Shown here: piece by piece, positions 1-64,000 of the stretch | Numbering within the stretch: the first letter of the stretch is position 1 | How the letters are laid out: every line of letters starts with the position of its first letter | Assembly (NCBI GenBank): GCA_023134715.1 | Contig: JAGLUP010000002.1 | Coordinates: 15,906 to 79,905 of the forward strand | Direction: 5' to 3' | Source: Candidatus Parcubacteria bacterium | GTDB taxonomy: Bacteria; Patescibacteriota; Minisyncoccia; Minisyncoccales; JAGLUP01 | Length of the DNA: 64,000 bases | Notes under the pieces: generated by a model | What the model was told of the DNA's origin: nothing | What the model saw: only the letters and a program-made list of their open reading frames with translations | Databases searched by the model: none | Program-made: the position numbers and the translations under genes

Positions 1-46
1 GATATTTAATAAAAATTAGAAATTAGAAATTAGAAATTAATAAACT

Positions 47-613
47 ATGACTGAAGAAAAAAAAGACGAAAAAGTTAAAGAAACGAAAGAAGAAGCTCCA
101 AAAATAGAGGAAAAGCCGAAAGAGGAAGCTCCAAAAACAGAAGAAAAACCTCAGGAAAAACCTGAAGAACCTAAAAAGGAAGTAAAAGAGGAAAAACCTA
201 AAGAGGAAGAAAAAAAAGACATAGAAGTGCCGAAGAAGTTTAAAAAATTAGTGGAAGAGATTGAGCAGATGTCTGTTTTGGATTTAGCTGAATTAGTAAA
301 AATCTTAGAGGAAAAGTTTGGTGTTTCAGCTGCCGCTCCGGTAGCGGTTGCCGCGGGTCCTGCCGCAGGCGCTGATGCGGGCGAAGCAGAAAAAAGCGTG
401 TTCACTGTTGTTTTAACAGCAATAGGGGACAAGAAAATTGAAGTAATTAAAACAGTTCGGGATATTACTGAAAAAGGATTAAAAGAAGCGAAGGATTTAG
501 TTGACGCGGCCGCGTCCGAGCCACAGACAGTTAAAGAAAACGTGAAGAAAGAAGAAGCAGAAGAAATGAAAAAGAAATTTGTGGAAGCCGGCGCTAATGT
601 GGAGTTGAAGTAG
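47..613 (+). CDS. rplL: 50S ribosomal protein L7/L12 with a ~60-aa Lys/Glu/Pro-rich N-terminal extension
   Basis: The C-terminal half ([24 protein letters not shown]...[12 protein letters not shown]) is the canonical L7/L12 CTD. An Ala/Gly hinge precedes it, and a terminator follows. Confidence 0.9.
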
Positions 614-633
614 GGGATTGATATATTAAAATT

Positions 634-661
634 AAAAAGCGCAGCTTATGCTGCGCTTTTT
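634..661 (+). terminator. Intrinsic terminator after rplL
   Basis: Hairpin GCGCAGC-ttat-GCTGCGC, flanked by an A-run and a T-run. Confidence 0.7.
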
Positions 662-749
662 ATGTTCCTTTTAATACGGACAAATAACGTACATTTTAAC
701 GGACTTCAGGTTTTAAAATCACGCAATAATCGCGCAAAAAACCACGCAA

Positions 750-1814
750 TCAAGTATTTAATACATAAAAACTGGCTGGTCCTTTTTCTTCTTTTCTAAG
801 TAATTTTAGTTTTACTAAATCTTGCAAATATAGCTGGGCTGTTCTTTTTGCCACACTTAAAATATCAACTACATCATTACTGTCAATTCTGCCCATTGTC
901 ATCATAAAATCAACGATCTTAATCTGATTTTTATCCAGATACACCTGTCCACCGATTTTGCCTTTCATCTTAACGTCCAAGCTTAAAGGTATAACAGTAT
1001 TCTTAATACTTTCCATTTCAGTTTTAAATCCTTTGATAAAATATTCCAGCCAAATAGTTAAATCGCCCTGCGCCCGTTCTTTATAATTTTTACCTAAATG
1101 AATTGCTTTATAATATGCCGGTCTGTTCTGATTATAATAACTTTCTAAGGCAAAAAATTTACGGAAATCATATCCTCTTTGGTAAAGAATTAAAGTAGCT
1201 AAAAGGCGAGCAGTTCTGCCATTGCCGTCGGCAAAAGGATGAATAGCGGCAATTTCTGAATGAGCAATAGCGGCTGTGATTATGGGACAAATATTCTTTT
1301 TCCCAGCTTGATTAAGCCATTTGACTAAATTTCCGGTTAATTTCGGCAATTGGTTAGCTCCTGGTCCAGTATAAGAAACCTTGATAATTTTGCTGCCGCG
1401 GCGGACGACTACATAAACTTTATCTTTCCTAAAATGACCACATTGAGCTTGAGCAATAGTATTTTTAGCGACTAAGCCATGAATTTCTAAAATTGTTTTG
1501 GCAGTAATTTTTCGTTTTTTCTCCACGAATTTAGAAATATAATATAGCGCGTCGCGATAATTTTTGACTTCAAAAATATCCCGCTGAGGAGCATCAACTT
1601 TTTTACCAGCCAAAACTTTTTCCACTTCATAGCGATTCAAAATATTTCCTTCAATACTGGTAGAAGAATGAATCATTCGCGCTAACGCCTGCCGTCTTAA
1701 TTTTAATTCCTGCTTAGGGAGGATTGGCGTATGCAAAACTAATGACTTAATTTCAGCAACTTTCATTAAATCATTAAGAATTTGATGAGTAATTGTGTAT
1801 TTTGGCTCAAACAT
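750..1814 (-). CDS. Fic/DOC family protein with C-terminal winged-helix-like region
   Basis: Fic active-site motif HPFADGNGRTARL is present. Length is 354 aa. Confidence 0.9.
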   Translation of the reverse strand: MFEPKYTITHQILNDLMKVAEIKSLVLHTPILPKQELKLRRQALARMIHSSTSIEGNILNRYEVEKVLAGKKVDAPQRDIFEVKNYRDALYYISKFVEKKRKITAKTILEIHGLVAKNTIAQAQCGHFRKDKVYVVVRRGSKIIKVSYTGPGANQLPKLTGNLVKWLNQAGKKNICPIITAAIAHSEIAAIHPFADGNGRTARLLATLILYQRGYDFRKFFALESYYNQNRPAYYKAIHLGKNYKERAQGDLTIWLEYFIKGFKTEMESIKNTVIPLSLDVKMKGKIGGQVYLDKNQIKIVDFMMTMGRIDSNDVVDILSVAKRTAQLYLQDLVKLKLLRKEEKGPASFYVLNT

Positions 1815-1823
1815 ATATTCTTT

Positions 1824-1930
1824 ATTATATCATATAATCTTTTAATTGCGAAATAGATTTTTCGGAATAATATAAAATAATAAACATAACAAACTAGGTC
1901 GATCGGCCTAGTTTGTTACGTTTCTAAATT
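1824..1930. repeat. 107-bp block B, copy 1 (repeated at 3033-3139)
   Basis: Near-identical to 3033-3139. It contains the palindrome AACAAACTAGG..CCTAGTTTGTT and, read on the minus strand, a TTCGCA-17-TATAAT promoter-like site just upstream of Fic. Confidence 0.8.
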
Positions 1931-2039
1931 CTATTGATATTTTTAACACTAAAAATATGATTAGAAATGGACTGGACTACCATTTTAACCCGTATTAAAA
2001 TGGTAGTTAACGATTAATAAATATGAAGCTATTATAGTA

Positions 2040-2110
2040 GAAGCCGGCGCTAATGTGGAGTTGAAGTAGGGGATTGATATGTTAAAATTAAAAAGCGCAG
2101 CATAAGCTGC
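2040..2110. repeat. Duplicate of the rplL 3' end plus terminator (copy of 584-661)
   Basis: GAAGCCGGCGCTAATGTGGAGTTGAAGTAGGGGATTGATAT..AAAAAGCGCAGC recurs here. The terminator loop is reverse-complemented (ataa versus ttat). Confidence 0.85.
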
Positions 2111-2150
2111 GTTTTTTAATTTTTCTCTTTTTAAGAATTTTTATTTTCAA

Positions 2151-2501
2151 CTATTTTTTTTCTTTATAAATCCATTTGCCTTTTTTCTTAGCAAGAGACA
2201 TAATAGCAGAATGTTTCTCAATTTCAGTAAATTCTTTAGGAGTATAACCAATGACATCCATAGCGATTTCATAGGTAACATCATCTCTCATCCGTGAAAG
2301 CCATTGAAGCCGATTTCTAAATTCCTTTTTTGAAAAATCAGGAGAGACAACGACCAAATCTACATCACTATGTTTGGTGGGTTTTCCCCATGCAAAAGAA
2401 CCAAACAAAAGCACCCCCTTAACTCTGATTTTTCCTTTGAGATTTTCAATATAGTGATTGATTATTTTTTCAGGAAATTTTATTTTTGTTTTCTGAGCCA
2501 T
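2151..2501 (-). CDS. Nucleotidyltransferase-domain protein (MNT-type partner of HEPN)
   Basis: GSFAWGKPTKHSDVDLVVV is an NTase G-S..D-x-D motif. The gene overlaps the upstream HEPN gene by 22 nt. Confidence 0.85.
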   Translation of the reverse strand: MAQKTKIKFPEKIINHYIENLKGKIRVKGVLLFGSFAWGKPTKHSDVDLVVVSPDFSKKEFRNRLQWLSRMRDDVTYEIAMDVIGYTPKEFTEIEKHSAIMSLAKKKGKWIYKEKK

Positions 2502-2875
2502 AAGAAAAAAACTTTAGTTTTTTGTAAATAAGTTATGGTAAAATCCTTATCAGGTTGAGGAAGAGATTTATAAATTATATCAGGATACCGTGATCTTAAA
2601 TAAAATTCATTAAGATCTTCCAAAAACTGCTTTTGCTGTTCTGATAAAGATATTTCAGACATTTTAGCTAACCTTGGCAAATCGTGAATTTTTAATAATT
2701 CCTTTCCTTTCTTAATTATTAACATTTTTAACATTTTCTCAATACTTTGATGGCAATGCCAAAGAATTAATAAATATGTCCAATTAGTAGGCCTTGGACT
2801 TTGAAATAATCTTTGAGCAGCATCTAAATCTGCTTGAGCGTAAAGTATCCATTTTTTGAGAATCTCATTCATCAT
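2480..2875 (-). CDS. HEPN-domain protein (NTase/HEPN toxin-antitoxin-like pair)
   Basis: Helical 131-aa protein with an LRSRYPD motif. It is translationally coupled to the NTase gene. Confidence 0.75.
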   Translation of the reverse strand: MMNEILKKWILYAQADLDAAQRLFQSPRPTNWTYLLILWHCHQSIEKMLKMLIIKKGKELLKIHDLPRLAKMSEISLSEQQKQFLEDLNEFYLRSRYPDIIYKSLPQPDKDFTITYLQKTKVFFLWLRKQK

Positions 2876-3032
2876 TTATATTATACTAAATTTAATTTTT
2901 TTGTCAAAAATTATATTTAATCATGAAATTATTTAAAGCAGTTTGGGATATCACGACAGAATCACGACAGAAATCGCGACATTAGTTAAAATAAGCTGCT
3001 AACATTGATATTATTCTACGCTCTCATTATCC

Positions 3033-3139
3033 ATTATATCATATAATCTTTTAATTGCGAAATAGATTTTTCGGAATAATATAAAATAATAAACGTAACA
3101 AATCAGGTCGATCGGCCTAGTTTGTTACGTTTCTAAATT
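3033..3139. repeat. 107-bp block B, copy 2
   Basis: Near-identical to 1824-1930. The hairpin CCATTTTAA-tacggg-TTAAAATGG follows; its loop is the reverse complement of the copy at ~1981-2003. Confidence 0.8.
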
Positions 3140-3202
3140 ACATGACTACCATTTTAATACGGGTTAAAATGGGGGAGATAGGACATTGGGAACGTAAGAG
3201 GG

Positions 3203-3230
3203 TTGACATTTCTGTTAGGCGTGTTATAAT
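3203..3230 (+). promoter_or_regulatory. Sigma70-like promoter with no annotated gene downstream
   Basis: TTGACA (3203-3208), 16-nt spacer, TATAAT (3225-3230). Confidence 0.5.
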
Positions 3231-3297
3231 GTAATAAATTAAGGAGTATAGCTATATGCTATGCTTTTTAATTTTCTACCCCGCCTCTGCGGGGACA

Positions 3298-3412
3298 AAA
3301 GGGAAACTATGTCTGGGCGCCGAGTTGGCGATGTTTGACTAATGACTTCGGTCATTTGGTTAAACATTATTTCCTCCCCAATTTTGGCGTTCGGACATAG
3401 TTTCCCTTTTTG
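3298..3412 (+). ncRNA. Candidate structured RNA of unknown class (long irregular hairpin)
   Basis: A 16-bp closing stem pairs AAAGGGAAACTATGTC (3298-3313) with GACATAGTTTCCCTTT (3394-3409). Internal helices are CGCC/GGCG, TTGG/CCAA and ATGTTT/AAACAT. The apical hairpin is AATGAC-UUCG-GTCATT (3341-3356), and a T-rich tail follows the closing stem. Confidence 0.35.
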
Positions 3413-3610
3413 TTTAATTTGTTATCCGATATACTTGACAAGACATTATGCTTGACATAATATGAAAAAAGAGTATAGTATATATTGTAAAGCTTATGAC
3501 ATTAACTATGACATTAAAAGTTTTAGAAATTTCAATAGAAATAAGACGAGAAAAGGCCTTTTAAATTGGGCTTTTTCTTTTGAAAAAATTTTAAATTATA
3601 GTTGTAAATT

Positions 3611-3865
3611 ATGTATTATGTGTATTTCCTAAAGAATGCTGACAGTAAAGTATATGTAGGCTATACCAATAACCTAAGAAGAAGAATAGGAGAACATAAT
3701 CGTGGCAGGGGAGGTAAATACACAAAATATAAAGGCCCATTTAAATTAGTTTATTATGAAGCGTATGAGTCAGAAAAAGATGCAAAAAAGAGAGAGGATA
3801 ATTTAAAATTACATAAAAATGCTTATACTCAATTAAAAAAAAGAATATCAGAAAGTTTAACATAA
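3611..3865 (+). CDS. GIY-YIG nuclease-domain protein
   Basis: N-terminus YYVYFLKN..KVYVGYTNNLRRRIGEHN matches the GIY-YIG signature. Confidence 0.85.
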   Translation: MYYVYFLKNADSKVYVGYTNNLRRRIGEHNRGRGGKYTKYKGPFKLVYYEAYESEKDAKKREDNLKLHKNAYTQLKKRISESLT

Positions 3866-3992
3866 AATCCCCCACCTATTCATAGGTGGGGGAAAAGGTC
3901 GAACCCCAACAACTAATTAAGATTTGAAATTAGTGTTGAGGGAAACTTTGGGAGGAAAAAATAATTATTAATAATTTAAAAAATATAAAAAT

Positions 3993-4811
3993 ATGAACAA
4001 AAATATATTAATTAGTTTAGCAATTATCGGCTTAGTAGCCGCAGTTGCGGTTACCGGAACCATCGCATATTTCAGCGACACCGAAACCAGCCCTAACAAC
4101 AAAATAACTGCCGGCGCTTTGGATTTAACTGTTAATGGTTATAATAACCCTGCGTTCGCGGTTGTTACTATTGACGATATGAAACCTTCACAGACATGGT
4201 ACAGCGGACCCATTACTCTTACAGTACATAATAATCCAGGCGATTTATACAAGCACATAGTAAAAAAAGATATGTGTTGTGTAACGGTTGATGTAACAGA
4301 ACCTGAATGTACTGATCAAAAGGGAACATGGACAGAAGGCGCAACTCCAGGTACAGGAGAATGTACAAGTATGCCTTACGGAGATAATGATTATTTGCCA
4401 GAGGTTACTTGGTTTGACTTAGAAGTTTGGGTTGACGACAATGGAGATGGTGTTATAGATGAAGATGAATGGGATGTGATTATTGCTGACGGCACAGTAA
4501 CAGTTGACGAAATTGCTTCTTACTGGATTTATTTAGGAAGATACGGTAAAGACTTAACAGATAATGAAATTACCATTCGCCAGAGCTTCCACATGGACAA
4601 AGACGCTGGCAATGAATATCAAAGTGACAGTTGCACATTCAGTGAGGAATTTATGGTATTACAGACAAACGCGCCGCACCCAGACGATGTTGTGAATGTT
4701 TATGAAACAGGCACAACTCTTTGCACCGATGGCATAGATAATGATTTTGATGGTTTTATTGATTGTGTATGCGGTAATGAGGATCCAGGATGTGGATGTG
4801 TATGTCCATAA
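3993..4811 (+). CDS. Secreted TasA/camelysin-like protein with SipW-type signal peptide and Cys/Asp-rich C-terminus
   Basis: N-terminus MNKNILISLAIIGLVAAVAVTGTIAYFSDTETS..NKITAGALDL. The C-terminus carries CTDGIDNDFDGFIDC. Confidence 0.75.
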   Translation: MNKNILISLAIIGLVAAVAVTGTIAYFSDTETSPNNKITAGALDLTVNGYNNPAFAVVTIDDMKPSQTWYSGPITLTVHNNPGDLYKHIVKKDMCCVTVDVTEPECTDQKGTWTEGATPGTGECTSMPYGDNDYLPEVTWFDLEVWVDDNGDGVIDEDEWDVIIADGTVTVDEIASYWIYLGRYGKDLTDNEITIRQSFHMDKDAGNEYQSDSCTFSEEFMVLQTNAPHPDDVVNVYETGTTLCTDGIDNDFDGFIDCVCGNEDPGCGCVCP

Positions 4812-4945
4812 AGATAGAGAAATTGACTGTTTTTTATCCCGCTCTTTTTGAAAGAGCGGGAATGTAAAGGAGTTAAAATAAATAAAGCTTAAAGGAGGAG
4901 AAAAGGTCGATGGATTTAAAAATATAATAATAACTTATAGAACTT

Positions 4946-5569
4946 ATGAGTAAAAATATAATAATTAGTTTAGCGATTATTGGCGCAGTCGCGGCTATTG
5001 CAGTTACTGGAACCATTGCTTACTTTTTTGATACCGAAACAAGCAGCGGTAATACTTTTACTGCCGGCACGATTGATTTGACACTCAATGAAACTGCCGG
5101 AGCCCCGATTAACTTAACCAATATGGCACCCGGCGATACGGCATCGGGAAGCATGGTCGTGACAAACGTTGGCAGTTTGGTTGGCTGGCTGGGAGCGCGA
5201 TCTTCTTATGTGGAAGAAAGCCCTATAGGAGATACAGGAGCTGCTATTCCTAATATGAATGCTGATGAAATGGCCAAGATGTTATTAATAACCGCGTTTA
5301 CAGCTGATGGATTTGATATGTTAGCTGCGGGTAAAATTCCGGATGTTGACGCTGATGGCAGAACAACAGTATATGACATAGTAAATGATACAAGCGCGAT
5401 AGCTCCTCCTCATGCAGGCGGTTTGTGGTATTCTTATGATGCAGATATGACATCAGGGGAGAGCCATACATACTCTCTAACTGTCCAGTTTGACCCAATT
5501 GCCGGAAACGACTACCAAGGCGATGGAATAGTATGGACTTTTGAATTCTTGCTTGACCAGCAATTATAG
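4946..5569 (+). CDS. Secreted TasA/camelysin-like protein (SipW-type signal peptide)
   Basis: Paralogous N-terminus ..GTIAYFFDTETSSGNTFTAGTIDL. Confidence 0.75.
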   Translation: MSKNIIISLAIIGAVAAIAVTGTIAYFFDTETSSGNTFTAGTIDLTLNETAGAPINLTNMAPGDTASGSMVVTNVGSLVGWLGARSSYVEESPIGDTGAAIPNMNADEMAKMLLITAFTADGFDMLAAGKIPDVDADGRTTVYDIVNDTSAIAPPHAGGLWYSYDADMTSGESHTYSLTVQFDPIAGNDYQGDGIVWTFEFLLDQQL

Positions 5570-5665
5570 TAATCAGGCGGATTTATGTAACAGTTTAAAA
5601 TTTTTTTGATTGTCTCAATTCATTCCTTATGGCATTGGGGCAATCTGTAAAGATTTTAAAAAATT

Positions 5666-6910
5666 ATGGATAAGAAAATTATAATTAGTTCAGCAATAAT
5701 TGGCTTAGTTGCCGCAGCTGCGGTTAGCGGAACTGTCGCTTATTTCAATGACACTGAAACCAGTGAAGACAATGCTTTTACTGCCGGGACTTTGAATTTG
5801 GAAGTGGGCGGTAATGACCCTACTGATTGGCATTTTGAAGCGCTTAATATTAAACCTGGAGATACTGGCTCAGAAGAAGTATTATTGCAAAACACCGGCA
5901 GTTTAGACGGCTATTTACATATTACTTTTGCTAATTTAGTTAATGATGAGATGGGTTGCACCGAACCAGAGGGTCAGCCAGAGGGGTCAGATACTACTTG
6001 CGATAACCCAGGGGAAGGCGATGGAGAATTGGCGGAAAATTTAGATTTGCTGATTTATCTTGATGAAGATTCAAGTGATAATTTTGTTTTGGGAACTGAC
6101 ACTTTAGTTTATCAAGGGAAAGCAAGAGGAATTTTACAAGGCGATGAATTTAATTATTTTTTAGCAAGCAGCAGTTTAAAAGATTTTCGGGTTGAATGGG
6201 AGCTTCCTACTTTAACAGGCAACGAAGCCCAGAGCGACAAAGCCGGCTTTGATATTGTTTTTGAATTAACACAAACGCAAAAAGATATAGTAGGCAACTG
6301 GCATTTTAATGAAGGAGAGGGGCTTACTGCTTATGATTCCTCTGGCAGAGGAAATGACGGAACTTTAAGCAGTGATGATTTCTGGGCAGACGGACAATAT
6401 AATCCAGCGCTGGGATTTGACGGAAATGATAATAATGTTGTTATACCTGACTCAGACAGCTTAAAACCAACTTTCGTAACATTGGAAGCATGGGTTAAGA
6501 GTAATGGTTCGCCTGGAAATCATAGATATATTGCCGGAAAATGTTATGGCGGCGGATGGGGTTCTTATCATCTTTATACCGGAAACACAGGAGGACTTAA
6601 ATTTTACATAGGATATGACGGAAGTTATGTTGCTTCCCCAAACGTAAGCGCGGCAAATATATGGGATGACAACTGGCATCATATTACTGGAACTTATGAC
6701 GGCTCTACGGTAAAACTTTATGTGGACGGCGCTGAAATTCCTGGAGGAACAGGAACCACAGAGGATATTGCTTATAACACAGAGGATTTTTACATCGGCA
6801 GTTATGGAACAATCGGATATTACTTTAGCGGTTTGATTGACGAGGTTAAGGTTTATTCAAGAGCTTTAAGCGGTAGCGAAATTTCAGACCATTATAATGC
6901 AGGGCTATAA
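5666..6910 (+). CDS. TasA/camelysin-like N-terminal domain fused to a LamG/concanavalin-A-like domain
   Basis: SipW-type signal (GTVAYFNDTETS..FTAGTLNL). The C-terminal half has LamG-like motifs (GNWHFNEG..GNDGTL, TLEAWVK, WHHITGTYDGSTVKLYVDG, GLIDEVKVYSRAL). Confidence 0.75.
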   Translation: MDKKIIISSAIIGLVAAAAVSGTVAYFNDTETSEDNAFTAGTLNLEVGGNDPTDWHFEALNIKPGDTGSEEVLLQNTGSLDGYLHITFANLVNDEMGCTEPEGQPEGSDTTCDNPGEGDGELAENLDLLIYLDEDSSDNFVLGTDTLVYQGKARGILQGDEFNYFLASSSLKDFRVEWELPTLTGNEAQSDKAGFDIVFELTQTQKDIVGNWHFNEGEGLTAYDSSGRGNDGTLSSDDFWADGQYNPALGFDGNDNNVVIPDSDSLKPTFVTLEAWVKSNGSPGNHRYIAGKCYGGGWGSYHLYTGNTGGLKFYIGYDGSYVASPNVSAANIWDDNWHHITGTYDGSTVKLYVDGAEIPGGTGTTEDIAYNTEDFYIGSYGTIGYYFSGLIDEVKVYSRALSGSEISDHYNAGL

Positions 6911-7433
6911 TATGAAAATATTTAAAATAATTTATTACATTTTTATTGGATTGATTGCGTTGGTTGCGGTTTTGCTGATTGTTTCAACTTTTGAAATCCC
7001 TGGAAATTTCAAGGCAATGACAGTTCTTTCCGGCTCAATGGAGCCAGCGATTAAAATGGGAAGCGTGGTAGTGGTGAAACCAGCAGGTGATTATAAAATT
7101 AATGATGTTATTACTTTTGGAGAGATGACAAAGACAAAGACGCCGACTACTCACAGAATAGTTGATATGAGGGTAACAGAAGGCGTGCCTTCATATATTA
7201 CCAAAGGCGACGCTAATAACGCGCCTGATACAAGAGAAGTTTTAAAAAAAGAAATAATTGGAAAAGTTTTATTTTCTGTGCCGTACGCGGGATACGCGGT
7301 TGACGCGGCGCGAAAACCAATAGGATTTGCGTTATTGATAATTATTCCCGCCTTGCTTATAATTTTTGATGAAGTTAGAAAAATTTACGCGGAAATTAAG
7401 AAGAAAAAACAAATTACAAATCATGAGAAATAG
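6897..7433 (+). CDS. Signal peptidase I, SipW/archaeal type
   Basis: N-terminal TM helix followed by the LSGSMEP catalytic-Ser motif, with a C-terminal TM helix. An alternative start at ATG 6912 avoids overlap with the upstream gene. Confidence 0.85.
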   Translation: MQGYNMKIFKIIYYIFIGLIALVAVLLIVSTFEIPGNFKAMTVLSGSMEPAIKMGSVVVVKPAGDYKINDVITFGEMTKTKTPTTHRIVDMRVTEGVPSYITKGDANNAPDTREVLKKEIIGKVLFSVPYAGYAVDAARKPIGFALLIIIPALLIIFDEVRKIYAEIKKKKQITNHEK

Positions 7434-9489
7434 TTTTATTAAAATTGTATGTTCGTTGTTGATTATCGGGCTTAACTGGGCTGGGATTTCGGCTGTGGGG
7501 CAGACATTGGCTTATTTCAATGATATTGAAGATTCTCCAAACAATATTTACAGCGCCGCTGTTTTAGATTTTTCTCTTGACTCTGCGTTAGATTTTGAGC
7601 CGGAAGTAATTCCTAATACTCAAAACTCTCTTAGAACTATTACTGTTCAAAATGACGGCAGTTTAGCAGATTTTGAATATAGTGTCAGAGTAGAAAACGC
7701 TACCGGCACTTTATGTAATGATTTAATGCTTGAAGATGGTTTAAGCGGCGTTGCTCAATCCTTAGATAGTTTTATTTCAACGACTACTACTTTTTTAAGT
7801 AAACAAAACTGGACTTTTACAGCAACACTTCCAAATGACGACCCGGCTTTAGAAAATCAATCTTGCGATTTCACTTTTGTTTTTGAAGGAAAAAATGGAT
7901 TTTCAGACATTGAAAAAATTGAAAATACAATAATCAGTGGTCAATGGGGCGCTCATTTGGTAATAAATAAAGTTTATTATAATCCAGACGCTGCTCATCA
8001 AGGGCCGTCCGGCGAAGAAAAATTTGAATGGATAGAGCTTTATAATTCCGGTACTCAACCTGTTAATTTACAGGATTGGGATATTTGTGACAATGATGAC
8101 TGCATGAATATTAATCCTAATGTAGATATTCCAGCTTTAGGATACGCTTTAATTTCTCACGCTAACAGCACCTGGAAGTATTGGGAGATTGATATAGATG
8201 GAGTAATAACAATTCATCAATTAGGAGGAACGCCTATTGCAATGGATAACACTGCTGATATGCTTATTTTAAAGAATGACAATAACATAATTATTGACCA
8301 GATGAATTGGGGAGCTCCTACTTCTACTTGGCCAAATTATAATTCAGGAGTGGGAATTTGGCATCCTGGAGTGCCTGACGCACCAGAAGGATATATGTTG
8401 GGCAGGGTGCCGAATGGTCATGATACTGACACGGTTGGTGATTGGCAGGGTTTAGGTCTGCCGAGCGTAACCGGAATAAACGTAAATCCGCTGCAAGCCG
8501 AACATTACGGTTGCTGCGGCAACGGTAATGAGGGTGTTTCTCAAGGTGACTGTCTTACCAGCTGGTACCACGCGCCGGGAGTGTATTACAGCCAGCAATT
8601 AACCATTGGCTGGACAGCGACAACTCCTAATGCTTCCGGTGATGGCGGACTTTCAATTGATATTGCTTATATTACTGATAATGACTGCAGTGGAGATATT
8701 TCAGGCGGAGACATTTCCTATGCTGTCGCAAGCGGCATAGCCAATAGCGGAAGCTATGTTTGGACTGGCTGGATTAGTGGTTGGGATGGCACTTTATGGC
8801 AAGATGAAAATAATGATGTTGTTCCGTATTTTTACGGATTCACCTGGATTAAAATAACCGTTACCGGCTCTGAAAATTTTATGCTTAGGGATTCCGAGGT
8901 GAGCATTCCAATGTTTGAACCCCTGCCTCCGGGAATTAGTTTTGAAGACCTTTACTCAATACCCGGAAGCTCTTGCAATAGCTGTAGTTTAGGCGGCGCG
9001 GATGATAGTATAATAACAGGCGGCGATAGTGGCGCGGGCGAGGAAGCGACAACAACAGAAGCTGAAACTGCTGACGCAACTATCGATGAGGCGACGACAA
9101 CAGAGGAAGTGGCGACAACCACGGAACCCGCCGAAAGTCCTGCGGACATTCAGGCGGGCGAGGAAGTGGCAACGACAACAGAAACCGTAAGCACAACTAC
9201 TGACGCAACTAGCGATGAAGCGACTACCACAGAGGAAGTGGCTACAACCACTGAACCCGCCCAAAGCGAAGGCATTCAGGCGGGCGAGGAAGCAACAACG
9301 ACAGAAGAGGTGGTGGCGACAACAACAGATGATGTCATCGAGGAAGCTGCCGAGGAACCTGAGCCAATAATTGAAGTGATTGAACCCGCCGAAAGTCCTG
9401 CGGACATTCAGGCGGGCGGGGAGCCAGCGACTACGCCAGAGGATATTCCTGTTGACGATACTGAAACAGGTGATGGTGAGACAGAATAA
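7423..9489 (+). CDS. Large secreted protein: SipW-type signal, TasA-like region, lamin-tail domain, Thr/Glu-rich C-terminal repeats
   Basis: QTLAYFNDIEDSPNNIYSAAVLDF; LTD-like LVINKVYYNPD...EWIELYNSG..VNLQDWDI; tandem ATTTEEVATTTEPAESPADIQAGEE repeats. The start is moved to ATG 7423 (the track gives 7366). Confidence 0.75.
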   Translation: MRNSFIKIVCSLLIIGLNWAGISAVGQTLAYFNDIEDSPNNIYSAAVLDFSLDSALDFEPEVIPNTQNSLRTITVQNDGSLADFEYSVRVENATGTLCNDLMLEDGLSGVAQSLDSFISTTTTFLSKQNWTFTATLPNDDPALENQSCDFTFVFEGKNGFSDIEKIENTIISGQWGAHLVINKVYYNPDAAHQGPSGEEKFEWIELYNSGTQPVNLQDWDICDNDDCMNINPNVDIPALGYALISHANSTWKYWEIDIDGVITIHQLGGTPIAMDNTADMLILKNDNNIIIDQMNWGAPTSTWPNYNSGVGIWHPGVPDAPEGYMLGRVPNGHDTDTVGDWQGLGLPSVTGINVNPLQAEHYGCCGNGNEGVSQGDCLTSWYHAPGVYYSQQLTIGWTATTPNASGDGGLSIDIAYITDNDCSGDISGGDISYAVASGIANSGSYVWTGWISGWDGTLWQDENNDVVPYFYGFTWIKITVTGSENFMLRDSEVSIPMFEPLPPGISFEDLYSIPGSSCNSCSLGGADDSIITGGDSGAGEEATTTEAETADATIDEATTTEEVATTTEPAESPADIQAGEEVATTTETVSTTTDATSDEATTTEEVATTTEPAQSEGIQAGEEATTTEEVVATTTDDVIEEAAEEPEPIIEVIEPAESPADIQAGGEPATTPEDIPVDDTETGDGETE

Positions 9490-9495
9490 AATATT

Positions 9496-11031
9496 ATGAA
9501 TAAGACATTTAAAACAATTTTAATAACTTCTATCGCTGTTTTTAGCGCTGGTTTATTAGTCAGTCCTGCTTGTGCTACAACAGGTATTTTAGAAATTAAC
9601 TTTCAGAAAGATCCTTTATTTGGAGAAACTAATTTCATGCCAGGAGATACTATTACGAAATGGGTAGAAGTTATAAATAACACCGGGGGAACTAAATCAA
9701 TCGCGACAGAAGCAATAAACTGGCCTAATTTTCCTGATTATGGCGCTATTCCAAACAATGATTTATCTCGCGCTTTGCTAATAGCCATTAGCGAACAAGG
9801 AGGTTCTGATTTATATGGAGGCACAACAGGAGAAAAAACTTTATTTCAGTTTTATCAAAATGGTGAAACTTATCTCTCCGATGTAGCCAACAGCACTACT
9901 ACATATTATGATTTTCAAATCAGCTTTCCATCTGAAAAAGGAAACGATTGGCAAAGCAAAACAACCGGCTTTGATATTATAGTCGGTTCTCAAGGAGAAT
10001 ATACGCCAACTTACGCTTGCAATGATGGAATTGATAATGACGGAGATGGTGAAATTGATTACCCAGACGACCCTGGTTGCGATTCTCCCACAGATGACGA
10101 CGAAGTAGATTCTGCTCCTCCTACTCCACCTGGGGGAGGCGGAGGCGGGGGATTGCCGCCTGGATTAACGATTCGGTATGAAGATACTACTTGCATTGGT
10201 CCATGTGACGCTATTATTCATTGGCTAACCAGTTATAATGCTACAAGCAGGGTAGTTTATGGAACTGAATCAGGAACATTTGATTTAAATCATCCGAATT
10301 ACGGTTACCCATCTACTACATTAGAAACAGATAACATTCCCCCTATAAACGAAAATGGAACTACAAGCCACACAGTAATACTTACTGGTCTTGCAACAAG
10401 CACTACTTATTATTTCCGATGTGTTTCTCACGCTTCACCGGCAACAGTTGGGTTTGAGCATAGCTTTACTACTTTAGCTTTAGGAGAAGGCGACCCTTGT
10501 TGCGGGGAACTTCCAACACCTCCAGCGCCCCCAACACCACCAACACCACCGATTCCGCCATCGCCTCCAATAGCGGAAGCTCCACCTATAATAGAAGGAA
10601 CTCCTGCTTTGCCTGGCGAGGCTCCAGCAGAACTAACTGATGAGGAAAAAATTGAAGAAATTGAAGAAAAAATAAAAGAATTAGAAGCCGCCATAACTCA
10701 AGTTGAAGAAGAGTCAGAATCTAATTTAGATAAATTTTTAGCGGCAATTGGCGGTCTCTTTGACATAGAAAACAGTTGTCTTATCTTAACTATTTTAGCA
10801 ATCATATTAACTGTTTTGTTTATTTTATCAAGAAAGAAAAAGAGGGAGGAGGAAAAGAAATATATGGACTTAATTGTTGTTTTGCTTGTCTTGATTATTT
10901 TAGCGCTCTTATTTAAATGCCTATATTTAATTATTCCTATACTTCTCTTAATCGGCGTTCTTATTTACGAAATACTAAAAAAAAAGAAAAAGAAAAAAGG
11001 TGAATTCATTGTTGAAGAAAATAGATTTTAA
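9496..11031 (+). CDS. Surface protein with signal peptide, CNDGIDNDGDGEIDYPDDPGC motif, Pro-rich linker and C-terminal TM helices
   Basis: N-terminal hydrophobic signal. It shares a Cys/Asp motif with 3993-4811. PPTPP repeats are followed by two C-terminal hydrophobic segments and a poly-Lys tail. Confidence 0.6.
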   Translation: MNKTFKTILITSIAVFSAGLLVSPACATTGILEINFQKDPLFGETNFMPGDTITKWVEVINNTGGTKSIATEAINWPNFPDYGAIPNNDLSRALLIAISEQGGSDLYGGTTGEKTLFQFYQNGETYLSDVANSTTTYYDFQISFPSEKGNDWQSKTTGFDIIVGSQGEYTPTYACNDGIDNDGDGEIDYPDDPGCDSPTDDDEVDSAPPTPPGGGGGGGLPPGLTIRYEDTTCIGPCDAIIHWLTSYNATSRVVYGTESGTFDLNHPNYGYPSTTLETDNIPPINENGTTSHTVILTGLATSTTYYFRCVSHASPATVGFEHSFTTLALGEGDPCCGELPTPPAPPTPPTPPIPPSPPIAEAPPIIEGTPALPGEAPAELTDEEKIEEIEEKIKELEAAITQVEEESESNLDKFLAAIGGLFDIENSCLILTILAIILTVLFILSRKKKREEEKKYMDLIVVLLVLIILALLFKCLYLIIPILLLIGVLIYEILKKKKKKKGEFIVEENRF

Positions 11032-11051
11032 ATTTGTAAAATTTCAAAAAT

Positions 11052-11078
11052 AAAAACTCCGCCAAGGCGGAGTTTTTT
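11052..11078. terminator. Bidirectional intrinsic terminator
   Basis: AAAAACTCCGCC-aa-GGCGGAGTTTTTT lies between convergent genes. Confidence 0.7.
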
Positions 11079-11093
11079 AATCTCTAAAAATCT

Positions 11094-11450
11094 TTATTTT
11101 AGATTATTTTTTTCTTTATAAATCCACTTGCCTTTTTTTTTGGCAAGAGACATGATAGCAGAATGTTTTTCAATTTCAGTAAATTCTTTAGGGGTATAGC
11201 CAATAATATCCATGGCAATTTTATAAGTAATATCATCCCGAATATCAGTAAGCAAGTCCAATCTTTGGTCAAAATTTCTTTTATTAAAGTCAGGAGAAAT
11301 AACAACTAAATCTACATCACTATGCTTAGTAGGTTTCCCCCAAGCAAAAGAACCAAATAAAAGCACTCCCTTTATTTTAATTTTTTCTTCAAGGTTTTGG
11401 ATGTAGTGATTAACTATTTTCTTGGGAAATTTTATTGTTTTTGCAACCAT
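11094..11450 (-). CDS. Nucleotidyltransferase-domain protein, second copy
   Basis: Paralogue of 2151-2501 (GSFAWGKPTKHSDVDLVVI). Its flanking non-coding sequence is also duplicated. Confidence 0.85.
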   Translation of the reverse strand: MVAKTIKFPKKIVNHYIQNLEEKIKIKGVLLFGSFAWGKPTKHSDVDLVVISPDFNKRNFDQRLDLLTDIRDDITYKIAMDIIGYTPKEFTEIEKHSAIMSLAKKKGKWIYKEKNNLK

Positions 11451-11584
11451 AAAAAAAGTTTTTTAGTTTTTTCCAAATAAATTTTGGTAAAATTTTTGTC
11501 AGGATTAGATAAGGGCTCATAAATTAAATCTGGATAGCGCGATTTAAGATAATATTTATTAAGTTTTTTGAGAATGTCATTCAT
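11432..11584 (-). pseudogene. Internally deleted HEPN gene remnant (50 codons)
   Basis: Translates MNDILKKLNKYYLKSRYPDLIYEPLSNPDKNFTKIYLEKTKKLFLWLQKQ. This is the N-terminus and C-terminus of the 131-aa HEPN at 2480-2875 with the middle missing. It keeps the same overlap with the NTase start. Confidence 0.6.
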
Positions 11585-11643
11585 TATTTATATTATACTA
11601 AATTTAATTCTTTTGTCAAAAATTATTTAATTATAAAACTATT

Positions 11644-13425
11644 CTAAAGTTGGATTTGGTAAACGGTTGAGCCGTTTAAGAGATAAATTGTTTTACTGTC
11701 TTCAGATATAGAAAAATCCTTTAAATCGTCAAATTTATCGCTCTGATACTGCTTAATTATTTCTCCGGTTTTACTAAGAATAATAAGACGGTTCTTAGAT
11801 GGTTCAAGGATATAAAGCTCGGGAGAGCGAGAATCAGTAAAAATCTTAGACGGTTTTTCTAATTTAGGATAAAAATCAAGAGTCAGGGTTTCTTTATAAG
11901 AGCCAATATAATATCTATCAATTTGATTATCTTTGGTTAAAATCCAAATACTTCCGTCTATAGTCATGCTTTTAGCTTGAGTGGTTTTTTCAGAAGATTT
12001 TAACCAAATTTGGGAAGCTCCCCATTGAGAATTTCCCAAATAAGGATATCTTATAATCTCGCCGGATTGCTTGTCTAAAAAATATAAGCTAGAACGAAAA
12101 GAGCAAGCCAAATCCATCTTAAAATCATTAGGCGGTTCTTTTCCCGCTGGACAGGAGGGTTTCTCTTGTTTTGGAAAATCGCCTGAATAAAGCTCGGGCT
12201 GGTCAATGTTTTTTATTTTATTTAAATCTTCAAGCTGTTTTTCAATAGAATCCTTTAGGCCTAAAATTTCATCTTTTTGGGAACTTTTTTGTTCTGTTAA
12301 AGGTATAATTTCTTGCAGCGCCTCTTGAAATAAAAGATTTGCCTCTTTTTCATTTTTGATGATTAAAAAGCTTTCTGCCTGAAGAGTTTTTTCTTTTACA
12401 CTTTCTATTTTATTTTGGAAATCTTTTATTTTTTCTTCTTGCTCTTTTTTGAATAAAGTAAATCCTAAGGCAAGAACAATAATTAAGCCAAAAACTAAAA
12501 TTAAATTTCTATTAATCTTTTTTTTATTTTTTGAAAAAGATAAAGTTAATTTTTCTTTAATCGGGGGAAAGGTGGGAAACTTTAAATTAGGAGTTTTGAC
12601 TTCAGGAGTTTTAAAAACAGGGATTTTAAAACCAGGTATTTTAATTTTTGGAAATTTAATTTTTTGACTAAGCTTAGAAATAAAAGCAAAATTAAAATTT
12701 AAGCGGGACTCTTTGTCTTTTTCAAAGGTTATCGCTTCTTTTAATAAAGTTTTTGAAGTTAGATTGATTAAAACGCAAATGCCGGAGATTTCTTTAAAGA
12801 TTTTTTCTTTATTTTTCAGGATTTTTTTTACAGGCTCTGTCGATTCAGCTATTTCTTCTGTTATTTTCTCCAATTCAAAGGCCTCGGAAACTTGAGCAGA
12901 TAAAATTAGAATTTTATCATTCTGAATCGCTTTGCCGCTTACAATATTTCCAAAAACCTTCAAAGGATAGGGTTCAATCTCCTGAGAGTCCAGATTTTTG
13001 CCAATATTAAAAATCTGGCCGGACCTTAATAAAAAAATTTTAGATTTTCCAATTTTAGCAAAATTAAGCTCTGAATTCGCGCTTAAAGATTTGGGGCTGA
13101 TAGCAAGAATGGTAAATTGAATATTTCCCAACCAGCTTACATCTCCTTTTTTTGTCTGTTGAGACAAAAACTCATTTGCTTTTTTCAGGGCTTGTTTTAA
13201 CGATTGCTCTGGAGAACGCTGCAGAGAATAATAATATTCTTTTTTAATAAGAGAAGCCAAATCATTTAAAAATCGGGAGTGCTGGGGCAGGGCATTGCCA
13301 AGCTCGCCCACAATAAACAAGTTTCCCAGCCGTTTTTCCGCTTCGTTTTCCGGTTCATAAATAAAGCTGTCAAAAAGGATTTCTTCTTTTGCCTTAGGAT
13401 TAAAATGTAGGTCAAAAATATTCAT
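11644..13425 (-). CDS. Hypothetical membrane-anchored protein (single central TM, coiled coil)
   Basis: 593-aa ORF with the TM helix LILVFGLIIVLALGFTLF. No motif recognised. Confidence 0.55.
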   Translation of the reverse strand: MNIFDLHFNPKAKEEILFDSFIYEPENEAEKRLGNLFIVGELGNALPQHSRFLNDLASLIKKEYYYSLQRSPEQSLKQALKKANEFLSQQTKKGDVSWLGNIQFTILAISPKSLSANSELNFAKIGKSKIFLLRSGQIFNIGKNLDSQEIEPYPLKVFGNIVSGKAIQNDKILILSAQVSEAFELEKITEEIAESTEPVKKILKNKEKIFKEISGICVLINLTSKTLLKEAITFEKDKESRLNFNFAFISKLSQKIKFPKIKIPGFKIPVFKTPEVKTPNLKFPTFPPIKEKLTLSFSKNKKKINRNLILVFGLIIVLALGFTLFKKEQEEKIKDFQNKIESVKEKTLQAESFLIIKNEKEANLLFQEALQEIIPLTEQKSSQKDEILGLKDSIEKQLEDLNKIKNIDQPELYSGDFPKQEKPSCPAGKEPPNDFKMDLACSFRSSLYFLDKQSGEIIRYPYLGNSQWGASQIWLKSSEKTTQAKSMTIDGSIWILTKDNQIDRYYIGSYKETLTLDFYPKLEKPSKIFTDSRSPELYILEPSKNRLIILSKTGEIIKQYQSDKFDDLKDFSISEDSKTIYLLNGSTVYQIQL

Positions 13426-13469
13426 TACTTTATTATACTATAATATCCTTATTATCCACAAGTGGACTA

Positions 13470-13525
13470 TTGACAGGCAGGGATGGTCAGGTTATTCTAA
13501 AATAATCACTTACCGAGCGGTAAGT
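13470..13525 (+). promoter_or_regulatory. Promoter plus perfect palindromic operator upstream of the TetR gene
   Basis: TTGACA (13470-13475), 17 nt, TATTCT. The palindrome ACTTACCG-ag-CGGTAAGT (13508-13525) ends 5 nt before the ATG. Confidence 0.5.
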
Positions 13526-13530
13526 AAATA

Positions 13531-14124
13531 ATGAAAATGAATATTGCTGCTGATTCTAAAAAACGAATATTTGAAACCGCGTCGGAGCTTTTTTCCGAGT
13601 TTGGTTTTCTGGGAATTTCGATGGGAAGCATTGCTAAACATTTGAATATTACCAAAGCCGCTCTTTACTATCATTTTAAAAGTAAAAAAGAATTATACCT
13701 GAAAGTGCTGGAAAATTCTTATGAAAATTTATTTAAAACTATAAATAGGGGAGTGGAACAAGCAGAGACCTCGGAACAAAAGCTTTCTCTGTTAATTCAA
13801 AACTATCTTTGTTTTGGTTTAAAAGAAAAAAATCTCATTAAATCATGTTTTTTGAAAAGCCCTGACCTTGACTTTGAGATTATAGATTATACTGCCAACT
13901 TGAGAAAAAAAATTAATACTCAATTTCAGGCCTCTCTGAAAGAAATATTTAAAGAAAAAAAATGGAAGGGGAATGTAGATTTAAAATTTACTACTTTATT
14001 TCTTTTAGGAACAATGGACGGATTGATACTGGAAGCAGGCTTGTTCAATAAAAAATTGAATATAAAAAAGAAAAGCTCTCAAATTTTAAAAATTATCAGT
14101 CCTAATTTTGAAAAGGTCGAATAA
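13531..14124 (+). CDS. TetR/AcrR family transcriptional regulator
   Basis: N-terminal HTH FSEFGFLGISMGSIAKHLNITKAALYYHFKSKKELY. Confidence 0.85.
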   Translation: MKMNIAADSKKRIFETASELFSEFGFLGISMGSIAKHLNITKAALYYHFKSKKELYLKVLENSYENLFKTINRGVEQAETSEQKLSLLIQNYLCFGLKEKNLIKSCFLKSPDLDFEIIDYTANLRKKINTQFQASLKEIFKEKKWKGNVDLKFTTLFLLGTMDGLILEAGLFNKKLNIKKKSSQILKIISPNFEKVE

Positions 14125-14159
14125 TAAATAATAATAAATTCACCCAGTGAAACAAAACT

Positions 14160-14255
14160 ATGTCTTTAACAGATCCAATTGTTTTAGTAGCTATTGTGGT
14201 AGTTGTTGGCGGCGTTCTTTATTACCTCAAAACAACCAATAAACTTCCATTTTAA
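14160..14255 (+). CDS. Possible 31-aa hydrophobic peptide
   Basis: MSLTDPIVLVAIVVVVGGVLYYLKTTNKLPF, followed directly by a strong terminator. Not in the ORF track because of its length. Confidence 0.35.
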   Translation: MSLTDPIVLVAIVVVVGGVLYYLKTTNKLPF

Positions 14256-14267
14256 TTAAAAAATCAA

Positions 14268-14312
14268 CCCCCCTCTTTTGCGCAAGCGCGAAAAGAGGGG
14301 GGTTTCTTGTTT
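14268..14312 (+). terminator. Intrinsic terminator
   Basis: CCCCCCTCTTTTGCGC-aa-GCGCGAAAAGAGGGGGG followed by a T-rich run. Confidence 0.75.
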
Positions 14313-14465
14313 TAATTTTAAAAATATAATATAATAAGCATATACACCCCGTAGGAAATATGAATAGTTTAATAGATTTTTTAACTTTTGTAATTGTTCT
14401 TGTTGTCGCCTGGTGGTATTTAACTAAGTTTGTCCACACAGGAGTAGCGGGAATAGGATTTTAAT

Positions 14466-14819
14466 ATGGCATACAAATCAATTTTTGGCTGGATTTTATT
14501 ATTTGCCGGGCTTTTTGTAATTGGCTGGGGTCTTTATTCTTCTTATAATATCTTTACCGTTAAAACACCTGTTCCGGAAATTTTTTCTTTACCTGCTGAG
14601 AACAACGAGAAAATCAATAATTCTTCTGGAAATTTAACCCCTGAAGAACAAATGCAGGAAGCGATGGATGAACAAATGGAAAAACAATTAGGAAAAATGC
14701 TTCCCAAGGATACCTTGCCTAAACTTTTAAATCTTGTCGCTTGGTCAATTTTTGCGGGAATTTTAATTTTTGCCGGAGGTCAAATATCAGGCACAGGTAT
14801 TAAACTAATAAAATTATAA
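14466..14819 (+). CDS. Small membrane protein (two TM helices)
   Basis: Hydrophobic N- and C-terminal segments. First gene of a tightly spaced operon. Confidence 0.6.
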   Translation: MAYKSIFGWILLFAGLFVIGWGLYSSYNIFTVKTPVPEIFSLPAENNEKINNSSGNLTPEEQMQEAMDEQMEKQLGKMLPKDTLPKLLNLVAWSIFAGILIFAGGQISGTGIKLIKL

Positions 14820-14822
14820 ATT

Positions 14823-15206
14823 ATGGAACAAAGCATAGTGTTTCAATTTATTGTTTGGTATTTTTTTGAAACGCCAAAAGAGATACTAAAGACATGGCGA
14901 AATTTTCTTTTGTTTAATTTTAATTATTTTTCCATTCCCTTGCTTCTAAAAACTCTTTTTTCTCATTGGCGAAAATATAAATATTCTTATGGCAGGGGAT
15001 TTGACATCCATAGATATTTTGATACTTTTAGCTTTAATATTATTTCGCGGGGAATAGGCGCGGTTGTCAGAATTTTTGTAATTATTGCCGGGATTGTTTG
15101 TGAAATTTTAGTTTTGATTCTCGGAGCAATTATATTCATCGGGTGGTTAATGCTGCCTGTTTTTTTAATTCTGGGATTTTATTACGGCCTTAAAATCTTA
15201 TTATAA
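14823..15206 (+). CDS. Membrane protein
   Basis: 127-aa ORF starting 3 nt after the previous stop, with a hydrophobic C-terminal half. Confidence 0.6.
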   Translation: MEQSIVFQFIVWYFFETPKEILKTWRNFLLFNFNYFSIPLLLKTLFSHWRKYKYSYGRGFDIHRYFDTFSFNIISRGIGAVVRIFVIIAGIVCEILVLILGAIIFIGWLMLPVFLILGFYYGLKILL

Positions 15207-15215
15207 ATAAATTTT

Positions 15216-16361
15216 ATGTTTATTAAATTATTCAATTGGTTGATAAAAAGAACGCCTTATTGTTTTGCTATCGGTTTTCTTTCAAAAATTTGGGGTATTT
15301 TAGCTGCCTTTTTTGGACTTTTCTTTGTTATTGTTCAGCTTGAGTATGAATCTTTTGAAATATTAAAATTATTTATTTACAGTTTTACAATATTAGTAAT
15401 AATTGTTAGTTTGTTTTGTTTTTTAAGATATGGTCTTCTCAGAAAATTTTTAGGAAAAAAATATGAAAAAAAAGAATTTAGAATTCTTAATGATAATATT
15501 TTAAAGGGTCATTTTCGTCCTAATATCTCTGCCGCAACTCTTCTTGAATCGCTTGAGTCACTTAAAAAAATAAATCTATGGATTGGAACATTATTTATAC
15601 AAGTGAGCGTTATAACAATAAGCGGCCTTATTTTAATAGATAGGTTAGCTAACGAAGAATTTAAAAATGTCCTTGTTATTCTTATCGGGGGATGTATTAG
15701 TATGACAATAGGTTTTATATGCATACTTATTCTTTCTGAATTACTTAGTTCTCCTGTTAGAAAAGAGTGTAAAATGCTTTTAGCCGCTAAAGGCAAATAT
15801 TTTGAAAATTCTTATTTTTTAACCTTAAGAACTAAATCGAAATTCTTTATTGTCGTAATGGGATTAGCTTTAGCTATAGTTTTATCTCTTTCTTCTTCTC
15901 TTAATCCAACTCTTATAATATTTTCTATTTCTGCCCTAATCATTGCTGGCTTATTAAGCGAATTAATATTTAAATCTATTTATAATTCCTTAATGGAAAT
16001 TGAAGAATCGACAAAAAAATTAATTAAAAGAAAAAAAGTTTCATTTTGCACAGGCAGTTTAGACAAAGAAATCATAGATTTATCTGAAAATCTTAATTTG
16101 ACTGCTAATGAGATTTATATTACCAGACAAGCCCTTGAAGAAGAAAAGACGTCTTTGGAAATTAAGGTTAACGCCAGAACAAGGGAATTGAAAGAACTTA
16201 CTCAAAGCTTGGACCAGAAAGTAAAACAAAGAACAAAAGAGCTTCAGGACAGAGTAGATGAACTGGAAAGGTTTCACAAGCTAACTGTTGGCAGGGAAGT
16301 GAAGATGATAGAATTAAAAAAAGAAATCAAAGAATTAAAAAAAATTCACCCAGTGAAATAA
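15216..16361 (+). CDS. Polytopic membrane protein with C-terminal signalling-type coiled coil
   Basis: Multiple TM helices. The C-terminus RTRELKELTQSLDQKVKQRTKELQDRVDELERFHKLTVGREVKMIELKKEI resembles linker helices of sensor kinases. No kinase domain is present. Confidence 0.55.
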   Translation: MFIKLFNWLIKRTPYCFAIGFLSKIWGILAAFFGLFFVIVQLEYESFEILKLFIYSFTILVIIVSLFCFLRYGLLRKFLGKKYEKKEFRILNDNILKGHFRPNISAATLLESLESLKKINLWIGTLFIQVSVITISGLILIDRLANEEFKNVLVILIGGCISMTIGFICILILSELLSSPVRKECKMLLAAKGKYFENSYFLTLRTKSKFFIVVMGLALAIVLSLSSSLNPTLIIFSISALIIAGLLSELIFKSIYNSLMEIEESTKKLIKRKKVSFCTGSLDKEIIDLSENLNLTANEIYITRQALEEEKTSLEIKVNARTRELKELTQSLDQKVKQRTKELQDRVDELERFHKLTVGREVKMIELKKEIKELKKIHPVK

Positions 16362-16363
16362 AT

Positions 16364-18850
16364 ATGATAAATTTTAATCCAAAACAAGCGGCTATTTTTC
16401 AAGCAATTAAGCTGGGAAAATATTTTAAATTGGTAAAATCTTTAAAAAAGATTTTTGTCTTTGTTTTTATTATTTGTTTTGTTTTATTCGCGTATGGTTT
16501 TTCATTTGAGGTCTTTGACAAAAATCTCCAGTCATTTCTTTTGGGGCTTTCTATTGTTTCTTTAAGTTTTATTATATGTTTTCAGATATTAGAATGGTTC
16601 TTTAATTTAAAATTAAAAAATCCCCCAATAGAAGAAACTAATCTTGCCTCTTTCTTAAACTATGACGCGGCTGAAGCGGTTTATATGGCAATGGGTTTTA
16701 GCAAAAAAAGAAAATTGCCTCAAATTTCATCAGAAGCAATGCTTTATTTTTGTTTAAAAGGCAAAGACCCTAAAATAAACTTTATCTTTACCAGAGCAGG
16801 TTTGAACTTAAAACAAATCAGAGAAGAATTAAAAAATTATTTAAACAACCTTAAAAAAGAAAAATATCAGGAACGTTTTTCTGAAAACTTTTTAAAGGTG
16901 AAAAAGAAAATTGGAATAGGGGATATTTTAATCAGTCAAAGCCAAATTAGCCCGATTTTTAAAAAGCATCTTATTGAAACCGGGCTTAAGACCGAAGATA
17001 TTGAAAATTTGGTCTGGTGGGCTGAATCATTGGAAGAGCGAATTAAAGAAAGGAAGAAATTCTGGGAATATAATAATTTAATAAAACTTGGTTCAATCGG
17101 TTCTGATTGGGCGGCTGGCTACACTTTATCATTAGATGAATTTTCAATTGACTGGACCGAGGCGATAAAAAAACATGGTTTTAGAAAAATTATCGGACAT
17201 AAAGCAGAAATTAAACAAATAGAAAGAATTTTATCTACTTCTGAAATTAATAATGTTCTTTTGGTGGGTAAACCGGGTTCAGGAAGAAAAACGCTTATCC
17301 AAGCATTGGTAATAAATAGTTTTTTAGGAACAAGTTTGCCCGCTCTTAATCATAAAAGAATAGTAGAGCTTGACCTTGCTTCTCTTATTACGGAAACCGG
17401 TTCAATTGATGAAATGGAAAAAATCCTGGAAAAAATATTTGAAGAATCTGTTTCTGCCGGCAATGTTGTTTTAATAATTAACAATTTTGATAATTTTATA
17501 GGGCAGGATGCCCGCCCGGGAGCAATGGATATTTCCGGAGTTTTGGAACGATATCTTCATCTTCCTAATTTTCAAATTATTGCCATTACTTCTTTTGTCG
17601 GACTTCACCGTTTTATTGAACCAAATCCTTCTATTTTAAATCTATTTGAAAAAGTAGAGCTATCAGAACTTTCTGAACAAAAAGTAATCAGAATTTTAGA
17701 AGAACGAGTTTTATCTTTAGAACAAAAATATAAAAAATTCGTTACTTATCCGGCTTTAAGAGATATAGTTTCTTTAAGCGCGCGCTATATCCCTGACATT
17801 CCTTTCCCTCAAAAAGCGATTGAACTCCTGAATGAAGCAATGATTTATGCCAGTCGTTTTCCAAAAAAACCAATTGTTACGCCGCAATATGTGAATAAAG
17901 TTATTTCTGAAAAAACCCAAATTCCCATAGGAAAAGTAGAAATTAAAGAAAAAGAAACTTTACTTAATTTAGAAAATTTAATTCATCAAAGAATTATTAA
18001 TCAAGAAGAAGCGGTTAAAGAAGTTTCTTCCGCTTTGAGAAGAGCGCGAGCTGATATCAGAATTAAAAAGGGCCCAATGGGCAGTTTCTTGTTTTTGGGG
18101 CCGACAGGGGTAGGTAAAACCGAGACCTCAAAAGCAATAGCTGAAATTTATTTTAAAAGCGAAAAGCGAATGATTCGGCTTGATATGTCTGAATTTCAAA
18201 ATATTGAAGATATTCATCGGCTTCTCGGCAATTCAACTGAAGAAGGGCTTTTAACTATGCCTGTTCGCGAAGATCCTTTTTCTTTAGTTCTATTAGATGA
18301 AATTGAAAAAGCTCATCGCAATATTTTAAACTTATTCCTGCAAGTTACTGATGAAGGGCATATTACCGATGGATTAGGCAGGAAAATTAATTTTTCCAAT
18401 ACTATTATTATCGCAACCTCTAACGCCGGAGCAGATATTATCTGGGAAGATATTCGGTTGGATAAAGAATTAGATATTATTAAAGAAGACCTTTTATCTC
18501 ATCTTTTTAAAGAAAAAATTTTCAGGCCGGAGTTTATTAATCGTTTTGACGCCACAGTTATTTTCAAACCGCTAACTAAAGAAAATTTAAAGGATATTGC
18601 TGAACTTCTTTTGGAAAAACTAAGAAAAAATTTAGCTAAAAAAGACATTGAGTTTATAGCGACAGAGCCATTGGCAAGTAAAATTGCTGAATTGGGATAC
18701 AAGCCGTCTTTTGGCGCCAGGCCTATGAGAAGAGTTATTCAGGATAAAATTGAAGATGAGTTGGCTGAAGCGATTTTATCAGGAAAATTAAAAAGAGGAC
18801 ATAGAGTACAGGTGAACCCTCAAAATTTCTCTTTGAGTATTGATAAATAA
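16364..18850 (+). CDS. Clp/Hsp100-family double AAA+ ATPase with N-terminal TM helices
   Basis: D2 has Walker A GPTGVGKTE, and ARPMRRVIQDKIEDELAEAIL is the Clp C-terminal signature. D1 Walker A reads GKPGSGRKT, which is non-canonical. Two N-terminal hydrophobic helices replace the usual Clp N-domain. Confidence 0.85.
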   Translation: MINFNPKQAAIFQAIKLGKYFKLVKSLKKIFVFVFIICFVLFAYGFSFEVFDKNLQSFLLGLSIVSLSFIICFQILEWFFNLKLKNPPIEETNLASFLNYDAAEAVYMAMGFSKKRKLPQISSEAMLYFCLKGKDPKINFIFTRAGLNLKQIREELKNYLNNLKKEKYQERFSENFLKVKKKIGIGDILISQSQISPIFKKHLIETGLKTEDIENLVWWAESLEERIKERKKFWEYNNLIKLGSIGSDWAAGYTLSLDEFSIDWTEAIKKHGFRKIIGHKAEIKQIERILSTSEINNVLLVGKPGSGRKTLIQALVINSFLGTSLPALNHKRIVELDLASLITETGSIDEMEKILEKIFEESVSAGNVVLIINNFDNFIGQDARPGAMDISGVLERYLHLPNFQIIAITSFVGLHRFIEPNPSILNLFEKVELSELSEQKVIRILEERVLSLEQKYKKFVTYPALRDIVSLSARYIPDIPFPQKAIELLNEAMIYASRFPKKPIVTPQYVNKVISEKTQIPIGKVEIKEKETLLNLENLIHQRIINQEEAVKEVSSALRRARADIRIKKGPMGSFLFLGPTGVGKTETSKAIAEIYFKSEKRMIRLDMSEFQNIEDIHRLLGNSTEEGLLTMPVREDPFSLVLLDEIEKAHRNILNLFLQVTDEGHITDGLGRKINFSNTIIIATSNAGADIIWEDIRLDKELDIIKEDLLSHLFKEKIFRPEFINRFDATVIFKPLTKENLKDIAELLLEKLRKNLAKKDIEFIATEPLASKIAELGYKPSFGARPMRRVIQDKIEDELAEAILSGKLKRGHRVQVNPQNFSLSIDK

Positions 18851-18884
18851 TCATAATTAATTTAAAATAAAATTAATATATAAA

Positions 18885-20285
18885 ATGAATAAAGCATCTA
18901 ATTTAATGCAGGAGATAGTAAGTTTATGCAAAAGAAGGGGATTTATTTTTCCTTCTTCAGAAATTTACAACGGATTCAGAAGTTGCTATGACTTTGGATC
19001 TTTAGGTGTGGAATTAAAAAACAACATTAAGCAGGCCTGGTGGAAGAATATTGTCCAAAACAGACAAGATGTGGTCGGATTAGACGCTTCTATTTTAATG
19101 TCTCCAAAGGTCTGGGAGGCGTCAGGACATCTTACTGCTGGATTTGCCGATGAACTGGTAGAATGCAAAAGCTGTCATAAACGATTTAAATTAGACGAGC
19201 TTAAAGAGAATAAATGCCCGGAATGCAAAGGAGAACTAACTAAACCGCGAAAGTTTAATTTAATGATGAAAACATTTGTAGGGCCGGTAGAAGATAAAGC
19301 CGCGACCACTTATCTTCGCGCTGAAACCTGCCAGGGAATTTATATCAACTTCTTGAATGTTTTAAATTCAATGCGAATGAAAATTCCTTTCGGCATTGCC
19401 CAAATCGGCAAATCTTTTCGGAATGAGATTACACCAGGAAATTTTATCTTTCGGTTAAGAGAATTTGAGCAAATGGAAATGCAATGGTTTTGTCATCCTC
19501 CGGCTTCCAAAACCACGCGAAACAGACGCGAAACTAAACGCGAAACAGACGCGAAAAATTGGGAACCGGATGACTGGTTCAATTATTGGAAAGAAGAACG
19601 AATGAAATGGTATTTAGATTTCGGGATTAAAAAAGAAAATTTAAGAGCCGTGGAAATTCCAGAAAAAGACAGAGCTCATTACGCTAAAAGACAAATAGAT
19701 ATTGAATATAAGTTTCCTTTCGGGTGGAAAGAAGTTGAAGGAATTCATGATAGGGGGGACTGGGACTTATCTAACCATTCAAAATATAGCAAAAAAGATT
19801 TAAGTTATTTTAATGAAGCAGATAAAGAAAAATATATTCCTCATATTATTGAAACATCAGTTGGAGTAGACAGATCTCTTTTCGCTTTTTTGTGCGAAGC
19901 GTATGAAGAAGTTAAAGGCGGACGAACTAAAACCACCAAAGCGGTAAAAGAATCAGAAATGGTTTTGCGGTTAGATAAAAGATTAACCCCGATTAAAGCG
20001 AGTATTTTTCCCTTAGTGAAAAACAAGCCAGAAATTGTTAAAAAAGCAAAACAGATTTTTGATTTATTAAAACCTAATTTTATGTGCCAATACGATGAAG
20101 CCGGTTCAATCGGCCGCCGCTATCGCCGCGCAGATGAAATTGGAGTTCCTTTTGCAATTACTATTGATTTTGACACCTTAAAGCAGGACGATGTAACTAT
20201 TCGCGACCGCGACACAATGAAGCAGGAAAGAATAAAGATTGAAAACTTAGTTGAGACCCTAAAACAAAAATTAAACAGTGAATAA
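18885..20285 (+). CDS. glyQS: Glycine--tRNA ligase (dimeric class II type)
   Basis: Full-length match to the GlyRS layout (RRGFIFPSSEIY, FRNEITP, EFEQMEMQWF, ETSVGVDR, GRRYRRADEIGVP). Confidence 0.9.
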   Translation: MNKASNLMQEIVSLCKRRGFIFPSSEIYNGFRSCYDFGSLGVELKNNIKQAWWKNIVQNRQDVVGLDASILMSPKVWEASGHLTAGFADELVECKSCHKRFKLDELKENKCPECKGELTKPRKFNLMMKTFVGPVEDKAATTYLRAETCQGIYINFLNVLNSMRMKIPFGIAQIGKSFRNEITPGNFIFRLREFEQMEMQWFCHPPASKTTRNRRETKRETDAKNWEPDDWFNYWKEERMKWYLDFGIKKENLRAVEIPEKDRAHYAKRQIDIEYKFPFGWKEVEGIHDRGDWDLSNHSKYSKKDLSYFNEADKEKYIPHIIETSVGVDRSLFAFLCEAYEEVKGGRTKTTKAVKESEMVLRLDKRLTPIKASIFPLVKNKPEIVKKAKQIFDLLKPNFMCQYDEAGSIGRRYRRADEIGVPFAITIDFDTLKQDDVTIRDRDTMKQERIKIENLVETLKQKLNSE

Positions 20286-20352
20286 GTGGGGGTTGACATA
20301 ACTATTAGATAAGCTAAAATATAATTAGATAAAAAATATTTACCTAAAAAAT

Positions 20353-20691
20353 ATGAATGAAGAATTAATAAAAGACATAGAGAAACTTTTAGATAGTCAG
20401 ACTAAAAAAAATGAAGAGCTTTTAAATGAGCAGACCAAAACAATCGATGAAAGATTGAAAAAAAATGAAGAGCTTTTAAATGAGCAGACCATAGTAATTC
20501 TTTCGGCTGTGGATGAAAAATTAAAGAAAAGCGAAGAAAGAATTAATAAAAAGATTGAAGAATTAATCACAACGATTGATGGATTTGTAAAACGTCTTTC
20601 TGATACAGACCAGGAATTTACTTTTATGAAAGAAGATGTAAATAGAATTAAACAAGTTCTCAAAGAAAAACTCGGCGTAGATTTAACTTAA
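20353..20691 (+). CDS. Hypothetical coiled-coil protein with internal duplication
   Basis: KKNEELLNEQT is repeated 19 aa apart. No motif recognised. Confidence 0.5.
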   Translation: MNEELIKDIEKLLDSQTKKNEELLNEQTKTIDERLKKNEELLNEQTIVILSAVDEKLKKSEERINKKIEELITTIDGFVKRLSDTDQEFTFMKEDVNRIKQVLKEKLGVDLT

Positions 20692-20720
20692 TCCCGCGCA
20701 ATAGTAATCAATAATTTAAT

Positions 20721-20746
20721 CTCCCGACTTGTCGGGGGTTTTTTAT
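20721..20746 (+). terminator. Intrinsic terminator
   Basis: CCCGAC-tt-GTCGGG followed by GGTTTTTTATTTTTT. Confidence 0.7.
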
Positions 20747-20791
20747 TTTTTGAATTATGTGATATTATTATAAGCAATTATAAGCAAACTT

Positions 20792-22525
20792 ATGGAAATT
20801 TTAGAGGATATAAAAATTATTTGGGAATATCTCAGAAAGTATAAAAAAGAGGTTAAGAAAACCGCTGTTTTAGCTGTGGTTCTTTCAGTAATAACCGCTT
20901 TTATACCATATATTTACGGCCGCTTAGTGGATATAGTTTCTACCGAACCATCTCCTGATTTTCTTATTTTATCTTTATTGGGAATTTGGATTTTGATGAG
21001 TTTATGTTCAGCTATTTTTAAAAAAATCGTTTGCACAAGGGGTAATTTTATTTCTGCCGATATTCTTGCTGATTTTATATACGAAAAAGCAAGCCACATT
21101 ATAAATCTTCCCTCGGATTTTCACCGGGAAAAAAGAAGCGGCGAACTTCTTTCAAAAATTAACAGAGCGAGCGAGCTTTTGCGACTGATTATTAGCGATG
21201 TTGTCTTTTGGATTCTTCCTCAATTTCTAACTGTTTTTATGGGAATTTTAATTTTATTTTTCATAGATCCACGGCTGTCTTTGGGGGTTTTGCTTGTTTT
21301 CTTTTTTTCAATAACGATTACTCTTTATAAAACACCTCCTGTTTTAAAAGCAGAGAAAACATTAAATAAAAACTTTAATAAAAGTTTAGGAATTTTAAAT
21401 GATTCTTTTTTAAATATTCAGACAATAAAATCCTGCGCAGCAGAAAATTTTCAAAAAAAGAAAATTAAAAACATTTACCAAAAAGAGCTAACTTCAGATT
21501 TTAAAAAAATTTTTGGTCTTTGGGATGAAACTATTTTATTTCAAGAAATTATTTTTTCTCTAGGCTTTGTTGTAATTTTTGGATATGCTATTTATCTTTT
21601 AAAAATTGGAGAGATTTCAACAGGAAAGTTAATAATGTTTCTGGGTTATTTCAATCTTACTCAAGCCCCGCTAAGATCTCTTCTTTGGCTGTGGCTTTCC
21701 TTTCAAAAAGGACTGACTACAATTAAAGAAGCAAGAAAGCTTTTAAAAATAAAACCTGAAAATTATAATGCAAAAGGCAAAACTTTGGAAAAAGTTGATG
21801 GAAAAGTTGAATTTAAAAATATAGGTTTTAGATATCCGGGCAAGACATTGGTTTTAGATAATATAAGCTTTGAAGTTTTGCCGGGCGAAAAAATTGCTAT
21901 TGTCGGCGGAAGCGGCGAAGGAAAAACAACCATGGTGGATTTGCTTTCTCTTTATTTTATTCCGGCGAAAGGAAAAATTTTAATTGACGGCATAGATATT
22001 AAAAAATTTAATCTTCAATTTTTAAGAAATATGATTGCCTATGTTCCTCAGGAAATAATGCTTTTTAACGATACAATTAAAAATAATATCTTATACGGAA
22101 AACCAAAGGCAGAAGATAAGGAAATTATACAGGCGGCAAAAGCCGCTAACATTCATAATTTTATTAAATCCCTGCCCAAAAAATATGATACTTTAGTCGG
22201 AGAGCGGGGGATTAAGCTTTCCACCGGACAAAAACAGCGATTAGCCATTGCCCGGGCTTTAATCCGCGACCCTAAAATTTTAATTTTAGACGAAGCAACT
22301 TCTTCTTTAGACACTGAATCAGAAAAACTTATTCAGGAGGCATTAGAACGATTGATAAAAAACAAAACAACTTTTATAGTCGCGCATCGCTTAAGCACAG
22401 TGAAAGAAGCGGATAAAATTTTAGTATTGGAAAAGGGAAAAATTATTGAGCAGGGGACTCACAATCAATTAATCAAGAAAAAAGGCGCTTATTTCAAATT
22501 TTACTCCCTCCAGTTTAAAAAATAA
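20792..22525 (+). CDS. ABC exporter, fused permease/ATPase (MsbA-like)
   Basis: N-terminal six-TM domain. Walker A GGSGEGKTT, signature LSTGQKQR, Walker B ILILDEATS. Confidence 0.9.
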   Translation: MEILEDIKIIWEYLRKYKKEVKKTAVLAVVLSVITAFIPYIYGRLVDIVSTEPSPDFLILSLLGIWILMSLCSAIFKKIVCTRGNFISADILADFIYEKASHIINLPSDFHREKRSGELLSKINRASELLRLIISDVVFWILPQFLTVFMGILILFFIDPRLSLGVLLVFFFSITITLYKTPPVLKAEKTLNKNFNKSLGILNDSFLNIQTIKSCAAENFQKKKIKNIYQKELTSDFKKIFGLWDETILFQEIIFSLGFVVIFGYAIYLLKIGEISTGKLIMFLGYFNLTQAPLRSLLWLWLSFQKGLTTIKEARKLLKIKPENYNAKGKTLEKVDGKVEFKNIGFRYPGKTLVLDNISFEVLPGEKIAIVGGSGEGKTTMVDLLSLYFIPAKGKILIDGIDIKKFNLQFLRNMIAYVPQEIMLFNDTIKNNILYGKPKAEDKEIIQAAKAANIHNFIKSLPKKYDTLVGERGIKLSTGQKQRLAIARALIRDPKILILDEATSSLDTESEKLIQEALERLIKNKTTFIVAHRLSTVKEADKILVLEKGKIIEQGTHNQLIKKKGAYFKFYSLQFKK

Positions 22526-22530
22526 AAACA

Positions 22531-23097
22531 ATGAAAGAAATAGAGATATTAGTTCAAGTTTTAGAAAAAATAGATACAGCGAAGAAAAAATTAAACGATT
22601 CGCTCAAATATATTGGCGATAAAGATATTATAGATTTTTATTTCTATAATCCTTTAAAGTATAAAATAGATCCAAGCGATGAGCATCCTCTTAAAGAGAT
22701 AATCAGAGTTAGAAAAGCGAACAATAAGTCCTTTATCACATATAAAAAGAACAAGTTTGATGAAAAAGGAAATTGGCTTTACTCTGACGAAGAAGAAGTT
22801 GAAGTAAGTAATTCTCAATCAGCAATTAAAATAATAAAAAAATTAGGATTTAAAGCCCTAATAGAAGTGAAAAACACTAAATCAGTATTTGTAAATGATA
22901 AATATGAAGTTGTTTTAGAAAAAGTAAAAGATTTAGGTTATTTCCTGGAAGTTGAAATCAGAAATCCAACTAAGGATATAAATGTTGAAAGCGCTAAAAA
23001 CGGCATTCGGCAATTTATAAAAGATTTAAACATTAAGGTCGGGAAAGAATTAAACATTGGCAAGCCTGAGCTAATGTTAAAGAAAAAATTAATTTGA
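22531..23097 (+). CDS. CYTH-like domain protein (triphosphate tunnel metalloenzyme / class IV adenylate cyclase family)
   Basis: N-terminal EIEIL (ExExK-like) and C-terminal GYFLEVEI. Size is typical for the family. Confidence 0.5.
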   Translation: MKEIEILVQVLEKIDTAKKKLNDSLKYIGDKDIIDFYFYNPLKYKIDPSDEHPLKEIIRVRKANNKSFITYKKNKFDEKGNWLYSDEEEVEVSNSQSAIKIIKKLGFKALIEVKNTKSVFVNDKYEVVLEKVKDLGYFLEVEIRNPTKDINVESAKNGIRQFIKDLNIKVGKELNIGKPELMLKKKLI

Positions 23098-23157
23098 TTG
23101 ACAATTTGAGAAAAGTTTGAAAAAATAGGCTAACAAGGAAAATTATTAGAATTCTAA
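23098..23157 (+). promoter_or_regulatory. Promoter-like block upstream of trpS (short copy of the 24398/25835 repeat)
   Basis: TTGACAATTTGAGAAAAGTTTGAAAAAATAGG..ATTATTAGAATTCTA aligns with the first ~60 nt of the two longer copies. Confidence 0.4.
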
Positions 23158-23167
23158 AAAAATAAAT

Positions 23168-24196
23168 ATGAATTTAAAACAAAAAATTCTTACGGGAATG
23201 CGTCCAACGGGTCTCTTGCATTTAGGACATTATGTTGGAGCTTTAGAAAATTGGATTAAACTACAAGACGACTATGAATGTTATTTTCTTATTTCCGACT
23301 ATCAAGCACTCGGTGATCATGTAAATGAGATAGAAAAAATTAGAAAATCAGTAATTGATATGGTTCTAGATTGGATGTCGGTAGGACTTGATCCAAAAAA
23401 ATCAGTATTTATTGTGCAAAGTTATGTTCCAGAACATGCTGAATTGGCTTTATTATTAAGTATGATTATTCCTATTGCATATATTGAACGAAATCCAACA
23501 TTAAAAACAGAAATGAATCAATTAAGCAAAAAAGATATTTCACTAGGATTTTTTAATTACCCAGCAAGCCAAGTGGCAGATATCCTACTTCCAAAAGCTC
23601 ATCTTGTTCCTGTCGGCGAAGACCAAATTCCACACATTGAACTTACGCGACAAATAGCAAGAAAATTTAATAAATTATACAAAGACATTTTTCCTATACC
23701 AGAGCCTCTTGTTGGACGTATTTCTAGATTAGTTGGCACTGATGGAAAAGCTAAAATGAGTAAAAGTTTGGGAAACTGTATTTATCTATCTGATTCAAAG
23801 GAAACCGTTGAAAAAAAAGTAATGAAAATGTATACAGACCCAAAACGAATTCATGCCACGAGTCCAGGACATGTAAAAAATAATCCCGTTTTCATTTATC
23901 TTGATGCGTTTCATAAAGATATAAAACAACTTGAAGAGCTTAAAATAAAATATAAAAAAGGAACAATTGGCGATGTAGAAGTAAAAAAAATCCTTATAAA
24001 AACATTAAATGATTTTCTTGACCCAATTCGCAAACGAAGAATTTATTATAATGCTCACCCAGAAAAAGTTAAAGAAGCTATTGTCCAAGGAACATTACGA
24101 GCGAAAGATATAGCAAGAGAGACAATGAAAGAAGTAAGAAAAGCTATGAAAATTACTAATTACGAAGATGTTGTTATAAGAGCAACCAACCTGTAG
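23168..24196 (+). CDS. trpS: Tryptophan--tRNA ligase
   Basis: HIGH-type motif TGLLHLGHYVG and a KMSKS motif. Length is 342 aa. Confidence 0.9.
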   Translation: MNLKQKILTGMRPTGLLHLGHYVGALENWIKLQDDYECYFLISDYQALGDHVNEIEKIRKSVIDMVLDWMSVGLDPKKSVFIVQSYVPEHAELALLLSMIIPIAYIERNPTLKTEMNQLSKKDISLGFFNYPASQVADILLPKAHLVPVGEDQIPHIELTRQIARKFNKLYKDIFPIPEPLVGRISRLVGTDGKAKMSKSLGNCIYLSDSKETVEKKVMKMYTDPKRIHATSPGHVKNNPVFIYLDAFHKDIKQLEELKIKYKKGTIGDVEVKKILIKTLNDFLDPIRKRRIYYNAHPEKVKEAIVQGTLRAKDIARETMKEVRKAMKITNYEDVVIRATNL

Positions 24197-24397
24197 CATA
24201 AACCCTGTCTCGGCAGGCAACGGAATTAGAAAGGAATCGCAATCCAAGTAAAATTCCGGGTGGGATTTTGTTCATTATAAATTTGATAATTTATATAAGC
24301 GACCCAGCAAGTCCTAAAACTGCTCTTTTTTGTTTGAAAAAATTTGCATTCGTTCCTGTAGCTAAGCTACAGGAAAAGCTACAGGAAAATATATTTG

Positions 24398-24558
24398 TTG
24401 ACAATTTGGGGAAAGTTTGGGAAAATAGGGGAATGAGGAAGATTATTAGAATTCTAACTAAAATGGAGGAAAATTTTAATTTAAAGCTTTAACAGAAAAG
24501 CCCAACATTTGATGTTGGGCTTTTAATTAAAGGACGGTTCGTTTGTTTAAGAACTATT
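24398..24558 (+). repeat. ~160-bp promoter-leader-terminator unit, copy b (upstream of the GGR gene)
   Basis: Near-identical to 25835-25997. It contains TTGACA, a conserved ~75-nt segment and the terminator AAAAGCCCAAC-atttgat-GTTGGGCTTTT. Confidence 0.8.
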
Positions 24559-24604
24559 TTTGTAGTAAAATCAGAATAAAAAATTAGTTAAAGCAAAACA
24601 AACT

Positions 24605-25795
24605 ATGAGAGATGTTATTATTGTAGGGGCGGGTCCGGCTGGAACCTCAACTGCTACTTTTTTGGGAAAAAAGGGGTATGATGTTTTACTTTTGGAAAAA
24701 GAAAAATTTCCTCGGGATAAAATTTGCGGTGATGGCATAGGACCTACTTCATTGAAGTATTTAAAAGAAATGGGGATTTACGATGAATTATTTAAAGAAT
24801 TTCAGATTATCAATTCTGCGCTTCTTTCTTCACCATCTGGAAATGAAGTTAATGTAAAAATACCAGGTAGTAAGGCGTTAATAATCCCTCGTAAAAAATT
24901 AGATTATATTTTAGTTAAACATTCGGTCAAATCTGGAGTAGAATTAATTGAAAAATTTGAAGTTAAAGAGCCCCTAGTAGAAAATGATAAAATTATTGGA
25001 ATAAAAGGAATATATAGAAATAAAGAAGAGATTATTAAATCTAAAATTGTTGTTGCGGCTGATGGAACCCACTCAATTATTGGTAAAAGATTAACTGAAA
25101 AAGGACGAAAGTCAAAAAACAGATATTCAGCTATTGCTATAAGGACTTATTTTGATAATGTTGAAGATCTAAAAGATTGCGCAGAAATACATTATGAAAA
25201 ATCTATTCTTCCAGGTTACGGCTGGATATTTCCAATAAATGAAACTTCAGCCAATGTAGGGATAGCAATGAATTATAAACGTTATAAAAAACAAAATAAA
25301 ACAATAATCCAATTATTTTATGATTTCATTAATAACAATGAATACGCTAAAAGAAAATTAAAAAATGCAAAAATGAGACAGCCCTTAAGTGGATGGATGC
25401 TTTCCTATGATGCTCACTTAAATAAAAAATATCATTCTGGAGTTCTTTTTGTTGGAGATGCCGCTTCTCTTGTTGATCCCTTATCTGGGGAAGGAATAGC
25501 TAATGCTTTATTGAGCGGCAAATTAGCTGCTCAAGCCATAGATTCAACTCTAAAAACGAATGATTTTTCTTGTCTTGAAAACTACCCTAAGCAATGGAAT
25601 AAATCAATGAACCCAAACCTTAATGCGGGTTTATTATTAGAATATATAATGTCTTATCCTTTTATAATCAACCGTTTTATTAAAAAAGCTACCCGAGATG
25701 AAGGATTGGCCCAAATCTTAGCCAGTTGTATTGCCGGCACTTTTCCTAAAACAAAAATGTTCTCGTTTAATGCAATAAGAAGAATAATATTTTAA
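24605..25795 (+). CDS. Geranylgeranyl reductase family FAD-dependent oxidoreductase
   Basis: VIIVGAGPAGTSTA dinucleotide fold, RDKICGDGI and GDAASLVDPLSGEGI motifs. Confidence 0.85.
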   Translation: MRDVIIVGAGPAGTSTATFLGKKGYDVLLLEKEKFPRDKICGDGIGPTSLKYLKEMGIYDELFKEFQIINSALLSSPSGNEVNVKIPGSKALIIPRKKLDYILVKHSVKSGVELIEKFEVKEPLVENDKIIGIKGIYRNKEEIIKSKIVVAADGTHSIIGKRLTEKGRKSKNRYSAIAIRTYFDNVEDLKDCAEIHYEKSILPGYGWIFPINETSANVGIAMNYKRYKKQNKTIIQLFYDFINNNEYAKRKLKNAKMRQPLSGWMLSYDAHLNKKYHSGVLFVGDAASLVDPLSGEGIANALLSGKLAAQAIDSTLKTNDFSCLENYPKQWNKSMNPNLNAGLLLEYIMSYPFIINRFIKKATRDEGLAQILASCIAGTFPKTKMFSFNAIRRIIF

Positions 25796-25834
25796 AAAAA
25801 ATTAAATATTCATCATTCACTATAAAGAATTTCA

Positions 25835-25997
25835 TTGACAATAGAGCAAAAGTTTGGGAAAATAGGGGAATGAGGAAGATTATTAGAATTCTAACTAAAA
25901 TGGAGGAAAATTTTAATTTAAAGCTTTAAACAGAAAAGCCCAACATTTGATGTTGGGCTTTTAATTAAAGGACGGTCCGTTTGTTTAAGAACTATTT
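25835..25997 (+). repeat. ~160-bp promoter-leader-terminator unit, copy c (upstream of the terpene-synthase-like gene)
   Basis: Near-identical to 24398-24558. Confidence 0.8.
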
Positions 25998-26044
25998 GGG
26001 GAAAAAGAGCTTAAAATAAAAAGAGACCGTCCTAATAAGTCGCC

Positions 26045-26983
26045 ATGGCAAATTCATCTTATCAGAAGGATAAATCTCTGTCAATTGGGGAAAACTCTAT
26101 TAGATATTTGTATAAAGAGTTTGATAAAGAATATTTAAATTATTACAAAAAACAAGTGGTGGAGTTTCAAAAAAAATATCCTGATATCACCAATAAAAAT
26201 AGGCGAACAGGAAAATCTTTAAAAAACATTTGTTTTTTTATTTGGCATTACACTGATGGAGAAAAAGGCAAGGTGTTTGACTTGCTTTTTGATACTTCAG
26301 TACTACTTTCGGCTCAAGACGATTTTTTAGATAATCCTCAAATTGATTATCAAAATAAAGAGAAATTTCACTCTGTTTGTAAGGATTTGCTTAACGGCAA
26401 AAATTGTAATTTAACTAAGATTGATACGGCACAACTTCAAGAGCTGATATCGCTTTGGAAAACAATAATTAAAAAAATTAAGAATTCTTCATCTCGGGGA
26501 GTTTATCTTTATTGGAAAAAAACTGCTGAACAAATGAATGAAGCAATGAAAAAAGAAGTTTATCTATCAAAGAACCAAAGAGTTGCTTTCGATGATTATA
26601 TAAAAAAAGCGGTATACAGCATAGGAGCTATTTTTATTTGGACTACTTATCTCATAATAAAAAAAGCGCCTATCAGCACTTTGGAAAAATTAAAACCTAT
26701 TTTTTTGAGAGGAGCTATAATAGCTCGATTTAGTAATGATATATGTAGTTATAGAAAAAATAAAAATAAAATTAATGCAGTAAATATAATTATGAATAAA
26801 AAAAATTCTGAAAAATACATTTTAGGCCTAATTAGAAAAGAAAAACAAAAATTAAATAAAGATTTGGAGGGATTACAAATAGAGAAATGGATTAAACAAG
26901 CAATACAGCGCTCTACTGATTTTTTAATTGAATTTTACAAAAACTCAGATTTTACAAAAACTTTTTCTAAAAAAGAAAATTAA
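26045..26983 (+). CDS. Class I terpene-synthase-like protein (tentative)
   Basis: Helical 312-aa protein with an Asp-rich motif AQDDFLD (DDxxD) and a downstream NDICSYRKN resembling the NSE/DTE metal-binding motif. Confidence 0.4.
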   Translation: MANSSYQKDKSLSIGENSIRYLYKEFDKEYLNYYKKQVVEFQKKYPDITNKNRRTGKSLKNICFFIWHYTDGEKGKVFDLLFDTSVLLSAQDDFLDNPQIDYQNKEKFHSVCKDLLNGKNCNLTKIDTAQLQELISLWKTIIKKIKNSSSRGVYLYWKKTAEQMNEAMKKEVYLSKNQRVAFDDYIKKAVYSIGAIFIWTTYLIIKKAPISTLEKLKPIFLRGAIIARFSNDICSYRKNKNKINAVNIIMNKKNSEKYILGLIRKEKQKLNKDLEGLQIEKWIKQAIQRSTDFLIEFYKNSDFTKTFSKKEN

Positions 26984-27127
26984 ATTAAACTTAAGAAATT
27001 TTTCCCTCACATTTTTTAGCGTGAGATTTTTATTTTCCTTTATTTTTGAGTTTAGTTGTAGCAAGCCCCGTATTAAGTATTGAAAAAATCGCTGGTGCGA
27101 GGTAAAATTATATAAAGGATTGAAATT

Positions 27128-28696
27128 ATGGATTTGGCCTTGATTCACAAGATAATTGTTATGTTAATTGACGCTATTGGATTATGGCTGGCTTTTTGGG
27201 TTTTATCTGCTAATCGGAAATCGAAAGTTAATCAGATGTTCTTTCTGATGACAATTTTTATTCTTTTATGGATAACCCTTTGTTATTTTAGCGGAACACT
27301 AATACATAATTTAGAACTATCTTTATTCTTGGGTAGATTAGCGTATGGCACAACTATTCTTTTTTTTATCCCATTTTATTTTTTCTCTCTTAGTTTTGTG
27401 GAAAAAAAGGAAAGATTTTTACTTCTAAAAATACTTATTCCAATTAGCAGTTTAATACTTTTTTTATTTTCTGTTTTTACAGATTTTATGGCTGTGTATA
27501 TGACACCTACAAAATTTGGTGTTGTGCCCATATTAGGGCAAGGAAAATTTATTTATTTTGGATTTGTATTGTTTGTAACCTTATTAGTTATAATCCGACT
27601 TTTTAAAAAATACTTTAAATCATTAAGGAAAGAAAAACTTAAGGTTCAATATTTTTTAGTTGGTCTTTTTATTTTTATAGTGGCAAACCTTATTTTTAAT
27701 GTCATTTTACCTTTTGGGCAAAAAATTCCTCAATATTATTATATTGGCAACTATTCAGTTGTTTTTTTGCTTGGGTTTACGGCTTATGCGATTGTAAAGC
27801 AAGAATTATTTGAAATAAAGGTTGTTTTAACTTCACTTCTTGTGGGATTGATTGCTATTTTACTTTTGATAAATACTTTGGTTTCTCAAACAACTTTTGA
27901 ATATGCATGGAAAGGAGCCATTTTTGTTTTATTCTTGGTTTTTGGCCAAATGCTTATTAAAAACATAACAGGAGAAGTAAAAAGAAGAGAAGAAGTAGAA
28001 AAAATATCTAATGCAAAATCAGAGTTTATTTCTATTGCTTCGCATCAGTTAAGAGCGCCTCTAACTGCTGTAAAAGGATATATTTCAATGCTGGTTGAGG
28101 GAACTTATGGAAACTTACCCAGAAAAGCTCTTATGCCTATGAAAAACGTTTATACGTCAAATGAAAGGTTGCTAAATCTTGTTGAAAATCTTTTAAATGT
28201 CTCTCGAATTGAATCAGGCAGGATAGAGATGAATTATAAAGAAACCTCTTTGGAAGATTTAATTTCTTCTGTTATTAAAGAAATGAAAATTAACGCGCGA
28301 GAAAAAAAGATTTATTTAAAATTTGAAAAATCGAAAAAACCTTTGCCTAAAATTAATATTGACCCGCAGAAAATAAGGCAAGTTGTTTTGAATTTGATTG
28401 ACAATGCTATCCACTACACAAAAAAAGGAGGAATAATAATAAAAATTAAGATACAAGATAGTAAATACCAGATACAAATAATAGATACAGGGGAGGGGAT
28501 GACTAAGGAGGAATTGGGAAAGGTTTTTCAAAGCTTTTCCCGCGGCACGGCAGGCAACCGATTCTGGACTGAAGGAGCAGGTTTGGGCTTATACATTGCT
28601 CGCAAGTTCGTGGAAATGCACAAGGGCAAAATCTGGGCAGAGTCAAAGGGCAGGTCCAAAGGCAGCCAGTTTTATGTGGAGCTGCCAGCGAAATAA
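27128..28696 (+). CDS. Sensor histidine kinase with polytopic N-terminal membrane domain
   Basis: HisKA H-box SIASHQLRAPLT. HATPase motifs are NLIDNAIHYT, DTGEGM and GAGLGLYIA. Confidence 0.9.
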   Translation: MDLALIHKIIVMLIDAIGLWLAFWVLSANRKSKVNQMFFLMTIFILLWITLCYFSGTLIHNLELSLFLGRLAYGTTILFFIPFYFFSLSFVEKKERFLLLKILIPISSLILFLFSVFTDFMAVYMTPTKFGVVPILGQGKFIYFGFVLFVTLLVIIRLFKKYFKSLRKEKLKVQYFLVGLFIFIVANLIFNVILPFGQKIPQYYYIGNYSVVFLLGFTAYAIVKQELFEIKVVLTSLLVGLIAILLLINTLVSQTTFEYAWKGAIFVLFLVFGQMLIKNITGEVKRREEVEKISNAKSEFISIASHQLRAPLTAVKGYISMLVEGTYGNLPRKALMPMKNVYTSNERLLNLVENLLNVSRIESGRIEMNYKETSLEDLISSVIKEMKINAREKKIYLKFEKSKKPLPKINIDPQKIRQVVLNLIDNAIHYTKKGGIIIKIKIQDSKYQIQIIDTGEGMTKEELGKVFQSFSRGTAGNRFWTEGAGLGLYIARKFVEMHKGKIWAESKGRSKGSQFYVELPAK

Positions 28697-28758
28697 TTTA
28701 AAATTTATGATACCGAGCTAATGAAAATATTTCAAAAGTCACAAAAATTATCTATAAT

Positions 28759-30426
28759 ATGTTAAAAAAACAATCAGTTAAGAAAAAAATATTTATTGGA
28801 GCTGCTTGGCCTTACGCCAACGGTTCACTTCACTTAGGGCACGTGGCAGGACTAATTGGTGGAGATATTATAGCGCGTTATTACCGCCTTTGCGCAAATG
28901 ATGTGTTATTTGTGTCTGGAACTGATTGCCATGGTACGCCAATTGTAATTGAAGCGGAGAAAAAGGGAATCCATCCCTCCAAGATTGCTGAAAAATATCA
29001 TAAAGAATTTATAAAAACCCTTGTTAGTGGCCTAAACTTTTCCTATGATTGTTATACAAAAACAACGACTGAAAAACATAAAGAGGTTGTTCAAAATATT
29101 TTCCTTAAATTATATAAAAAAGGTTATATTTACACTAAAACAGAAGAGCTGCCTTTCTGTCCTAAATGCAAGCGCTTTTTGCCAGATCGCTATATTGAAG
29201 GAGAATGTCCTAAATGCCATTATAAAAAAGCAAGAGGAGACCAGTGCGATGAATGTGGAAATTTAATGAACACAAAAGAACTTTTAAGAGCGCGTTGTAA
29301 AAATTGCAATAATACTCCGGAATGGAAATCGTCTGAACATTTTTTTCTTAAACTTTCATCTTTTCAAAATAAGCTTAAAAAACGAGTGGCTAAAAGTAGG
29401 GGATGGCGGTCAAACGCTACAAAATTTACTTTAAATTTATTAAAGGAAGGCCTACCAGACAGAGCAATTACTCGTGATACAGAATGGGGTGTTCCAATTC
29501 CATTAAAGGGATATACTAACAAACGAATATATGTTTGGTTTGAAGCGGTATGCGGATACTTATCAGCTAGTAAAGAATGGTCAGAAAAACAAAATAAAAA
29601 AAATAAATGGGAATCATTTTGGCTAAAAGATAATTCTATTCATTATTATGTTCATGGGAAAGACAATATTCCATTTCATACTATAATTTGGCCTTCGATG
29701 CTTATGGCTTTTGGTGACTTACACTTACCTGATAAAATTATTTCTTCAGAATATCTTACGCTAGAGAAAAAACAGTTTTCAAAGAGTCGTAATTGGGCAG
29801 TTTGGCTGCCAGACTTTTTAAAAGACTTTGATTCTGAAATGCTTAGATATTATCTAATAATCAATGGCCCTGAAAATTCAGATACTGACTTTTCTTGGAA
29901 AGAATTTCAAACCAAAATAAACAATGAACTCGTCGCCAACTTTGGCAATCTTGCGCATAGAACATTTTCCCTGATTAAGAAAAATTTTCCTAATGGCATT
30001 GAGTTTCCAAAAAAATTAGACAATAAAAGCAAACAACTGTTAAAGCAAGCAGAAAAAAGCTTCACTCTTATTGGCGAAGCAATCCAGGAAGCGCGCTTTA
30101 GGCAGGGATTAAAAATAGCCATGGATCTTTCAGATCAGGCCAATCAATATTTAAGCGATGCCGCTCCATGGGAAAGTGTCAAAAATAATCACTCTCAGGC
30201 AGCAAAAGATTTAGCAGTAACAGCTCACATAATTCGCTGTTTGGCTATTTTGCTAAATCCATTTATTCCCCTAACAATCAAAAGAATTAAACAAATCACA
30301 AAAAACGATCCAGAAAAAATTTGGCAGTATCCAACACCTGGATTTGTCCAAATTGCAGACCTAAAGCCTTTATATAAAAAAATAGATGATTCTGAAATAA
30401 AGAATCAAATTGAACGATTAGGTTAA
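28759..30426 (+). CDS. metG: Methionine--tRNA ligase
   Basis: AWPYANGSLHLGH (HIGH), Zn-knuckle CPKC..CDEC and KFSKSRN (KMSKS). Confidence 0.9.
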   Translation: MLKKQSVKKKIFIGAAWPYANGSLHLGHVAGLIGGDIIARYYRLCANDVLFVSGTDCHGTPIVIEAEKKGIHPSKIAEKYHKEFIKTLVSGLNFSYDCYTKTTTEKHKEVVQNIFLKLYKKGYIYTKTEELPFCPKCKRFLPDRYIEGECPKCHYKKARGDQCDECGNLMNTKELLRARCKNCNNTPEWKSSEHFFLKLSSFQNKLKKRVAKSRGWRSNATKFTLNLLKEGLPDRAITRDTEWGVPIPLKGYTNKRIYVWFEAVCGYLSASKEWSEKQNKKNKWESFWLKDNSIHYYVHGKDNIPFHTIIWPSMLMAFGDLHLPDKIISSEYLTLEKKQFSKSRNWAVWLPDFLKDFDSEMLRYYLIINGPENSDTDFSWKEFQTKINNELVANFGNLAHRTFSLIKKNFPNGIEFPKKLDNKSKQLLKQAEKSFTLIGEAIQEARFRQGLKIAMDLSDQANQYLSDAAPWESVKNNHSQAAKDLAVTAHIIRCLAILLNPFIPLTIKRIKQITKNDPEKIWQYPTPGFVQIADLKPLYKKIDDSEIKNQIERLG

Positions 30427-30582
30427 AAGAAAAGCCGAATATTTATAATTCAAGATAATCAAGAAAAATTAGTTAAAATTTTTCAGAATTTTTCCCGGGA
30501 CAGAGTAAATAATAATTTTTAAATAAAAAATTTGACCTTGTGTCCTATAACATCACACAAAAACAAGATGTAAGCCAATAAA

Positions 30583-30626
30583 CCCAAAAGTAGTCAGTTT
30601 TATGTGGAATTGCCGGTGGAATAATT
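30583..30626 (+). repeat. Remnant 1 of the histidine-kinase 3' end
   Basis: CCCAAAAGTAGTCAGTTTTATGTGGAATTGCCGGTGGAATAATT aligns with 28655-28698 of the kinase (..SQFYVELP..stop). Confidence 0.7.
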
Positions 30627-30628
30627 CC

Positions 30629-30657
30629 TTAACTAATTAAGAATATTGTTGTATAAT
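30629..30657 (+). promoter_or_regulatory. Promoter of the SepRS-SepCysS operon (near-leaderless)
   Basis: TTAACT, 17 nt, TATAAT. The ATG lies only 9 nt after the -10 element. Confidence 0.45.
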
Positions 30658-30666
30658 AAAAATACT

Positions 30667-32205
30667 ATGGATAATGATAAAATAAAAAATAAAGGGTTGT
30701 GGGATATTAAAAAATTAAAAGAGAAAAAGGAAAAAGATTTTGAAAAAACATGGCTTGAAACAGCCAAGCTTTTACCGAGAAATACCCATCTTAAATTAAA
30801 AAACAAAGGAACGCCGAATTTAGTCGCAGAGATGATAGAAAAATCAAGAAAAATTCTTTTAAATGCTGGCTTTAGAGAAGTGATAAATAAAACTATTTTA
30901 CCTGAAGATGATATTTATAAACAATATGGCCCGGAGAGTCCTTTAATTTTAGATAGAACCTATTATCTCGCGACCCCATCTAAGCCAGATATAGGATTAA
31001 GCAAAAAGAGAATTGAGGAAATAAGCAAAATAATAGGAAGTTTTACTTCGGAAAAATTGCAAAACATATTGCGCGACTATAAAAAGGGAATAATAGAGGG
31101 AGACGATTTAATTGAAGAAATAGTTAATAAACTTAAGATAAAGCCAGAACAGGCTACGGCAATAATTGAAAAGGTTTTTCCAGAATTTAAAAAAAATAGA
31201 CCGGTTTGTTCTAATCTAACATTAAGGGGGCATATGACAGCTACTTGGTATCATACTCTTGCCGCCCTTCAAGACAAAGAGGAATTTCCAATAGCGTTAT
31301 TTTCTGTCGGGCCTCGCTATAGAAACGAACAAAGAGAGGATTTCAGCCATCTTTGCGTCCATAATTCCGCTTCTATGGTAATTATGGATCCTGAAATAAG
31401 CATTGAAGCAGGCAGAAAAATTACAAAAGAAATTTTAAAAGAATACGGCTTTAAGGACGCAAAATTTGAGAAAAAAAAGGCAACTGCAAAATATTACGCG
31501 CCGGAACAAGAAGAAGAAGTATTTGTGAAAAAATTCGGAAAGTGGATTGAAATAGCAAATATAGGAATGTATTCTCCAATCTCTTTGGCAAATTTTAAAA
31601 TTCGCTATCCTGTGTTTAATGCTGGCTTTGGCATAGAAAGATTAGCTATGGTGTTAGAAAATATCAAAGATATAAGAAAACTTGTTTATCCTCAATTTTA
31701 TGAAAAAGAATATACTGATGAAGAAATAGCTGAATCCATCAGTTATATAAAAGAGCCCTCTACTTTAAAGTGTAAAAAAATAGCCGAGTCAATAGAAAAA
31801 ACAGCAAGGAAAGAAAAAGATGAAGCATCTCCTTGCGAAATTGAAGCATATAAAGATAATTCAATTAAAGTGGAAATTATAGAAAAGGAAGAAAATAAAA
31901 AATTAATTGGTCCCGCCGGACTAAATTATATTTGCGTAAAAGATGAAAATATATATCCAGATATTTCTCAATCTGGAATTCCGACAGGGAAATCTTATAT
32001 TTCAGGCATAGCTAACGCGATTGCATACGAGATTGAAAAAGGAAATATCCCGTTTGCGCTTAAAGTTAAAACAGTAAAGGGGCTTTCTGATATTAATATG
32101 AAAATTCCAAAACATATTAGAGATTATTTAGAGGGAAAAGGAAAAAAAATCGGTTTAAGCGGATATGCGTTTGTGGAAATCCAAGTTAAAAAAAATAAAA
32201 AATGA
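30667..32205 (+). CDS. sepS: O-phosphoseryl-tRNA(Cys) ligase (SepRS)
   Basis: Collinear with archaeal SepRS as I recall it: DFEKTWLET, DIYKQYGPE, LDRTYYLA, PDIGLS, YKKGIIEGDDL, VFPEFK, LTLRGHMT, HNSAS, KYYAPEQEEEV, GFGIERLAMV, VYPQFYE. The start is set to ATG 30667 (the track gives TTG 30646). Confidence 0.85.
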   Translation: MDNDKIKNKGLWDIKKLKEKKEKDFEKTWLETAKLLPRNTHLKLKNKGTPNLVAEMIEKSRKILLNAGFREVINKTILPEDDIYKQYGPESPLILDRTYYLATPSKPDIGLSKKRIEEISKIIGSFTSEKLQNILRDYKKGIIEGDDLIEEIVNKLKIKPEQATAIIEKVFPEFKKNRPVCSNLTLRGHMTATWYHTLAALQDKEEFPIALFSVGPRYRNEQREDFSHLCVHNSASMVIMDPEISIEAGRKITKEILKEYGFKDAKFEKKKATAKYYAPEQEEEVFVKKFGKWIEIANIGMYSPISLANFKIRYPVFNAGFGIERLAMVLENIKDIRKLVYPQFYEKEYTDEEIAESISYIKEPSTLKCKKIAESIEKTARKEKDEASPCEIEAYKDNSIKVEIIEKEENKKLIGPAGLNYICVKDENIYPDISQSGIPTGKSYISGIANAIAYEIEKGNIPFALKVKTVKGLSDINMKIPKHIRDYLEGKGKKIGLSGYAFVEIQVKKNKK

Positions 32206-33302
32206 TATACAAAAGACAAAACAAAAATAAAATAAATATTAATCCTATTCAAGCCGGGGGAATCTTAACACAAGACGCAAAGAAAACGCTTATTGAGTGG
32301 GGAGATGGTTATTCAGTATGTGATATTTGGTATAGCGGAAAAATTGATAAAATAGAAAATCCGCAAATCAGAAAATTTATTGATGAAGCTCTGCCAAAAT
32401 TTCTCGGAAGCGACATTGTAAGAATAATAGGAGGGGCAAGAGAAGGAATATGCGCTATTATGCGCGCTGTGACAAAGCCAGGAGATACTATTTTAATAGA
32501 CGAAAATAAACATTACACAACCGTGCTTGCCGCTGAAAAAAACGACTTAAAGGTTATTGAAGTTCCAAACTCTGGACACCCTCAATATAAAATTGATGTT
32601 AAAGATTATGAAAAATTAATAAAAAAACATAAGCCAGCTTTAATTTTATTAACTTATCCAGACGGAAATTATGGAAATATGCCAGACGCAAAAAAACTTG
32701 GAGAAATCGTTTCAAAATATAATATTCCTTATTTATTAAACGCCGCTTATTCCGCGGGAAGGTTGCCTGTTAGCTTAAGCGCTATTAACGCAGATTTTAT
32801 AGTCACATCCGGACATAAAAGCATGGCTTCTTCCGAGCCCATTGGAATATTGGGTTTTAGAAAAAAATGGAAAGATATTTTATTTAAAAAATCTTCTTTT
32901 TATCCTGATAAAGAAATTGAATTTTTAGGCCATTATCAGAAAGGCGCGCCGATGATGACTTTAATGGCTTCTTTTCCTTATGTTGTAAAACGAGTAAAGA
33001 ATTGGGAAGAACAAGTGGAAAAAGCAAGATGGTTTTCAGCTGAAATGGAAAACCTTGGTTTTAAGCAATTGGGTGAAAAACCGCATAACCATGACTTGCT
33101 TTTTTTTGAAAGCCCTCAGCTTTATAAAATCTCGCAAAAACACAAAGATGGAAGATTTTTTCTTTATAAAGAACTAAAAAAGAATGGAATTTATGGAATA
33201 AAGCCAGGACTAACTAAATATTTTAAACTTTCAACATTTGCCGCGTCAAAACAAGACCTGCAAAAGATATTAAAAACTTTTGAAGAAATATTAAGAAAAT
33301 AA
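32202..33302 (+). CDS. pscS: Sep-tRNA:Cys-tRNA synthase (SepCysS), PLP-dependent
   Basis: ININPIQAGGILT, EWGDGYSVCD and SGHKSM (PLP lysine). Its ATGA overlaps the SepRS stop. Confidence 0.85.
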   Translation: MIYKRQNKNKININPIQAGGILTQDAKKTLIEWGDGYSVCDIWYSGKIDKIENPQIRKFIDEALPKFLGSDIVRIIGGAREGICAIMRAVTKPGDTILIDENKHYTTVLAAEKNDLKVIEVPNSGHPQYKIDVKDYEKLIKKHKPALILLTYPDGNYGNMPDAKKLGEIVSKYNIPYLLNAAYSAGRLPVSLSAINADFIVTSGHKSMASSEPIGILGFRKKWKDILFKKSSFYPDKEIEFLGHYQKGAPMMTLMASFPYVVKRVKNWEEQVEKARWFSAEMENLGFKQLGEKPHNHDLLFFESPQLYKISQKHKDGRFFLYKELKKNGIYGIKPGLTKYFKLSTFAASKQDLQKILKTFEEILRK

Positions 33303-33330
33303 ATTATAAAAATTATGCATCGCAATAATC

Positions 33331-33349
33331 CAGTTTTATGTTGAACTGC
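33331..33349 (+). repeat. Remnant 2 of the histidine-kinase 3' end (short)
   Basis: CAGTTTTATGTTGAACTGC matches the core of the other copies. Confidence 0.5.
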
Positions 33350-33375
33350 AGATTAAGTAGAATTCATTTACAATT

Positions 33376-34263
33376 GTGAAAGCAATAAAATTATATAAAA
33401 AATTAGAAAAAGATTTTATCAAGCCTTCTTTGAGTGATGATTGGGCGAGATATATGGATTTAATATCTGATTTTCTTTCAGAAAATTTTAAAAAACGTTC
33501 AATGGGATTAGTGTGCGACAATACTCAAGATATTAATAAAATTTATACTGCTGTATTTCCTTCAGATGAAATTATGCAATTAATTTTGGATAAAAATGAA
33601 ACCGATATTATGCTTTTTGTCCATCACCCCTCAATTTGGGTTTTAGGTAAAAAGTTCAAAGTTTCTCAGAAAACAAATAGGGCTATAGTTTTTCGAGAAA
33701 TGAATAGAAATTTATTACAACAGTTTTAAAAAAGAAGAATATCTATTTATAATTTACATGTTCCTTTAGATGATTACGGAGAATATTCAACAAGCGTAAC
33801 TCTATCAAAGGCCTTAAAAACGAAACCAGAAAAACCATTTGCTCCTTATTTTGGTGGATTGTGTGGCGTAGTTGCAAAAACCGACATAAAGACAGTAAAA
33901 AATTTAAAAAAAAGAATAGAAAAAGTTGTTAACCACAATGTTAGATTGTATTCTTATGGAACAAACGAAATAAAAAACAAAAAATTTGCAATAATCGCCG
34001 GAGGAGGTAATTCACCAGAGGAAATTTCCAATATCGCGGAGCTTGGAATAAATACCTTTATTACCGGCGTAACTAAATTAGACAAAAATTATTTACCTTC
34101 AGTTAAGGCACACAGTTTATTAAAAAAATTTAGAATAAATCTCATTGGAGCAACACATTACTCAACGGAAAAATTTGCCTGCATTGCTATATGTAAATAT
34201 TTTGAGAGATTAGGGTTGCCATCTGAATTTATAGAGGATAAACCTTTATTAGCAGATATGTAA
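33376..34263 (+). pseudogene. NIF3-family (dinuclear metal centre) gene interrupted by one in-frame TAA at 33727-33729
   Basis: ORFs 33376-33729 and 33859-34263 are in the same frame. Reading through gives ..HHPSIW..EMNRNLLQQF*KRRISIYNLHVPLDDYG.., which is collinear with the E. coli YbgI region HHGYFW..GMKRNRLKTLLANDINLYGWHLPLD. The C-terminus has GGGNS..GINTFITG..GATHYSTE. Confidence 0.7.
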
Positions 34264-34286
34264 GGGTTCTAATAATACACAAGGGT

Positions 34287-34357
34287 AAAATCTTGGCAGA
34301 AAGCGCTGGCAGGTCCAAAGGTAGTCAGTTTTATGTTGAACTGCCGGTGAAATAATT
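34287..34357 (+). repeat. Remnant 3 of the histidine-kinase 3' end (~70 bp)
   Basis: TAAAATCTTGGCAGAAAGCGCTGGCAGGTCCAAAGGTAGTCAGTTTTATGTTGAACTGCCGGTGAAATAA aligns with 28627-28696. Confidence 0.8.
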
Positions 34358-34415
34358 TTTCTTGACTTTTTATTTTTATTATTCTAAAATTAAATTAGAA
34401 TTAAAGCTAAAAAAT

Positions 34416-34622
34416 ATGACTATAAAACTATCTCCAAAAATTAAAAAAACAGTAAGAGAATTTGGTTATTTGGATGAGGAAAAATTTATCCGAGAAGCTA
34501 TAGAAAAAAGATTAATGGAATTAAAAAAATTCCGCTTTTTTGCTATTTCTGAAGAGATAAGAAAAGGTTTAGAAAAGAAAGGAATAAAGCCAGAAGATGT
34601 CTTAAGGGAAATCAAATCTTAA
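34416..34622 (+). CDS. Small antitoxin-like protein (ribbon-helix-helix-like, tentative)
   Basis: 68 aa. It lies 3 nt upstream of a PIN gene and is preceded by a promoter, TTGACT-17-TAAAAT (34363-34391). Confidence 0.5.
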   Translation: MTIKLSPKIKKTVREFGYLDEEKFIREAIEKRLMELKKFRFFAISEEIRKGLEKKGIKPEDVLREIKS

Positions 34623-34625
34623 TCA

Positions 34626-35027
34626 ATGAAGATTAGAATTGTAATTGATGCCAACATTATAATTTCAGCTCTTCTTGGCGGAAAGCCAAGATTTATTTTA
34701 TTTGACACTAAATTCGAGTTTATTACTTCTGACTTTACCCTAAGAGAGGTAGAAAAATATATTCCTTTAATTTCTCGTAAATCTGGCGTTTTGGAGGAAG
34801 AAATCAAAAGGGGAATGTTCTTTTTACCTTTAAAAGTTGTATCTCATGATTATTATAAAGATTATATAAAGCAAGCAGAAGAATTAATTAAAGAAATTGA
34901 TAAAGACGATATTGATATTTTGGCTCTTTACTTAAAAGAAAAAACATTTCTATGGAGCCAAGATAAAGATTTTGAAAAAGTGAAGTTTAAGATAAACCTG
35001 CTCAAAACAGAAGACCTTGTTTTATAA
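34626..35027 (+). CDS. PIN-domain toxin (VapC-like)
   Basis: N-terminus MKIRIVIDANIIISALLGG has the typical PIN acidic first strand, and DKDF occurs later. Confidence 0.8.
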   Translation: MKIRIVIDANIIISALLGGKPRFILFDTKFEFITSDFTLREVEKYIPLISRKSGVLEEEIKRGMFFLPLKVVSHDYYKDYIKQAEELIKEIDKDDIDILALYLKEKTFLWSQDKDFEKVKFKINLLKTEDLVL

Positions 35028-35035
35028 TTCTATTT

Positions 35036-35096
35036 TTATTGCCCGCAAGTGCAACGGCAAAATCCGGTTTTATGTTGAGCTACCAGTGAAATAATT
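35036..35096 (+). repeat. Remnant 4 of the histidine-kinase 3' region (with internal deletions)
   Basis: ATTGCCCGCAAGT..GGCAAAATC..GGTTTTATGTTGAGCTACCAGTGAAATAA aligns in pieces with kinase 28588-28696. Confidence 0.6.
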
Positions 35097-35173
35097 TAAA
35101 AATAATTAAAAATTCGAAGAATATATGTGAAATAGGGGATTGAGCCCCTGTTTTTTTGTTTTTTAGAGGGGGT

Positions 35174-35262
35174 GTGGATAAATTGGGGAAAAATCAAGGG
35201 TTGACGAATGTTTAGGAGTGGGATAAAATATAGATGAAGTGGAAAACTGTGGATAAATATGT
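35174..35262 (+). promoter_or_regulatory. dcw-cluster promoter with repeated MraZ-box-like GTGG(G/A) motifs
   Basis: TTGACG (35201-35206), 17 nt, TAAAAT (35224-35229). GTGGATAAA, GTGGGATAAAA, GTGGAAAAC and GTGGATAAA repeats surround and follow it. Confidence 0.55.
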
Positions 35263-35293
35263 TAATAACTCATCCATATTGTGAATAACTAAT

Positions 35294-35725
35294 ATGTTCA
35301 TAGGCGAATACAAACATACTATTGATGTTAAAAAACGGCTTTCTATTCCGGCTAAATTCCGAAGAGAGCTGGGAAAAGGCGCGGTAATTACCCGCGGCAT
35401 TGATAACTGTCTGGTTATTTATCCTTTAAAAGAATGGAAAGTTATGTCTGATAAATTAGGCAAGCTCCCATCAAGCCAGGTTGAAGCCCGTGGGTTTGCC
35501 AGAATTATGTTAGCCGGAGCCGCGGCAGTCCAGTTTGACAGCTTAGGCAGAATTCTTATTCCTGAATATTTAAAAAAATACGCTTTATTAGCAAAAAATG
35601 TTGTTATTACCGGGCTTTATAATCGATTAGAAATTTGGGACAGTAAAAAATGGGATTCTTATAAAAAGAAAATGGAAAAAGACGTAGGGGATATTGCTGG
35701 CAAATTGGGAGAGCTTGGCATATAA
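35294..35725 (+). CDS. mraZ: Transcriptional regulator MraZ
   Basis: MFIGEYKHTIDVKKRLSIPAKFR, with a duplicated SpoVT/AbrB-like fold. Confidence 0.9.
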   Translation: MFIGEYKHTIDVKKRLSIPAKFRRELGKGAVITRGIDNCLVIYPLKEWKVMSDKLGKLPSSQVEARGFARIMLAGAAAVQFDSLGRILIPEYLKKYALLAKNVVITGLYNRLEIWDSKKWDSYKKKMEKDVGDIAGKLGELGI

Positions 35726-35728
35726 ATT

Positions 35729-36601
35729 ATGAAATATCACATTCCAGTTCTTCAAAAAGAGGTCTTGGAATATCTTAATCCAAAGCCAAATGAAAATTTT
35801 ATTGATTGTACAATTGGAGAAGCAGGGCATACTTTTGCAATTTTAGAAAAAAATAAACCAAACGGCAAAGTATTGGGAATAGAGATAGACCCTGAGGTTT
35901 ATAAAAAATCACGGGCGACAGATAGGTTAATATTGGTCAATGATTCGTATGTAGATTTAAAAAAAATTGTTGGGCAATATAATTTCAAAAATGTTTCTGG
36001 AATCCTGATTGATCTTGGTTTCTCATCCTGGCATATTGAAAAATCAAAGAAAGGATTTTCTTTTCAAAAAGACGAAGCGCTTGATATGCGATTTAGCCCG
36101 GATTCAAATTTAACCGCAAAAGAAATTCTCAATAGATATTCAGAAAAAGAAATTGAAAAAATCTTAAAAAAATACAGCCAGGAAAAATTTGGCAAAAGAA
36201 TTGCCAAAAAAATTATTGAAGCAAGGAGAATGAAGCCGATAAATACCACATTTGAATTAGTTGAAATAATTAAAAGCTCTGTTCCTTTGTGGTATCAGCG
36301 CCAAAAAAGAAACCCTGCGACTAAAACATTTCAAGCATTGAGAATCGCGGTAAATGACGAACTTAATAACTTAAGGAAAATTTTACCGCAAACATTAAAA
36401 ATTTTAAAACCTGGGGGTAAAATAGTAATAATTGGTTTCCATTCTTTGGAAGACAGAATTGTTAAAAACTTTTTCAAAGAAACCAAAAAAGAGAAATTGG
36501 TTAAAATTTTAACTGAAAACCCAATTAAACCAGGCAGGGAAGAAATTAAAATAAATCCTCGTTCAAGGTCAGCGAAATTAAGAGCCGCGATAAAAATATG
36601 A
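35729..36601 (+). CDS. rsmH: 16S rRNA (cytosine1402-N4)-methyltransferase
   Basis: HIPVL..EVLEYL, DCTIGEAGH, GILIDLGFSS and FHSLEDRIVK. Confidence 0.9.
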   Translation: MKYHIPVLQKEVLEYLNPKPNENFIDCTIGEAGHTFAILEKNKPNGKVLGIEIDPEVYKKSRATDRLILVNDSYVDLKKIVGQYNFKNVSGILIDLGFSSWHIEKSKKGFSFQKDEALDMRFSPDSNLTAKEILNRYSEKEIEKILKKYSQEKFGKRIAKKIIEARRMKPINTTFELVEIIKSSVPLWYQRQKRNPATKTFQALRIAVNDELNNLRKILPQTLKILKPGGKIVIIGFHSLEDRIVKNFFKETKKEKLVKILTENPIKPGREEIKINPRSRSAKLRAAIKI

Positions 36602-36912
36602 CAATTTCTAACAAGGTAAAGAAAAATATTTTTAATCTTAAAATCGGTTTGTTTTCATTATCTATTTTAGTGGGCGCTCTTTTAATGTTGTATGTTTTCC
36701 AAATTAATGAAATAACAAAAATATCTTATTTGACAAAAACTTACGAAAAACAAATAAATGAAATTTCTCAAGAAAACAAGGATTTAGAAATTAATCACTC
36801 TCAACTTAGCACTTTAGAAAATATTGAAATTTTAGTTCAAAATTCTAATTTTGAAAAAGTAAAACAGATAAAATACATTCAGATTTTAGACAGCACTGTT
36901 GCGGCAAAATAA
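36598..36912 (+). CDS. ftsL: FtsL-like cell-division protein
   Basis: Single TM plus coiled coil. The position between rsmH and ftsI supports the call, as does the ATGA overlap. Confidence 0.6.
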   Translation: MTISNKVKKNIFNLKIGLFSLSILVGALLMLYVFQINEITKISYLTKTYEKQINEISQENKDLEINHSQLSTLENIEILVQNSNFEKVKQIKYIQILDSTVAAK

Positions 36913-36952
36913 TTTTTTAACAACGGAAAATACTTAATTTCCTACGGGGTAA

Positions 36953-38614
36953 ATGAAAAATTGGAGAATTAATCTTATTTTGGCTTTTATATTATTATTT
37001 GGAGCGGTTATTATTGGCCGCTTGTTTTATATCCAAATAGTAGACCACAACTACTACCTTGCTTTAGCCAAAGGACAGCATAAATTCTTAGAAGAAATTA
37101 GCGGCCGAAGAGGCGAAGTTTTTTTTCAAAATAAAACAGAAACATTAGCAATCAATAAAAATCAAGAACTAATTTTCATTTCCCCTAAAGAAATTGAAAA
37201 TCAAGAAGAAACAGCTGATAAGTTGGCTGAAATTCTTGGCTTAGAAAAAGATGTCATTTTAGAAAAAACTAAAAAAGATACTTTTTATGAATTGATAAAA
37301 AATAAGTTAAGCCCGGAAGAAATAGAGGATTTAAAAAAAATAAATTTAACAGGAGTTCATCTGCGACAAGTTCCAGGAAGATATTACACTCAAGGACTTT
37401 TGGCCGCGCATATAATAGGATTTTTGGGCGGAGACAAACAAGGTCAATACGGTATAGAGGGATACCATAATGACTTGCTAAAAGGAGAACAGGGTTTGCG
37501 AGAAAAAGAAAAAAGTCCATGGGGCTTTTCTTTTTTTCAAGAAAATTCTGCTCCAGCGCTAAAAGGAACAGACATTGTCTTGACTATTGATTATAATATC
37601 CAATTTAAAGCGGAAAAATTATTAAAACAAGCTAAAGAAAATTTAGATATTGAATCAGGAACAATTATAGTCATAGAGCCAGATACAGGAAAAATTCTTA
37701 CTATGGCTAATTTCCCGAGCTTTAATCCTAATGAATATTCAAAAATTGAAGATTTTGAAATTTTTCAAAATTCTGCCATTCAAAAACTTTATGAACCAGG
37801 CTCTGTTATGAAACCATTTACTATGGCAGCTGCTTTAAATGAAGGAAAAATAACTCCTGAGACAACTTATATTGATGAAGGAAAATTAACAATTAAAGAC
37901 CGAACTATTTATAATTATAACTTAAGTGTCTGGGGCGAAATGACAATGACAAATGTTTTGGAAAAATCAATCAATACTGGCGCGGTTTTTGCTGAAAGCC
38001 AAGTTGGGCATAATATTTTCTTAGATTATTTGGAAAAATTCGGCTTTTTTAATTCAACTGATATTGATTTACAAGGAGAGAGTTATTCGCAAAATAAAGA
38101 ATTGAAAAAGGGCTATGAAATAAATTTTGCTACTGCTTCTTATGGCCAAGGGATTGAAATGACGCCAATTCAGTTAGCCCGGGCTTTTTCCAGTATTGCC
38201 AACGGAGGAAAAATAATTAAACCTTATATAGTAGAAAATGAAAATCAGCCGCAGATTCTTAATAGGCCAATCTCTAAAAAAACCTCTTCTCAATTAACAG
38301 CTATGCTGGTAAGCGTAACAGAAAACGGTTTTGCTAAAAAAGCCAGGGTTCCCGGCTATTATATTGCCGGCAAAACCGGCACGGCCCAGGTTTCTTGGAG
38401 CGCCTTAGATGTTGACAAAGAGGGATATTCCGACAAAACAATCCAAAGTTTTATTGGATTTGCTCCTGCTTTTGACCCTCAATTTTTAATCTTGGTAAAA
38501 CTGGACAATCCCAAAACAAGAACAGCTGAATATTCAGCTATGCCTTGTTTTCAAAAATTAGCAAAATATATTATTGATTACTGGCAAATCCCCCCAGACC
38601 TTGAAAACTATTGA
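36953..38614 (+). CDS. ftsI: Penicillin-binding protein 2/3 class transpeptidase
   Basis: N-terminal TM helix; SxxK (GSVMKP), SxN (KSINTG) and KTG (GKTGTAQ) motifs. Confidence 0.85.
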   Translation: MKNWRINLILAFILLFGAVIIGRLFYIQIVDHNYYLALAKGQHKFLEEISGRRGEVFFQNKTETLAINKNQELIFISPKEIENQEETADKLAEILGLEKDVILEKTKKDTFYELIKNKLSPEEIEDLKKINLTGVHLRQVPGRYYTQGLLAAHIIGFLGGDKQGQYGIEGYHNDLLKGEQGLREKEKSPWGFSFFQENSAPALKGTDIVLTIDYNIQFKAEKLLKQAKENLDIESGTIIVIEPDTGKILTMANFPSFNPNEYSKIEDFEIFQNSAIQKLYEPGSVMKPFTMAAALNEGKITPETTYIDEGKLTIKDRTIYNYNLSVWGEMTMTNVLEKSINTGAVFAESQVGHNIFLDYLEKFGFFNSTDIDLQGESYSQNKELKKGYEINFATASYGQGIEMTPIQLARAFSSIANGGKIIKPYIVENENQPQILNRPISKKTSSQLTAMLVSVTENGFAKKARVPGYYIAGKTGTAQVSWSALDVDKEGYSDKTIQSFIGFAPAFDPQFLILVKLDNPKTRTAEYSAMPCFQKLAKYIIDYWQIPPDLENY

Positions 38615-38716
38615 CATTTTTGGACATTATGGTATAATTAAAAATGTTAGGAGAGAGAAACTGATTTTAGTATATTGACGAAAAACAGACCTCTCCTTTG
38701 AATGTCTGTTTTTCTT
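38611..38716 (+). promoter_or_regulatory. Promoter plus ~75-nt terminated leader/sRNA, copy 1
   Basis: TTGACA-16-TATAAT with TG extension. Next come GGAGAGAGAAACTGATTTTAGTATATTGACG and the terminator AAACAGAC-ctctcctttgaat-GTCTGTTTTT. Confidence 0.55.
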
Positions 38717-38723
38717 TATTGAT

Positions 38724-38790
38724 AGTTCTTTAAATAACAAAAAACCCTCCTTCGTTAAAAACTATGGAGGGCAAAGAAAGAAAGAGAAAA
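38724..38790 (+). repeat. Cassette 5' module (AGTTCTTTAAATAA, CCCTCC..GGAGGG hairpin, purine tract), copy C1
   Basis: Shared with 45940-46015 and 46643-46719. Confidence 0.75.
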
Positions 38791-38892
38791 AACAGAGAAG
38801 CCATCTCCGTTAAATATTCTCCTGCTGATTGAGGTTCTAAGTTTTGGACCTTAGTCAGCAGGAGGATAATTTATCCCTGCGAGGTGAAAAAG

Positions 38893-39336
38893 ATGAAAGA
38901 AAAAATGAAAACAATGATAGTGGCTATTTTAATAATAGTTACTATAGGAATTGTAGGAGCGGATGTATGGGACGCCTATTATAGCCATGTTGTCTATATT
39001 GAAGAGATAGAAGTCCACATAGCGGAAAACATAAACGTAGAGCTATTAAGTGGCGCAGATTCTGCTTTCGTATATCCTGGCAACATTTTATGCAGAACTT
39101 ACAAAATAACAAACAAAAAAGGGGTAGAACAAAAAATGATGGTTAATTTCGGAATATCAGAAGTGCCATATAGTTTATATACAGTAATTGAAGGAACAAC
39201 TGGACCTAATGAATTCTATGTTCCTCCAGGAGAAAAAATAGTGCAAGCATGCTGGAAACCTTTGGCTAATGCTCCTAGCGGGGATTATACTATGAATATA
39301 GTATTTTCCAGAATGAAGCACACCTTTCGCGGCTAA
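38893..39336 (+). CDS. Small membrane-anchored protein, cassette 1
   Basis: GAGGTGA SD 5 nt upstream of ATG 38893. The product has an N-terminal TM helix and a beta-rich body. Confidence 0.65.
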   Translation: MKEKMKTMIVAILIIVTIGIVGADVWDAYYSHVVYIEEIEVHIAENINVELLSGADSAFVYPGNILCRTYKITNKKGVEQKMMVNFGISEVPYSLYTVIEGTTGPNEFYVPPGEKIVQACWKPLANAPSGDYTMNIVFSRMKHTFRG

Positions 39337-39338
39337 AT

Positions 39339-39404
39339 AGTTTTTTTTCTTTCTTTTTTTCTTTTTTCGAGCTCATAAAACAAGGATTGTGGGTTGGAAA
39401 AAAG
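39339..39404 (+). repeat. Cassette 3' module (polypyrimidine tract plus conserved hairpin), copy a
   Basis: TTTTTTCTTTCTTTTTTT, then CTTTTTTCGAGCTCA-loop-TGGGTTGGAAAAAAG. Confidence 0.8.
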
Positions 39405-39461
39405 TGAATAAAAAATAAACAGCTCTTTTAATTAAATAAAATAAAAAAAGAGGGAAAGAAA

Positions 39462-39632
39462 ATGATTGCAATTGGTAAAACAAATTTAATAGGAGATATA
39501 CCTGGAAATCTTTCTAGGGTAATTTTAGGAAAAGATTTCTGCATGGAAAACGGTGCATTGTTAAAAATAAAAGAGGAGAGAAAGGAAACGTTGAAACGAA
39601 TTAAAAGAAATGTGGAACGTCAACGACCTTAA
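39462..39632 (+). CDS. 56-aa protein, cassette 1b
   Basis: MIAIGKTNLIGDIPGNLSRVILGKDFCMENGALLKIKEERKETLKRIKRNVERQRP. It is absent from the ORF track, and its stop is directly followed by a 3' module copy. Confidence 0.4.
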   Translation: MIAIGKTNLIGDIPGNLSRVILGKDFCMENGALLKIKEERKETLKRIKRNVERQRP

Positions 39633-39689
39633 CTCTTCTCTTTCTTCTTTTTTCGAGCTCATAAAACGGGTTTGTGGGTTGGAAAAAAG
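39633..39689 (+). repeat. Cassette 3' module, copy b
   Basis: CTCTTCTCTTTCTTC, then CTTTTTTCGAGCTCA-taaaacgggttt-GTGGGTTGGAAAAAAG. Confidence 0.8.
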
Positions 39690-39710
39690 TAGATAGAAGT
39701 AAACGAAAAA

Positions 39711-39739
39711 CTACACCGGACGGGTCGGTGTGGTTTTTT
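39711..39739 (+). terminator. Intrinsic terminator
   Basis: ACACCG-gacgggt-CGGTGT followed by GGTTTTTT. Confidence 0.65.
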
Positions 39740-39789
39740 GATTTTGTGATGGTTTTGTGTTAAATTTAATAATGAACTAATAAACACAA

Positions 39790-39861
39790 GGCCCTATCGT
39801 CTAACGGTCAGGACGCTAGATTCTCAATCTAGTAATAGGGGTTCGATTCCCCTTAGGGCTA
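39790..39861 (+). tRNA. tRNA-Glu (anticodon CUC)
   Basis: Cloverleaf: acceptor GGCCCTA/TAGGGCT, anticodon stem CTAGA/TCTAG with loop TTCTCAA, T-arm AGGGG-TTCGATT-CCCCT. Confidence 0.85.
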
Positions 39862-39907
39862 CATAAGAATAAATAAGTTCTTTTAAAATTTAAAAGAGGT
39901 GATAAAA

Positions 39908-40288
39908 ATGAAAACAACAGACGAGATTGGGGCAAAAAAGATAGAAGCAACGCACTTAATTAAGGTAGAACTAAAATTTGATAAAAATAAATGGACAGAA
40001 AAAAGTTTAAAAGAATTTGTAGATAAAAAAATGGAAGGGATAAATCCTCTATGTTTTCCTGATTTAGATTTATTTAGAGTTAAAGATGATACACTGAATG
40101 TCTGCCTATTTATTAGTTTTTTAGCCGGAGTAAAAACAACTGGAAAATTAGCCAAAGAATGGCTTGAGGGACATATAAAAGAACAAGGAATAAAAATAGA
40201 GAAAATAGAAGTAAAGGCAATGATGGATTTTATATCAAAAATACAAGGATTAAATTTCGAGTATAAATCTCGGAATTTTTTTTATTAA
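39908..40288 (+). CDS. Hypothetical protein
   Basis: AAAAGAGGTGATAAAA SD before ATG 39908 (the track gives GTG 39899). No motif recognised. Confidence 0.55.
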   Translation: MKTTDEIGAKKIEATHLIKVELKFDKNKWTEKSLKEFVDKKMEGINPLCFPDLDLFRVKDDTLNVCLFISFLAGVKTTGKLAKEWLEGHIKEQGIKIEKIEVKAMMDFISKIQGLNFEYKSRNFFY

Positions 40289-40347
40289 ATTTTTGGTTTT
40301 TGCAAAAAATAGAGAATAAGGTAGAATAAACCCAGTAGTAAAATAAT

Positions 40348-42954
40348 ATGGAAAAAGAAATTTCTTATCATGGTTTTTCTTCAGAAGAAATAATAAGACA
40401 ACTGGAAACAAATTCTGAGCAGGGTTTATCTGAAGAAGAAGTAAAATCGCGCCATAGGCAATATGGCAAAAATGCGCTTCCTAAAGAAAAACCTTTGTCT
40501 CAACTGAAAATACTTTTAGAACAAGTTCGCAGTCCTTTGATTTATATCTTAATTATTGCTGGACTTATTACTTTATCATTAAAAGATTATACTGACACTA
40601 TTGTTATTTTCGGCGCTGTCTTTTTAAACACAATCTTTGGTTATGTTCAGGAAAAAAAGGCCTCAGAGGCCCTAAGAAAGCTAAAGCAGATTTTAAAGAT
40701 TAAAATAATTGTTTTTCGGAGCGGAAAAGAAAAAATAATTTTTCAAGAAGAATTAGTACCCGGAGATATTATACTTTTAAGACCGGGCGACAAGGTTCCA
40801 GCTGACGCAAGATTAATTAATGAGCGCAATTTGAAAATAAACGAGGCGGCTCTTACCGGAGAATGGTGGACGGCTGAAAAAACCAGCAAACCGCTTCCAG
40901 AGAAAACAGCTTTAGCTGACAGAGACAATATGGTTTATATGGGTACGGTAGTAGAACAGGGACACGGAAAAGCCGTGGTTACTACTACCGGACTGCAAAC
41001 CGAGATTGGGAAAGTTGCTCAAATGCTTAGGGACGTAAAAGAGGAAAAAACTCCTTATCAAAAAAAATTAATTCGCTTTAGCAAGAAAATTGGGATTATT
41101 ATTGTTTTAATCTGTATGGGAATTTTTATTGAGGGAATGCTTACAGGCGGCGAATTTATAGAAATGTTCACTATCGCTATTGCTGTAGCCGTGTCTGTCA
41201 TTCCAGAAGGGCTTCCAATGGCAATGACAGTAATTTTGTCTTTAGGGATGACAAGAATCTTAAAAAAGAAAGGATTGGTAAGAAAATTAGCTTCGGCTGA
41301 AACGCTCGGCTCAACTTCAATAATTCTCACTGATAAAACAGGGACTTTAACCGAGGCAAAAATGAAAGTAGCCGGAATTTTTAATGCCGCAAAACAAATT
41401 GAAATCAAAGACGAATCTTATATCTTGGCTATAAAAATCGCTACATTGTGCAGTGAAGCGTTTATTGAAAATCCTGAAGAATCTTTGGAAAAATGGGTTG
41501 TCCAAGGGAGACCCACAGATAAAGCATTGCTTCTGGCAGGAATTCAAGCCGGACTTTCTAAAAATAAGCTTGAAAAGGAAGAGCCAAAAATTGACGAAAT
41601 TAGCTTTAGCCCTGTTTATAAATACTCGGCAGTCCTACATAAATTTTCTAAAAACAAAAATATATTGTATGTCTTGGGCGCTCCAGAAATAATTTTAGAA
41701 AAATCAAAATTATCTAAATCACAGCGAGAAAAGTTAATTAAAAAAGAAGAAAGCTTAAGTAATAAAGGATTAAGGGTTTTAGCTGTCGCTTATAAAAAAT
41801 GCGCGGCTGAAAACGAAATCAAGCCCGAAGATGTTGATAAATTAATTTTTGTTGGATTTATTGGACTGCATGATCCAATTAGAAAAGGCGCGAAAAAAGC
41901 GATTAAGGTTTGTCGTCAAGCCGGACTGAAAACAATCATTATTACCGGCGACCATAAATTAACCGCAAAATCAGTAGCTAAAGAATTAGGTATTTTTGTA
42001 AAAGAAAAAAATATTTTGGAAGGAAATGAGTTGAAAGATTTAAGTGACGATGAATTAGAAAATAAGATAAAAGACATTAAAATATACGCCAGAGTAGAGC
42101 CAAAACAAAAATTAAGAATTGTTAAGGCGTGGCAAAATAAGGGAGAAGTGGTGGCAATGACTGGAGACGGTATAAACGACGCTCCAGCGCTAAAACAAGC
42201 TGATATAGGAGTAGCTTTGGGAACAGGTACCGAGGTGGCAAAAGAAGCGTCTGATTTGGTTCTTTTAACTAATGATTTTGCTATTATCGTATCCGCAATT
42301 GAAGAGGGCAGAATAATTATTGATAATATCAGAAAAGTAATCACTTATTTGTTTTCTGGCGGTTTTACTGAAATAATTTTAATTGGAATCTCTCTTTTTT
42401 TCGGCTGGCCTCTGCCAATTTTAGCCGGCCAAATTTTATGGATAAATATTATTGAAGACGGACCGCTCGGCATCTGTCTGGCTTTTGAAAAAAAAGAAAA
42501 AGATGTAATGAAGCAAAAACTTCAAGGCCATGATATTCCTCTTTTGACTAAAGAAATGAAAAATCTAATTTTCATTATTGGATTTCTTAATTTCTTGCTT
42601 CTCTTAGCGCTGTTTTTTTGGCTTTTGAAATATTCAGGTTATGAAATTTCTCATATTAGATCAGTTATTTTTGCCGGCTTAACCATAGATTCAATTTTCT
42701 ATGTTTTTTCCTGTAAAAGCTTGAGACGCAATTTATGGCATATTAATCCTTTATCTAATAAATTCCTGATTGGCGCATGGCTATTTGGCATTATAATGCT
42801 GTTAACAGCGCTTTATCTTCCTCCTTTACAAACGCTTCTTAAAACAGTCCCTCTAAATCTTCTTGACTGGACATTACTCTTAGGATTGGGCATCTTAAAT
42901 ATAATTTTAATTGAAGCCGTAAAATGGCGCTTCATTACCAAAATAAAAAAATGA
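40348..42954 (+). CDS. P-type cation-transporting ATPase (type IIA, Ca2+-like)
   Basis: DKTGTLT phosphorylation motif, TGDGINDAPAL and PEGLP. Confidence 0.9.
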   Translation: MEKEISYHGFSSEEIIRQLETNSEQGLSEEEVKSRHRQYGKNALPKEKPLSQLKILLEQVRSPLIYILIIAGLITLSLKDYTDTIVIFGAVFLNTIFGYVQEKKASEALRKLKQILKIKIIVFRSGKEKIIFQEELVPGDIILLRPGDKVPADARLINERNLKINEAALTGEWWTAEKTSKPLPEKTALADRDNMVYMGTVVEQGHGKAVVTTTGLQTEIGKVAQMLRDVKEEKTPYQKKLIRFSKKIGIIIVLICMGIFIEGMLTGGEFIEMFTIAIAVAVSVIPEGLPMAMTVILSLGMTRILKKKGLVRKLASAETLGSTSIILTDKTGTLTEAKMKVAGIFNAAKQIEIKDESYILAIKIATLCSEAFIENPEESLEKWVVQGRPTDKALLLAGIQAGLSKNKLEKEEPKIDEISFSPVYKYSAVLHKFSKNKNILYVLGAPEIILEKSKLSKSQREKLIKKEESLSNKGLRVLAVAYKKCAAENEIKPEDVDKLIFVGFIGLHDPIRKGAKKAIKVCRQAGLKTIIITGDHKLTAKSVAKELGIFVKEKNILEGNELKDLSDDELENKIKDIKIYARVEPKQKLRIVKAWQNKGEVVAMTGDGINDAPALKQADIGVALGTGTEVAKEASDLVLLTNDFAIIVSAIEEGRIIIDNIRKVITYLFSGGFTEIILIGISLFFGWPLPILAGQILWINIIEDGPLGICLAFEKKEKDVMKQKLQGHDIPLLTKEMKNLIFIIGFLNFLLLLALFFWLLKYSGYEISHIRSVIFAGLTIDSIFYVFSCKSLRRNLWHINPLSNKFLIGAWLFGIIMLLTALYLPPLQTLLKTVPLNLLDWTLLLGLGILNIILIEAVKWRFITKIKK

Positions 42955-43415
42955 TTCCTGAATTAAAAATTTTCTTAATCGCTATGACTCCATTCGGAGA
43001 ACTAAGAGCGGCGATTCCAATTGCTCTTGAGATTTATAAGCTTCCAATTTGGTCAGCTTATTTTTGGTCGGTTTTAGGAAATTTAGTGCCTGTAATTTTA
43101 ATTTTAAAAGGATTAAAAATAACTTCAGAATACCTTTCTCACAGGATTTATTTTTTTAATAGATTTTTCGCCTGGCTTTTTGAAAGAACCAGAAATAATC
43201 ATGCTCAAAAAGTTAAAAAATGGAAAGAATGGGTATTGATAGCTTTAGTAGCTATTCCATTGCCTTTTACCGGAGCGTGGACTGGAAGTTTAGTTGCTTT
43301 TGTTTTTGGATTTCCTTTTAGAAAAGCGTTTCCTTTAATTGTTCTTGGCGTAATGATTGCTGGAATTATTGTAACTTTTACGACTTTGCTGATAACTAAA
43401 GGATTAACCCCTTGA
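42951..43415 (+). CDS. Small multidrug-export-like membrane protein (COG2426-type)
   Basis: MIPELKIFLIAMTPFGELRAAIPIAL. Its ATGA overlaps the ATPase stop. The product has four hydrophobic helices. Confidence 0.6.
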   Translation: MIPELKIFLIAMTPFGELRAAIPIALEIYKLPIWSAYFWSVLGNLVPVILILKGLKITSEYLSHRIYFFNRFFAWLFERTRNNHAQKVKKWKEWVLIALVAIPLPFTGAWTGSLVAFVFGFPFRKAFPLIVLGVMIAGIIVTFTTLLITKGLTP

Positions 43416-43518
43416 CATTTTTTCGCTTTATGATATAATTATAATTGTTAAGGAGAGAGAAACTGATTTTAGTATATTGACGAAAAACAGACCTCTCCCT
43501 TAGATGTCTGTTTTTCTT
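43412..43518 (+). promoter_or_regulatory. Promoter plus ~75-nt terminated leader/sRNA, copy 2
   Basis: TTGACA-16-TATAAT. The transcribed part is nearly identical to copy 1. Confidence 0.55.
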
Positions 43519-43668
43519 TATTGATAGTTCTTTAAGTAAAAAAAAGAAAGAGAAATGAAATCTTCAGGGCAGTAAATTGATAATTAATAATTAATTATTA
43601 GCTTAATGCTCTGAAGAAATTTGATAATGTCAGGTTTTCTGGTGATGGCAGATATATTGAGGTAAAAA

Positions 43669-44004
43669 ATGGATACAAAATGGAAAATATTATGGATAAT
43701 AGTGGTCTTGGGATTGCTTGCGATATACCCTGTTGCGCTTCATACAAGCGGGACCAGTAAGGAAATAACAGTGAAAGAAAAATGGGTGAAATACCACAGA
43801 GAAGATGCTAAATATTTATTCTCCGATGAAGAGAATAATGTATATAGTATTGAAGATTCTATTTGGCTTATAAAATTTGATGCGTCAGATAGATATGCAA
43901 AGATAACAGAAGGAAAGAGATATCTTATCAAAACATATGGCTGGAGAATTCGGATATTATCATCCTATTCAAATGCTATGGGAATTACTGAAATATCTAA
44001 CTAA
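43669..44004 (+). CDS. Small membrane-anchored protein, cassette 2
   Basis: GAGGTAAAAA before the ATG. The product has an N-terminal TM helix and is followed by a 3' module. Confidence 0.65.
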   Translation: MDTKWKILWIIVVLGLLAIYPVALHTSGTSKEITVKEKWVKYHREDAKYLFSDEENNVYSIEDSIWLIKFDASDRYAKITEGKRYLIKTYGWRIRILSSYSNAMGITEISN

Positions 44005-44007
44005 TAA

Positions 44008-44069
44008 TTTTTTCTTTCTTTTTTTCTTTTTTCGAGCTCATAAAACAATGTTTGTGGGTTGGAAAAAAG
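44008..44069 (+). repeat. Cassette 3' module, copy c
   Basis: Polypyrimidine tract plus CTTTTTTCGAGCTCA-taaaacaatgttt-GTGGGTTGGAAAAAAG. Confidence 0.8.
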
Positions 44070-44115
44070 AAAAATTAAATTGACTTTTTAGGATGAAAAT
44101 GTTAATTTGATAGTA

Positions 44116-45105
44116 ATGTCAGATATTGTTTTAATTTTAACAATTTTTTTAATTATTGCCGGAGGAATAGGATTTTTATTTTTTTTCTTTAAAAAAGAAA
44201 TTGAGAAACTTGGAGAGAAAAAAGATGATGATTCTTTGACAAAAATAATAGAAAAACAAATCACTCAAAGCACTAAGGTTATTGAAAATGTTACTGAAAA
44301 ATTAACCAAATTAGAAAATACGAATAAACAGGTAGTCGGTTTTGCGCAGCAGCTGCAGTCATTGGAAAATATTTTAAAAAATCCAAAGCAGAGAGGAATT
44401 TTAGGGGAGTATTACCTGGAAGAATTATTGAAAAATGTTTTCAGTCCTAATCAATACCAGATGCAATATGCGTTTAAAGACGGACAAATAGTTGACGCGG
44501 CAATTTTTATTAAAGATAAAATTCTTCCGATTGATTCAAAGTTTTCTTTAGAAAATTATAATAAAATTGTTGAAGAAAAAGACGCTTTCAGGCGAGAACA
44601 GCTGGAAAAAATATTTAAACAAGATTTAAAAAATAGAATAGACGAAACAGCTAAATATGTTAGACCAGAAGAGGGGACTCTTGATTTCGCGTTTATGTTT
44701 ATACCGGCCGAGGCGATTTATTATGATTTGTTAGTCAATAAAGTCGGAGCGGTTAAAAGCAATACACGGGACCTTGTTAATTACGCAGTAAGAGAAAAGC
44801 ATGTTCATATTGTTTCGCCAACATCTTTTTACGCTTATCTGCAAACAATTTTACAGGGATTGCGGGCTATGCAAATTGAAGAGTCAGCAAAAGAAATTCG
44901 CAAAGGAGTTGAAATGCTCGGACGGCATATAGTAAGTTATGAAGAATATATGCAAAAGCTGGGAAATAATCTCGGCACGACTGTAAACGCTTACAATAAA
45001 AGTTATAAAGAATTGAGTAAAATAGACAAAGATATAGCTAAAATTACTCAAGGTAAAAAAACAATTAAACCATTAGAATTAGAAAAACCAGAACAAAACT
45101 TATGA
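44116..45105 (+). CDS. rmuC: DNA recombination protein RmuC
   Basis: N-terminal TM helix and coiled coil. The nuclease-like core is DFAFMFIPAEAIYYDL. The start is set to ATG 44116. Confidence 0.8.
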   Translation: MSDIVLILTIFLIIAGGIGFLFFFFKKEIEKLGEKKDDDSLTKIIEKQITQSTKVIENVTEKLTKLENTNKQVVGFAQQLQSLENILKNPKQRGILGEYYLEELLKNVFSPNQYQMQYAFKDGQIVDAAIFIKDKILPIDSKFSLENYNKIVEEKDAFRREQLEKIFKQDLKNRIDETAKYVRPEEGTLDFAFMFIPAEAIYYDLLVNKVGAVKSNTRDLVNYAVREKHVHIVSPTSFYAYLQTILQGLRAMQIEESAKEIRKGVEMLGRHIVSYEEYMQKLGNNLGTTVNAYNKSYKELSKIDKDIAKITQGKKTIKPLELEKPEQNL

Positions 45106-45422
45106 GTTTAGCAGTAATTAGAACCGGCGGGAAGCAGTATTTGGTTTCCACGGGACAAAAACTAAAAATTGAGAAATTAGATATAGATGAGGGGAAAGAA
45201 GTAGAGTTTCCAGAGGTTTTGTTGTTGGAGAAAAATAAAAAACTGGAGATTGGAACTCCTTTTGTTAAGGGCGCAAAAGTTCTTGGAAAAATTTTAAAAC
45301 AGGCCAGAGCTAAAAAAGTAATCATTTTCAAATATAAAGCCAAAAAACGCTACAAGAAAAAAACAGGACACAGGCAATCCTTTACTGAAGTGGAGATAAC
45401 TAAGATAGAAAAAGAAAAGTAA
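45102..45422 (+). CDS. rplU: 50S ribosomal protein L21
   Basis: AVIRTGGKQYLVSTGQKLKIEKL..GHRQSFTEVEI. Confidence 0.9.
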   Translation: MSLAVIRTGGKQYLVSTGQKLKIEKLDIDEGKEVEFPEVLLLEKNKKLEIGTPFVKGAKVLGKILKQARAKKVIIFKYKAKKRYKKKTGHRQSFTEVEITKIEKEK

Positions 45423-45426
45423 AAAA

Positions 45427-45465
45427 AGGTTCAAATTCCGACGATCGCGCTAATTTGAACCTTTT
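45427..45465 (+). terminator. Intrinsic terminator after rplU
   Basis: AGGTTCAAATT..AATTTGAACCT followed by TTTT. Confidence 0.7.
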
Positions 45466-45511
45466 GAAAACTAAAATTATTGCAGACATTGCAAATATTT
45501 TCAAAAAACGC

Positions 45512-45617
45512 TTGACATTTTTTCATTATGTGGTATAATTAAAACATAAATGGAGAGAGAAATTTGTCATTAAATAACAAACGACTCTTCCATTTTTGGA
45601 GAGTCGTTTGTTATTTC
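45512..45617 (+). promoter_or_regulatory. Promoter plus terminated leader/sRNA, copy 3 (divergent)
   Basis: TTGACA-16-TATAAT, then GGAGAGAGAAATTTG and the hairpin AACAAACGACTCTTCC-attttt-GGAGAGTCGTTTGTT. Confidence 0.5.
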
Positions 45618-45655
45618 AGCTCTTTAGTTTCCAGCTCTTTTTTTAAAAAAAGAAA

Positions 45656-45793
45656 ATGAAAAAACCAACCACGGAAATAGAAGGAAATAAAAAACCAACC
45701 ACAACGACAGAAGCTATGGCAGAAACTATGATAGTTATTGCAGGAACTCCTGTACCCGCTAGTCAGGCAAAACAATATAGAGCAATATTCTAA
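45656..45793 (+). CDS. Possible 45-aa peptide
   Basis: MKKPTTEIEGNKKPTTTTEAMAETMIVIAGTPVPASQAKQYRAIF. The SD is weak, and a terminator follows. Confidence 0.25.
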   Translation: MKKPTTEIEGNKKPTTTTEAMAETMIVIAGTPVPASQAKQYRAIF

Positions 45794-45807
45794 ATTTTCT
45801 TTTTTAA

Positions 45808-45846
45808 GAGACGGTAAAACCAAATTTATTTGTGTTTTACCGTCTC
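45808..45846 (+). terminator. Intrinsic terminator-like hairpin
   Basis: GAGACGGTAAAAC..GTTTTACCGTCTC. Confidence 0.55.
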
Positions 45847-45939
45847 AACCTTATTTTCAATAGCAACGAGAGAATTCTTTTTAAACAAAATGCACACGTC
45901 AGGTCTGTGTAAATTTGAAAAGAGCTCTCTCCTTGTTAG

Positions 45940-46015
45940 AAATAAAAAAAACAGTTCTTTAAATAAAAAAACCCTCCTTCGTTAAAACTATGGAGGGCAA
46001 AGAAAGAAAGAGAAA
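45940..46015 (+). repeat. Cassette 5' module, copy C3
   Basis: AAATAAAAAAAACAGTTCTTTAAATAAAAAAACCCTCCTTCGTTAAAACTATGGAGGGCAAAGAAAGAAAGAGAAA. Confidence 0.8.
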
Positions 46016-46132
46016 TGAAATCTTCAGGGCAGTGAATTGATAATTAAACAATTAATTGTCAGTTTAATGCTCTGAAGAAATCTGATAATGTCAGATTTTC
46101 TGGTGACGGCAGATATATATTGAGGTGAAAGA

Positions 46133-46552
46133 ATGGATATTGGTCTTATTAGCAGTATGGCAATACTTTTTCTACTTGGAATGGTAGGATTGGCAAATGC
46201 GACACTTGCAGAAGAAAAAAATAGACGAGCTGTGTCCGCTGGAATTGGAATGATTGCGTGGCTTGCCCTTGGTGCCACAGCTACGACTCAAGTAATGGAT
46301 GCAGGTTCTCCAGCAGGGATTGATGAGCTAAAGATCGGTGGAGAATATCATGTCAATTATGTAGAGTATTCTTGCGCATCGATTGACTTGCTCCTTCAGG
46401 CAGTAGAAGAGGATGAAGAGAAGACAGAACCAATACATGTAAGGATAGAAAGATCAAGGAGACAAGACTACTTGAATCAACATGATATGGTTATTGTGAC
46501 GAACGAGAAAAATCTAAAAATTACCCGTCGTCATGATAACGCAATGGGCTAA
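46133..46552 (+). CDS. Small membrane protein, cassette 3
   Basis: GAGGTGAAAGA before the ATG. The product has two N-terminal hydrophobic helices and is followed by a 3' module. Confidence 0.65.
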   Translation: MDIGLISSMAILFLLGMVGLANATLAEEKNRRAVSAGIGMIAWLALGATATTQVMDAGSPAGIDELKIGGEYHVNYVEYSCASIDLLLQAVEEDEEKTEPIHVRIERSRRQDYLNQHDMVIVTNEKNLKITRRHDNAMG

Positions 46553-46554
46553 AT

Positions 46555-46635
46555 TTTTTCTTTCTTTTTTTCTTTTTTCGAGCTCAGAAAAATGTACAAG
46601 ACCCGACCTCGTACATTTTGTGGGTTGGAAAAAAG
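46555..46635 (+). repeat. Cassette 3' module, copy d (loop carries an extra nested hairpin)
   Basis: CTTTTTTCGAGCTCA..AAAATGTACAAG-acccgacc-TCGTACATTTT..GTGGGTTGGAAAAAAG. Confidence 0.8.
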
Positions 46636-46642
46636 CAAACAA

Positions 46643-46719
46643 AAATAAAAAAAACAGTTCTTTAAATAAAAAAACCCTCCTTCGTTAAAACTATGGAGGG
46701 CAAAGAAAGAAAGAGAAAA
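46643..46719 (+). repeat. Cassette 5' module, copy C4
   Basis: Identical core to 45940-46015. Confidence 0.8.
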
Positions 46720-46806
46720 CAACAGAGAAGCCATCCCGGGGGACACCCCGGTGGATATGAATCTTACTCTTCCGGCAAAGATTGGAAGAAAAAAGAGGTG
46801 AAAAAC

Positions 46807-46977
46807 ATGGATAGAAAAAATATATTGATTGTTATGATATTCCTGATAGTGGGGAGTTTAACGACAATCATTGCGTCGCTAATAAGCACAGGCACAGTGA
46901 ATAAAGAACTATTGGAAATTATATTTAATGTAGACGCGCTCATTCTCGTCTATGTTGGAATATTAAGCATTCATTAG
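46807..46977 (+). CDS. 56-aa two-TM protein, cassette 4
   Basis: GAGGTGAAAAAC before ATG 46807. The track start at 46693 lies inside the conserved 5' module and was not used. Confidence 0.5.
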   Translation: MDRKNILIVMIFLIVGSLTTIIASLISTGTVNKELLEIIFNVDALILVYVGILSIH

Positions 46978-47034
46978 TTTCTCTTTCTTTTTTTCTTTTT
47001 TCGAGTCCATAAATATTTGTGGGTTGGAAAAAAG
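46978..47034 (+). repeat. Cassette 3' module, copy e
   Basis: TTTCTCTTTCTTTTTTT, then CTTTTTTCGAGTCCA-taaatattt-GTGGGTTGGAAAAAAG. Confidence 0.8.
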
Positions 47035-47102
47035 AGGTTAGAGATGCTCTCGTCCTGCATCTTTGCTCTCTCCTAGACGTAGGATGGGAGCTTCTCTGAC
47101 CT
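47035..47102 (+). other. Long imperfect hairpin whose loop displays GCTCTCTCC
   Basis: AGGTTAGAGATGCTC pairs with GAGCTTCTCTGACCT, and GTCCTGCATCT pairs with AGACGTAGGAT. The loop is TTGCTCTCTCC. Confidence 0.4.
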
Positions 47103-47106
47103 TTTT

Positions 47107-47136
47107 AAAACAGCCCCGCTAAGCGGGGCTGTTTTT
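47107..47136. terminator. Bidirectional intrinsic terminator (ends recR on the minus strand)
   Basis: AAAACAGCCCCGC-taa-GCGGGGCTGTTTTT. Confidence 0.75.
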
Positions 47137-47150
47137 CATTCTCTTGTTTT

Positions 47151-47774
47151 TCATTCTCTTCTTTGGAGAGCGCTTTTAAGGGTTTCCTTATCAGCATATT
47201 CTAATTCCGCGCCAGTCGGCAAACCGCGGGCGAGGTGAGTAATTTTCCTGCCTAACGGCTTTAAAGCGCGCTCTAAATAAAGTATTGTCGCTTCACCTTC
47301 TGTGGTCGGATTTAAAGCTAAAATTATTTCTTTGAAATTAGCTTTTTTTATTCTCTGAATCAACTCCTTTATTCTTAATTTTTCAATATCTTGCTTTTTA
47401 AGGGTTGAAACCGTGCCTCCTAAAACAAAATAAAAACCTTTATAAGTTTTTGTTTTTTCAATTGAGATTAAATCAGTTTCTTTTTCTACTATGCAAAGCA
47501 GGGTCTTATCTCTTCTCGGGTCTAAACAAATCTCACAAAATTTCTGGTCTCCCTCATAAGAATTAAAGCAAAACGTACAAATTTTTATCGCTTTTTTTAA
47601 TTCTAAAATTGAATTAGTTAAATTCTCAACTTTCTCTACGGGAAGATGGATTAAATAAAAAACAAAGCGAGCTGCTGTGCGCGGTCCAATCGTGGGAAAT
47701 TTACTAAATTCATCAATAAGTTTCTGCTTTTTCATATTTTTCAATAGTTCGGAAACAAGCTCTTTGTTCGTCAA
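47151..47774 (-). CDS. recR: Recombination protein RecR
   Basis: FPTIGPRTAARF HhH motif, Cys4 Zn finger CTFC..CEIC and a Toprim region. The alternative start at 47735 fits the usual N-terminal length better. Confidence 0.85.
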   Translation of the reverse strand: MTNKELVSELLKNMKKQKLIDEFSKFPTIGPRTAARFVFYLIHLPVEKVENLTNSILELKKAIKICTFCFNSYEGDQKFCEICLDPRRDKTLLCIVEKETDLISIEKTKTYKGFYFVLGGTVSTLKKQDIEKLRIKELIQRIKKANFKEIILALNPTTEGEATILYLERALKPLGRKITHLARGLPTGAELEYADKETLKSALQRRE

Positions 47775-49089
47775 AATATAATTTTATCATTCCTATGGGT
47801 CCATTCCTATGCTTGGCAATAAGAATTTCAGCAACGTTTTTCTCGGCATCGTCTTTATATCTATCCGGCCGATGAATAAATAAAACCACATCCGCGTCCT
47901 GTTCCAATGCGCCGGATTCGCGAAGATCAGACAAGCGAGGAATTGGAGGAGTGCGCTGTTCCACTGCCCGAGAAAGCTGGGAAAGAGCTAAAACAGGTAT
48001 ATTAAGCTCGCGAGCCAGACCCTTCAAAGACCTTGAGATTTCAGTCATCTGCTGGACTGTGCTTAAATGCGGACTCCGAGATTCCATCAATTGCAAGTAA
48101 TCAACAACAATCATGCCCAGCCCATGGCTGGCTTGAAGCCGCCTTGCCATTGCCCTCATTTGTAAAATACCAGAAGTAGCCGCATCATCAATAAAAATCG
48201 GCACTTCAGATAAAACACCGATTGCCTGGTTGATTCTGCTAAAATCATTATTTTCTCCTTCGCTGGAGAGACGGCCAGTTCTTAATCGCCATAAATCAAT
48301 ATTAGCGTGAGAAGCAATCAATCTGTCCACTATTTGGTCTTTTGCCATCTCTAAGCTAAAAATTCCTACCGGCAATTTTTCCTTAGTGGCAATATGGCGG
48401 GCAATATCAAGAGATAAAGAGGATTTTCCAAAACTTGGCCTTGAAGCAAGAATTATAAGGTCTGACTTTTGTAATCCGGCTAAAACATTATCAAGGTCTT
48501 TAAATCCAGTTGAAAGCCCTCTTAAATTCTGTCCGTGCTTTGAAAGCTCATCTATTCTTTCAAAGGCCTCTTCTAATGTGCTTTTTATCGGCACAAAGGC
48601 CTGGCTAAGAGATTTTTGAGCTATGCTGAAAACTTTTTTTTCCGCTTCGTCTAAAAGCAAATCAACATCTTCTGTTTCTTTATAGCCCATAGAGCCAATA
48701 TCCTGGCCGACTTCAATTAAACTCCGCAAAATTCTCTTTCTTTGAACAATCTTAGCGTAATTTGAAACATTAGAAGCAGTGGGAACAGAGTTTATTAAAT
48801 CAGTTAAATAGCTTCTTCCCCCGATTTGTTCTAATTGATTTTTTTCTCTAAGTATATTAGTAACCGATACCAAATCAATTGGCTCACTTTTTTCAAAAAG
48901 CTCAAGTATTGTCTGAAAAATTTTCTGATGAATGTTTTTATAAAAATCGCGAACAGTTAAAAAATCAGCTACTTTAATAATAGCGTCTTTGTCTAACATC
49001 AAAGACCCCAGCAAACATTGTTCTGCTTCAATATTCTGAGGCGGCAATCTATCAGGCAATTCAAGATTTTTTGGAGAATTATCGTTCAT
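47713..49089 (-). CDS. dnaB: Replicative DNA helicase DnaB
   Basis: PPQNIEAEQCLLGSLM N-terminus, Walker A SRPSFGKSS and Walker B IVVDYLQL. Confidence 0.9.
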   Translation of the reverse strand: MNDNSPKNLELPDRLPPQNIEAEQCLLGSLMLDKDAIIKVADFLTVRDFYKNIHQKIFQTILELFEKSEPIDLVSVTNILREKNQLEQIGGRSYLTDLINSVPTASNVSNYAKIVQRKRILRSLIEVGQDIGSMGYKETEDVDLLLDEAEKKVFSIAQKSLSQAFVPIKSTLEEAFERIDELSKHGQNLRGLSTGFKDLDNVLAGLQKSDLIILASRPSFGKSSLSLDIARHIATKEKLPVGIFSLEMAKDQIVDRLIASHANIDLWRLRTGRLSSEGENNDFSRINQAIGVLSEVPIFIDDAATSGILQMRAMARRLQASHGLGMIVVDYLQLMESRSPHLSTVQQMTEISRSLKGLARELNIPVLALSQLSRAVEQRTPPIPRLSDLRESGALEQDADVVLFIHRPDRYKDDAEKNVAEILIAKHRNGPIGMIKLYFDEQRACFRTIEKYEKAETY

Positions 49090-49223
49090 ATCTTTATCTT
49101 TCAGTATATCTAATCTTTAAAAAATTTCAACCCTTTACAAAAACTTAAAATCAAGTATGCTTAAATTAGTTCAATGAGAAGAGAATGCTCTTTAAGAACT
49201 GAAAATTAAAAGAGGTGATAAAA

Positions 49224-50495
49224 ATGATAGCTGAAGCTATAATGACTAAAAAATCTATAAATGAAAAACCTGCATGTCCGGACTGCGGAAGTAGGCAAAC
49301 AATAACTGACTATAAACATGGTGAAATAATTTGTAAGTGTGGTTTGGTTTTAAATGATACATTATTTAATTTCGGACCCGAGACAAGAGCATACGACCAG
49401 GAAAAAATGGATAAAGTAGCGAGAACTGGCAGTCCTTTAAAATTTGCCAAACAAAATTTAGGATTGACGACAGAAATAGATCATTATGATAGAGATATTT
49501 TGGGAAGATCAATTCCAACTGAAAGAAAAGCTCAACTCTATCGTCTAAGGAAATGGCAAAGAAGAGCAAGAATGGGAACATCTGTTGACAGAAATCTTTC
49601 TATAGCATTGCCAGAGCTTGATAGAATGTGCGGACATTTAAACATTCCCAATAATATCAAGGAAGAATGCGCTCAGCTTTATAGAAAATGCGTAAAAGAA
49701 AGAATAGTCAGAGGAAGATCAATAGAAAGCGTAGTCGCGGCAGTAATATATTTAATATCAAGACAGCGTAAGCTTCCAAAAATCCTTGATGAGTTGGAAA
49801 GTGTGTCTGGCGTCAAGAAAAAAGATATTGGAAGGAGTTATAGAATAATTTGCAGAAGAATGAAGATAAGAATGCCAGTGACTACGGCGGCAGATTATAT
49901 ATCGAGATTAGCAAGCAAAGCAGGGGTCTCGGGAGAAACACAAGCAAAGGCGATAGAAATACTTGAGAAAGCAAGAAAAGACGGAACGATAAGCGGAAGA
50001 GTGCCTATAAGCATGGCGGCGGCAGGAATATATTTAGCCGCAGAAATGACGGGAGACGAGAATGCCAAACAAATTAAAGGAATTTCAGGTGTTTCTGAGA
50101 TGGGAATAAAAAATAGATATAACGAACTAAAAAGATTTATTGACAGAGACAATGGAATAGAAGTATTGCTTGAAGAAGAGATAGAAACATTAGATGATAT
50201 GCTGGGGAAGGTAGAAAAGAAAAAGATTCTGCTAAAATTTGCCGATGAGTTAGAGTTGTCAGACGAAACAAAAAAAGAAGCAGTTGAGATTCTGGAAAAA
50301 GTTATGGAAAATGGCTTTAAGCTGGATCCAAGAAAAAATATCAATGGATACATAGAAGCGGCAATTTATCTTAGCGCCATGGACAATGAAAAAATTTCTC
50401 TATGGAAGATAGAAAAGGTTACCAAAACTTCAAGCACAATAATCTGGGATAGGAAAGAAAAAATAAAAAAAGCGTTAATAGGAATAGAGCAATAA
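49224..50495 (+). CDS. Archaeal-type transcription factor B (TFB/TFIIB)-like protein, paralogue 1
   Basis: Zn ribbon CPDCGS..CKCG, GPETRAYD, YRLRKWQRR, two cyclin-fold repeats (RGRSIESVVAAVIYL, IGRSYR, AIEILEKA, AAAGIYLAA, IKNRYNEL) and a ~100-aa C-terminal extension. SD AAAAGAGGTGATAAAA precedes ATG 49224. Confidence 0.85.
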   Translation: MIAEAIMTKKSINEKPACPDCGSRQTITDYKHGEIICKCGLVLNDTLFNFGPETRAYDQEKMDKVARTGSPLKFAKQNLGLTTEIDHYDRDILGRSIPTERKAQLYRLRKWQRRARMGTSVDRNLSIALPELDRMCGHLNIPNNIKEECAQLYRKCVKERIVRGRSIESVVAAVIYLISRQRKLPKILDELESVSGVKKKDIGRSYRIICRRMKIRMPVTTAADYISRLASKAGVSGETQAKAIEILEKARKDGTISGRVPISMAAAGIYLAAEMTGDENAKQIKGISGVSEMGIKNRYNELKRFIDRDNGIEVLLEEEIETLDDMLGKVEKKKILLKFADELELSDETKKEAVEILEKVMENGFKLDPRKNINGYIEAAIYLSAMDNEKISLWKIEKVTKTSSTIIWDRKEKIKKALIGIEQ

Positions 50496-50575
50496 ATTGC
50501 TCTTTTTTTTTGATTTTAAATCACTCTATCTAAAATTTACCTTGCCAAACAAATGAGTCTGTGATAGTATTATTA

Positions 50576-50610
50576 CAGTAATTTGACAATTATATAATTA
50601 ATAATTACTG
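50576..50610. promoter_or_regulatory. Nested palindrome upstream of the second TFB-like gene
   Basis: CAGTAATT-tgac-AATTATATAATT-aat-AATTACTG. The inner 12-mer is a perfect palindrome. Confidence 0.35.
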
Positions 50611-50639
50611 ATGAATGAAAAATAAAAGAGGTGATAATA

Positions 50640-51896
50640 ATGAATAAATGTAAAGGTTGCGGAGGTTCAGAAAAAATCACAGACTATAAACATGGTGAAA
50701 TACTTTGCAAAAAGTGTGGTTTGGTTTTGAATGATGCGCTATTTGATACTGGACCCGAATGGAGAGCATTTGACAAAGAACAATCAGATAAACGAGCGAG
50801 AACAGGCGGCCCTTTAAAATTTGCCAAACTAAATTTAGGTTTAACAACAGAGATAGACAAATACGACAGAGACATTTTAGGAAAACCGGTTCCCACTATA
50901 AGAAAAGCAAAACTCTACAGATTGAGATACTGGCAAAGAAGGTCAAGAATGGGAACATCTGTTGACAGGAATCTTTCTATAGCATTGCCTGAATTAGATA
51001 GGATGTGCGCGTATCTCAACATTCCCAACAATATTAAGGAGGAATGCGCCCAGCTTTACAGAAAATGCGTAAACAAGAAAATAATCAAGGGAAGGTCAAT
51101 AGAAAGCGTAATTGCCGCAACAATATATCTGATTTCCCGAAATCATAAAATGCCAAAAACTCTTGAAGAGCTTGAAAATGTGGCAGGTGTAAAGAAGAGG
51201 GATATTGGAAAGAGTTATAGAACAATCTGCAGAAGATTGGGCATAAAAATGCCAGTGATTACAGCCGTGGATTATGTGCCAAGATTAGCAAGTGAAGCAG
51301 GAATTTCCGGGGAAACAACAGCCATAGCAATGAAAATGCTTGAAGACACAAGAGAATCTGGAGCGATAGCAGGCAAGGTGCCTATAAGCATGGCAGCTGC
51401 AGGCGTATATTTAGCCGCAAGAATAACAGGAGATAAAAAGTGTCAAAAGATTAAAAGTATTGCAGGTATTTCTGAATCTGCGATAAAAAGCAGATACGTC
51501 GAGCTTGAAAAAATTATTAATGGAGAAGTATTGCTTGAAGATATTGACACGGGGATTACAGAAAAAAGAAAACCTGAAGAAGAGCCGACATTAGATGATA
51601 TGTTATGGAAGATAGAAAAGAAAAAGATTCTGCTAAAATTTGCCGATGAGCTAAGATTATCAGACAAAACAAAAAAAGAAGCAGTTGAGATTCTGGGAAA
51701 AGTTATGGAAAATGACTTTAAGCTGGATCCAAGGGAAAATATCAATGGATATTTAGGAGCGGCAATTTATCTGGCAGACAAAAACAATGATAGAAAATGC
51801 AAGCAAAAGGGAATTGCGCTCATTGTCGGCGTATCAGTTCCGACAATTTCATACAAAGGAAAAATAATAGAGGGGAAACTCTCTTCTTTTTTTTGA
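50640..51896 (+). CDS. Archaeal-type transcription factor B (TFB/TFIIB)-like protein, paralogue 2
   Basis: CKGCGG..CKKCG, GPEWRAFD, YRLRYWQRR, KGRSIESVIAATIYL, IGKSYR. The C-terminal extension is nearly identical to that of paralogue 1. Confidence 0.85.
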   Translation: MNKCKGCGGSEKITDYKHGEILCKKCGLVLNDALFDTGPEWRAFDKEQSDKRARTGGPLKFAKLNLGLTTEIDKYDRDILGKPVPTIRKAKLYRLRYWQRRSRMGTSVDRNLSIALPELDRMCAYLNIPNNIKEECAQLYRKCVNKKIIKGRSIESVIAATIYLISRNHKMPKTLEELENVAGVKKRDIGKSYRTICRRLGIKMPVITAVDYVPRLASEAGISGETTAIAMKMLEDTRESGAIAGKVPISMAAAGVYLAARITGDKKCQKIKSIAGISESAIKSRYVELEKIINGEVLLEDIDTGITEKRKPEEEPTLDDMLWKIEKKKILLKFADELRLSDKTKKEAVEILGKVMENDFKLDPRENINGYLGAAIYLADKNNDRKCKQKGIALIVGVSVPTISYKGKIIEGKLSSFF

Positions 51897-51949
51897 TTTT
51901 TGGAAAATATATGATATTATAAAATTATAATAAGCTTAAAAATAATTTT

Positions 51950-52549
51950 ATGAATATAAAAAAACAGGATATAATTGCGGCTTTTATAATCGGCGAAGCA
52001 GACGCTTTGCTTATGATTCTAATTGCTAAAAATATTGGCTGGGACTTTGATTTAATTAAATTCACGCCAATTATTTTGCCAGTTTTAGCTGTTTTAGGAA
52101 TTATTTTCGCTAATTACTTAGGAAAAAAGATTTTAGCTATTTTCCAAGCAGCTAAATTTGCTTTAACCGGAACATTGAATACTTTTATTGATTTAGGCGT
52201 GTTAAACCTTTTAATGTTAGTTTTTGGTGTAAGCTCTGGAATGCTTTATTCGGTGTTTAAAGGAATGTCTTTTATCGCAGCCACAATTAATAGCTATCTT
52301 TGGAATAAATTCTGGACCTTTGAAAAGAAAGAAACAGCAGTTTCCACAAAAGAATCTTCCCAATTTTTTGCTGTTGCCGGCATAGGCCTTATAATAAATG
52401 TTGCTGTTGCTTCTTTTGTGGTAAATATTATAGGCCCTCAATTTGGAATCTTCCCAGAACTCTGGGCAAACATTGGCGGAGTTATTGCTACGCTTACTGC
52501 TATGTTCTGGAATTTTGTTGGCTATAAATTCATTGTGTTTAAAAAATAA
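51950..52549 (+). CDS. GtrA-family membrane protein
   Basis: FALTGTLNTFIDLGVLNLL, NSYLWNKFWTF and C-terminal FWNFVGYKFIVFKK. Confidence 0.75.
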   Translation: MNIKKQDIIAAFIIGEADALLMILIAKNIGWDFDLIKFTPIILPVLAVLGIIFANYLGKKILAIFQAAKFALTGTLNTFIDLGVLNLLMLVFGVSSGMLYSVFKGMSFIAATINSYLWNKFWTFEKKETAVSTKESSQFFAVAGIGLIINVAVASFVVNIIGPQFGIFPELWANIGGVIATLTAMFWNFVGYKFIVFKK

Positions 52550-52551
52550 TT

Positions 52552-53670
52552 ATGTCATTAGCTTTATATAGAAAATACAGGCCAAAAACCTTTGCCGAAA
52601 TTATCGGGCAGGAGCATATTGTTAAAACTTTAACTAACGCGCTCTCTTCAGAAATGATTTCCCACGCTTATTTATTTACAGGCCCTCGCGGCTGCGGCAA
52701 AACCACAATAGCTCGTTTATTGGCTAAAGCGGCAAATTGTGAAACCCGAAAACCAAATGAATTTGAGCCCTGCAATAAATGCTCTTCCTGTATTGAAATT
52801 AATGAAAGCAGGTCAATTGACTTAATTGAAATTGACGCGGCTTCTCACAGGGGAATTGACGATATAAGAGAAATAAGACAGGGGATTAAGTTTGCTCCCA
52901 CAAAATCAAAATACAAAATTTTTATTATTGACGAATGCCATCAGTTAAGCAAAGACGCGGCAAACGCTTTACTGAAAACATTGGAAGAGCCGCCAGCTCA
53001 CGCTATTTTTATTTTAGCCACAACAGAAATTCAAAAAATGATTGCGACAATTCTTTCCAGATGCCAGCGATTTGATTTCTGGAACCTGACCATGCCGCAA
53101 ATCATCCAACGATTAGAATTTCTTTCTGAAAAAGAAAAAATAAAAATTGAAAAGCCGGCTTTAGAGCTTATTGCTTTGCAGGCAAGGGGATCTATCAGAG
53201 ACGCTGAAAGCTTGCTTGACCAGGTTATTAGTTTTTCCAGCGCTTTAGACCAGAAAGCGGAAATAAAAACACAAGAAATTAAAGATTTATTGGGAATTGT
53301 TGATTTAAGTTCAGTTTCGCAATTCGTTGATTTTCTTGTTGAAAAAAACATTTCTAAAACAATCAACTATTTGCAGGAAATTCTGGAAAAAGGCAAAGAC
53401 CCGCAGGAATTTACTAAAACCTTGATTAGTTATTTAAGGCAGGGACTGCTTTTAAAAATCAGCCCTGATATGCAAAATCATCTAAGTATTGGCTTAACAA
53501 AAGAAGAACTACAAAAACTTCAAAATCAAGCAAATGGTTTTTCAGAGCAGGAATTGCAAAAACTTTTACAACTTTTTTTAAAAGCGGAAAACCAAATAAA
53601 ATATTCTTCAATCCCTCAACTGCCAATAGAATTGGCAATCGTTGAGGCGATTGGCTTGGAGAAAGAATAG
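52552..53670 (+). CDS. dnaX: DNA polymerase III subunit gamma/tau (short form)
   Basis: ALYRKYRPKTFAEIIGQEH, GPRGCGKTT, Zn module CNKCSSC, IIDECHQL and SRCQRF. Confidence 0.9.
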   Translation: MSLALYRKYRPKTFAEIIGQEHIVKTLTNALSSEMISHAYLFTGPRGCGKTTIARLLAKAANCETRKPNEFEPCNKCSSCIEINESRSIDLIEIDAASHRGIDDIREIRQGIKFAPTKSKYKIFIIDECHQLSKDAANALLKTLEEPPAHAIFILATTEIQKMIATILSRCQRFDFWNLTMPQIIQRLEFLSEKEKIKIEKPALELIALQARGSIRDAESLLDQVISFSSALDQKAEIKTQEIKDLLGIVDLSSVSQFVDFLVEKNISKTINYLQEILEKGKDPQEFTKTLISYLRQGLLLKISPDMQNHLSIGLTKEELQKLQNQANGFSEQELQKLLQLFLKAENQIKYSSIPQLPIELAIVEAIGLEKE

Positions 53671-53726
53671 TGTTGTGTTTTTGAACCACGATGATATAAT
53701 AAAGACAAGATAAAGCGTGGTTCATT

Positions 53727-54410
53727 ATGGCTAAACTCAAAGAAAAAGAAAAAGCGATAAAACTTAGAAAAAAAGGGCGTTCCTATTCTGAAATTTTAAA
53801 ACAAATTCCGGTAGCTAAATCTACCTTATCTTTATGGCTAAGAAGTGTTGGATTGGCTCAACCTCAAAAGCAAAGACTTACTGAAAAAAGAAAACGGGCA
53901 TTAGAAAGAGGAGTGAAAGTAATCCGAGAAAAAAGGATCCTGTTGGTAAAAAAAATTAAGGAAAACGCTAAACAAGAAGTCAATAAAATTACTAAAAGAG
54001 AGTTATGGCTTATTGGGATTGCTTTATATTGGGCAGAGGGCGCTAAACAAAAAGAAACTAATGTTTCAGAAGGGGTATCTTTCGGTAATTCTGACCCAAA
54101 AATGATAACACTTTTCCTCAATTGGATTTATACGACTTGCGATCTCAGCCCTAATAATCTTAGTATAAGATTATATATTCACAAAACAGCCAATGCTGAA
54201 AAAGCAATAAAATTTTGGTCATCTGCTACCAAGATACCAATTTATAAATTTAAAAAAACTGTTTTTAAAAAGCATAAACCGAGAACGAATCGACGAATTA
54301 ATAAAAATTATCAAGGTTTAGTAAAAATCACTATTAAGAAAAGCACAAATTTTAATAGAAAAATAACAGGCTGGATTGAAGGAATTTGTGAAAATTGCGA
54401 GATCGTCTAA
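53727..54410 (+). CDS. HTH-containing protein with possible LAGLIDADG-like endonuclease core (tentative)
   Basis: N-terminal HTH-like RKKGRSYSEILKQIPVAKSTLSLWLR; LWLIGIALYWAEGAK resembles a LAGLIDADG block. The last 15 nt overlap tRNA-Gln. Confidence 0.35.
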   Translation: MAKLKEKEKAIKLRKKGRSYSEILKQIPVAKSTLSLWLRSVGLAQPQKQRLTEKRKRALERGVKVIREKRILLVKKIKENAKQEVNKITKRELWLIGIALYWAEGAKQKETNVSEGVSFGNSDPKMITLFLNWIYTTCDLSPNNLSIRLYIHKTANAEKAIKFWSSATKIPIYKFKKTVFKKHKPRTNRRINKNYQGLVKITIKKSTNFNRKITGWIEGICENCEIV

Positions 54411-54466
54411 TGGTAGGACACCACCCTTTGAAGGTGGTTATCTAGGTTCGAGTCCTAGTCTCGCAG
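54396..54466 (+). tRNA. tRNA-Gln (anticodon UUG)
   Basis: Acceptor TGCGAGA/TCTCGCA (U1-A72), anticodon stem CCACC/GGTGG with loop CTTTGAA, T-arm CTAGG-TTCGAGT-CCTAG. Confidence 0.85.
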
Positions 54467-55957
54467 CATTAAAGGATAATTCAATTTTTTAGGCCTGTCC
54501 TCGCCCTTTTGCTTTTTTCCGGCCCGGGCTTGATTATTGAATTTTAAGAGTATTTTCCATGCTTTGAGGGGAGTGAACAATATCTCCCGCTCTCGCAAAA
54601 GAGGGTTCGAGCCAATCTTTTTTAGGAAATTTTTCTTTTCTGAAAAATTTCCTCGCAAAGCAATAATTTGGGCTTGTTTTGCCTCTAAAATGAATTTTTT
54701 GGCGGGTTTGAGCCAATGATTATCCTTTTGCTCAAAATTAGTTAATTTCTGTTCATTCTCAATTTTCTGATTGAGAATTTTTTCTTTTTTAGCGAGGTAT
54801 TCATCTTTAGAAATTATACCTTCAAGATGAGCGTCTAAAAGTTTGTCTAATCTATTCTGACAATTCTCAATTTCATTTTTTAAATTTTGAGCAAAAGAGA
54901 ATTTGGCTTGGGCATTTTCTTTTTCATCTGTATCAAGATTTTCAATCATTTCATCCGCCCAAGCCGAATTTAAAGAAACTTTTTGAATGATGTTTGAAAT
55001 CTGCTCGGCCAAAAGTTCCTCGCGGATATATTTTTGAGAACAGGGGACACGCTTTTTTGTGCATCGGTAGTAGTTATGTCCTTTCTGCGTCTCAGAAGTA
55101 ATAGAACAGCCGCATTCAGCGCATTTTAGCAATCCGCGAAAAGCGTATTCCTTTTGGCCTCGTTTGGTCTTGCGGGCTTTGGTTTTCATCACTTCTTGGC
55201 ATTTGTCAAAAAGTTTCTTTGAAATCATTGGCTTATGGCTTCCTTGATAAAGCTCGTTATTGAAGATAAACGCGCCATAATAAAATGGCCTAGATAAAAT
55301 AGCTTGAATATTACTGACGCTTAATATTTTGTTGTTTCGGCTCAACAAGCCCAAATCAGTTATTTTATTTCTTAAATCTTTCAGAGAATAATTTTCTGTT
55401 GAATAAAGTTCAAAAAGTTTTTTGACGAGGTGAAATCTTTTAGGGTCTTTAACTATTTTATGATTGACCTTATCGTTTATGTAACCAGTAGGGGCAACGC
55501 CGGGTAATTCGCCTCGTCTTACTTTTTGACGCAAACCTCTTTTTACATTCTCTGAAAGATTGTCAATATAGTATTTTGATTGCCCAAAAGCAATGTTCAG
55601 CATAAACTTGCCCTGCGGAGTAGGATTAAACCAGAAAGTAGGGAATTTTAGCTTTTTAATTTTTTCAGTATCAACCAAATAGATTATTCGTCCGCCGTCT
55701 ATTGAATTTCTCGCTAATCTGTCAGGGTGCCAAGCTAAAATTCCCGACGCTTTATTTTGTTCAATAAGCGAGAGCATTTCATTAAAAACAGGCCTGCCAG
55801 GATCTTTGGCTGTTTTGCATTCAATGAATGTCTGGATAATATCTAAACGCTCTCGCTTTGCAAATTCTTTCAGTTCCGTTATTTGGGCTTCAATGGAAAG
55901 AATTTGCCTGTCAGGTTCATCTGTTGATTTTCTCGCGTAGAGAAAGAATTTGTTCAT
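54455..55957 (-). CDS. Large serine recombinase/integrase
   Basis: N-terminal resolvase domain YARKSTDEPDRQILSIEAQ, recombinase domain, Zn ribbon CAECGC..YYRC and a coiled coil. The last codons run into the tRNA-Gln 3' end. Confidence 0.9.
   Translation of the reverse strand: MNKFFLYARKSTDEPDRQILSIEAQITELKEFAKRERLDIIQTFIECKTAKDPGRPVFNEMLSLIEQNKASGILAWHPDRLARNSIDGGRIIYLVDTEKIKKLKFPTFWFNPTPQGKFMLNIAFGQSKYYIDNLSENVKRGLRQKVRRGELPGVAPTGYINDKVNHKIVKDPKRFHLVKKLFELYSTENYSLKDLRNKITDLGLLSRNNKILSVSNIQAILSRPFYYGAFIFNNELYQGSHKPMISKKLFDKCQEVMKTKARKTKRGQKEYAFRGLLKCAECGCSITSETQKGHNYYRCTKKRVPCSQKYIREELLAEQISNIIQKVSLNSAWADEMIENLDTDEKENAQAKFSFAQNLKNEIENCQNRLDKLLDAHLEGIISKDEYLAKKEKILNQKIENEQKLTNFEQKDNHWLKPAKKFILEAKQAQIIALRGNFSEKKNFLKKIGSNPLLREREILFTPLKAWKILLKFNNQARAGKKQKGEDRPKKLNYPLMLRD
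54464..54623. repeat. Inverted repeat arm (P' arm); reverse complement of 56011-56178
   Basis: ~160 bp, one 9-nt indel and a few mismatches. It encodes the recombinase C-terminus on the minus strand. Confidence 0.85.
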
Positions 55958-56010
55958 AATTGCTTTTGGGCGAATTAATTTATTGCTTTGCGTTTCTGCC
56001 CAAAGGGCAG

Positions 56011-56416
56011 AAAAAAGATTGGCTCAAACCCTCTTTTGCGAGAGTGGGGGATATTGTTCACCTTTTCTTTCCCCTCAAAGCATGGAAAATACTCTTAAAA
56101 TTCAATAATCAAGCCCGGGCCGGAAAAAAGCAAAAGGGCGAGGACAGGCCTAAAAAATTGAATTATCCTTTAATGCTGGGATTTTTGAATGAAATCCGAA
56201 CTTTTTTTCGCGAAAATCCGGACGCGGATTTTTGAATCCCGACCCAACGTTTCCGCCCGCCTCCGCTTCGCTCCGGCGGGAAACAAAACAGAAAAATTTT
56301 CCACATTTCATTTTCTCGCCAGCAATTTTTTAATTTTTAATTTAATGAAAAGAAAATTTTTTCTGTTTTGTGTTTCTACCCCAAACCCTGCTTCGCAGGG
56401 CAGGCGGGCAAAAATT
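56011..56416. repeat. Internal inverted copy of the complete attP-like region (rc of P' arm, GCTG core, X arm)
   Basis: 56011-56178 is the reverse complement of 54464-54623. 56175-56416 is the reverse complement of 63718-63960, with only scattered mismatches. Confidence 0.85.
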
Positions 56417-56485
56417 CCTTCCTCCAAATATCTTTTCTTTTTGCCCGCCCGCTTTTTTGATATGGGGAAAAAATAAGTCCTATAT

Positions 56486-56538
56486 GCTAACTATAGTATG
56501 TAGCAATAAAAATATCAAGTGGGTATACTATAGTTAGC
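56486..56538 (+). promoter_or_regulatory. C-box-like operator upstream of the controller gene
   Basis: Perfect inverted repeat GCTAACTATAGTAT (56486-56499) / ATACTATAGTTAGC (56525-56538), ending 2 nt before the ATG. Confidence 0.5.
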
Positions 56539-56540
56539 TT

Positions 56541-56759
56541 ATGAAAAAGAAGATTTTACTAAAATTCGGCGAAAAAGTTAGAGATGAAAGAATAAGACAA
56601 AATCTTTCACAGGAGAAGCTTGCTGAAAAAGCAGGTGTTCATCGTACTTATATTGGCATGATTGAAAGAGCTGAAAAAAATATAACATTAGAAAATATAG
56701 AAAAAGTCGCAAAGGCTCTTGGTTTAAAATTGTCAGATTTTTTTAGTGACTTTCAATAA
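56541..56759 (+). CDS. XRE-family HTH controller (C) protein of the R-M system
   Basis: 72 aa, LSQEKLAEKAGVHRTYIGMIERAEKNITLENIEKVAKAL. It sits immediately upstream of the endonuclease gene. Confidence 0.8.
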   Translation: MKKKILLKFGEKVRDERIRQNLSQEKLAEKAGVHRTYIGMIERAEKNITLENIEKVAKALGLKLSDFFSDFQ

Positions 56760-56763
56760 AATT

Positions 56764-57594
56764 ATGCCAAACCAGTTCAATAAATTTTTAATAGAATTCT
56801 CCAAAAGCTTTAAAGAAAAGGATCCTGTAATCCATAGCGTTATGGCTAATATTTTTTCTATGAGAATTATCGGGAATAAAACACATGGCGACCTTGCTGA
56901 AATTGCCTTAACAGAATATATCAACGAATTCGTTGGTGATTATTCAGCAAAGCATACAGGAAAAGAAACATTTCGAGCAAAGGTGAATGAAGAAGATATA
57001 AGAGTGACAAATAAAAACACAAACGAGGAAATGCCGATAAGCATAAAGACTTATGGATTTGGTCCTCTACAATTGTCTACAAATAAGGACACTTCTATGT
57101 TTAGATATTTAACAGAGATTGTTGGAAAAAAACAAGTCATTGATTCCAATAAAATTCGCAAGATACTTAGCAATCCATGCTTTATTGATTTTAATGATGT
57201 CAATGTTCTGCCTTTAATTTACAATGAAACAGAAATGACTTTCAAGGTGATCATATTTGATGTCAAAAAAGCGTATAAATCGGTTAGAAAAATAAAATTT
57301 TTCCCACCTAGAAAATTTGGGGAGAATAGGGAAACACATCCTATTTATAAATTCTTTGATAAAGATGACAACTATATTTTTGAAGTAAGATATGGTGATA
57401 CGAAAGCTAATGCGTTGCAACGGGGAATGTGGACTCACACTGAAAATGCCAGACCATTTTTCAAAAAGATTCTGAAAGGTTCATATCAAATTAACGAACC
57501 TTTACTTAAATTAATTTCAAAGACACTTGTTTGTCGGAAGAATAAACATGAAAAGATTCTAGAAAAATTTTTTCCTGCACATGGTATAGAATAG
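56764..57594 (+). CDS. Putative type II restriction endonuclease
   Basis: The call rests on position between the C protein and the methyltransferase, plus a PD-(D/E)xK-like EEDIRV..PISIKTYG. Specificity is unknown. The start is set to ATG 56764. Confidence 0.55.
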   Translation: MPNQFNKFLIEFSKSFKEKDPVIHSVMANIFSMRIIGNKTHGDLAEIALTEYINEFVGDYSAKHTGKETFRAKVNEEDIRVTNKNTNEEMPISIKTYGFGPLQLSTNKDTSMFRYLTEIVGKKQVIDSNKIRKILSNPCFIDFNDVNVLPLIYNETEMTFKVIIFDVKKAYKSVRKIKFFPPRKFGENRETHPIYKFFDKDDNYIFEVRYGDTKANALQRGMWTHTENARPFFKKILKGSYQINEPLLKLISKTLVCRKNKHEKILEKFFPAHGIE

Positions 57595-57647
57595 ATGTAA
57601 AATATTTGTTATAATACCATTAGATTACTAATCTAGTGGTATTTTTT

Positions 57648-58838
57648 ATGGAAACACAGGGAATAAAATATACTGGCTCTAAAAGGAAAATACTTCCTAT
57701 TCTATTAGAATTGGTGCGGCCGTTAAATATCCGAACTGTCTTAGATGGTTTTTCCGGGACTACAAGGGTGGCACAAGCATTTAAGAAAAGTGGGCATACC
57801 GTTTATACTAATGATGTAGCTGTGTGGTCTAAAATATTTGGAGAGTGTTATTTGCTAAATAAAAAACCAGCGAGTTATTATCAACCAATAGTAGACCATT
57901 TGAATAAAATTCCCGGGAAGTATGGTTGGTTTTCAGAATCTTATGGCGGAAGGCCAAATAGTGGTAGTGCCGTTGAAAAAGATGGCAAAAAGAGAATGTG
58001 GCAGTTACATAACACTAAAAAATTGGATGCAATCAGAGACGAAATAGACAATATCGCAAAAAATAAAATAGAGCGTTCAGTTTTATTAACCAGTCTTATT
58101 CTAGCGATGGATAAAGTGGATAGTTCAGTTGGTCATCAGGTTTCGTATCTAAGGAGGTGGGCTCCAAGGGCTTACAATACAATGAAGATGGAAGTTCCTC
58201 GTTTGATTATAGATAATAACAAGCATAAAGTTTATCAAAAAGATATTTTTGATTTAGTGGGGGATATTGAAGTTGATTTGGCTTATTATGATCCTCCTTA
58301 TGGCTCCTCTAATGAGCTTATGCCTCCTTCAAGAGTGCGTTATGCTTCTTATTATCATATTTGGCAAAGTATATGTCTAAATGATAAGCCAAAGTTAGTA
58401 GGCGTAGCCAATAGGCGTGAGGATGTAGGAGACACAGTGTCGGGTTCCATTTTTGAGGAATACAAGAAAAATTTAGACGGACAATATATTGTTATAGAGG
58501 CAATAAAAAAGTTAATAGAAAATACTAATGCGAAGTATATTGTTTTATCATATAACAATAATGGACGGGCTACTTTTGGAGCTATCTTAGATGTTCTGAA
58601 AAAACTAAGAATGAAATGCTCAATATTGGAAATGGATTATAAAAAAAATGTAATGGCGACTATGGCTTGGACTAATGAGTGGCTCAATAATACAAATGGC
58701 AAGGATAGTAGAAACAAGGAATATTTGTTTTTGATTCAGAAAGCAAAAACAAATATAATAAATTCTAATTTTGAAATAAAAAAAATTAATACATTAGAAT
58801 TAGCGGCTGTTCATCAACGAGAGTTGGGTTTTAAGTAA
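57648..58838 (+). CDS. DNA methyltransferase, Dam-like N6-adenine class (DPPY)
   Basis: KYTGSKRKILPILLE, VLDGFSGTTRVA (motif I) and AYYDPPYG (motif IV). The start is set to ATG 57648. Confidence 0.8.
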   Translation: METQGIKYTGSKRKILPILLELVRPLNIRTVLDGFSGTTRVAQAFKKSGHTVYTNDVAVWSKIFGECYLLNKKPASYYQPIVDHLNKIPGKYGWFSESYGGRPNSGSAVEKDGKKRMWQLHNTKKLDAIRDEIDNIAKNKIERSVLLTSLILAMDKVDSSVGHQVSYLRRWAPRAYNTMKMEVPRLIIDNNKHKVYQKDIFDLVGDIEVDLAYYDPPYGSSNELMPPSRVRYASYYHIWQSICLNDKPKLVGVANRREDVGDTVSGSIFEEYKKNLDGQYIVIEAIKKLIENTNAKYIVLSYNNNGRATFGAILDVLKKLRMKCSILEMDYKKNVMATMAWTNEWLNNTNGKDSRNKEYLFLIQKAKTNIINSNFEIKKINTLELAAVHQRELGFK

Positions 58839-59029
58839 GGAATTTATTTAATAAATTTTTTATATAAAATAGAATGAAAAGTTTTTAGGACTTGAGAACA
58901 TAACATAGGAAAAGGAATAGATGAGATTATGAGAAAGATAAGATGATTATGAAAATAAAAAAATTAACAATTAGCAATTTTCGGGCATAAAAAATCTTTT
59001 GGATTTTCGGGCATAAAATCGTATAAAAA

Positions 59030-60592
59030 ATGACACAAGATGATTTTGTTTTTAATGAATACAAGCCACTAAGAAATCATCTAAGCAAATTGTCGCTTGA
59101 TGATTCTTTTTTCGTCATCTGGTCATATATTCAACATTTACAATTCAATAATCTAATATCTAAAGAAATAGAAGTGATTTTAGAGTTTTTGAATAACGAT
59201 TACATGCAGAAAATAAGAATGTGTTCTGAGTGGGAATTAGAAACTCTAGCAAGAGAAATAATCATTAATGGACGAGAAAGCTCTTTCAACGATCAAACTC
59301 TTAAAAAATATGGCTATTTTGCTGGCGCTGTTAATAAACTAAAAAATTTAGAAAATAATATTGGTGGCGCCTATATAAACAAAGACAATATTCTTGTTGA
59401 ATTATTTCGAATATCACATCGTCAATTTCCTTGGCAAACAAGACCAAATAGTGAATTTTTAACTCGCTATTACAAAATTTTTAATACCCCAAAATTAGAT
59501 GAAATTTTACAAAAATCCCTTGGATTAACAGCAAAAAATTTGTATCTCGTAGGAATGATATTTATAGGTGCCTATTTAAAACATCCTGCTGTTAATTTAC
59601 CAATTAAGATAGAGGTTAGGGGAATAAATCAGGAAAATATTGAAAAGTTTTTGAAAGTATTCTCTATCTCAATCAGTGAACTAAAAGAAAAGATAAAAAA
59701 TGAACAAGAATTTAATAATAAATTTGTTTATTCTTTTTCGTCGTTAAGAGCTTTCCCGATTATTAAAATGATTTATTTCGGTCAAGAACGTTTAGTTTGT
59801 CCATTGCCAACTTTGTTATTTTGGCGTATAGCCAGTGGTGTCTATTATGAAATTTGTAATGAAAAAAATTTTGATAACTATTTCGGCATATCTTTCCAAA
59901 ATTATGCTGGTGAAGTTATCGAGAAAGCTACGGCAACTAATGAAAAAATTAATTTTCAGGCAGAAGAACAATACTTTGTCGGAAAAGATAGAAAAGACAG
60001 TGTTGATTGGATTATTTACAATAATGACTCTGCTTTATTCGTAGAATGCAAAACCAAAAGATTAAGATTGCCGGCAAAGCTTAAGCTTAATGATGGCTCT
60101 TATGTTAATGAGGAATTAGAAAAAATGGCAAGTTTTGTTTTGCAAATCTACAAAACAATAAAAGATTATAAGGACAACAAATATCCTTCATTCAAATTTG
60201 ATAAAAATAAAAAGGTATTTCCTTTAGTATTAACCCTTGAGCAATGGTATTTATTTGGTAATCGATTTTTTAATGAATTAGACAAAATATTGATTGAAAA
60301 ACTAAAACAAGAAAAGATTGACCCTTTATATTTAGAACAAATGCCTTATTCAATTTGTTCAGTTGATGAGTTTGAAAATATGATCCAAATAATACAAAAA
60401 ACGGGGATTTCAGATTTTATGCAGAAAAAGGTTTTCGACGATGATAAAAAGAAATGGGCATTTCAACCTTTTATGAGTAGCATATTTGCAGAATATTATA
60501 AAAATACTAAATTCTTATTTAAGGAAGACTATCAAAATATTTTTAATTCCATTTTAAAAAATAATTCTGAACCCACCCACCACCCTTATTAA
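59030..60592 (+). CDS. Hypothetical 520-aa protein with PD-(D/E)xK-like motif
   Basis: SVDWIIYNNDSALFVECKTKR fits D..ExK of the restriction-endonuclease fold. Nothing else was recognised. Confidence 0.5.
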   Translation: MTQDDFVFNEYKPLRNHLSKLSLDDSFFVIWSYIQHLQFNNLISKEIEVILEFLNNDYMQKIRMCSEWELETLAREIIINGRESSFNDQTLKKYGYFAGAVNKLKNLENNIGGAYINKDNILVELFRISHRQFPWQTRPNSEFLTRYYKIFNTPKLDEILQKSLGLTAKNLYLVGMIFIGAYLKHPAVNLPIKIEVRGINQENIEKFLKVFSISISELKEKIKNEQEFNNKFVYSFSSLRAFPIIKMIYFGQERLVCPLPTLLFWRIASGVYYEICNEKNFDNYFGISFQNYAGEVIEKATATNEKINFQAEEQYFVGKDRKDSVDWIIYNNDSALFVECKTKRLRLPAKLKLNDGSYVNEELEKMASFVLQIYKTIKDYKDNKYPSFKFDKNKKVFPLVLTLEQWYLFGNRFFNELDKILIEKLKQEKIDPLYLEQMPYSICSVDEFENMIQIIQKTGISDFMQKKVFDDDKKKWAFQPFMSSIFAEYYKNTKFLFKEDYQNIFNSILKNNSEPTHHPY

Positions 60593-60685
60593 TTTTAAAA
60601 TCCCGCTGAAAAAATCAGCTGGAAAATTATCAAAGTTTGGAAACATGATTTGAAAAATTATAAACTAAACAAATTGAAATAAATT

Positions 60686-61510
60686 ATGACTAAAAACGAG
60701 AAAGATTATTCAAAAGAAGGAAGCGCTCCGAAAATAATACGGGGTGCTTTACAAGTTGTTGGTGGTACGGTTCCTTTTGCGGGCGGTTTATTTTCGGCGG
60801 CAGCGGGAGCGTGGTCGGAAAATGAACAAGAGCGAGTAAATAAGTTTTTTCGACACTGGATAAAAATGCTTGAGGACGAAATTCGCGAAAAAGAAAGAAC
60901 TATTCTTGAAATAATGGCTCGGCTTGATGTTCACGACGAGGAAATTGCGAAAAGATTAGAAAGTAAAGAATATCAATCACTTTTGAAAAAAACATTTCGA
61001 GAATGGTCTGGCGCAGAGAGCGAGGAAAAAAGAATGTATATCAGAAATATCCTTGCGAATGCCGCCGCCTCAAATATAACAAGTGATGATGTTGTGAGAT
61101 TGTTTATTGATTGGCTCAAAAATTATTCGGAAATGCATTTTCATGTTATCGCAGCCGTTTATAATTCAAACGGAATAAGCAGAGGTGCGATATGGAAAAA
61201 AATCGATAAAGAGCCGGTGCGTGAAGATTCGCCAGAGGCCGGACTTTATAGATTACTTATTCGTGATTTAAATATTGGCGGGATTATTCGTCAACATAGA
61301 GAAAAAGATGCTCACGGAAATTTTTACGGCAAAACTCCGCAAAGAAGAACTACATCGCGGCGCACTGGCCCAAAAAAAATGGAGTCGGCGTTTGATGAAG
61401 AAAATTTGTATGAACTTTCAGAACTTGGTCAGCAATTTGTCCACTATGCAATGACTGATTTACCACTTAAAATTGAATATAATCCTCAGGAAGAGGCAGG
61501 TCAGGAATAA
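60686..61510 (+). CDS. Hypothetical 274-aa protein
   Basis: Long ORF, visibly more GC-rich than its neighbours, with a Gly/Ala-rich N-terminal segment. No motif recognised. Confidence 0.5.
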   Translation: MTKNEKDYSKEGSAPKIIRGALQVVGGTVPFAGGLFSAAAGAWSENEQERVNKFFRHWIKMLEDEIREKERTILEIMARLDVHDEEIAKRLESKEYQSLLKKTFREWSGAESEEKRMYIRNILANAAASNITSDDVVRLFIDWLKNYSEMHFHVIAAVYNSNGISRGAIWKKIDKEPVREDSPEAGLYRLLIRDLNIGGIIRQHREKDAHGNFYGKTPQRRTTSRRTGPKKMESAFDEENLYELSELGQQFVHYAMTDLPLKIEYNPQEEAGQE

Positions 61511-61636
61511 GCCCACCGAAAAAAAATCAAGTGAAGCACGAAAGCGGGACTAGCGTTTCTGCTTTCCTGCGATAGCCCCAGTAGCAAAGCGAAGCTTGCT
61601 ATAGGGCGAGCAGGAAAGCGGAAACGCTTTCGCGGA

Positions 61637-61692
61637 CGGGCAAAAATTGGGACGGATTTTTGTCCGCCTGTTTTTTTGACGAGTCGAAAAAA
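61637..61692. repeat. W repeat (inverted partner at 63673-63728)
   Basis: GGGCAAAAATTGGGACGGATTTTTGTCCGCCTGTTTTTTTGACGAGTCGAAAAA. Confidence 0.8.
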
Positions 61693-61731
61693 AATTTGAA
61701 AATTATGATTTTTGTGTTATCATTATAAGCA

Positions 61732-62769
61732 ATGAATATCCAAAAAGGATTTATCCAAATTCCAATTTTAATTCTTATTGTTGTCGGAATAATAGTTATA
61801 GGCGGAGCTATCTATTTTGGTATAAATCAATATCAAAACTATCAAGCTCAAAATCTTGAAAAAGAAAAACAAGCTCAAGATTTAATTTTGGCACAACAAA
61901 AAGCAATAGAGAAAACTATTCAAGAAATTGAAGAATTAAGGACAGAAAGTCAAGAAAAAAAACAAGAAGAAGATTCAGAAATGGATAAGATGAAAGAGGA
62001 AATGGAAAGTTTGAAAGAACAACAAGCAGAAACCGCTAAAAAACAAGAAGAGATTCCTCAAAAAGAAGAAGAAACAAAGCAAGATGAATCTATAATTACC
62101 GCTTCCGAAATAAACCCTTATTTAACGGGGGTGGGAGAAATATATTGTGCTGGAAGTAGTCCAGCGAGAGGAAGTGTATCTCTCTGGCATTTTAGTAATG
62201 AATTGGGATATACCGTATTAACGAATAAACATGTTATTACTACAAATAATTGTGATTTAGTTGTTTCTGATACTGCTGAGGATACAGAACATAGCGGTGT
62301 TTATAATTTAGGGATAGAAATATATAATTGGAACAATAAAACAGATGTTGCTGTTTTAAAGATAGAATCTTTGGGGCTTGATATTTCTGTACCTATTTCA
62401 AGTTTAAATTATAAAATATCATCCTTGTCAAAATGTTCTTCAATAATGGCTATTGGTTCTCCTGTTATGGTGGTAGGATTTCCAGCTTTTGCAGAAGCTG
62501 AAAATGAGTATGGTTTGCAAACATTCTTGACAATGACAAATGGAATAATAAGCGCACAAGATATATCAGTAAAATGGGGAGAAGGGAAATTACCTTATTC
62601 CAATTATTTTGTTTCAGCGAAAATTGACAGCGGAAATTCTGGCGGCATTGCTTTTTCTAAGGATGAAAATGGATTATGTGTATTGGGCGTTCCAACATGG
62701 CTTAGTATAGGTCATTATGAAACACAAGGAATAATACAAAATATCCATAATGTAATGTACCAGCAATAA
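61732..62769 (+). CDS. Membrane-anchored trypsin-like serine protease with coiled-coil linker
   Basis: N-terminal TM helix and a Glu/Lys/Gln-rich coil. The catalytic triad context is TNKHV (His), TDVAVLKI (Asp) and DSGNSGG (Ser). Confidence 0.7.
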   Translation: MNIQKGFIQIPILILIVVGIIVIGGAIYFGINQYQNYQAQNLEKEKQAQDLILAQQKAIEKTIQEIEELRTESQEKKQEEDSEMDKMKEEMESLKEQQAETAKKQEEIPQKEEETKQDESIITASEINPYLTGVGEIYCAGSSPARGSVSLWHFSNELGYTVLTNKHVITTNNCDLVVSDTAEDTEHSGVYNLGIEIYNWNNKTDVAVLKIESLGLDISVPISSLNYKISSLSKCSSIMAIGSPVMVVGFPAFAEAENEYGLQTFLTMTNGIISAQDISVKWGEGKLPYSNYFVSAKIDSGNSGGIAFSKDENGLCVLGVPTWLSIGHYETQGIIQNIHNVMYQQ

Positions 62770-62934
62770 AAATTTATAAAAGAAAGAAAGAAATAAATTT
62801 CAGAAGCAATAATTGGATTTTTATTTTTGAAATTTTAATTACTTTCAAGTAGAAAAAGTAATAAAAGTAGGATTAGGATTAGGTCTATTGAAAAAGTTCG
62901 TCGTTGATTGATTTTTTTGATTTAAACCAAAGAT

Positions 62935-63672
62935 ATGGAAACAATTGATAAACAAAATTTAATGACAGGGGCAGGAAAAAACCTTGAGAATAAAATCATT
63001 AGATCATTTAAAAAACATAATCTTCAATGTATAAAACTGGACAAAGTGAAAAGTGGAAAAAGACCAGACTGCTATGTTTATACGAATAATGATAGTAAGC
63101 AAGGATTTATTTGTGAAATAAAATCTATTATTAGCGGAGGAAGCATAGAGAATGGCAAGTATTTACTTAGCACAAAAGATCCTGAATTTAGGAAATCCAT
63201 TCGCCTTAATCCTAAGCTTCGTGATCACGATAAAGTTGAAAATGTATTGAAAAGGAAATTAAAGGACGTATTAAATTATGCAATTCAACAATATAATAGT
63301 CTTATTGTAGATGAATCGAAATATAAGCAGCATCCTTTCGTCGTGGTAATTTGTGAAGATTTTTTTGCTGAGATTCTTCATTCGTGTAACTTCGGTGAGA
63401 TCTTTAAGAACGGAAAAGAAATTAGCGCTATAATAAAGCTCGTAAAAAATTATGAAAAAGAACAAATTAACAAAAGACACCTAAAAGAACTCAATGATTA
63501 TTATCATTATCATTGGAAAGATAGAAATTACGAAAAACCAGGAAAAAAGTGGAATGAAGATTATGGGGGAATTCCTGACACAGTACGATTTAAGATTTGG
63601 CTAAATGATAACGCAAGGATAAAATTTAAGGCCAATAAATTTTTCAGAAATCCAATCATAATTCATTCTTGA
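62935..63672 (+). CDS. Hypothetical 245-aa protein with PD-(D/E)xK-like motif
   Basis: KRPDCYVYTNNDSKQGFICEIKS fits PD..ExK. Confidence 0.5.
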   Translation: METIDKQNLMTGAGKNLENKIIRSFKKHNLQCIKLDKVKSGKRPDCYVYTNNDSKQGFICEIKSIISGGSIENGKYLLSTKDPEFRKSIRLNPKLRDHDKVENVLKRKLKDVLNYAIQQYNSLIVDESKYKQHPFVVVICEDFFAEILHSCNFGEIFKNGKEISAIIKLVKNYEKEQINKRHLKELNDYYHYHWKDRNYEKPGKKWNEDYGGIPDTVRFKIWLNDNARIKFKANKFFRNPIIIHS

Positions 63673-63728
63673 ATTTTTCGACTCGTCAAAAAAAACAGGC
63701 GGACAAAAATCCGTCCCAATTTTTGCCC
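63673..63728. repeat. W' repeat (reverse complement of 61637-61692)
   Basis: Begins immediately after the stop codon of 62935-63672 and runs into the X' arm. Confidence 0.8.
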
Positions 63729-63960
63729 GCCTGCCCTGCGAAGCAGGGTTTGGTGTAGGAATACAAAACAGAAAAAATTTTCTTTTCATTAAATTAAAAA
63801 TTAAAAAATTGCTGGCGAGAAAATAAAATAAGGAAAATTTTTCTGTTTTGTTTCCCGCCGTAGCGGAGCGGAGGCGGGCGGAAACGTTGGGTCGGGATTC
63901 AAAAATCCGCGTCCGGATTTTCGCGAAAAAAAGTTCGGATTTCATTCAAAAATCCCAGCC
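63718..63960. repeat. X' arm: right-end inverted repeat of the element (reverse complement of 56175-56416)
   Basis: ~240 bp aligned by eye with only scattered mismatches. It ends at CAGC 63957-63960. Confidence 0.85.
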
Positions 63961-64000
63961 ACATAGGATAACTTAAAAAAAATCGCAAAACAAATAATTT

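Follow-up and report, generated by a model that had tools for sequence, protein, structure and literature searches.

The window (the whole 64-kb stretch of DNA that was analysed) carries three leader units on its plus strand, each consisting of a promoter, a purine box and a hairpin and each followed by an array of small ORFs (Table 1). All three promoters are of the perfect extended -10 type; GGAGAGAGAAA comes next in each unit, and then a hairpin whose tail is U-rich. The preliminary description had recognised the same strong promoter at all three positions, and this was borne out: these were the only 12/12 matches within 36-50 kb, and the 31-nt promoter pattern had three matches vs 0 expected. 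The box said to follow each promoter is present in 3/3 units and nowhere else in the window (GGAGAGAGAAA count exactly 3). A search for further copies with a covariance model, run over the 64 kb with filters off, returned exactly the three known copies (99.7, 92.5 and 64.7 bits) and no fourth; the runner-up was the reverse strand of copy 3 (27.7 bits). Copies 1 and 2 are 95% identical across ~95 nt, and copy 3 has only the promoter and the box in common with them.

Table 1. Features of the three leader units and their arrays (window coordinates).
Feature	Position	Strand	Remarks
Promoter, copy 1	38611-38638	+	TTGACA, 16-nt spacer, TG, TATAAT; 12/12 consensus match
Promoter, copy 2	43412-43439	+	12/12 consensus match
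Promoter, copy 3	45512-45539	+	12/12 consensus match
Purine box GGAGAGAGAAA, copy 1	38650-38660	+	~+5 to +15 of the putative transcript
Purine box, copy 2	43452-43462	+	Sequence read, motif count
Purine box, copy 3	45552-45562	+	Sequence read, motif count
Leader hairpin 1	38680-38714	+	AAAAACAGAC/GUCUGUUUUU stem, U-rich tail; RNAfold -13.1 kcal/mol
Anti-box CCUCUCC (CCTCTCC), copy 1	38690-38696	+	In 13-nt loop of leader hairpin 1
Leader hairpin 2	43482-43516	+	Anti-box CCUCUCC (CCTCTCC), 43492-43498, in loop; RNAfold and duplex computation
Leader hairpin 3	45572-45616	+	Stem ~20 bp; RNAfold
Box-complementary stretch, copy 3	45583-45591	+	GACUCUUCC (DNA GACTCTTCC), in 5' arm of leader hairpin 3
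Array 1 small ORFs	38884-39336 (150 aa), 39462-39632 (56 aa)	+	Module-D hairpin after each
Array 2 ORF	43669-44004 (111 aa)	+	Weak DUF1523 match
Array 3 ORFs	45656-45793 (45 aa), 46133-46552 (139 aa), 46807-46977 (56 aa)	+
Module D	39343-39404	+	Polypyrimidine tract and G-U-rich hairpin (AGCUCAUAAA / UUUGUGGGUU)
Further copies of module D	39629-39690, 44008-44069 (after the array 2 ORF), 46554-46636, 46977-47035	+	Five-copy family
Internal anti-box GCUCUCUCC	45924-45932	+	Between 45-aa ORF unit and next cassettes
Closing hairpin of array 3	47031-47106	+	Anti-box GCUCUCUCC (47065-47073) in 12-nt apical loop
Canonical intrinsic terminator ending array 3	47107-47135	+	Convergent with recR

Co-oriented small ORFs lie downstream of all three units, as had been described. 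A Pfam search with the two ORFs of array 1 gave no match. The 3' end of each small ORF is marked by an imperfect hairpin, module D, whose copies fold with z = -3.8 to -6.5, are G-U rich on the plus strand only and have homologues in L002, L004, L012, L139 and L008.

The CCTCTCC motif reported in the hairpin loops of copies 1 and 2 is present in both, and in copy 3 a stretch complementary to the box was confirmed within the 5' arm of the stem, the 3' arm being GGAGAGUC. Copy 3 folds with -28.6 kcal/mol (RNAfold, 45546-45622, z = -7.1); the hairpin alone gives -26.1 kcal/mol. The duplex of the box region with its partner was computed at -13.9 kcal/mol (z = -4.3) in copy 3 and at -13.1 kcal/mol in copy 1. 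The hairpins start ~20-30 nt past the box, and not 45-60 nt as first stated. That each is an intrinsic terminator held in part: RNAfold predicts a hairpin with a U-rich tail in each unit, but a consensus terminator scanner called none of the three, because of loops longer than 8 nt or tails outside its criterion, so that the term 'terminator' rests on the predicted hairpins and their U-rich tails. Hairpins of the window type have a covarying stem and the A-tract/U-tract geometry usual in intrinsic terminators; the stem of leader hairpin 1 covaries with L008.

About 22 distinct homologous leaders were recovered from Patescibacteria contigs (Parcubacteria, Nealsonbacteria, Buchananbacteria and Paceibacterota). 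A search of metagenomes with the promoter and box pattern gave 14 loci, and in a relaxed scan of species-representative genomes the full architecture was found only in Patescibacteria MAGs, matches in other phyla being Shine-Dalgarno-plus-ATG sites or tRNA promoters. These searches demanded the promoter and the box only; a complement in the hairpin was not a criterion. The stems differ in sequence (AAAAACAGAC, AAAAAUGGAC, CAGGCGG, CAGAAGC, CAAAGGAACC and others), yet in nearly all hairpins the loop or the 5' arm includes CUCUC(C/U), and 19/21 contain a perfect box complement of at least 5 nt; the box and its pyrimidine partner are therefore co-conserved across the ~22 leaders in spite of differing stems, as the preliminary description would have it. 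The partner lies in the loop, not the arm, in window copies 1 and 2, in L005 and in the Buchananbacteria type. The linker between box and hairpin ranges from ~17 to ~85 nt. Several rpsP-type hairpins have poor U tracts, e.g. AAUUAUAAAA (L007) and UUGGUAAAAAAC (L142), and termination there may be weak or absent for this reason. A P1 helix around the box, seen at first, is missing from the consensus fold. The proposed Rfam search was run and found no family matching the leader.

Duplexes between the box region and the hairpin arm range from -9.4 to -25.0 kcal/mol (mean z = -3.4 vs shuffles), and their energy is at least that of the hairpin in window copy 1, L003, L036, L073, L077 and L086. Cognate duplexes reach -15.4 +/- 3.5 kcal/mol vs -4.2 +/- 2.6 kcal/mol for non-cognate ones, i.e. 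the same box regions paired with 20 other terminator-like hairpins of the window (Mann-Whitney p = 4e-8). Since in several members the alternative pairing roughly matches the hairpin in stability, a cis-acting switch of the terminator/antiterminator or pseudoknot type is plausible. Among members selected by their box the core of 8-9 bp is invariant, and G-U pairs are tolerated in L004, L007 and L102; the formal covariation score of box vs terminal anti-box was not significant (0.091 vs 0.083 for shuffles, 165/500 of which reached it). A sample unbiased by the box was obtained from loci reached through S16 homologues, where leader-headed arrays were found in 4/9 lineages. Their box is canonical in L135, AGAGAGAG in L139, GGAGGGAG in L142 and diverged in L149. 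Two of these four leaders combine a box variant with a matching change in the partner: in L139, a C to U change in the terminal anti-box faces a G-to-A change in the box, and in L142 the hairpin arm is CCCCCUUCUCUAAUA, which pairs with its own UAUUAGGAGGG.

These variants bear on whether the box acts as a 5' mRNA stabiliser of the STAB-SD type, in which its Shine-Dalgarno-like core, AGGAG, would bind the 3' end of 16S rRNA or a conserved protein and shield the array transcript from 5'-to-3' decay with no translation start, the anti-boxes, which resemble anti-Shine-Dalgarno sequences, merely masking or unmasking it. Bacillus thuringiensis cry3A works in this manner, through a Shine-Dalgarno-like purine tract near the 5' end that has no translation start (PMC4113751). 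The leader box is likewise a non-initiating purine tract ~5-15 nt from the putative 5' end, placed from promoter geometry only; in most members AGGAG has no start codon at Shine-Dalgarno distance, and members with weak U tracts are compatible with such a function. However, true ribosome-binding sites before the window ORFs are of the GAGGUGA type, and the conserved stretch of the leader exceeds the 16S-pairing part: its GAGAG extension adds nothing to 16S pairing (the genome's 16S rRNA lies outside the window), and it has conserved intramolecular complements. Because the partners track the box variants in L139 and L142, intramolecular pairing is favoured over an rRNA partner, and a stabiliser of this type appears unlikely.

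The hairpin could also be controlled by translation of a leader peptide, if the conserved (A/U)UGAC motif immediately 5' of it started a tiny ORF (Met-Thr..., 8-26 codons) whose translation through the hairpin blocked termination. An in-frame AUG, UUG or GUG at the motif does open short ORFs crossing the hairpin in most members, encoding MTKNRPLL* in copies 1 and 2 and MT... in L002, L003, L025, L038, L077, L102, L124, L139 and L142. Yet most members have no Shine-Dalgarno sequence at the proper distance, UGACC is replaced by UCACC in L073 and L086, a start codon is lacking in L135, and only CUG could serve in L007; neither the length nor the sequence of the peptide is conserved, and stem covariation accounts equally well for the changes that look synonymous. 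A leader peptide is thus extremely improbable.

The exact box complement had been noted at an internal site and in the loop of a long hairpin, and both sites were confirmed: GCTCTCTCC occurs twice in the window (45924-45932 and 47065-47073) vs 0.21 expected, a count attained by 2/100 shuffles. The internal site sits in a module also found in L008. The hairpin closing array 3 folds together with the adjacent terminator with -68 kcal/mol (z = -11). Including this one, 11 arrays are closed by a long hairpin with an anti-box loop, the loop motif of the ten others being (A/U)CUCUCUCC(U), and the stems of these hairpins covary (double changes in 14/22 pairs). As judged from this comparison, the complementary motif in the 47031-47106 loop belongs to a conserved design. 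Window arrays 1 and 2, L142/L144 and the Buchananbacteria-type arrays have no terminal anti-box.

The preliminary description had proposed that these sites allow a trans-acting kissing interaction. A further reading makes each unit a stand-alone small RNA gene: a strong promoter, a seed at the 5' end (GGAGAGAG) and a terminator would yield an RNA that acts in trans on CUCUCUCC sites such as the hairpin loops at 47065 and 45924, the position of the unit upstream of small ORFs being incidental. A strong promoter and a good window-type terminator would indeed give a ~70-nt RNA, small RNAs typically combine a conserved 5' seed and a variable body, and the loop at 47065 pairs with copies 1 and 2 (10 and 9 bp, respectively) over more bp than with copy 3 of its own array. 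Against this, the two GCUCUCUCC sites rank only ~8th-10th of 21,324 windows in pairing energy, beneath several polypyrimidine tracts; the downstream ORFs have no other near-consensus promoter; the element is found only where variable ORFs follow; and the distal anti-box is normally on the same transcription unit as the leader. A trans-acting small RNA is in our view quite improbable, and, as neither array 1 nor array 2 comes with its own distal partner, trans kissing between units is unproven. The distal pairing rather resembles a 5'/3' end contact within one array transcript. A similar contact is made in hok mRNA of the hok/sok type I toxin-antitoxin system, where a 5'-proximal element pairs with the 3' end (tac/fbi) and where the full-length mRNA has local alternative partners near its 5' end (PMC9841398); the box, the leader anti-box and the terminal-hairpin anti-box would have analogous roles. 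In contrast with hok/sok, the arrays are polycistronic (1-2.5 kb) with diverse non-toxin-like ORFs, their 3' partner sits in a hairpin loop and not in a long terminal stem, no antisense RNA gene was seen, and there is no sequence similarity.

Direct observation covers the leader elements themselves, how far they are conserved and complementary, and which genomic surroundings they are associated with. Co-oriented ORFs, small and strain-variable, follow every leader, which is the sole near-consensus promoter found upstream of them. The leader is missing from 'empty' rpsP-khpA sites where the variable ORFs are missing; it is absent in four lineages (L145, L147, L148 and L191-L200) whose rpsP lies directly against the khpA promoter. 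In the near-identical strains L004 and L012, homology stops just past the leader hairpin, and the ORFs beyond it are different; one homology breakpoint lies inside the 3' arm of a module-D hairpin.

This turnover raises the question of whether a mobile or recombining cassette platform is at work, with AGGAGAGAG on the left and CTCTCTCCT on the right as its recombination sites or terminal inverted repeats and with the hairpins as recombinase substrates, not RNA structures. The arrays do resemble the integron platform (Pc, attI and promoterless attC cassettes), with one strong promoter, co-oriented promoterless strain-variable small ORFs, an imperfect hairpin after each ORF and cassette content that varies between near-identical strains. 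The presence/absence polymorphism at rpsP-khpA, the left and right motifs as inverted copies of 9-11 bp, the breakpoint inside module D, as in attC x attC exchange, and a CTTGACAAATTT-like sequence at both borders agree with such a DNA-level role. Unlike integrons, however, the arrays are short, with 1-3 ORFs each, and lie dispersed among housekeeping genes, and no IntI, other integrase or transposase adjoins any of them; the only recombinase of the window is the serine recombinase of a separate tRNA-Gln island. Module D lacks RYYYAAC/GTTRRRY cores, and no attC match was found. The common border sequence is simply a -35 box, the motifs lie in hairpin loops of the transcribed strand, and the G-U-tolerant pairings (L004, L007 and L102) and the G-U richness of module D on one strand favour RNA. 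A DNA-level role is very doubtful.

The best reading, to which we give a probability of about 50%, is a leader that acts in cis, its terminator competing with the box/anti-box pairing, combined with a contact between the 5' and 3' ends. Like intrinsic-terminator attenuators and riboswitch platforms, it is a promoter-proximal leader before co-oriented genes with a hairpin and U-rich tail, and its box can complement the 5' arm and duplicate the 3' arm of the hairpin, which makes two mutually exclusive folds of similar energy. It differs from them by its variable linker, by a partner that in some leaders is in the loop and not the stem, by a second partner at the far end of the operon, and by having no conserved aptamer, T-box, leader-peptide or protein-binding domain. 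No conserved sensor domain, ligand or trigger was identified in the leaders. The first interpretation is thus partly supported: a cis switch controlling read-through is plausible from the co-conserved complementarity, but the variable linker and the lack of an Rfam match leave 'riboregulator' a generic label. The transcription start, termination, the direction of regulation and its trigger are what we infer.

In conclusion, the three units would be copies of a conserved cis-acting entry module, a near-consensus sigma-70 promoter with a structured leader RNA of ~70-110 nt. The 5'-proximal box, (A)GGAGAGAG, would pair with the anti-box CUCUCY in the 5' arm or the loop of its own hairpin. In the arm, pairing would exclude the hairpin, whose 3' arm repeats GAGAG, and act as an antiterminator; with the anti-box in the loop, the case of window copies 1 and 2, it would instead be a pseudoknot-like contact that leaves the stem closed, so the antiterminator logic would not be family-wide. 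In either case the pairing most likely sets read-through from a very strong promoter into the downstream genes. Since many arrays, including array 3, present a second, better-matched anti-box in the loop of the closing hairpin, the 5' end of the completed transcript could pair with its 3' end, and this could serve stabilisation or feedback on the leader. In Parcubacteria/Paceibacteria this leader family, undescribed so far, heads and would drive arrays of small genes that are variable and for the most part uncharacterised.

The three units of promoter, purine box and hairpin put forward in the preliminary description (copies 1 to 3) were confirmed in the sequence, at the positions listed in the table. 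Between 36 and 50 kb no other site matches the promoter consensus perfectly, and the 31-nt promoter pattern was matched three times, against 0 expected. The box GGAGAGAGAAA lies behind each promoter and has no further exact occurrence in the window; the transcription starts of the leaders are presumed from promoter geometry. Copies 1 and 2 are 95% identical across about 95 nt, and both carry CCUCUCC within a 13-nt hairpin loop. Copy 3 has only the promoter and the box in common with them, and the 5' arm of its hairpin contains GACUCUUCC, the 3' arm GGAGAGUC. A search for further copies had been proposed; a covariance model made from window-type leaders, run on the 64 kb with filters off, matched these three and no others. 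Exact-protein look-up for an extension of the source contig returned a single 12.7-kb Logan contig, which ends at copy 1.

Coordinates of the features in the window
Feature	Positions	Strand	Remark
Unit with promoter, UUAAGGAGUAUAG and hairpin	3203-3300	+	
Camelysin/TasA-like secreted-protein cluster	3993-6910		
Class II tRNA-synthetase-like ORF	30646-32205	+	tRNA-synt_2d
SepSecS/SepCysS-like aminotransferase	32202-33302	+	
Promoter, copy 1	38611-38638	+	TTGACA-16 nt-TATAAT + TG, 12/12 match
Promoter, copy 2	43412-43439	+	TTGACA-16 nt-TATAAT + TG, 12/12 match
Promoter, copy 3	45512-45539	+	TTGACA-16 nt-TATAAT + TG, 12/12 match
Boxes 1, 2, 3	38650; 43452; 45552		
Leader hairpins 1, 2, 3	38680-38714; 43482-43516; 45572-45616	+	folding
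CCCUCC-(14-nt loop)-GGAGGG hairpin, then AAAGAAAGAAAGAGAAA	38746-38773; 45966-45992; 46669-46695	+	
Module D	39343-39404; 39629-39690; 44008-44069; 46554-46636; 46977-47035	+	
Long 5'-UTR hairpin module	43553; 46013		
Mini-ORF MKSSGQ-stop	43556-43576; 46016-46036	+	
AAUAGCAACGAGAGAAUUCUUUUU module	45851-45878	+	
Anti-box GCTCTCTCC	45924; 47065		
Closing hairpin, array 3	47031-47106		
Canonical terminator	47107-47135		directly 3' of hairpin 47031-47106
Paralogous TFIIB-like ORFs	49215-50495; 50631-51896	+	Pfam E about 1e-40
tRNA-Gln	54396-54467		
Large serine recombinase gene	54455-55957	-	
Putative island	54396-64000		
Duplicated short ORF	56189-56476; 63601-63945	-	

Small ORFs had been claimed downstream, and each leader is indeed followed by one to three of them, all co-oriented (arrays 1 to 3). 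Pfam assigned none of these ORFs apart from one weak DUF1523 match, and several have an N-terminal hydrophobic segment. The contig carries housekeeping genes (mraZ-rsmH-ftsL-ftsI, a P-type ATPase gene, rmuC, rplU, recR, dnaB), and the gene just upstream of each leader is of this kind: ftsI, a small exporter gene and rplU. The leader lies between the promoter and the co-oriented genes, as an attenuator would, and no near-consensus promoter other than that of the leader was found upstream of the window array ORFs. A stand-alone small RNA acting in trans, as suggested by the presence of both a promoter and a hairpin at the leader, is less likely, as the downstream ORFs rely on the same promoter and the candidate targets in the window are not outstanding: ranked by energy, the GCUCUCUCC sites came about 8th to 10th when 21,324 possible targets were scored against the three 5' segments, and the polypyrimidine tracts that precede the array hairpins described below matched them in the same scan.

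Pairing of the box with its own hairpin was evaluated with RNAduplex, using the 30 nt that follow the -10 box against the 5' arm and loop of the hairpin, and shuffled 5' segments as control. The duplexes ranged from -9.4 to -25.0 kcal/mol, with a mean z of -3.4 versus the shuffles, and their energy was at least equal to that of the hairpin in window copy 1 and in five related loci on other contigs (L003, L036, L073, L077, L086; such loci are designated by L numbers). Cognate duplexes reached -15.4 +/- 3.5 kcal/mol, versus -4.2 +/- 2.6 kcal/mol on 20 other terminator-like hairpins of the window (p = 4e-8, the family members being mutually related). Certain lineages extend the pairing in their own way, by UUAG:CUAA (L086), UAUUAG:CUAAUA (L142) or CAAGA:UCUUG (L004). 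The alternative pairing, similar in energy to the hairpins, would exclude the terminator; in copies 1 and 2 its partner lies partly in the loop. In the group linked to rpsP, the gene for S16, the anti-box (the pyrimidine complement of the box) pairs with GAGAG in the 3' arm of the hairpin, which leaves the box and the 3' arm as rivals for one strand. Competition of two segments for one strand is the classical antiterminator geometry. Where the anti-box occupies a 12-13-nt loop (window copies 1 and 2, L005, the Buchananbacteria group), contact with the box would be pseudoknot-like. Leader hairpins were not called by a consensus terminator scan, so the word terminator is used for them on account of their folding and of the U-rich tails present on window-type and Buchananbacteria-type members; several members located after rpsP have poor U tracts.

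The best-supported reading takes the leader as an entry module that acts in cis on arrays of variable small genes. A very strong promoter would drive the leader, the 5' purine box would pair with the anti-box in its own terminator-like hairpin, and this pairing would modulate read-through into the array genes. Terminator/antiterminator leaders are one of the two nearest analogies, from which this family differs in having no recognisable sensor. A 5' mRNA stabiliser of the STAB-SD type (PMC4113751) is a serious alternative, the box being Shine-Dalgarno-like with no start codon following it. A less likely explanation is a leader peptide with its start at the conserved (A/U)UGAC: it is inconsistent across members and is therefore retained as a minor possibility.

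Searches for related leaders fixed only the promoter hexamers and the box motif GGAGAGAG. Metagenome contigs scanned for promoter plus box gave 14 loci; the strict scan gave 0 matches in species-representative genomes, and a relaxed scan, with each species represented by one genome, gave more than 119, most of them unrelated (Shine-Dalgarno plus ATG sites, tRNA promoters, and a Ruminococcaceae/Oscillospiraceae hairpin leader). Apart from the label of one locus, the full architecture was restricted to Patescibacteria MAGs: Nealsonbacteria (a complete genome among them), Buchananbacteria, Paceibacterota and two MAGs labelled Saccharibacteria. The exception, L086, is labelled Gammaproteobacteria and has a leader closely like those of Buchananbacteria. 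None of 41 matches in viral contigs showed the architecture. In total about 22 distinct leaders were collected, including those from the S16-homologue loci described below. In every member a stable hairpin lies 17-85 nt 3' of the box, and the stems vary between lineages and covary; the linker between box and hairpin is variable in length and sequence. A perfect complement to the box of at least 5 nt was found in the 5' arm or loop of 19 of 21 hairpins. A P1 helix enclosing the box could be drawn in L004, L007, L038 and L077 and was dropped, being missing from the 10-sequence consensus fold.

The Rfam search proposed earlier gave no family for the leaders: when the window and 10 related loci were scanned with Rfam 15, at gathering and at permissive settings, tRNAs alone reached the gathering score, and matches to PyrR (24.5 bits versus 54), MCS4, the Phe leader and miRNAs were far below threshold and were discarded as noise. 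Neither a covariance-model match nor a conserved ligand-binding core, as expected of a riboswitch, was found, and no description of the element was found in the literature on Patescibacteria cassettes or non-coding RNAs. The leaders form a new family and represent an unusual version of leader-based control.

The Ruminococcaceae/Oscillospiraceae leader consists of a promoter, GUGGAGAGAGUU, a variable hairpin and ACUCUCAAAU, followed by a conserved ORF (MALTKNPNVLKW…), and was present at 10 MAG loci (L016, L022, L029, L042, L057, L067, L075, L083, L098, L133). It is unrelated to the family; its GGAGAGAG pairs with CUCUC as a simple stem. Near the start of the window, another extended -10 promoter, close to perfect, precedes UUAAGGAGUAUAG and a hairpin (CCCCGC-CUCU-GCGGGG), upstream of a camelysin/TasA-like secreted-protein cluster; in this unit the box/hairpin design may have a distant analogue.

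Many relatives carry the leader directly after rpsP and ahead of khpA-trmD, and the ORFs between them differ. We sampled this site independently of the box, by fetching loci via nine S16 homologues. A leader-headed array was present in four (L135, L139, L142/L144, L149), rpsP ran straight to the khpA promoter with no leader inside the locus in another four (L145, L147, L148, L191-L200), and the ninth had a different insertion. Present with arrays and absent from empty loci, the leader is thus part of the variable insert and not of the housekeeping operon. The boxes of the four unbiased leaders were canonical, AGAGAGAG, GGAGGGAG and diverged (one each), which indicates that the box drifts and that its partners change along with it. 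In L139 the terminal anti-box, CUCUCUCUU, has a C-to-U change opposite a G-to-A change in the box; in L142 the hairpin arm is CCCCCUUCUCUAAUA. Between the near-identical strains L004 and L012, homology ends right after the leader hairpin, returns for a 158-nt linker, ends again, and returns before khpA, with different ORFs in between; the linker begins in the 3' arm of an array hairpin (module D).

A separate promoter (CTTGACAAA…TAAAAT) and a conserved structured leader (…AUAGUAGCU…GCCGAAYCUCYGA…AGAGAG…AAAGGUCG…) precede the khpA-trmD operon in L004 (2390-2560), L077 (5555-5720), L124 (2819-2960), L145 (about 4440-4590) and other rpsP-khpA loci. This leader is kept with or without an array insertion, and no Rfam family reached the gathering score on it. 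In L149 (4500-4810) a GIY-YIG-like ORF, bordered by the inverted repeat GGGGCTTGCCCTCCCAAATTTTTGGAC / GTCCAAAAACTTGGGAGGGC, lies between rpsP and the leader promoter; the leader after this same promoter is diverged (AAAAGGGAAUGGUAAG…).

A distal partner of the box was sought 3' of every leader, on the strand of the array. L002, L003, L004/L012, L007, L036, L077, L102, L124, L135 and L139 have a single CUCUCUCC-like site, situated in the loop of a long hairpin with which the array ends, immediately ahead of the khpA promoter; the 200-nt regions concerned fold at -63 to -81 kcal/mol. Array 3 of the window closes in the same way: the anti-box GCTCTCTCC occurs twice in the window (0.21 expected), and its second occurrence lies in the apical loop of the closing hairpin. 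Complementarity between the distal anti-box and its own box region spans 8-13 bp (11 arrays). When five simple closing hairpins were aligned, 14 of 22 stem pairs had changed on both sides and the loop motif was retained. A formal count on the 11 box/anti-box pairs gave an invariant 7-bp core and two informative columns (G-C 3, G-U 3, A-U 2; and G-C 9, A-U 1, G-U 1); it did not exceed the shuffle control, so that covariation is suggestive only. The distal anti-box was not found in window arrays 1 and 2, L142/L144 or the Buchananbacteria-type arrays. From the pairing model of the preliminary description, which also allowed an interaction in trans, it is pairing in cis and the significance of the loop at 47065 that gain comparative support.

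In the cis-acting reading, the box could often pair with this 3'-terminal anti-box as well, and the array transcript would then close on itself. The other of the two nearest analogies is the tac/fbi fold-back pairing of hok mRNA (PMC9841398). As in hok, a 5' element is complementary to a 3'-terminal element of the same transcript in 11 arrays, with covariation that is not significant. A hok-type system would also have a small membrane toxin ORF and a cis-encoded antisense RNA; the last ORF of array 3 encodes a 56-aa hydrophobic protein; other arrays end in non-hydrophobic ORFs, and no antisense promoter was identified in the promoter scan. That these elements are DNA-level terminal repeats of a recombining platform is a less likely explanation.

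Every small ORF of the window arrays is followed by module D, a long polypyrimidine tract and a hairpin with arms AGCUCAUAAA / UUUGUGGGUU (five copies, fold z-scores -3.8 to -6.5). The hairpin relies on many G-U pairs, present on the plus strand only; the apical loop is variable, with a 35-nt insertion in one copy. Homologous hairpins (…CAGCUCAUAAA…UUUGUGGGCUGAAAGAUGGGAAA) lie behind ORFs in L002, L004, L012, L139 and L008. Between strains, one homology breakpoint maps to the 3' arm of module D. The CCCUCC/GGAGGG hairpin with AAAGAAAGAAAGAGAAA comes or goes as a unit: it is missing from the copy 2 leader region, and the hairpin also occurs within the L003 leader. The array non-coding modules further include a repeated CAGUUCUUUAAAUAAAAA motif and a long 5'-UTR hairpin module, which opens with a mini-ORF, ATGAAATCTTCAGGGCAGT(A/G)A, whose two copies are identical save for the stop codon, TAA in one and TGA in the other. 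A non-coding module of about 24 nt, AAUAGCAACGAGAGAAUUCUUUUU, lies 5' of the internal anti-box and is kept across distant Parcubacteria lineages (L139 5675-5700, L038, L008 8875-8900).

Like integrons, the arrays have one promoter and promoterless, exchangeable, co-oriented ORFs with a hairpin after each. An integron proper was rejected: no tyrosine integrase IntI was found among the window ORFs or adjoining an array, the only window recombinase being the large serine recombinase beside tRNA-Gln, and module D, with outer arms CUUUUUUC / GGAAAAAAG, lacks the attC R''/R' cores (RYYYAAC ... GTTRRRY). Tentatively, and with the odds against it, the leader and the anti-box hairpin may be the two ends of an undescribed Patescibacteria gene-cassette platform, with integron-like logic and RNA-based control. 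Fixed non-coding modules (leader, CCCUCC/GGAGGG hairpin, AGUUCUUUAAAU linker, a module D hairpin per ORF, terminal hairpin) would frame exchangeable small genes inserted at housekeeping loci, and the array transcript would be closed upon itself through box/anti-box pairing.

Other features of the window were recorded. Two tandem paralogous ORFs with complete TFIIB architecture, zinc ribbon plus cyclin repeats, adjoin dnaB and recR on this bacterial (Parcubacteria) contig; such an archaeal/eukaryotic-type transcription factor is unusual in a bacterium. The class II tRNA-synthetase-like ORF followed by the SepSecS/SepCysS-like aminotransferase looks like the archaeal-type tRNA-dependent cysteine pathway (SepRS/SepCysS). 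A tRNA-Gln gene adjoins the serine recombinase gene (Resolvase, Recombinase and zinc ribbon), beyond which lie unannotated ORFs; there is also a duplicated short ORF, which suggests an integrated island bounded by repeats.

Candidate-phyla-radiation bacteria are not growable alone, and to our knowledge next to nothing is known of their gene regulation. If borne out, the leader would represent a regulatory RNA design common to the lineage and recognisable from sequence alone. It offers a handle for testing two ideas in a heterologous system: attenuation by box and anti-box with no sensor involved, and pairing between the 5' and 3' ends of a polycistronic mRNA in bacteria. Experiments on it would be worthwhile, since it is linked to variable gene arrays in a phylum that is uncultivated. 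The leader marks where reduced genomes keep strain-variable small genes of unassigned function, some of them N-terminally hydrophobic, and searches for leader and terminal hairpin offer a handle for variable loci in metagenomes. If the arrays are exchangeable cassettes, they would also provide Patescibacteria with a new path for gene flux.

Follow-up and report, generated by a model that had tools for sequence, protein, structure and literature searches.

Tandem archaeal-type TFB genes with an added cyclin repeat at a recurrently occupied chromosomal locus of Parcubacteria

In archaeal transcription the zinc ribbon and B-linker of TFB bind the RNA polymerase and cyclin repeat 1 binds TBP/DNA, and the B-reader helps to set the start site in archaeal TFB and eukaryotic TFIIB alike. 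Archaeal multi-TFB systems include Pyrococcus TFB1/TFB2 and Sulfolobus TFB3. The TFB expansions of Halobacterium are another such system (PMC3261711). Together with TBP, TFB/TFIIB is a textbook marker of archaeal and eukaryotic initiation, and bacteria are held to lack both and to use sigma factors (PMC3597702, PMC3382729). No published report of a TFB in bacteria was found in the literature and no published role for one there, in agreement with the initial annotation of the present sequence, which knew of none established.

The window analysed here, a 64-kb stretch within a 224-kb contig that GenBank assigns to Candidatus Parcubacteria, carries a tandem pair of genes for proteins of this family, TFB-A followed by TFB-B on the plus strand. 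Both open reading frames are present as first described, both are named TFIIB by PGAP, and the pair sits between dnaB/recR and gtrA/dnaX:

47713..49089, minus strand: dnaB, left edge of the locus (in relatives CysRS, and sometimes further genes, lie between dnaB and the TFB/GtrA position)
49224..50495, plus strand: TFB-A coding sequence, 423 aa, likely start ATG 49224 (MCK4781380.1 in GenBank starts at a later ATG)
50640..51896, plus strand: TFB-B coding sequence, 418 aa, likely start ATG 50640 (GenBank MCK4781381.1)
51950-52549, plus strand: gtrA, with dnaX the conserved right edge of the locus in all TFB-bearing relatives
52552-53670, plus strand: dnaX

That both are full-length TFB/TFIIB proteins of archaeal type, as initially proposed, is borne out by Pfam, NCBIfam, PDB sequence and structure-model matches. 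Profile searches for the zinc ribbon and the TFIIB cyclin domain, suggested at the outset as a check, recovered TFIIB-family domains above the Pfam cut-offs in both proteins: PF08271 (Zn_Ribbon_TF) scores 40.4 bits in TFB-A and 54.7 bits in TFB-B (cut-off 29), and PF00382 (TFIIB repeat) 140 and 136 bits (cut-off 23.6), over three stretches per protein. The full-length model NCBIfam NF001658 (PRK00423, transcription initiation factor IIB) gives 363.9 and 366.4 bits, narrowly below its curated cut-off of 384. Pyrococcus TFBc is the PDB sequence match (1D3U_B, E = 2e-42), and an AF2 model of TFB-A (pLDDT 81.5) has TFIIB/TFB structures as its Foldseek matches, including 1AIS_B with a TM of 0.81 and an rmsd of 2.9 Å. 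The Pfam scan found no significant sigma domain in TFB-A or TFB-B; in a relative, P0130, a sub-threshold Sigma70_r4 match covers the HTH of cyclin repeat 2 (E = 4e-4). The domains are arranged as follows:

49269..49358, plus strand: TFB-A zinc ribbon, PF08271 40.4 bits, atypical CxxC...CxC
49359..49469, plus strand: TFB-A B-reader, eroded (GPETRAY; W to T, R to V)
49470..49580, plus strand: TFB-A B-linker, the best conserved segment, with 89% of donor-conserved positions kept
49581..50138, plus strand: TFB-A core, cyclin repeat 1 (49581-49877) and cyclin repeat 2 (49878-50138), AF2 pLDDT 87-97
50139..50198, plus strand: TFB-A acidic linker, predicted disordered, net charge -8, pLDDT < 50 at residues 312-328
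50199..50492, plus strand: TFB-A third repeat, of cyclin-2 type by AF2, Foldseek and hhalign
50649-50735, plus strand: TFB-B zinc ribbon, canonical CxxC...CxxC
50736-50846, plus strand: TFB-B B-reader, GPEWRAF
50847-50957, plus strand: TFB-B B-linker
50958-51254, plus strand: TFB-B cyclin repeat 1
51255-51515, plus strand: TFB-B cyclin repeat 2
51516-51599, plus strand: TFB-B acidic linker
51600-51893, plus strand: TFB-B third repeat, of cyclin-2 type

Of the ribbon and reader motifs listed initially, TFB-B has the canonical forms, and TFB-A has CxC instead of CxxC at its second zinc knuckle and GPETRAY for GPEWRAF; the four ribbon cysteines fall in invariant alignment columns. The C-terminal extension, thought from the first to resemble a third cyclin-like repeat, is confirmed as one. 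It forms five helices in the full-length model of TFB-A (pLDDT 72-92), its best PDB match when modelled alone is the Pyrococcus TFB core (Foldseek, 1D3U_B/1AIS_B, rmsd 1.7-1.8 Å), and hhalign gives it a probability of 95.7% against a cyclin-2 profile versus 7% against a cyclin-1 profile.

As far as can be read from the DNA, each gene has a bacterial-type candidate promoter, a Shine-Dalgarno region and a terminator-like hairpin:

49134..49161, plus strand: candidate sigma-70-like promoter of TFB-A, TTTACA-16-TATGCT, a consensus match only, in the divergent spacer between dnaB and TFB-A
49209..49220, plus strand: Shine-Dalgarno region AAAGAGGTGATA of TFB-A, the match ending 4 nt before ATG 49224
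50486..50511, plus strand: intrinsic-terminator-like hairpin and T-run of TFB-A, overlapping its stop codon
50542..50598, plus strand: candidate promoter region of TFB-B from a consensus scan, TTGCCA-17-TAGTAT with an extended TG, overlapping TTATTA-17-TATAAT
50576..50610, no strand: palindrome CAGTAATT-N19-AATTACTG, present, not significant
50625..50636, plus strand: Shine-Dalgarno region AAAGAGGTGATA of TFB-B, the match ending 4 nt before ATG 50640
51869..51895, plus strand: intrinsic-terminator-like hairpin and T-run of TFB-B, overlapping its stop codon

Exact copies of AAAGAGGTGATA number three in the window (39893, 49209, 50625), against 0.43 expected. Upstream of P0051, the TFB of a sister lineage (L030), lies a region with 81% identity to the TFB-B promoter stretch (50542-50604). 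The palindrome reported before the second gene does exist, but nothing sets it apart: inverted repeats with 8-nt arms occur at 3.3 per kb across the window, at least one appears in 20% of shuffles of the spacer between TFB-A and TFB-B, and the right arm is missing from the sister lineage. It carries no evidential weight.

The best matches of TFB-A and TFB-B are Altiarchaeota TFBs, at 70-74% identity, and the loci found in GTDB (n = 27) are all archaeal; the titles of 21 name Altiarchaeota, Altiarchaeales or Altiarchaeia. A phylogeny against archaeal TFBs, proposed initially as a further check, places TFB-A, TFB-B, P0051 and the Altiarchaeota proteins in one group with other archaea outside (100/100 bootstraps), TFB-A and TFB-B being sisters in 91/100; all trees are neighbour-joining (distance only) and have long branches. 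From this nesting we infer that Altiarchaeota were the donor lineage. An Altiarchaeota-type TFB gene would have been captured by horizontal transfer and would then have gained extra core repeat(s). In the sister lineage the whole core is duplicated (cyc1-cyc2-cyc1'-cyc2'), and TFB-A/B have only cyc2' of the second core. Tandem duplication into TFB-A and TFB-B would have taken place at about the split of the two bacterial populations, and purifying selection, relaxed but real, would have maintained the genes since then, equipped with bacterial promoters, Shine-Dalgarno sites and terminators.

The survey of CPR genomes recommended at the start found TFBs at the same locus, in the order CysRS, TFB, GtrA-DnaX, in at least five other Parcubacteria populations. 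P0051, in the sister population, lies directly upstream of GtrA-DnaX, and the DnaX there is 90% identical to that of the window; P0127, P0128, P0129 and P0130 lie between CysRS and GtrA. The latter four, only 30-36% identical to TFB-A/B, group as a separate clade in 100/100 bootstraps. Locus L117 has another, unrelated tandem TFB pair, whose second copy runs off the contig. None of the complete bacterial TFB open reading frames seen (n = 7) is disrupted. In the DnaX tree the lineages that carry TFBs do not group as sisters, and none of 25 related loci spanning dnaB to dnaX has a TFB at the syntenic site, CysRS being found in that interval instead. With at least two other bacterial TFB lineages beyond the TFB-A/B group, the locus appears to hold at least three different TFB lineages across related Parcubacteria, which suggests that acquisition or replacement recurred; for the second bacterial clade a single ancient acquisition with extreme rate variation may apply, given the long branches of the distance trees. 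Other TFBs at the same chromosomal spot in related bacteria indicate that bacteria took and kept an archaeal factor, and this recurrent, locus-specific presence in a Parcubacteria lineage is a new finding.

TFB-A and TFB-B share 69% protein identity and 77.6% DNA identity. Their extensions had been described as almost identical at the nucleotide level, which proved incorrect: high identity is confined to the tract below, and both proteins are most diverged over their last ~40 residues.

50187..50371 (TFB-A) and 51588..51772 (TFB-B), plus strand: gene-conversion tract, 185 nt, ~91% nt identity

Within this tract third-codon identity is 0.90-0.93, compared with 0.5-0.67 elsewhere, and dS is 0.25, compared with about 0.9 in the rest of the genes. 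Gene conversion between the paralogues, as suggested, is therefore retained, over a stretch shorter and less identical than was claimed.

Omega is 0.26 between TFB-A and TFB-B and 0.22-0.32 between these and P0051, about 25 times the 0.01 found between Altiarchaeota orthologues at similar dS. By domain, the values for TFB-A versus TFB-B are 0.10 in the B-linker, 0.16 in cyclin 1, 0.27 in the N-terminus and 0.30 in cyclin 2. Amino-acid change in the bacterial TFBs is 6-10 times that of DnaX over the same divergence and > 50 times that between archaeal orthologues at similar dS. The bacterial TFBs are evolving far faster than their archaeal orthologues, yet remain under purifying selection. Retention, the share kept of positions at least 90% conserved in Altiarchaeota TFBs, is for TFB-A, TFB-B and P0051 respectively 100, 100 and 90% in the ribbon, 89, 84 and 92% in the linker, 91, 91 and 96% in cyclin 1, and 68, 84 and 48% in the B-reader. 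By this measure the parts best preserved are the RNA-polymerase-binding ribbon and linker, and cyclin 1, with the reader eroded in TFB-A and P0051.

CysRS has been lost from the TFB locus in this genome, and none was found in the 64-kb window. An archaeal-type route to Cys-tRNA is encoded upstream:

30646..33302, plus strand: SepRS-SepCysS operon (TIGR00470 443 bits, TIGR02539 501 bits, both above cut-off)

This operon probably makes up for the lack of CysRS at the TFB locus. SepRS/SepCysS have a precedent in Parcubacteria (Mukai et al. 2017, PMC5424206), and SepRS is common in Altiarchaeales (PMC5424206). The occurrence of these archaeal genes in the same genome adds to the plausibility of an archaeal partner.

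TFB-A and TFB-B truly belong to the chromosome of a Parcubacteria (CPR) bacterium. The bacterial character of the neighbourhood, stated initially, is upheld by the identification of RecR, DnaB, GtrA, DnaX, MraZ/MraW/PBP, L7/L12 and RmuC on the contig, with ribosomal protein L21 in the precomputed annotation of L001. An independent ENA assembly has the same arrangement over 21 kb (99.976% identity, 5 SNPs), and GC3 and synonymous codon use of both genes fall within the range of native genes, with the Altiarchaeota orthologues outside that range. The reading that an Altiarchaeota fragment was spliced into a bacterial contig during assembly or binning could appeal to the 74% identity with Altiarchaeota TFBs and to a contig check made at assembly level. 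However, its two junctions would have to recur in separate assemblies, in the sister population (four datasets), where synteny extends to a homologous promoter, and in four further lineages. It is also contradicted by the native codon use, the shared Shine-Dalgarno sequence and the bacterial terminator-like hairpins, and identity to Altiarchaeota sequences does not exceed 74%. A chimeric contig, already argued against on composition and ribosome-binding sites, is very unlikely, and the artefact reading is effectively refuted, with a negligible probability.

The zinc ribbon, B-linker and cyclin 1 are preserved in donor-like form, and the available bacterial sequence contains no TBP or archaeal polymerase (no TBP or Rpo gene by Pfam among about 56 ORFs of the window), which makes docking on archaeal machinery the most likely role. 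We tentatively propose, at somewhat less than even probability, that TFB-A and TFB-B engage archaeal-type initiation machinery belonging to a partner archaeon. There are Parcubacteria in culture that live as host-specific parasites of archaea (PMC12281837). In such a setting the proteins would dock on the initiation machinery of the archaeon, a partner or a host cell, and in the case of this genome one of the Altiarchaeota. They would act inside it as competing or retargeting TFB mimics, and the flexibly tethered extra cyclin repeat would provide another surface for TBP/DNA-type binding. The proposal assumes that they are delivered into the archaeon: no signal-like N-terminus was seen in either protein on reading by eye, no secretion or translocation genes adjoin the pair, and we know of nothing that shows protein delivery by CPR bacteria into hosts. 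Conservation of the linker and cyclin 1 could instead result from a short time since transfer or from folding constraints. The B-reader of TFB-B is nearly intact, so that jamming alone would not suit the two proteins alike. A bolder version, in which an archaea-dwelling Parcubacteria lineage repeatedly steals the TFB of its current host, re-engineers it with extra cyclin repeats and an eroded B-reader, and jams or redirects the host RNA polymerase, is doubtful.

The main rival to action on an archaeal partner is a regulator re-purposed inside the bacterium, binding DNA through the cyclin-repeat HTH or sitting at sigma's place on the bacterial RNA polymerase; it could be a repressor, a nucleoid protein or a competitor of sigma. 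Most proteins work in the cell that makes them, and on their respective polymerases TFIIB and sigma sit at topologically equivalent positions; a relationship between the two has been speculated upon (PMC3597702). The candidate bacterial promoters, Shine-Dalgarno sites, terminators and housekeeping neighbours, purifying selection maintained through a bacterial speciation, a rate acceleration that fits adaptation to new partners, and the weak, below-cut-off resemblance of the P0130 cyclin-2 HTH to sigma-70 region 4 all agree with such a role. It is nevertheless rather unlikely, as the ribbon and B-linker, sensible only on an archaeal polymerase, are the most conserved parts and have stayed donor-like rather than been remodelled; one vertical bacterial clade would be expected, whereas TFBs of different archaeal affinity occupy the same locus; and the TFB family binds DNA poorly without TBP, of which there is none in the window. 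That the genes are decaying passengers, archaeal DNA without current function in a permissive variable spacer, would account for their rapid amino-acid change, the eroded B-reader and CxC zinc knuckle of TFB-A, and the patchy distribution among relatives. This is improbable: useless DNA is normally lost quickly from small CPR genomes, and here all complete reading frames are intact, each alignable domain has an omega of 0.1-0.3, the lineages share a conserved promoter, codon use has ameliorated, and the outcomes of duplication, gene conversion and domain gain persist. Less probable still is that a mobile element or virus brought the TFBs as cargo when it integrated at a hot spot between dnaB/CysRS and gtrA. 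The dnaB-gtrA interval does vary in length and content among relatives, the same site is occupied by TFBs of different origin, and a serine recombinase and several repeat families occur elsewhere in the window, but the recombinase lies beyond dnaX, beside tRNA-Gln, as part of a separate element; an integrase, a transposase and att-like or terminal repeats are all absent on either side of 49.1-51.9 kb, and no relative was found among 2.9 million viral contigs.

TFB genes have thus been stably kept, duplicated, extended and apparently re-acquired at one locus of a bacterial lineage, under selection, which raises the directly testable question of what a basal archaeal initiation factor does for a bacterium. 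Action on an archaeal partner would amount to manipulation between domains of a new kind and would help to find, from genomes, the hosts of uncultured CPR bacteria; theft of host TFBs, if true, would be the first instance in which a cellular parasite mimics a basal transcription factor of another domain, and a genomic pointer to Altiarchaeota as CPR hosts. Action within the bacterium would provide a natural experiment on TFB with a bacterial polymerase and bear on the proposed deep relationship of sigma and TFB. Under either reading, the arrangement CysRS, TFB, GtrA-DnaX is a simple marker for surveying more genomes.

Among known systems, the closest are the 310-aa 'type 1' TFBs of Altiarchaeota/Altiarchaeales MAGs (e.g., P0004 and P0006; loci L002-L005 and L028), which share with TFB-A/B the collinear zinc ribbon, B-reader, B-linker and two cyclin repeats, 71-74% identity and a fully supported nesting (100/100), TFB-A also having the Pyrococcus TFBc fold (1AIS/1D3U). 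Unlike these, TFB-A/B are found in a bacterium, with bacterial-type signals, a third cyclin-2-type repeat behind an acidic linker, an omega ~25 times higher and scores under the NCBIfam TFIIB cut-off, and TFB-A has the eroded B-reader and CxC knuckle. Brf1 and Brf2, whose structures are among the Foldseek matches, likewise consist of a TFIIB core followed by a C-terminal module, but theirs is the Brf homology block and that of TFB-A/B a TFB-type cyclin repeat, so that the relationship is one of a shared core only. Phage-encoded sigma factors and the eukaryote-like effectors of Legionella mimic host factors, and offer a functional analogy only; the points in common are genes taken from or modelled on host machinery, with rapid evolution, paralogue expansion, domain additions and a source lineage that differs between related parasites. 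SepRS/SepCysS, like TFB-A/B, are archaeal information-processing genes in Parcubacteria, are functioning there, and have their operon in the same window; they are self-sufficient and act on the bacterium's own tRNA, whereas TFB depends on partners not known from bacteria. The paralogues of archaeal multi-TFB systems use the TBP and archaeal RNA polymerase of their own cell, and TFB-A/B are in a bacterium, with neither visible in the window. As in those systems, one paralogue has a canonical B-reader (TFB-B) and another a degenerate one (TFB-A), an analogy that suggests a division of labour between the two proteins.

The tandem archaeal-type TFB genes correspond to two open reading frames found by ORF scan:

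49215-50495, + strand: open reading frame of TFB-A
50631-51896, + strand: open reading frame of TFB-B

The start codons are most plausibly the ATGs at 49224 (TFB-A) and 50640 (TFB-B), and in both genes a match to AAAGAGGTGATA ends 4 nt ahead of the ATG. This motif, described in the initial annotation as a ribosome-binding site common to other genes of the window, occurs there in 3 exact copies, compared with 0.43 expected. Each gene also has a sigma-70-like promoter candidate, and its stop codon is overlapped by a hairpin and T-run (candidate terminator); both signals are consensus matches. A palindrome ahead of TFB-B (50576-50610), noted earlier, was dropped as an operator candidate because it is within chance expectation and is not conserved.

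The two proteins are 69% identical, and the full-length homology to TFB that had been proposed by eye was borne out by profile searches. The Pfam TFIIB repeat was recovered in three stretches per protein (140 bits in TFB-A and 136 bits in TFB-B; cut-off 23.6) and the TFIIB zinc ribbon once in each (40.4 and 54.7 bits; cut-off 29). The NCBIfam full-length TFIIB model aligned end to end with both at 364-366 bits, slightly below its cut-off of 384. By sequence, the best solved structure was Pyrococcus TFBc (1D3U_B, E = 2e-42), ahead of human and yeast TFIIB and Brf1. For TFB-A, the only protein modelled, the AlphaFold2 structure (pLDDT 81.5) can be superposed on the TFIIB chains of pre-initiation complexes and matches 1AIS_B with a TM-score of 0.81 and an rmsd of 2.9 A. 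TFB-A has threonine in place of tryptophan in GPEWRAF and a CxC knuckle; both features are canonical in TFB-B.

The host is bacterial, and the junction of the TFB genes with the contig is genuine. The window encodes L7/L12, MraZ, MraW, a PBP transpeptidase, RmuC, RecR, DnaB, DnaX and several bacterial-type aminoacyl-tRNA synthetases, in agreement with the bacterial neighbourhood first described; L21 is listed in the precomputed annotation of locus L001. In GenBank the proteins (MCK4781380.1, MCK4781381.1) are assigned to 'Candidatus Parcubacteria bacterium' on a 224-kb contig. That the TFB pair might be an assembly artefact is extremely improbable, given an independent ENA assembly (119-kb scaffold) in which window positions 40640-61896 recur with unchanged gene order and just 5 mismatches over 21,257 nt. 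The uniform composition noted earlier also argues against a chimera: GC3 (0.29 and 0.32) and synonymous-codon scores (-1.04 and -1.07; native mean -0.96, sd 0.058) of the two genes are inside the native range, whereas Altiarchaeota TFB orthologues score lower (-1.19 to -1.48). The promoter and terminator candidates at each gene point the same way.

Outside this genome, the nearest proteins are 310-aa Altiarchaeota TFBs, whose identity over the core is 70-74%. When one genome per GTDB species was scanned, 27 loci were recovered, all archaeal; the titles of 21 name Altiarchaeota, Altiarchaeales or Altiarchaeia, and no other bacterium with a matching TFB was found. Altiarchaeota have two TFB types, and the window pair resembles 'type 1'. 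Phylogeny against archaeal TFBs, by neighbour-joining and, like all trees here, distance-based with long branches, placed Altiarchaeota, TFB-A, TFB-B and P0051 (a 538-aa TFB of related bacteria) in one group in 100/100 replicates, with TFB-A and TFB-B as long-branched sisters (91/100). No TFB relatives were found in viral contigs. Neither flanking repeats nor an integrase were found around the TFB pair, which argues against its having been carried in as cargo of a mobile element, an origin that we regard as very unlikely.

The core of P0051 is fully duplicated (cyc1-cyc2-cyc1'-cyc2'). In four datasets, its gene is directly followed by GtrA, DnaX and a gene for 229 aa; DnaX and GtrA of this locus are 90% and 84% identical to those of the window, but the TFB is just 59% identical to TFB-A and 47% to TFB-B. 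Over 63 nt, the region upstream of P0051 and the TFB-B promoter region share 81% identity, which makes P0051 the positional orthologue of TFB-B. All four P0051 contigs (L029-L032) end 110-226 nt ahead of the gene, in sequence that is not recognisable. That four independent contigs stop within about 230 nt suggests a repeat or strain-variable region that breaks assemblies, possibly another TFB copy.

A DnaX scan of metagenome contigs identified 80 related loci (DnaX 48-71% identical) with the conserved order RecR(-) DnaB(-) ... CysRS(-) ... GtrA DnaX. None of the 25 loci spanning dnaB to dnaX contains a TFB; one shorter locus, L060, does encode a TFB, P0127, which has 445 aa and a third repeat. 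The 21-kb contig of this locus (L113) has P0127 between CysRS and GtrA-DnaX, within a broader block syntenic with the window (P-type ATPase, RmuC, L21, RecR, DnaB). Its closest relatives, P0128 (71%), P0129 (65%) and P0130 (55%), are bacterial by context, being divergent from CysRS or upstream of GtrA. These four form a second bacterial TFB clade, monophyletic in 100/100 replicates, that is 30-36% identical to TFB-A and TFB-B and 42-49% to Bathyarchaeia-like TFBs; its placement as sister to Altiarchaeota varies with the distance correction (22/60 versus 48-51/60). On L117 (181-2062) P0129 is followed in tandem by a partial TFB gene, about 41% identical to other archaeal TFBs. As the two share only about 30% identity, this tandem looks like the product of separate origins rather than of recent duplication. 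The lineages that carry TFBs do not group as sisters in the DnaX tree. A single site in related Parcubacteria has thus been entered, or taken over in turn, by at least two TFB lineages, probably three.

The DnaB gene of L113 (5255-7294, - strand) encodes 679 aa including an intein (Intein_splicing); the window's DnaB has 458 aa and no intein. The window's dnaX is followed by a gene for a 227-aa protein (53727-54410, + strand) that lacks a Pfam or NCBIfam match and is conserved in synteny at ten related loci and at L029/L030. In most of these its identity is just 45-54%, so its rate of evolution far exceeds that of DnaX (dN 0.37 vs 0.05).

The TFB pair stands at the position of CysRS, a gene that about 25 related Parcubacteria have retained in the dnaB-gtrA interval. 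CysRS is missing from this interval here (49090-51949) and from the whole window. The window also contains the following operon:

30646-33302, + strand: SepRS-SepCysS operon (SepRS, TIGR00470, 443 bits; SepCysS, TIGR02539, 501 bits)

These enzymes form the archaeal indirect Cys-tRNA pathway, whose activity in Parcubacteria is already documented; SepRS is common in Altiarchaeales (PMC5424206). The window's SepRS was not found in the fetched loci.

Behind cyclin repeat 2, both proteins have an acidic linker of 20-28 residues (net charge -7 or -8), poorly predicted around TFB-A residues 311-330 (pLDDT 41-46), and then a C-terminal extension modelled as a five-helix domain (pLDDT 72-92). The earlier view of this extension as a third cyclin-like repeat agrees with the isolated model, whose best match is the Pyrococcus TFB core (rmsd 1.7-1.8 A), ahead of TFIIB and cyclins, and with profile comparison, which assigns it to the cyclin-2 rather than the cyclin-1 type (probability 96%, E about 1e-8). 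The extension appears to have no close relatives outside the pair, because an exhaustive search of 1.8 billion representatives gave only six weak matches (E = 2e-7 to 9e-4), all short two-repeat TFB-like proteins aligned at their second cyclin repeat. An extension-only word search was empty and carries little weight, since even the query protein was missed. Comparison with the third repeat of P0127, made to see whether the extension is an old bacterial one whose core was exchanged, revealed generic cyclin-level similarity only. Eight longer relatives (P0057, P0058, P0060, P0061, P0063, P0066, P0069, P0092) have Lys-rich N-terminal extensions rather than a third repeat, and apparent matches to the extension in L018 and L022 were tblastn run-on into the adjoining gene.

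The extension had been described as almost identical between the paralogues at the nucleotide level. High identity is instead confined to one tract in its first half; the ~40 C-terminal residues have diverged more than any other part of the proteins.

50187-50371 (TFB-A) and 51588-51772 (TFB-B): high-identity tract, 185 nt, about 91% identical

Third-codon identity in the tract is 0.90-0.93 and dS is 0.25, compared with roughly 0.9 for most of the remainder (0.73-1.46 by domain; two flanking C-terminal segments are saturated). This marks it as a gene-conversion tract; the initial annotation had suggested gene conversion or constraint.

Selection was estimated by the Nei-Gojobori method, with dS near saturation in several pairs. 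Omega is 0.26 for TFB-A versus TFB-B over the whole gene (B-linker 0.10, cyclin 1 0.16, N-terminus 0.27, cyclin 2 0.30) and 0.22-0.32 for either versus P0051, compared with 0.01 (dS 0.55) between the Altiarchaeota orthologues L003 and L028. DnaX of the window and L029 gave an omega of 0.08 (dS 0.62, dN 0.052); between the same lineages dN of the TFB core is 0.33 (TFB-A vs P0051). Retention was scored over the positions with at least 90% conservation among type-1 TFBs of Altiarchaeota, as the share of them that is kept.

Retention by domain in TFB-A, TFB-B and P0051
Zn ribbon: 100%, 100%, 90%
B-linker: 89%, 84%, 92%
Cyclin 1: 91%, 91%, 96%
Cyclin 2: 83%, 83%, 69%
B-reader: 68%, 84%, 48%

The omega values and domain retention indicate that TFB-A and TFB-B are not pseudogenes, yet are freed from the very strong constraint of an essential archaeal factor. 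Best protected are the part that docks on the polymerase and the first repeat, which faces TBP and DNA.

In TFB and TFIIB, the dock of the polymerase is contacted by the ribbon and its clamp coiled-coil by the linker, which also assists DNA opening; the reader sets the start site, and the cyclin core binds TBP-DNA. The omega and retention pattern, the donor-like surfaces and the repeated entry into sister bacteria of TFBs from different archaea fit continued engagement of archaeal-type machinery. No archaeal-type initiation machinery is visible within the 64-kb window, which is part of the genome, and bacteria are held to lack TBP (PMC3597702). For these two reasons we tentatively favour, at somewhat below even chance, action of the bacterial TFBs on the initiation complex of a partner archaeon, where they would serve as a competing or retargeting mimic; their delivery into the archaeon is an assumption. 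Host-specific parasitism of archaea by Parcubacteria is known in culture (PMC12281837). The main rival, a re-purposed DNA- or polymerase-binding regulator within the bacterium, is possible although rather doubtful, and decaying passenger genes are an improbable explanation of the pair.

The window contains several further elements. A large serine recombinase gene (54455-55957, - strand) abuts tRNA-Gln (54396-54467) and is bracketed by ~165-nt inverted repeats (54464-54623/56011-56178; 93% identical). Inverted repeats of 242 nt (56175-56416/63718-63959; 96.7% identical) bound a 7.8-kb segment, also present in the second assembly, with genes for an HTH protein, a D12-class adenine methyltransferase, a trypsin-like protease and several proteins without a family match; it may represent an integrated element. 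A geranylgeranyl-reductase-family gene (24605-25795; TIGR02032, 235 bits), flanked by 149-nt direct repeats (24412-24559/25849-25997; 98.7% identical), is followed by a terpene-synthase-like gene (26045-26983); both are unusual in a small CPR genome. A cluster of probable surface proteins (3993-11031) contains three paralogous camelysin/TasA-like (Peptidase_M73) proteins, one with a fused LamG domain, followed by one lamin-tail-domain protein and one carrying a purple-acid-phosphatase N-terminal-like domain. Several intergenic repeat families (76-141 nt, 90-100% identical) are dispersed over the window, one pair bracketing two small ORFs at 2151-2875:

581-662 and 2037-2118: intergenic repeat pair
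1824-1930 and 3033-3139: intergenic repeat pair
38611-38744 and 43412-43545: intergenic repeat pair
43539-43675 and 45999-46139: intergenic repeat pair
45940-46015 and 46643-46718: intergenic repeat pair

Full-text literature searches revealed no description of a bacterial TFB, in CPR or elsewhere, and the GenBank records of TFB-A and TFB-B carry an automatic name only. If the cross-domain reading is true, it would represent categorically new biology. Compared with known TFBs, the proteins agree in domains and fold; they fall narrowly short of the curated full-length cut-off, and their host is neither archaeal nor eukaryotic. As judged from their sequences, what appears to be new is the occurrence of bacterial, extended and fast-evolving TFBs at a conserved locus, with the domains and fold being those of the known TFB family.

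What the first reader, a model, noticed from the sequence alone, without database searches (positions are those of the whole stretch)
56175..63760. Repeat arms are built from GC-rich mini-hairpins, and three sites meet at a common 11-bp boundary GGGCAAAAATT
The X arm contains CCCGCC-tccgcttcgctc-GGCGGG and CCCTGC-ttc-GCAGGG. It also has a ~20-bp stem, AAACAAAACAGAAAAATTTT pairing with AAAATTTTTTCTGTTTTGT, around an AT-rich ~50-nt interior. Several loops are GCTTCGC/GCGAAGC, the sequence known to form an unusually stable DNA mini-hairpin. A further long imperfect hairpin (61560-61630, GCGTTTCTGCTTTCCTGC..GCAGGAAAGCGGAAACGC with a GCGAAGC apex) precedes the W repeat.

At GGGCAAAAATT the homologies switch:
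- 56406-56416: X-core-unique sequence.
- 61638-61648: unique-core-W.
- 63718-63728 (minus strand): X-core-W.

The W copies (61637-61692 and 63673-63728) are inverted and bracket exactly the protease gene and the 245-aa gene. The mosaic looks like the product of site-specific or hairpin-mediated exchange. It defines a second potentially invertible or exchangeable 2-kb module inside the island.
Basis: partly seen in the sequence, partly recalled or inferred. Interest (0 to 1): 0.55.

Follow-up and report, generated by a model that had tools for sequence, protein, structure and literature searches.

The report
Hairpin tail of a serine-recombinase island
The repeat arms are two inverted copies of the conserved, hairpin-rich non-coding tail of a serine-recombinase mobile island inserted at the end of a tRNA-Gln gene, and the shared 11-bp "boundary" is the stem of the tail's last hairpin, where a 5-kb block of defence genes was most likely spliced in.

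Summary
In detail: all hairpins, the three GGGCAAAAATT sites and the inverted W copies are at the stated coordinates.

**Context.** Window 54464-63959 is a large-serine-recombinase (LSR) element in the 3' end of tRNA-Gln. It has three att-type sites sharing GCTG/CAGC:
- attL (tRNA|core|L').
- An intact inverted attP-like site (L|core|R) just upstream of lsr.
- attR (R'|core|B').

This layout recurs in relatives from Patescibacteria and other phyla: 62 of 80 loci have repeats around lsr, and 23 show all three junctions.

**The hairpins.** They are conserved tail modules with compensatory changes (16 pairs against 8.9±1.7 in shuffles, 0/500).

**The boundary.** GGGCAAAAATT is the 5' stem of the terminal ~49-nt hairpin ("motif A"), which sits at the tail/cargo border. 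Site a is not "unique" after the core, and the sequence before site b is a miniature third tail.

**The mosaic.** Sites a and b are hybrid hairpins. This fits one reciprocal crossover within CGGGCAAAAATT that inserted a 5.2-kb defence segment into an ancestral X+W arm. W/W' would then be the inner ends of the old arms. Active inversion of the 2-kb module is untested.

I found no published description of this architecture.

The parts
54396..54467 (+). tRNA-Gln (UUG). Its last 4 nt (CAGC, 54464-54467) are the crossover core of attL.
   Evidence: ARAGORN and Rfam; junction alignment.
54455..55957 (-). Large serine recombinase gene (500 aa; Resolvase + Recombinase + Zn-ribbon; YARKS catalytic motif). 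Its last codons run across attL into the tRNA gene.
   Evidence: Pfam, NCBIfam, translation.
54468..54623 (.). L' arm: the 3' coding end of lsr. It is an inverted repeat of 56011-56174 (157/168, including an 8-nt indel).
56011..56174 (.). L arm of the internal inverted attP-like site, just upstream of the lsr start.
   Evidence: the same arrangement is found in 62/80 relatives.
56175..56178 (+). Crossover core GCTG of the internal attP-like site. It is shared with 54464-54467 and 63956-63959.
   Evidence: Three-way alignment; the same three-way junction is found in 23 relatives.
56179..56416 (+). Modules: P half-site AAATCCGAACTTTTTT (56192-56207), GC hairpin 56256-56280, long AT stem 56281-56371, GC hairpin 56386-56400.
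56400..56460 (+). Site a: a hybrid terminal hairpin. The 5' stem GCAGGCGGGCAAAAA comes from resident hairpin H1. The degenerate C-rich loop and 3' stem TTTTTGCCCGCCCGC come from H2. A T-run follows.
56417..61636 (+). Inferred inserted 5.2-kb defence segment. Genes: C protein 56541-56759, type II REase 56746-57594, N6A MTase 57636-58838, GapS1-like 59030-60592, 274-aa ORF 60686-61510.
   Evidence: Pfam, PADLOC and NCBIfam. The same C-R-M block lies next to motif A in L118.
61553..61627 (+). HP: a miniature third tail. It keeps the family's long-range helix GCGTTTCYGC...GCGGAAACGC with a shortened interior.
61632..61692 (+). Site b / W: a hybrid hairpin plus a 24-nt extension. The 5' stem GCGGACGGGCAAAAA comes from H2. 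The loop TGGGACGG and 3' stem come from H1. It is terminator-like, and a promoter-like site follows at 61696-61723.
61732..63672 (+). Ancestral cargo: Trypsin_2 protease (61732-62769) and a 245-aa protein (62935-63672) with a PD...ExK-like motif.
63673..63737 (-). Site c / W': the intact resident hairpin H1 plus its 24-nt extension. This is the inner end of the far arm.
63718..63955 (-). R' arm, far copy (X-right), 95% identical to the near copy. 7 of the 8 differences fall in unpaired positions.
63956..64000 (+). attR core CAGC (63956-63959) followed by chromosomal flank B'.

Best explanation
**What it is.** Window 54464-63959 is an integrative element driven by a large serine recombinase (LSR) and inserted at the last four bases of tRNA-Gln. 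It carries three att-type sites:
- attL (tRNA|CAGC|L').
- An intact, inverted attP-like site (L|GCTG|R) directly upstream of lsr.
- attR (R'|CAGC|B').

Inverted repeats therefore bracket both the recombinase gene and the cargo.

**The arms.** They are two copies of a ~270-300-nt non-coding tail that would lie downstream of lsr in the circular form. The tail is a fixed series of modules:
1. The recombinase half-site.
2. A GC hairpin.
3. A long AT-rich stem.
4. A second GC hairpin.
5. A terminal ~49-nt hairpin (motif A) that marks the tail/cargo border.

GGGCAAAAATT is the 5' half of that last stem.

**Why three copies (inferred).**
- The ancestral arms were X + hairpin H1 (the W type) + 24 nt on both sides of a 2-kb protease/nuclease-like cargo.
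- A 5.2-kb defence segment, with its own miniature tail (HP) and its own hairpin H2, then recombined with the near-arm H1. The crossover was reciprocal and lay inside the shared 12 bp CGGGCAAAAATT.
- This left hybrid hairpins at a and b, and the intact H1 at c.

**Shown and inferred.** Shown: the site architecture, the family-wide conservation and covariation, and the hybrid nature of a and b. Inferred: the direction of the event (insertion), the enzyme (probably short-homology recombination at a hairpin, not the LSR), and any present-day flipping. Also inferred is the likely working of the whole element:
- It integrates by attP x attB.
- The second attP, or the 85-330-bp identical arms through RecA, lets the lsr segment and the cargo segment invert.
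- Inversion switches lsr between an orientation convergent with the tRNA gene and one co-directional with it.
For: **Architecture in the window.** The LSR domains are present, the tRNA is called, and the three junctions share GCTG.

**Recurrence in relatives.**
- 62/80 relatives have repeats round lsr and 24 have the second pair. Arms have median identity 98.6-100%. The tRNA 3' end abuts the arm in 51 loci.
- 23 loci show all three junctions, with cores of 3-10 bp at the ends of Gln, Ser, Leu, Arg, Asn, Glu, Phe and Gly tRNAs.
- Both orientations of the lsr segment exist: 49 convergent, 2 co-directional (L058 complete).

**The tail.**
- 17 distinct copies were found.
- 47 pairs are predicted, 96.7% of cells are paired, and 16 pairs have double changes against 8.9±1.7 in shuffles (0/500). 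Slid controls give 5 or fewer.
- Motif A has covarying stems and a conserved C-rich loop.
- It lies 25-46 nt from the inner end of the arms.
- Homology between loci is confined to the motif itself.

**The hybrid hairpins.**
- An A.C break occurs only at site a.
- Hairpin energies favour the inferred parents over the observed hybrids.
- A natural H2-type hairpin is present in L102, L152 and L163.
- HP is a miniature tail.
- The W extension of 24 nt matches the usual arm overhang.
- The C-R-M block is found beside motif A in another metagenome.
Against: - No empty attB, circular junction or pre-insertion arm (X-W-protease on the near side) was recovered.
- W has no match outside this genome.
- The 12-bp crossover region is short for RecA-type recombination.
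- The direction of the event rests on one covarying pair, a 6 kcal/mol difference and the 24-nt overhang.
- 66 of 80 metagenome stretches with motif A held no lsr. Most are short or could be far arms, so it is not proven that motif A belongs only to these elements.
- Canonical LSRs do not recombine attL or attR with attP, so recombinase-driven flipping is not established.
- An HTH gene usually sits next to the near arm. This suggests that cargo orientation is not freely randomised.
Confidence: 0.6

Rival explanations
1. W and W' are live recombination sites, so the 2-kb protease/245-aa module is a second invertible or exchangeable cassette. It would be moved by a site-specific or hairpin-directed (single-strand) mechanism acting at GGGCAAAAATT.
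For: - W copies are 55/56 identical, inverted, and enclose exactly two genes.
- In L083/L084 a 2-kb module with a 245-aa homologue is flanked by inverted motif A copies.
- Motif A is a discrete unit, far better conserved than its flanks, and occurs in either orientation.
- A conserved U.G pair and the G.T pairs of W make folding strand-specific.
Against: - No second recombinase lies in or next to the island.
- No alternative orientation was found.
- Only 2 of 121 loci have a third hairpin copy.
- The bracket is fully explained if W/W' are the inner ends of ancestral arms split by one insertion.
Confidence: 0.15
2. Nested-element and gene-conversion model. HP+W (site b) and W' (site c) are the cognate arms of an older inner element. 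A second tail (X + A-type hairpin) arrived with the restriction-modification block. Later arm-to-arm conversion starting near the crossover core overwrote the far arm with X as far as the hairpin.
For: - HP is a recognisable miniature tail in the same orientation as the near arm.
- Differences between arms cluster away from the core: 144 of 177 lie in the distal half.
- In the window the 86-117 nt next to the core are identical.
Against: - Site c's hairpin is perfectly paired (-15.0 kcal/mol), whereas b is the weakest (-9.0).
- The A-T / G-C partner rule assigns c's two halves to one hairpin.
- This model needs two events plus decay of the core-proximal part of b. The distal clustering of mismatches can be an edge effect of how the arms were delimited.
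Confidence: 0.15
3. The units are a dispersed REP/MITE-like repeat or generic intrinsic terminators, and the common boundary is coincidental.
For: - W at b and the hairpin at a are followed by T-runs and score as terminator-like.
- Motif A has at least 120 exact-19-mer hits in metagenome contigs.
- One copy in L067 lies outside an element's arms.
Against: - The only copies in the 64-kb window are the three in the island.
- In the 80 genome loci (each with up to 10 kb of flank per side, where the contig allowed) the copies sit in the recombinase arms.
- Most family copies lack a T-run.
- The loop sequence is conserved while the stems covary.
Confidence: 0.04
4. The inverted repeats are assembly artefacts of a metagenome-assembled genome.
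For: Many related contigs end inside the arms. L144 has 1,097-bp perfect terminal repeats that look artefactual.
Against: - The arms here are 95% identical, not 100%, with an 8-nt indel.
- An independent Logan contig matches 61648-63718 exactly.
- The same layout appears in assemblies from many groups and assemblers.
Confidence: 0.02

Closest known systems
Large-serine-recombinase integrative elements and prophages (phiC31, Bxb1, A118 integrases; CcrAB of SCCmec; XisF)
   Same: - A recombinase with Resolvase, Recombinase and Zn-ribbon domains.
- A short crossover core.
- attL and attR made of one element half-site and one host half-site.
- The attP lies beside or inside the end of the integrase gene.
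   Different: - The protein is under 30% identical to any phage integrase in the collection. Its best NCBIfam hits (XisF, CcrB) score far below their cut-offs.
- The integrated element keeps a complete second attP-like site in inverted orientation, with 85-330-bp arms.
- The target is the extreme 3' end of tRNA genes.
- No directionality factor is evident in minimal 2.6-kb relatives.
Serine DNA-invertase switches (Hin/hix, Gin/gix, Cin, Min)
   Same: The recombinase gene lies inside (as with Hin) or beside a segment bracketed by inverted crossover sites. Both orientations are found among relatives.
   Different: - The enzyme is a large serine recombinase, not a small invertase with a C-terminal HTH.
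- The arms are 10 times longer than hix or gix.
- No enhancer is known.
- The element is also integrated and mobile.
- Inversion in this genome was not observed.
Yeast 2-micron plasmid (FLP/FRT within 599-bp inverted repeats)
   Same: The predicted circular form would be split by two long inverted repeats, each holding a crossover site, into a recombinase arc and a second arc.
   Different: FLP is a tyrosine recombinase. The 2-micron circle is a replicating plasmid. No replication function is seen here, and the circle was not observed.
Integron attC sites and gene cassettes
   Same: An imperfect hairpin at a cassette boundary, stems that covary, and an exchange that maps inside the hairpin.
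   Different: - No IntI-type tyrosine recombinase.
- No R''/L''-L'/R' boxes or GTTRRRY.
- No cassette arrays: one or two copies per element, and three in only 2 of 121 loci.
- The conserved part is the loop.
Intrinsic terminators and the d(GCGAAGC) mini-hairpin
   Same: GC-rich stems. T-runs follow hairpins a, b and c. Four GCGAAGC/GCTTCGC heptamers lie in hairpin loops.
   Different: Most family copies of motif A lack a T-run. The heptamer is not significantly enriched, sits on different strands in different hairpins, and is replaced by cTTCGg-type loops in relatives.

Membership tests
LSR integrative element | Recombinase with an N-terminal resolvase catalytic domain (Ser nucleophile) plus Recombinase and zinc-ribbon domains. 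| tested here: met
   PF00239 2e-21, PF07508 5e-16, PF13408 3e-10; YARKS motif.
LSR integrative element | attL and attR share a short core. Each joins one element half-site to one host half-site. | tested here: met
   tRNA|CAGC|L' and R'|CAGC|B' in the window; 23 relatives with the same logic at different tRNAs.
LSR integrative element | An unoccupied attB exists in relatives, and a circular junction exists. | not tested
The predicted attB is ...GGTTCGAGTCCTAGTCTCGCAGC|CACATAGGATAAC.
LSR integrative element | A single attP per element. | tested here: not met
   An intact inverted L|core|R site remains inside the integrated element here and in most relatives.
Serine invertase switch (Hin/Gin type) | A small (~190 aa) invertase with a C-terminal HTH and an enhancer-dependent reaction. 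| tested here: not met
   500-aa LSR architecture. An enhancer is not testable.
Serine invertase switch (Hin/Gin type) | Both orientations of the bracketed segment occur. | tested here: inconclusive
   Among relatives, 49 are convergent and 2 co-directional with the tRNA. Within this genome there are no data.
REP/MITE dispersed repeat | Many copies at unrelated genomic sites. | tested here: not met
   Three copies in 64 kb, all in the island. In the 80 genome loci the copies lie in element arms, apart from one in L067.
REP/MITE dispersed repeat | Terminal inverted repeats with a target-site duplication around a short non-coding unit. | tested here: not met
   W/W' enclose two intact genes. The 12-bp direct repeat flanks the 5.2-kb segment, not a miniature unit.
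Integron cassette / attC | An IntI tyrosine recombinase with attI and an array of attC-bounded cassettes. | tested here: not met
   No tyrosine recombinase among the island proteins. At most three hairpins per locus.
Intrinsic terminator | A GC-rich stem-loop immediately followed by a U-run, downstream of a gene. | tested here: met
   Site b (61637-61666 plus T-run) lies after the 274-aa gene, and c scores on the minus strand. Site a has CGCTTTTTT. This is not a general property of motif A.
Described structured RNA (Rfam) | A match at gathering score to an Rfam model. | tested here: not met
   Only the two tRNAs pass. Permissive scans of the arm and of L036 gave sub-threshold chance hits.

The most novel reading that the evidence does not exclude
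The terminal hairpin (motif A) and the rest of the covarying tail are not passive 3' UTR or terminator sequence. They would be the working parts of a cargo-exchange and switching system:
- A strand-specific folded nucleic acid (RNA or single-stranded DNA) at which defence modules are swapped between serine-recombinase elements.
- An internal second attP that lets a large serine recombinase invert its own gene and its cargo, reactions that canonical enzymes of this class do not perform.

That would make these elements a natural, integron-like cassette platform built on a serine recombinase and widespread in Patescibacteria.
Probability: 0.15. Interest if true: 0.85.

Novelty: new variant of a known kind. 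Interest (0 to 1): 0.55.

Why it matters
- **A recurring architecture.** The finding leads to a tRNA-targeting serine-recombinase element that keeps a full second attP in inverted orientation. The recombinase gene and the cargo are therefore each bracketed by near-identical repeats. It recurs in Patescibacteria, Omnitrophota, Elusimicrobia and other phyla. Five literature searches found no description of it.
- **A question for the enzyme class.** If the recombinase itself drives the inversions, that would extend what this widely engineered enzyme class is thought able to do.
- **A new conserved hairpin.** The elements carry defence genes: restriction-modification, a GapS1-like protein, and a protease with a nuclease-like partner. 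They also carry a ~49-nt hairpin, unmatched in Rfam, that is better conserved than the recombinase gene. It sits exactly where cargo begins, and in this island an exchange maps inside it.
- **Practical use.** The three-junction signature gives exact attP and attB predictions for dozens of new recombinases.

Tried and rejected
- **Rfam.** At gathering score only tRNAs matched. Permissive scans of the arm and of a canonical relative gave chance-level hits only.
- **Exact W 31-mer in metagenome contigs.** No match, so neither a pre-insertion state nor a flipped state could be sought that way.
- **Motif A in viral contigs.** No match.
- **Exact look-up of the LSR protein.** Not on record.
- **Contexts of the nine 245-aa homologues.** They showed linkage to a protease and to tail remnants, but no closer relative of this island.
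- **A conserved second gene in minimal relatives (cargo 0.75-1 kb).** The ~220-260-aa ORFs are unrelated to each other and to the 245-aa protein. The only shared 'ORFs' lie in the arms themselves.
- **A palindromic crossover dinucleotide that would abolish polarity.** The cores (GCTG, GCGG, GTGC, GGT...) share no such dinucleotide.
- **A tRNA-like or guide-like element in the tail.** By eye, in the two targets compared (Gln and Asn tRNAs), there is no match to the target tRNA acceptor.
- **GCGAAGC as a significant signal.** Not supported window-wide.
- **The gradient of arm identity as proof of recombinase activity at the core.** Rejected as proof, because the way the arms are delimited produces the same bias.
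- **Literature.** Five full-text searches found nothing on this architecture.

Full report
**1. The observation**

Reading 55800-64000 and the repeat search confirm the arms:
- X: 56158-56416 and 63718-63976, 259 nt, 95% complementary.
- W: 61637-61692 and 63673-63728, 55/56 identical.

The named hairpins are at 56256-56280, 56281-56371, 56386-56400 and 61553-61627.

GGGCAAAAATT occurs exactly three times in the window, all at the stated sites. Single-strand folding is much better than for shuffled sequence, with z from -4.2 to -5.5.

The heptamer GCGAAGC is not significantly enriched across the window. It occurs 9 times against 4.9 expected, and 7 of 100 shuffles reach 9.

**2. The surroundings change the picture**

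A tRNA-Gln gene ends at 54467. Overlapping its end on the other strand is a 500-aa large serine recombinase (LSR) gene, 54455-55957. It has Resolvase, Recombinase and Zn-ribbon domains and a YARKS catalytic motif.

A further inverted repeat, 54461-54623 and 56011-56181, brackets this gene and abuts the left X arm. Aligning the three places gives:

| Place | Reading | Role |
|---|---|---|
| Left | tRNA...CAGC + L' | attL |
| Centre | L + GCTG + R | intact inverted attP-type site |
| Right | R' + CAGC + B' | attR |

The cores are at 54464-54467, 56175-56178 and 63956-63959.

**3. The layout is a family trait**

A genome scan with the LSR returned 80 loci at 49-76% identity. Most are from Patescibacteria. 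Others are from Omnitrophota, Elusimicrobia, Planctomycetes and Verrucomicrobia MAGs.

- 62 of the 80 have the repeat round lsr, and 24 have the second, abutting pair.
- Most of the loci with only the first pair have contigs that break within about 500 nt of it, although a minority have kilobases of upstream sequence and still no abutting pair.
- Arms are 98.6-100% identical at the median.
- Cargo ranges from 0.75 to 8.5 kb.
- The tRNA 3' end abuts an arm in 51 loci.
- In 23 loci all three junctions can be written out. Cores are 3-10 bp at the very end of Gln, Ser, Leu, Arg, Asn, Glu, Phe or Gly tRNAs, and the B' flanks are unrelated.
- Where the L arms have diverged, the half-site next to the core is still kept.
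- lsr is convergent with the tRNA in 49 loci and co-directional in 2. L058 shows the complete flipped arrangement.

**4. The arms are a conserved, structured tail**

Next to the core lies an invariant motif, AAATCCGAACTTTTTT. It matches exactly in 18 of the genome loci, always beside the core.

Seventeen distinct copies of a ~270-nt tail were collected. On a 12-sequence alignment of them:
- RNAalifold predicts 47 pairs.
- 96.7% of cells are paired.
- 16 pairs show changes on both sides, against 8.9±1.7 in shuffles (0/500) and 5 or fewer when partners are slid.

The CCCGCC/GGCGGG hairpin also shows compensating changes by eye, GCTTGCC...GGCAAAC in relatives.

A conserved U.G pair, and the G.T pairs of W, make the fold strand-specific. 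That favours RNA or single-stranded DNA over a cruciform.

The two arms of this island differ at 8 of 235 positions. Seven of the eight are unpaired (P = 0.014).

**5. The 11-bp boundary**

GGGCAAAAATT is the 5' stem of the terminal hairpin, which I call motif A. Its consensus is GGGCGGGCAAAAA-TTCCTTCCCCCAGACCCCCTTCC-TTTTTGCCCGCCC.

- The C-rich, mirror-symmetric loop is conserved while the stems covary: GGGCAAAAA, CCGCCCGCA, GGGGCGGGAA, GCGGCGGAA, AATGGAAAA.
- It lies 25-46 nt from the inner end of the arms, in either orientation.
- An exact 19-mer finds none in viral contigs and at least 120 stretches in metagenome contigs. Many of these are inverted pairs 1.5-10 kb apart.
- Between loci, homology is confined to the ~50-60-nt motif in 2535 of 2946 comparisons.
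- No Rfam family matches.

Site a (56400-56452) is a degenerate motif A. W at b and c has the same stems with the loop replaced by TGGGACGG.

The hairpin before b (61553-61627) is the family's long-range helix GCGTTTCYGC...GCGGAAACGC, present in 12 of 17 tails, with a shortened interior. It is therefore a miniature third tail.

**6. How the mosaic arose**

One stem pair is diagnostic. It is A-U in 9 tails and G-C in 2. It is broken (A.C) only at site a.

| Site | 5' stem | 3' stem | DNA folding energy |
|---|---|---|---|
| c (observed) | A-type | T-type | -15.0 kcal/mol, perfectly paired |
| a (observed) | A-type | C-type | -12.8 kcal/mol |
| b (observed) | G-type | T-type | -9.0 kcal/mol |
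| H2 (inferred parent) | b's 5' stem | a's 3' stem | -12.9 kcal/mol |

- Hairpins of the H2 type exist intact in L102, L152 and L163.
- W and W' share 24 nt beyond the hairpin, the usual overhang of arms in this family.

The simplest account is as follows. The ancestral arms were X+H1+24 nt round the protease/245-aa cargo. A 5.2-kb segment carrying HP+H2 then crossed over reciprocally with the near-arm H1 within CGGGCAAAAATT.

The cargo is modular:
- The same C-R-M block lies beside a motif A in metagenome contig L118.
- The 245-aa gene travels with a trypsin-like protease and with tail remnants or inverted motif A pairs in L082-L084.
- Cargo annotations are a C protein, a type II REase and MTase, and a GapS1-like protein below its cut-off.

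**7. What remains open**

- I could not test inversion in this population, the empty site, or the circular form.
- W is unique to this genome in the collections searched.
- Only 2 of 121 loci have three hairpins, so capture at the hairpin is not routine.
- Most motif A stretches from metagenomes were too short to show whether an lsr is near.
- Mismatches between arms cluster away from the core, 144 of 177. This can be an edge effect.
- W at b also behaves as a terminator, followed by a promoter-like site.

**8. Comparison and novelty**

The element works like an LSR integrative element. It fails one defining feature, a single attP. It resembles a Hin-type switch and the 2-micron plasmid in layout only.

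The closest sequence relatives among named families (XisF, CcrB) score far below their cut-offs. Phage integrases are under 30% identical. PDB matches cover only the catalytic domain. Five literature searches found no description.

I class it as a new variant of a known kind. The invertible 2-kb module is unproven and not needed to explain the data.

Noticed in passing
window 54455-54467 and 55960-56235: The recombinase ORF ends inside the tRNA-Gln gene on the opposite strand. If the lsr segment were flipped at the core, the ORF would read into R and end about 18 codons later. The copied 3' end upstream of lsr carries an 8-nt insertion (CTTTTCTT) that breaks the frame.
   Followed up: partly
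window 56483-56535: Palindromic C-box-like sequences (CTAACTATAGTATGTAG ... GGTATACTATAGTTAGC) lie ahead of the control-protein gene. Homology with the C-R-M block of metagenome contig L118 begins exactly here.
   Followed up: partly
L163:1-10137: Two complete serine-recombinase elements, each with both repeat pairs, sit within 10 kb at different tRNA genes on one metagenome contig.
   Followed up: no
L144:1-1097 and 7193-8289: A 1,097-bp perfect inverted repeat lies at both contig ends. It includes a tail with motif A, but no lsr is detectable. This is either an assembly artefact or a much longer arm.
   Followed up: no
L043:5837-6831 and similar minimal relatives: In relatives with 0.75-1 kb of 'cargo', the segment between the arms is itself a diverged palindrome. 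The two halves give 49-58% identical translations in opposite orientation. The smallest elements may therefore be only lsr plus two extended tails.
   Followed up: partly
L012, L013, L011, L015, L022, L031, L091, L161 (inner edge of the near arm): An XRE/HTH gene reading away from the near arm is the first cargo gene in several elements, as the C-protein gene is here. This suggests a preferred cargo orientation or a regulatory link with lsr.
   Followed up: no
window 39343-39423, 39629-39708, 44008-44088, 46554-46654, 46977-47053: Five copies of a ~62-80-nt intergenic unit (T/C-rich run, CGAGCTCATAAAAC, GTGGGTTGGAAAAAAG). Two of them lie close to tRNA-Glu (39790-39862).
   Followed up: no
window 38605-38743, 43406-43545, 45506-45562; also 45940-46015 and 46643-46718: Repeated promoter-like (TTGACA...TATAAT) plus leader sequences, and two 76-nt identical hairpin-containing units, in a region of short genes.
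   Followed up: no
window 49215-50495 and 50631-51896; 3992-4091, 4945-5044, 5665-5764: Tandem paralogous genes (about 79-87% identical stretches), and three neighbouring genes sharing a conserved N-terminal signal-like segment.
   Followed up: no
window 59030-60592: The 520-aa cargo protein matches the antiphage GapS1 family at 96 bits, well below the curated cut-off of 320. It may be a distant member of that defence family.
   Followed up: partly
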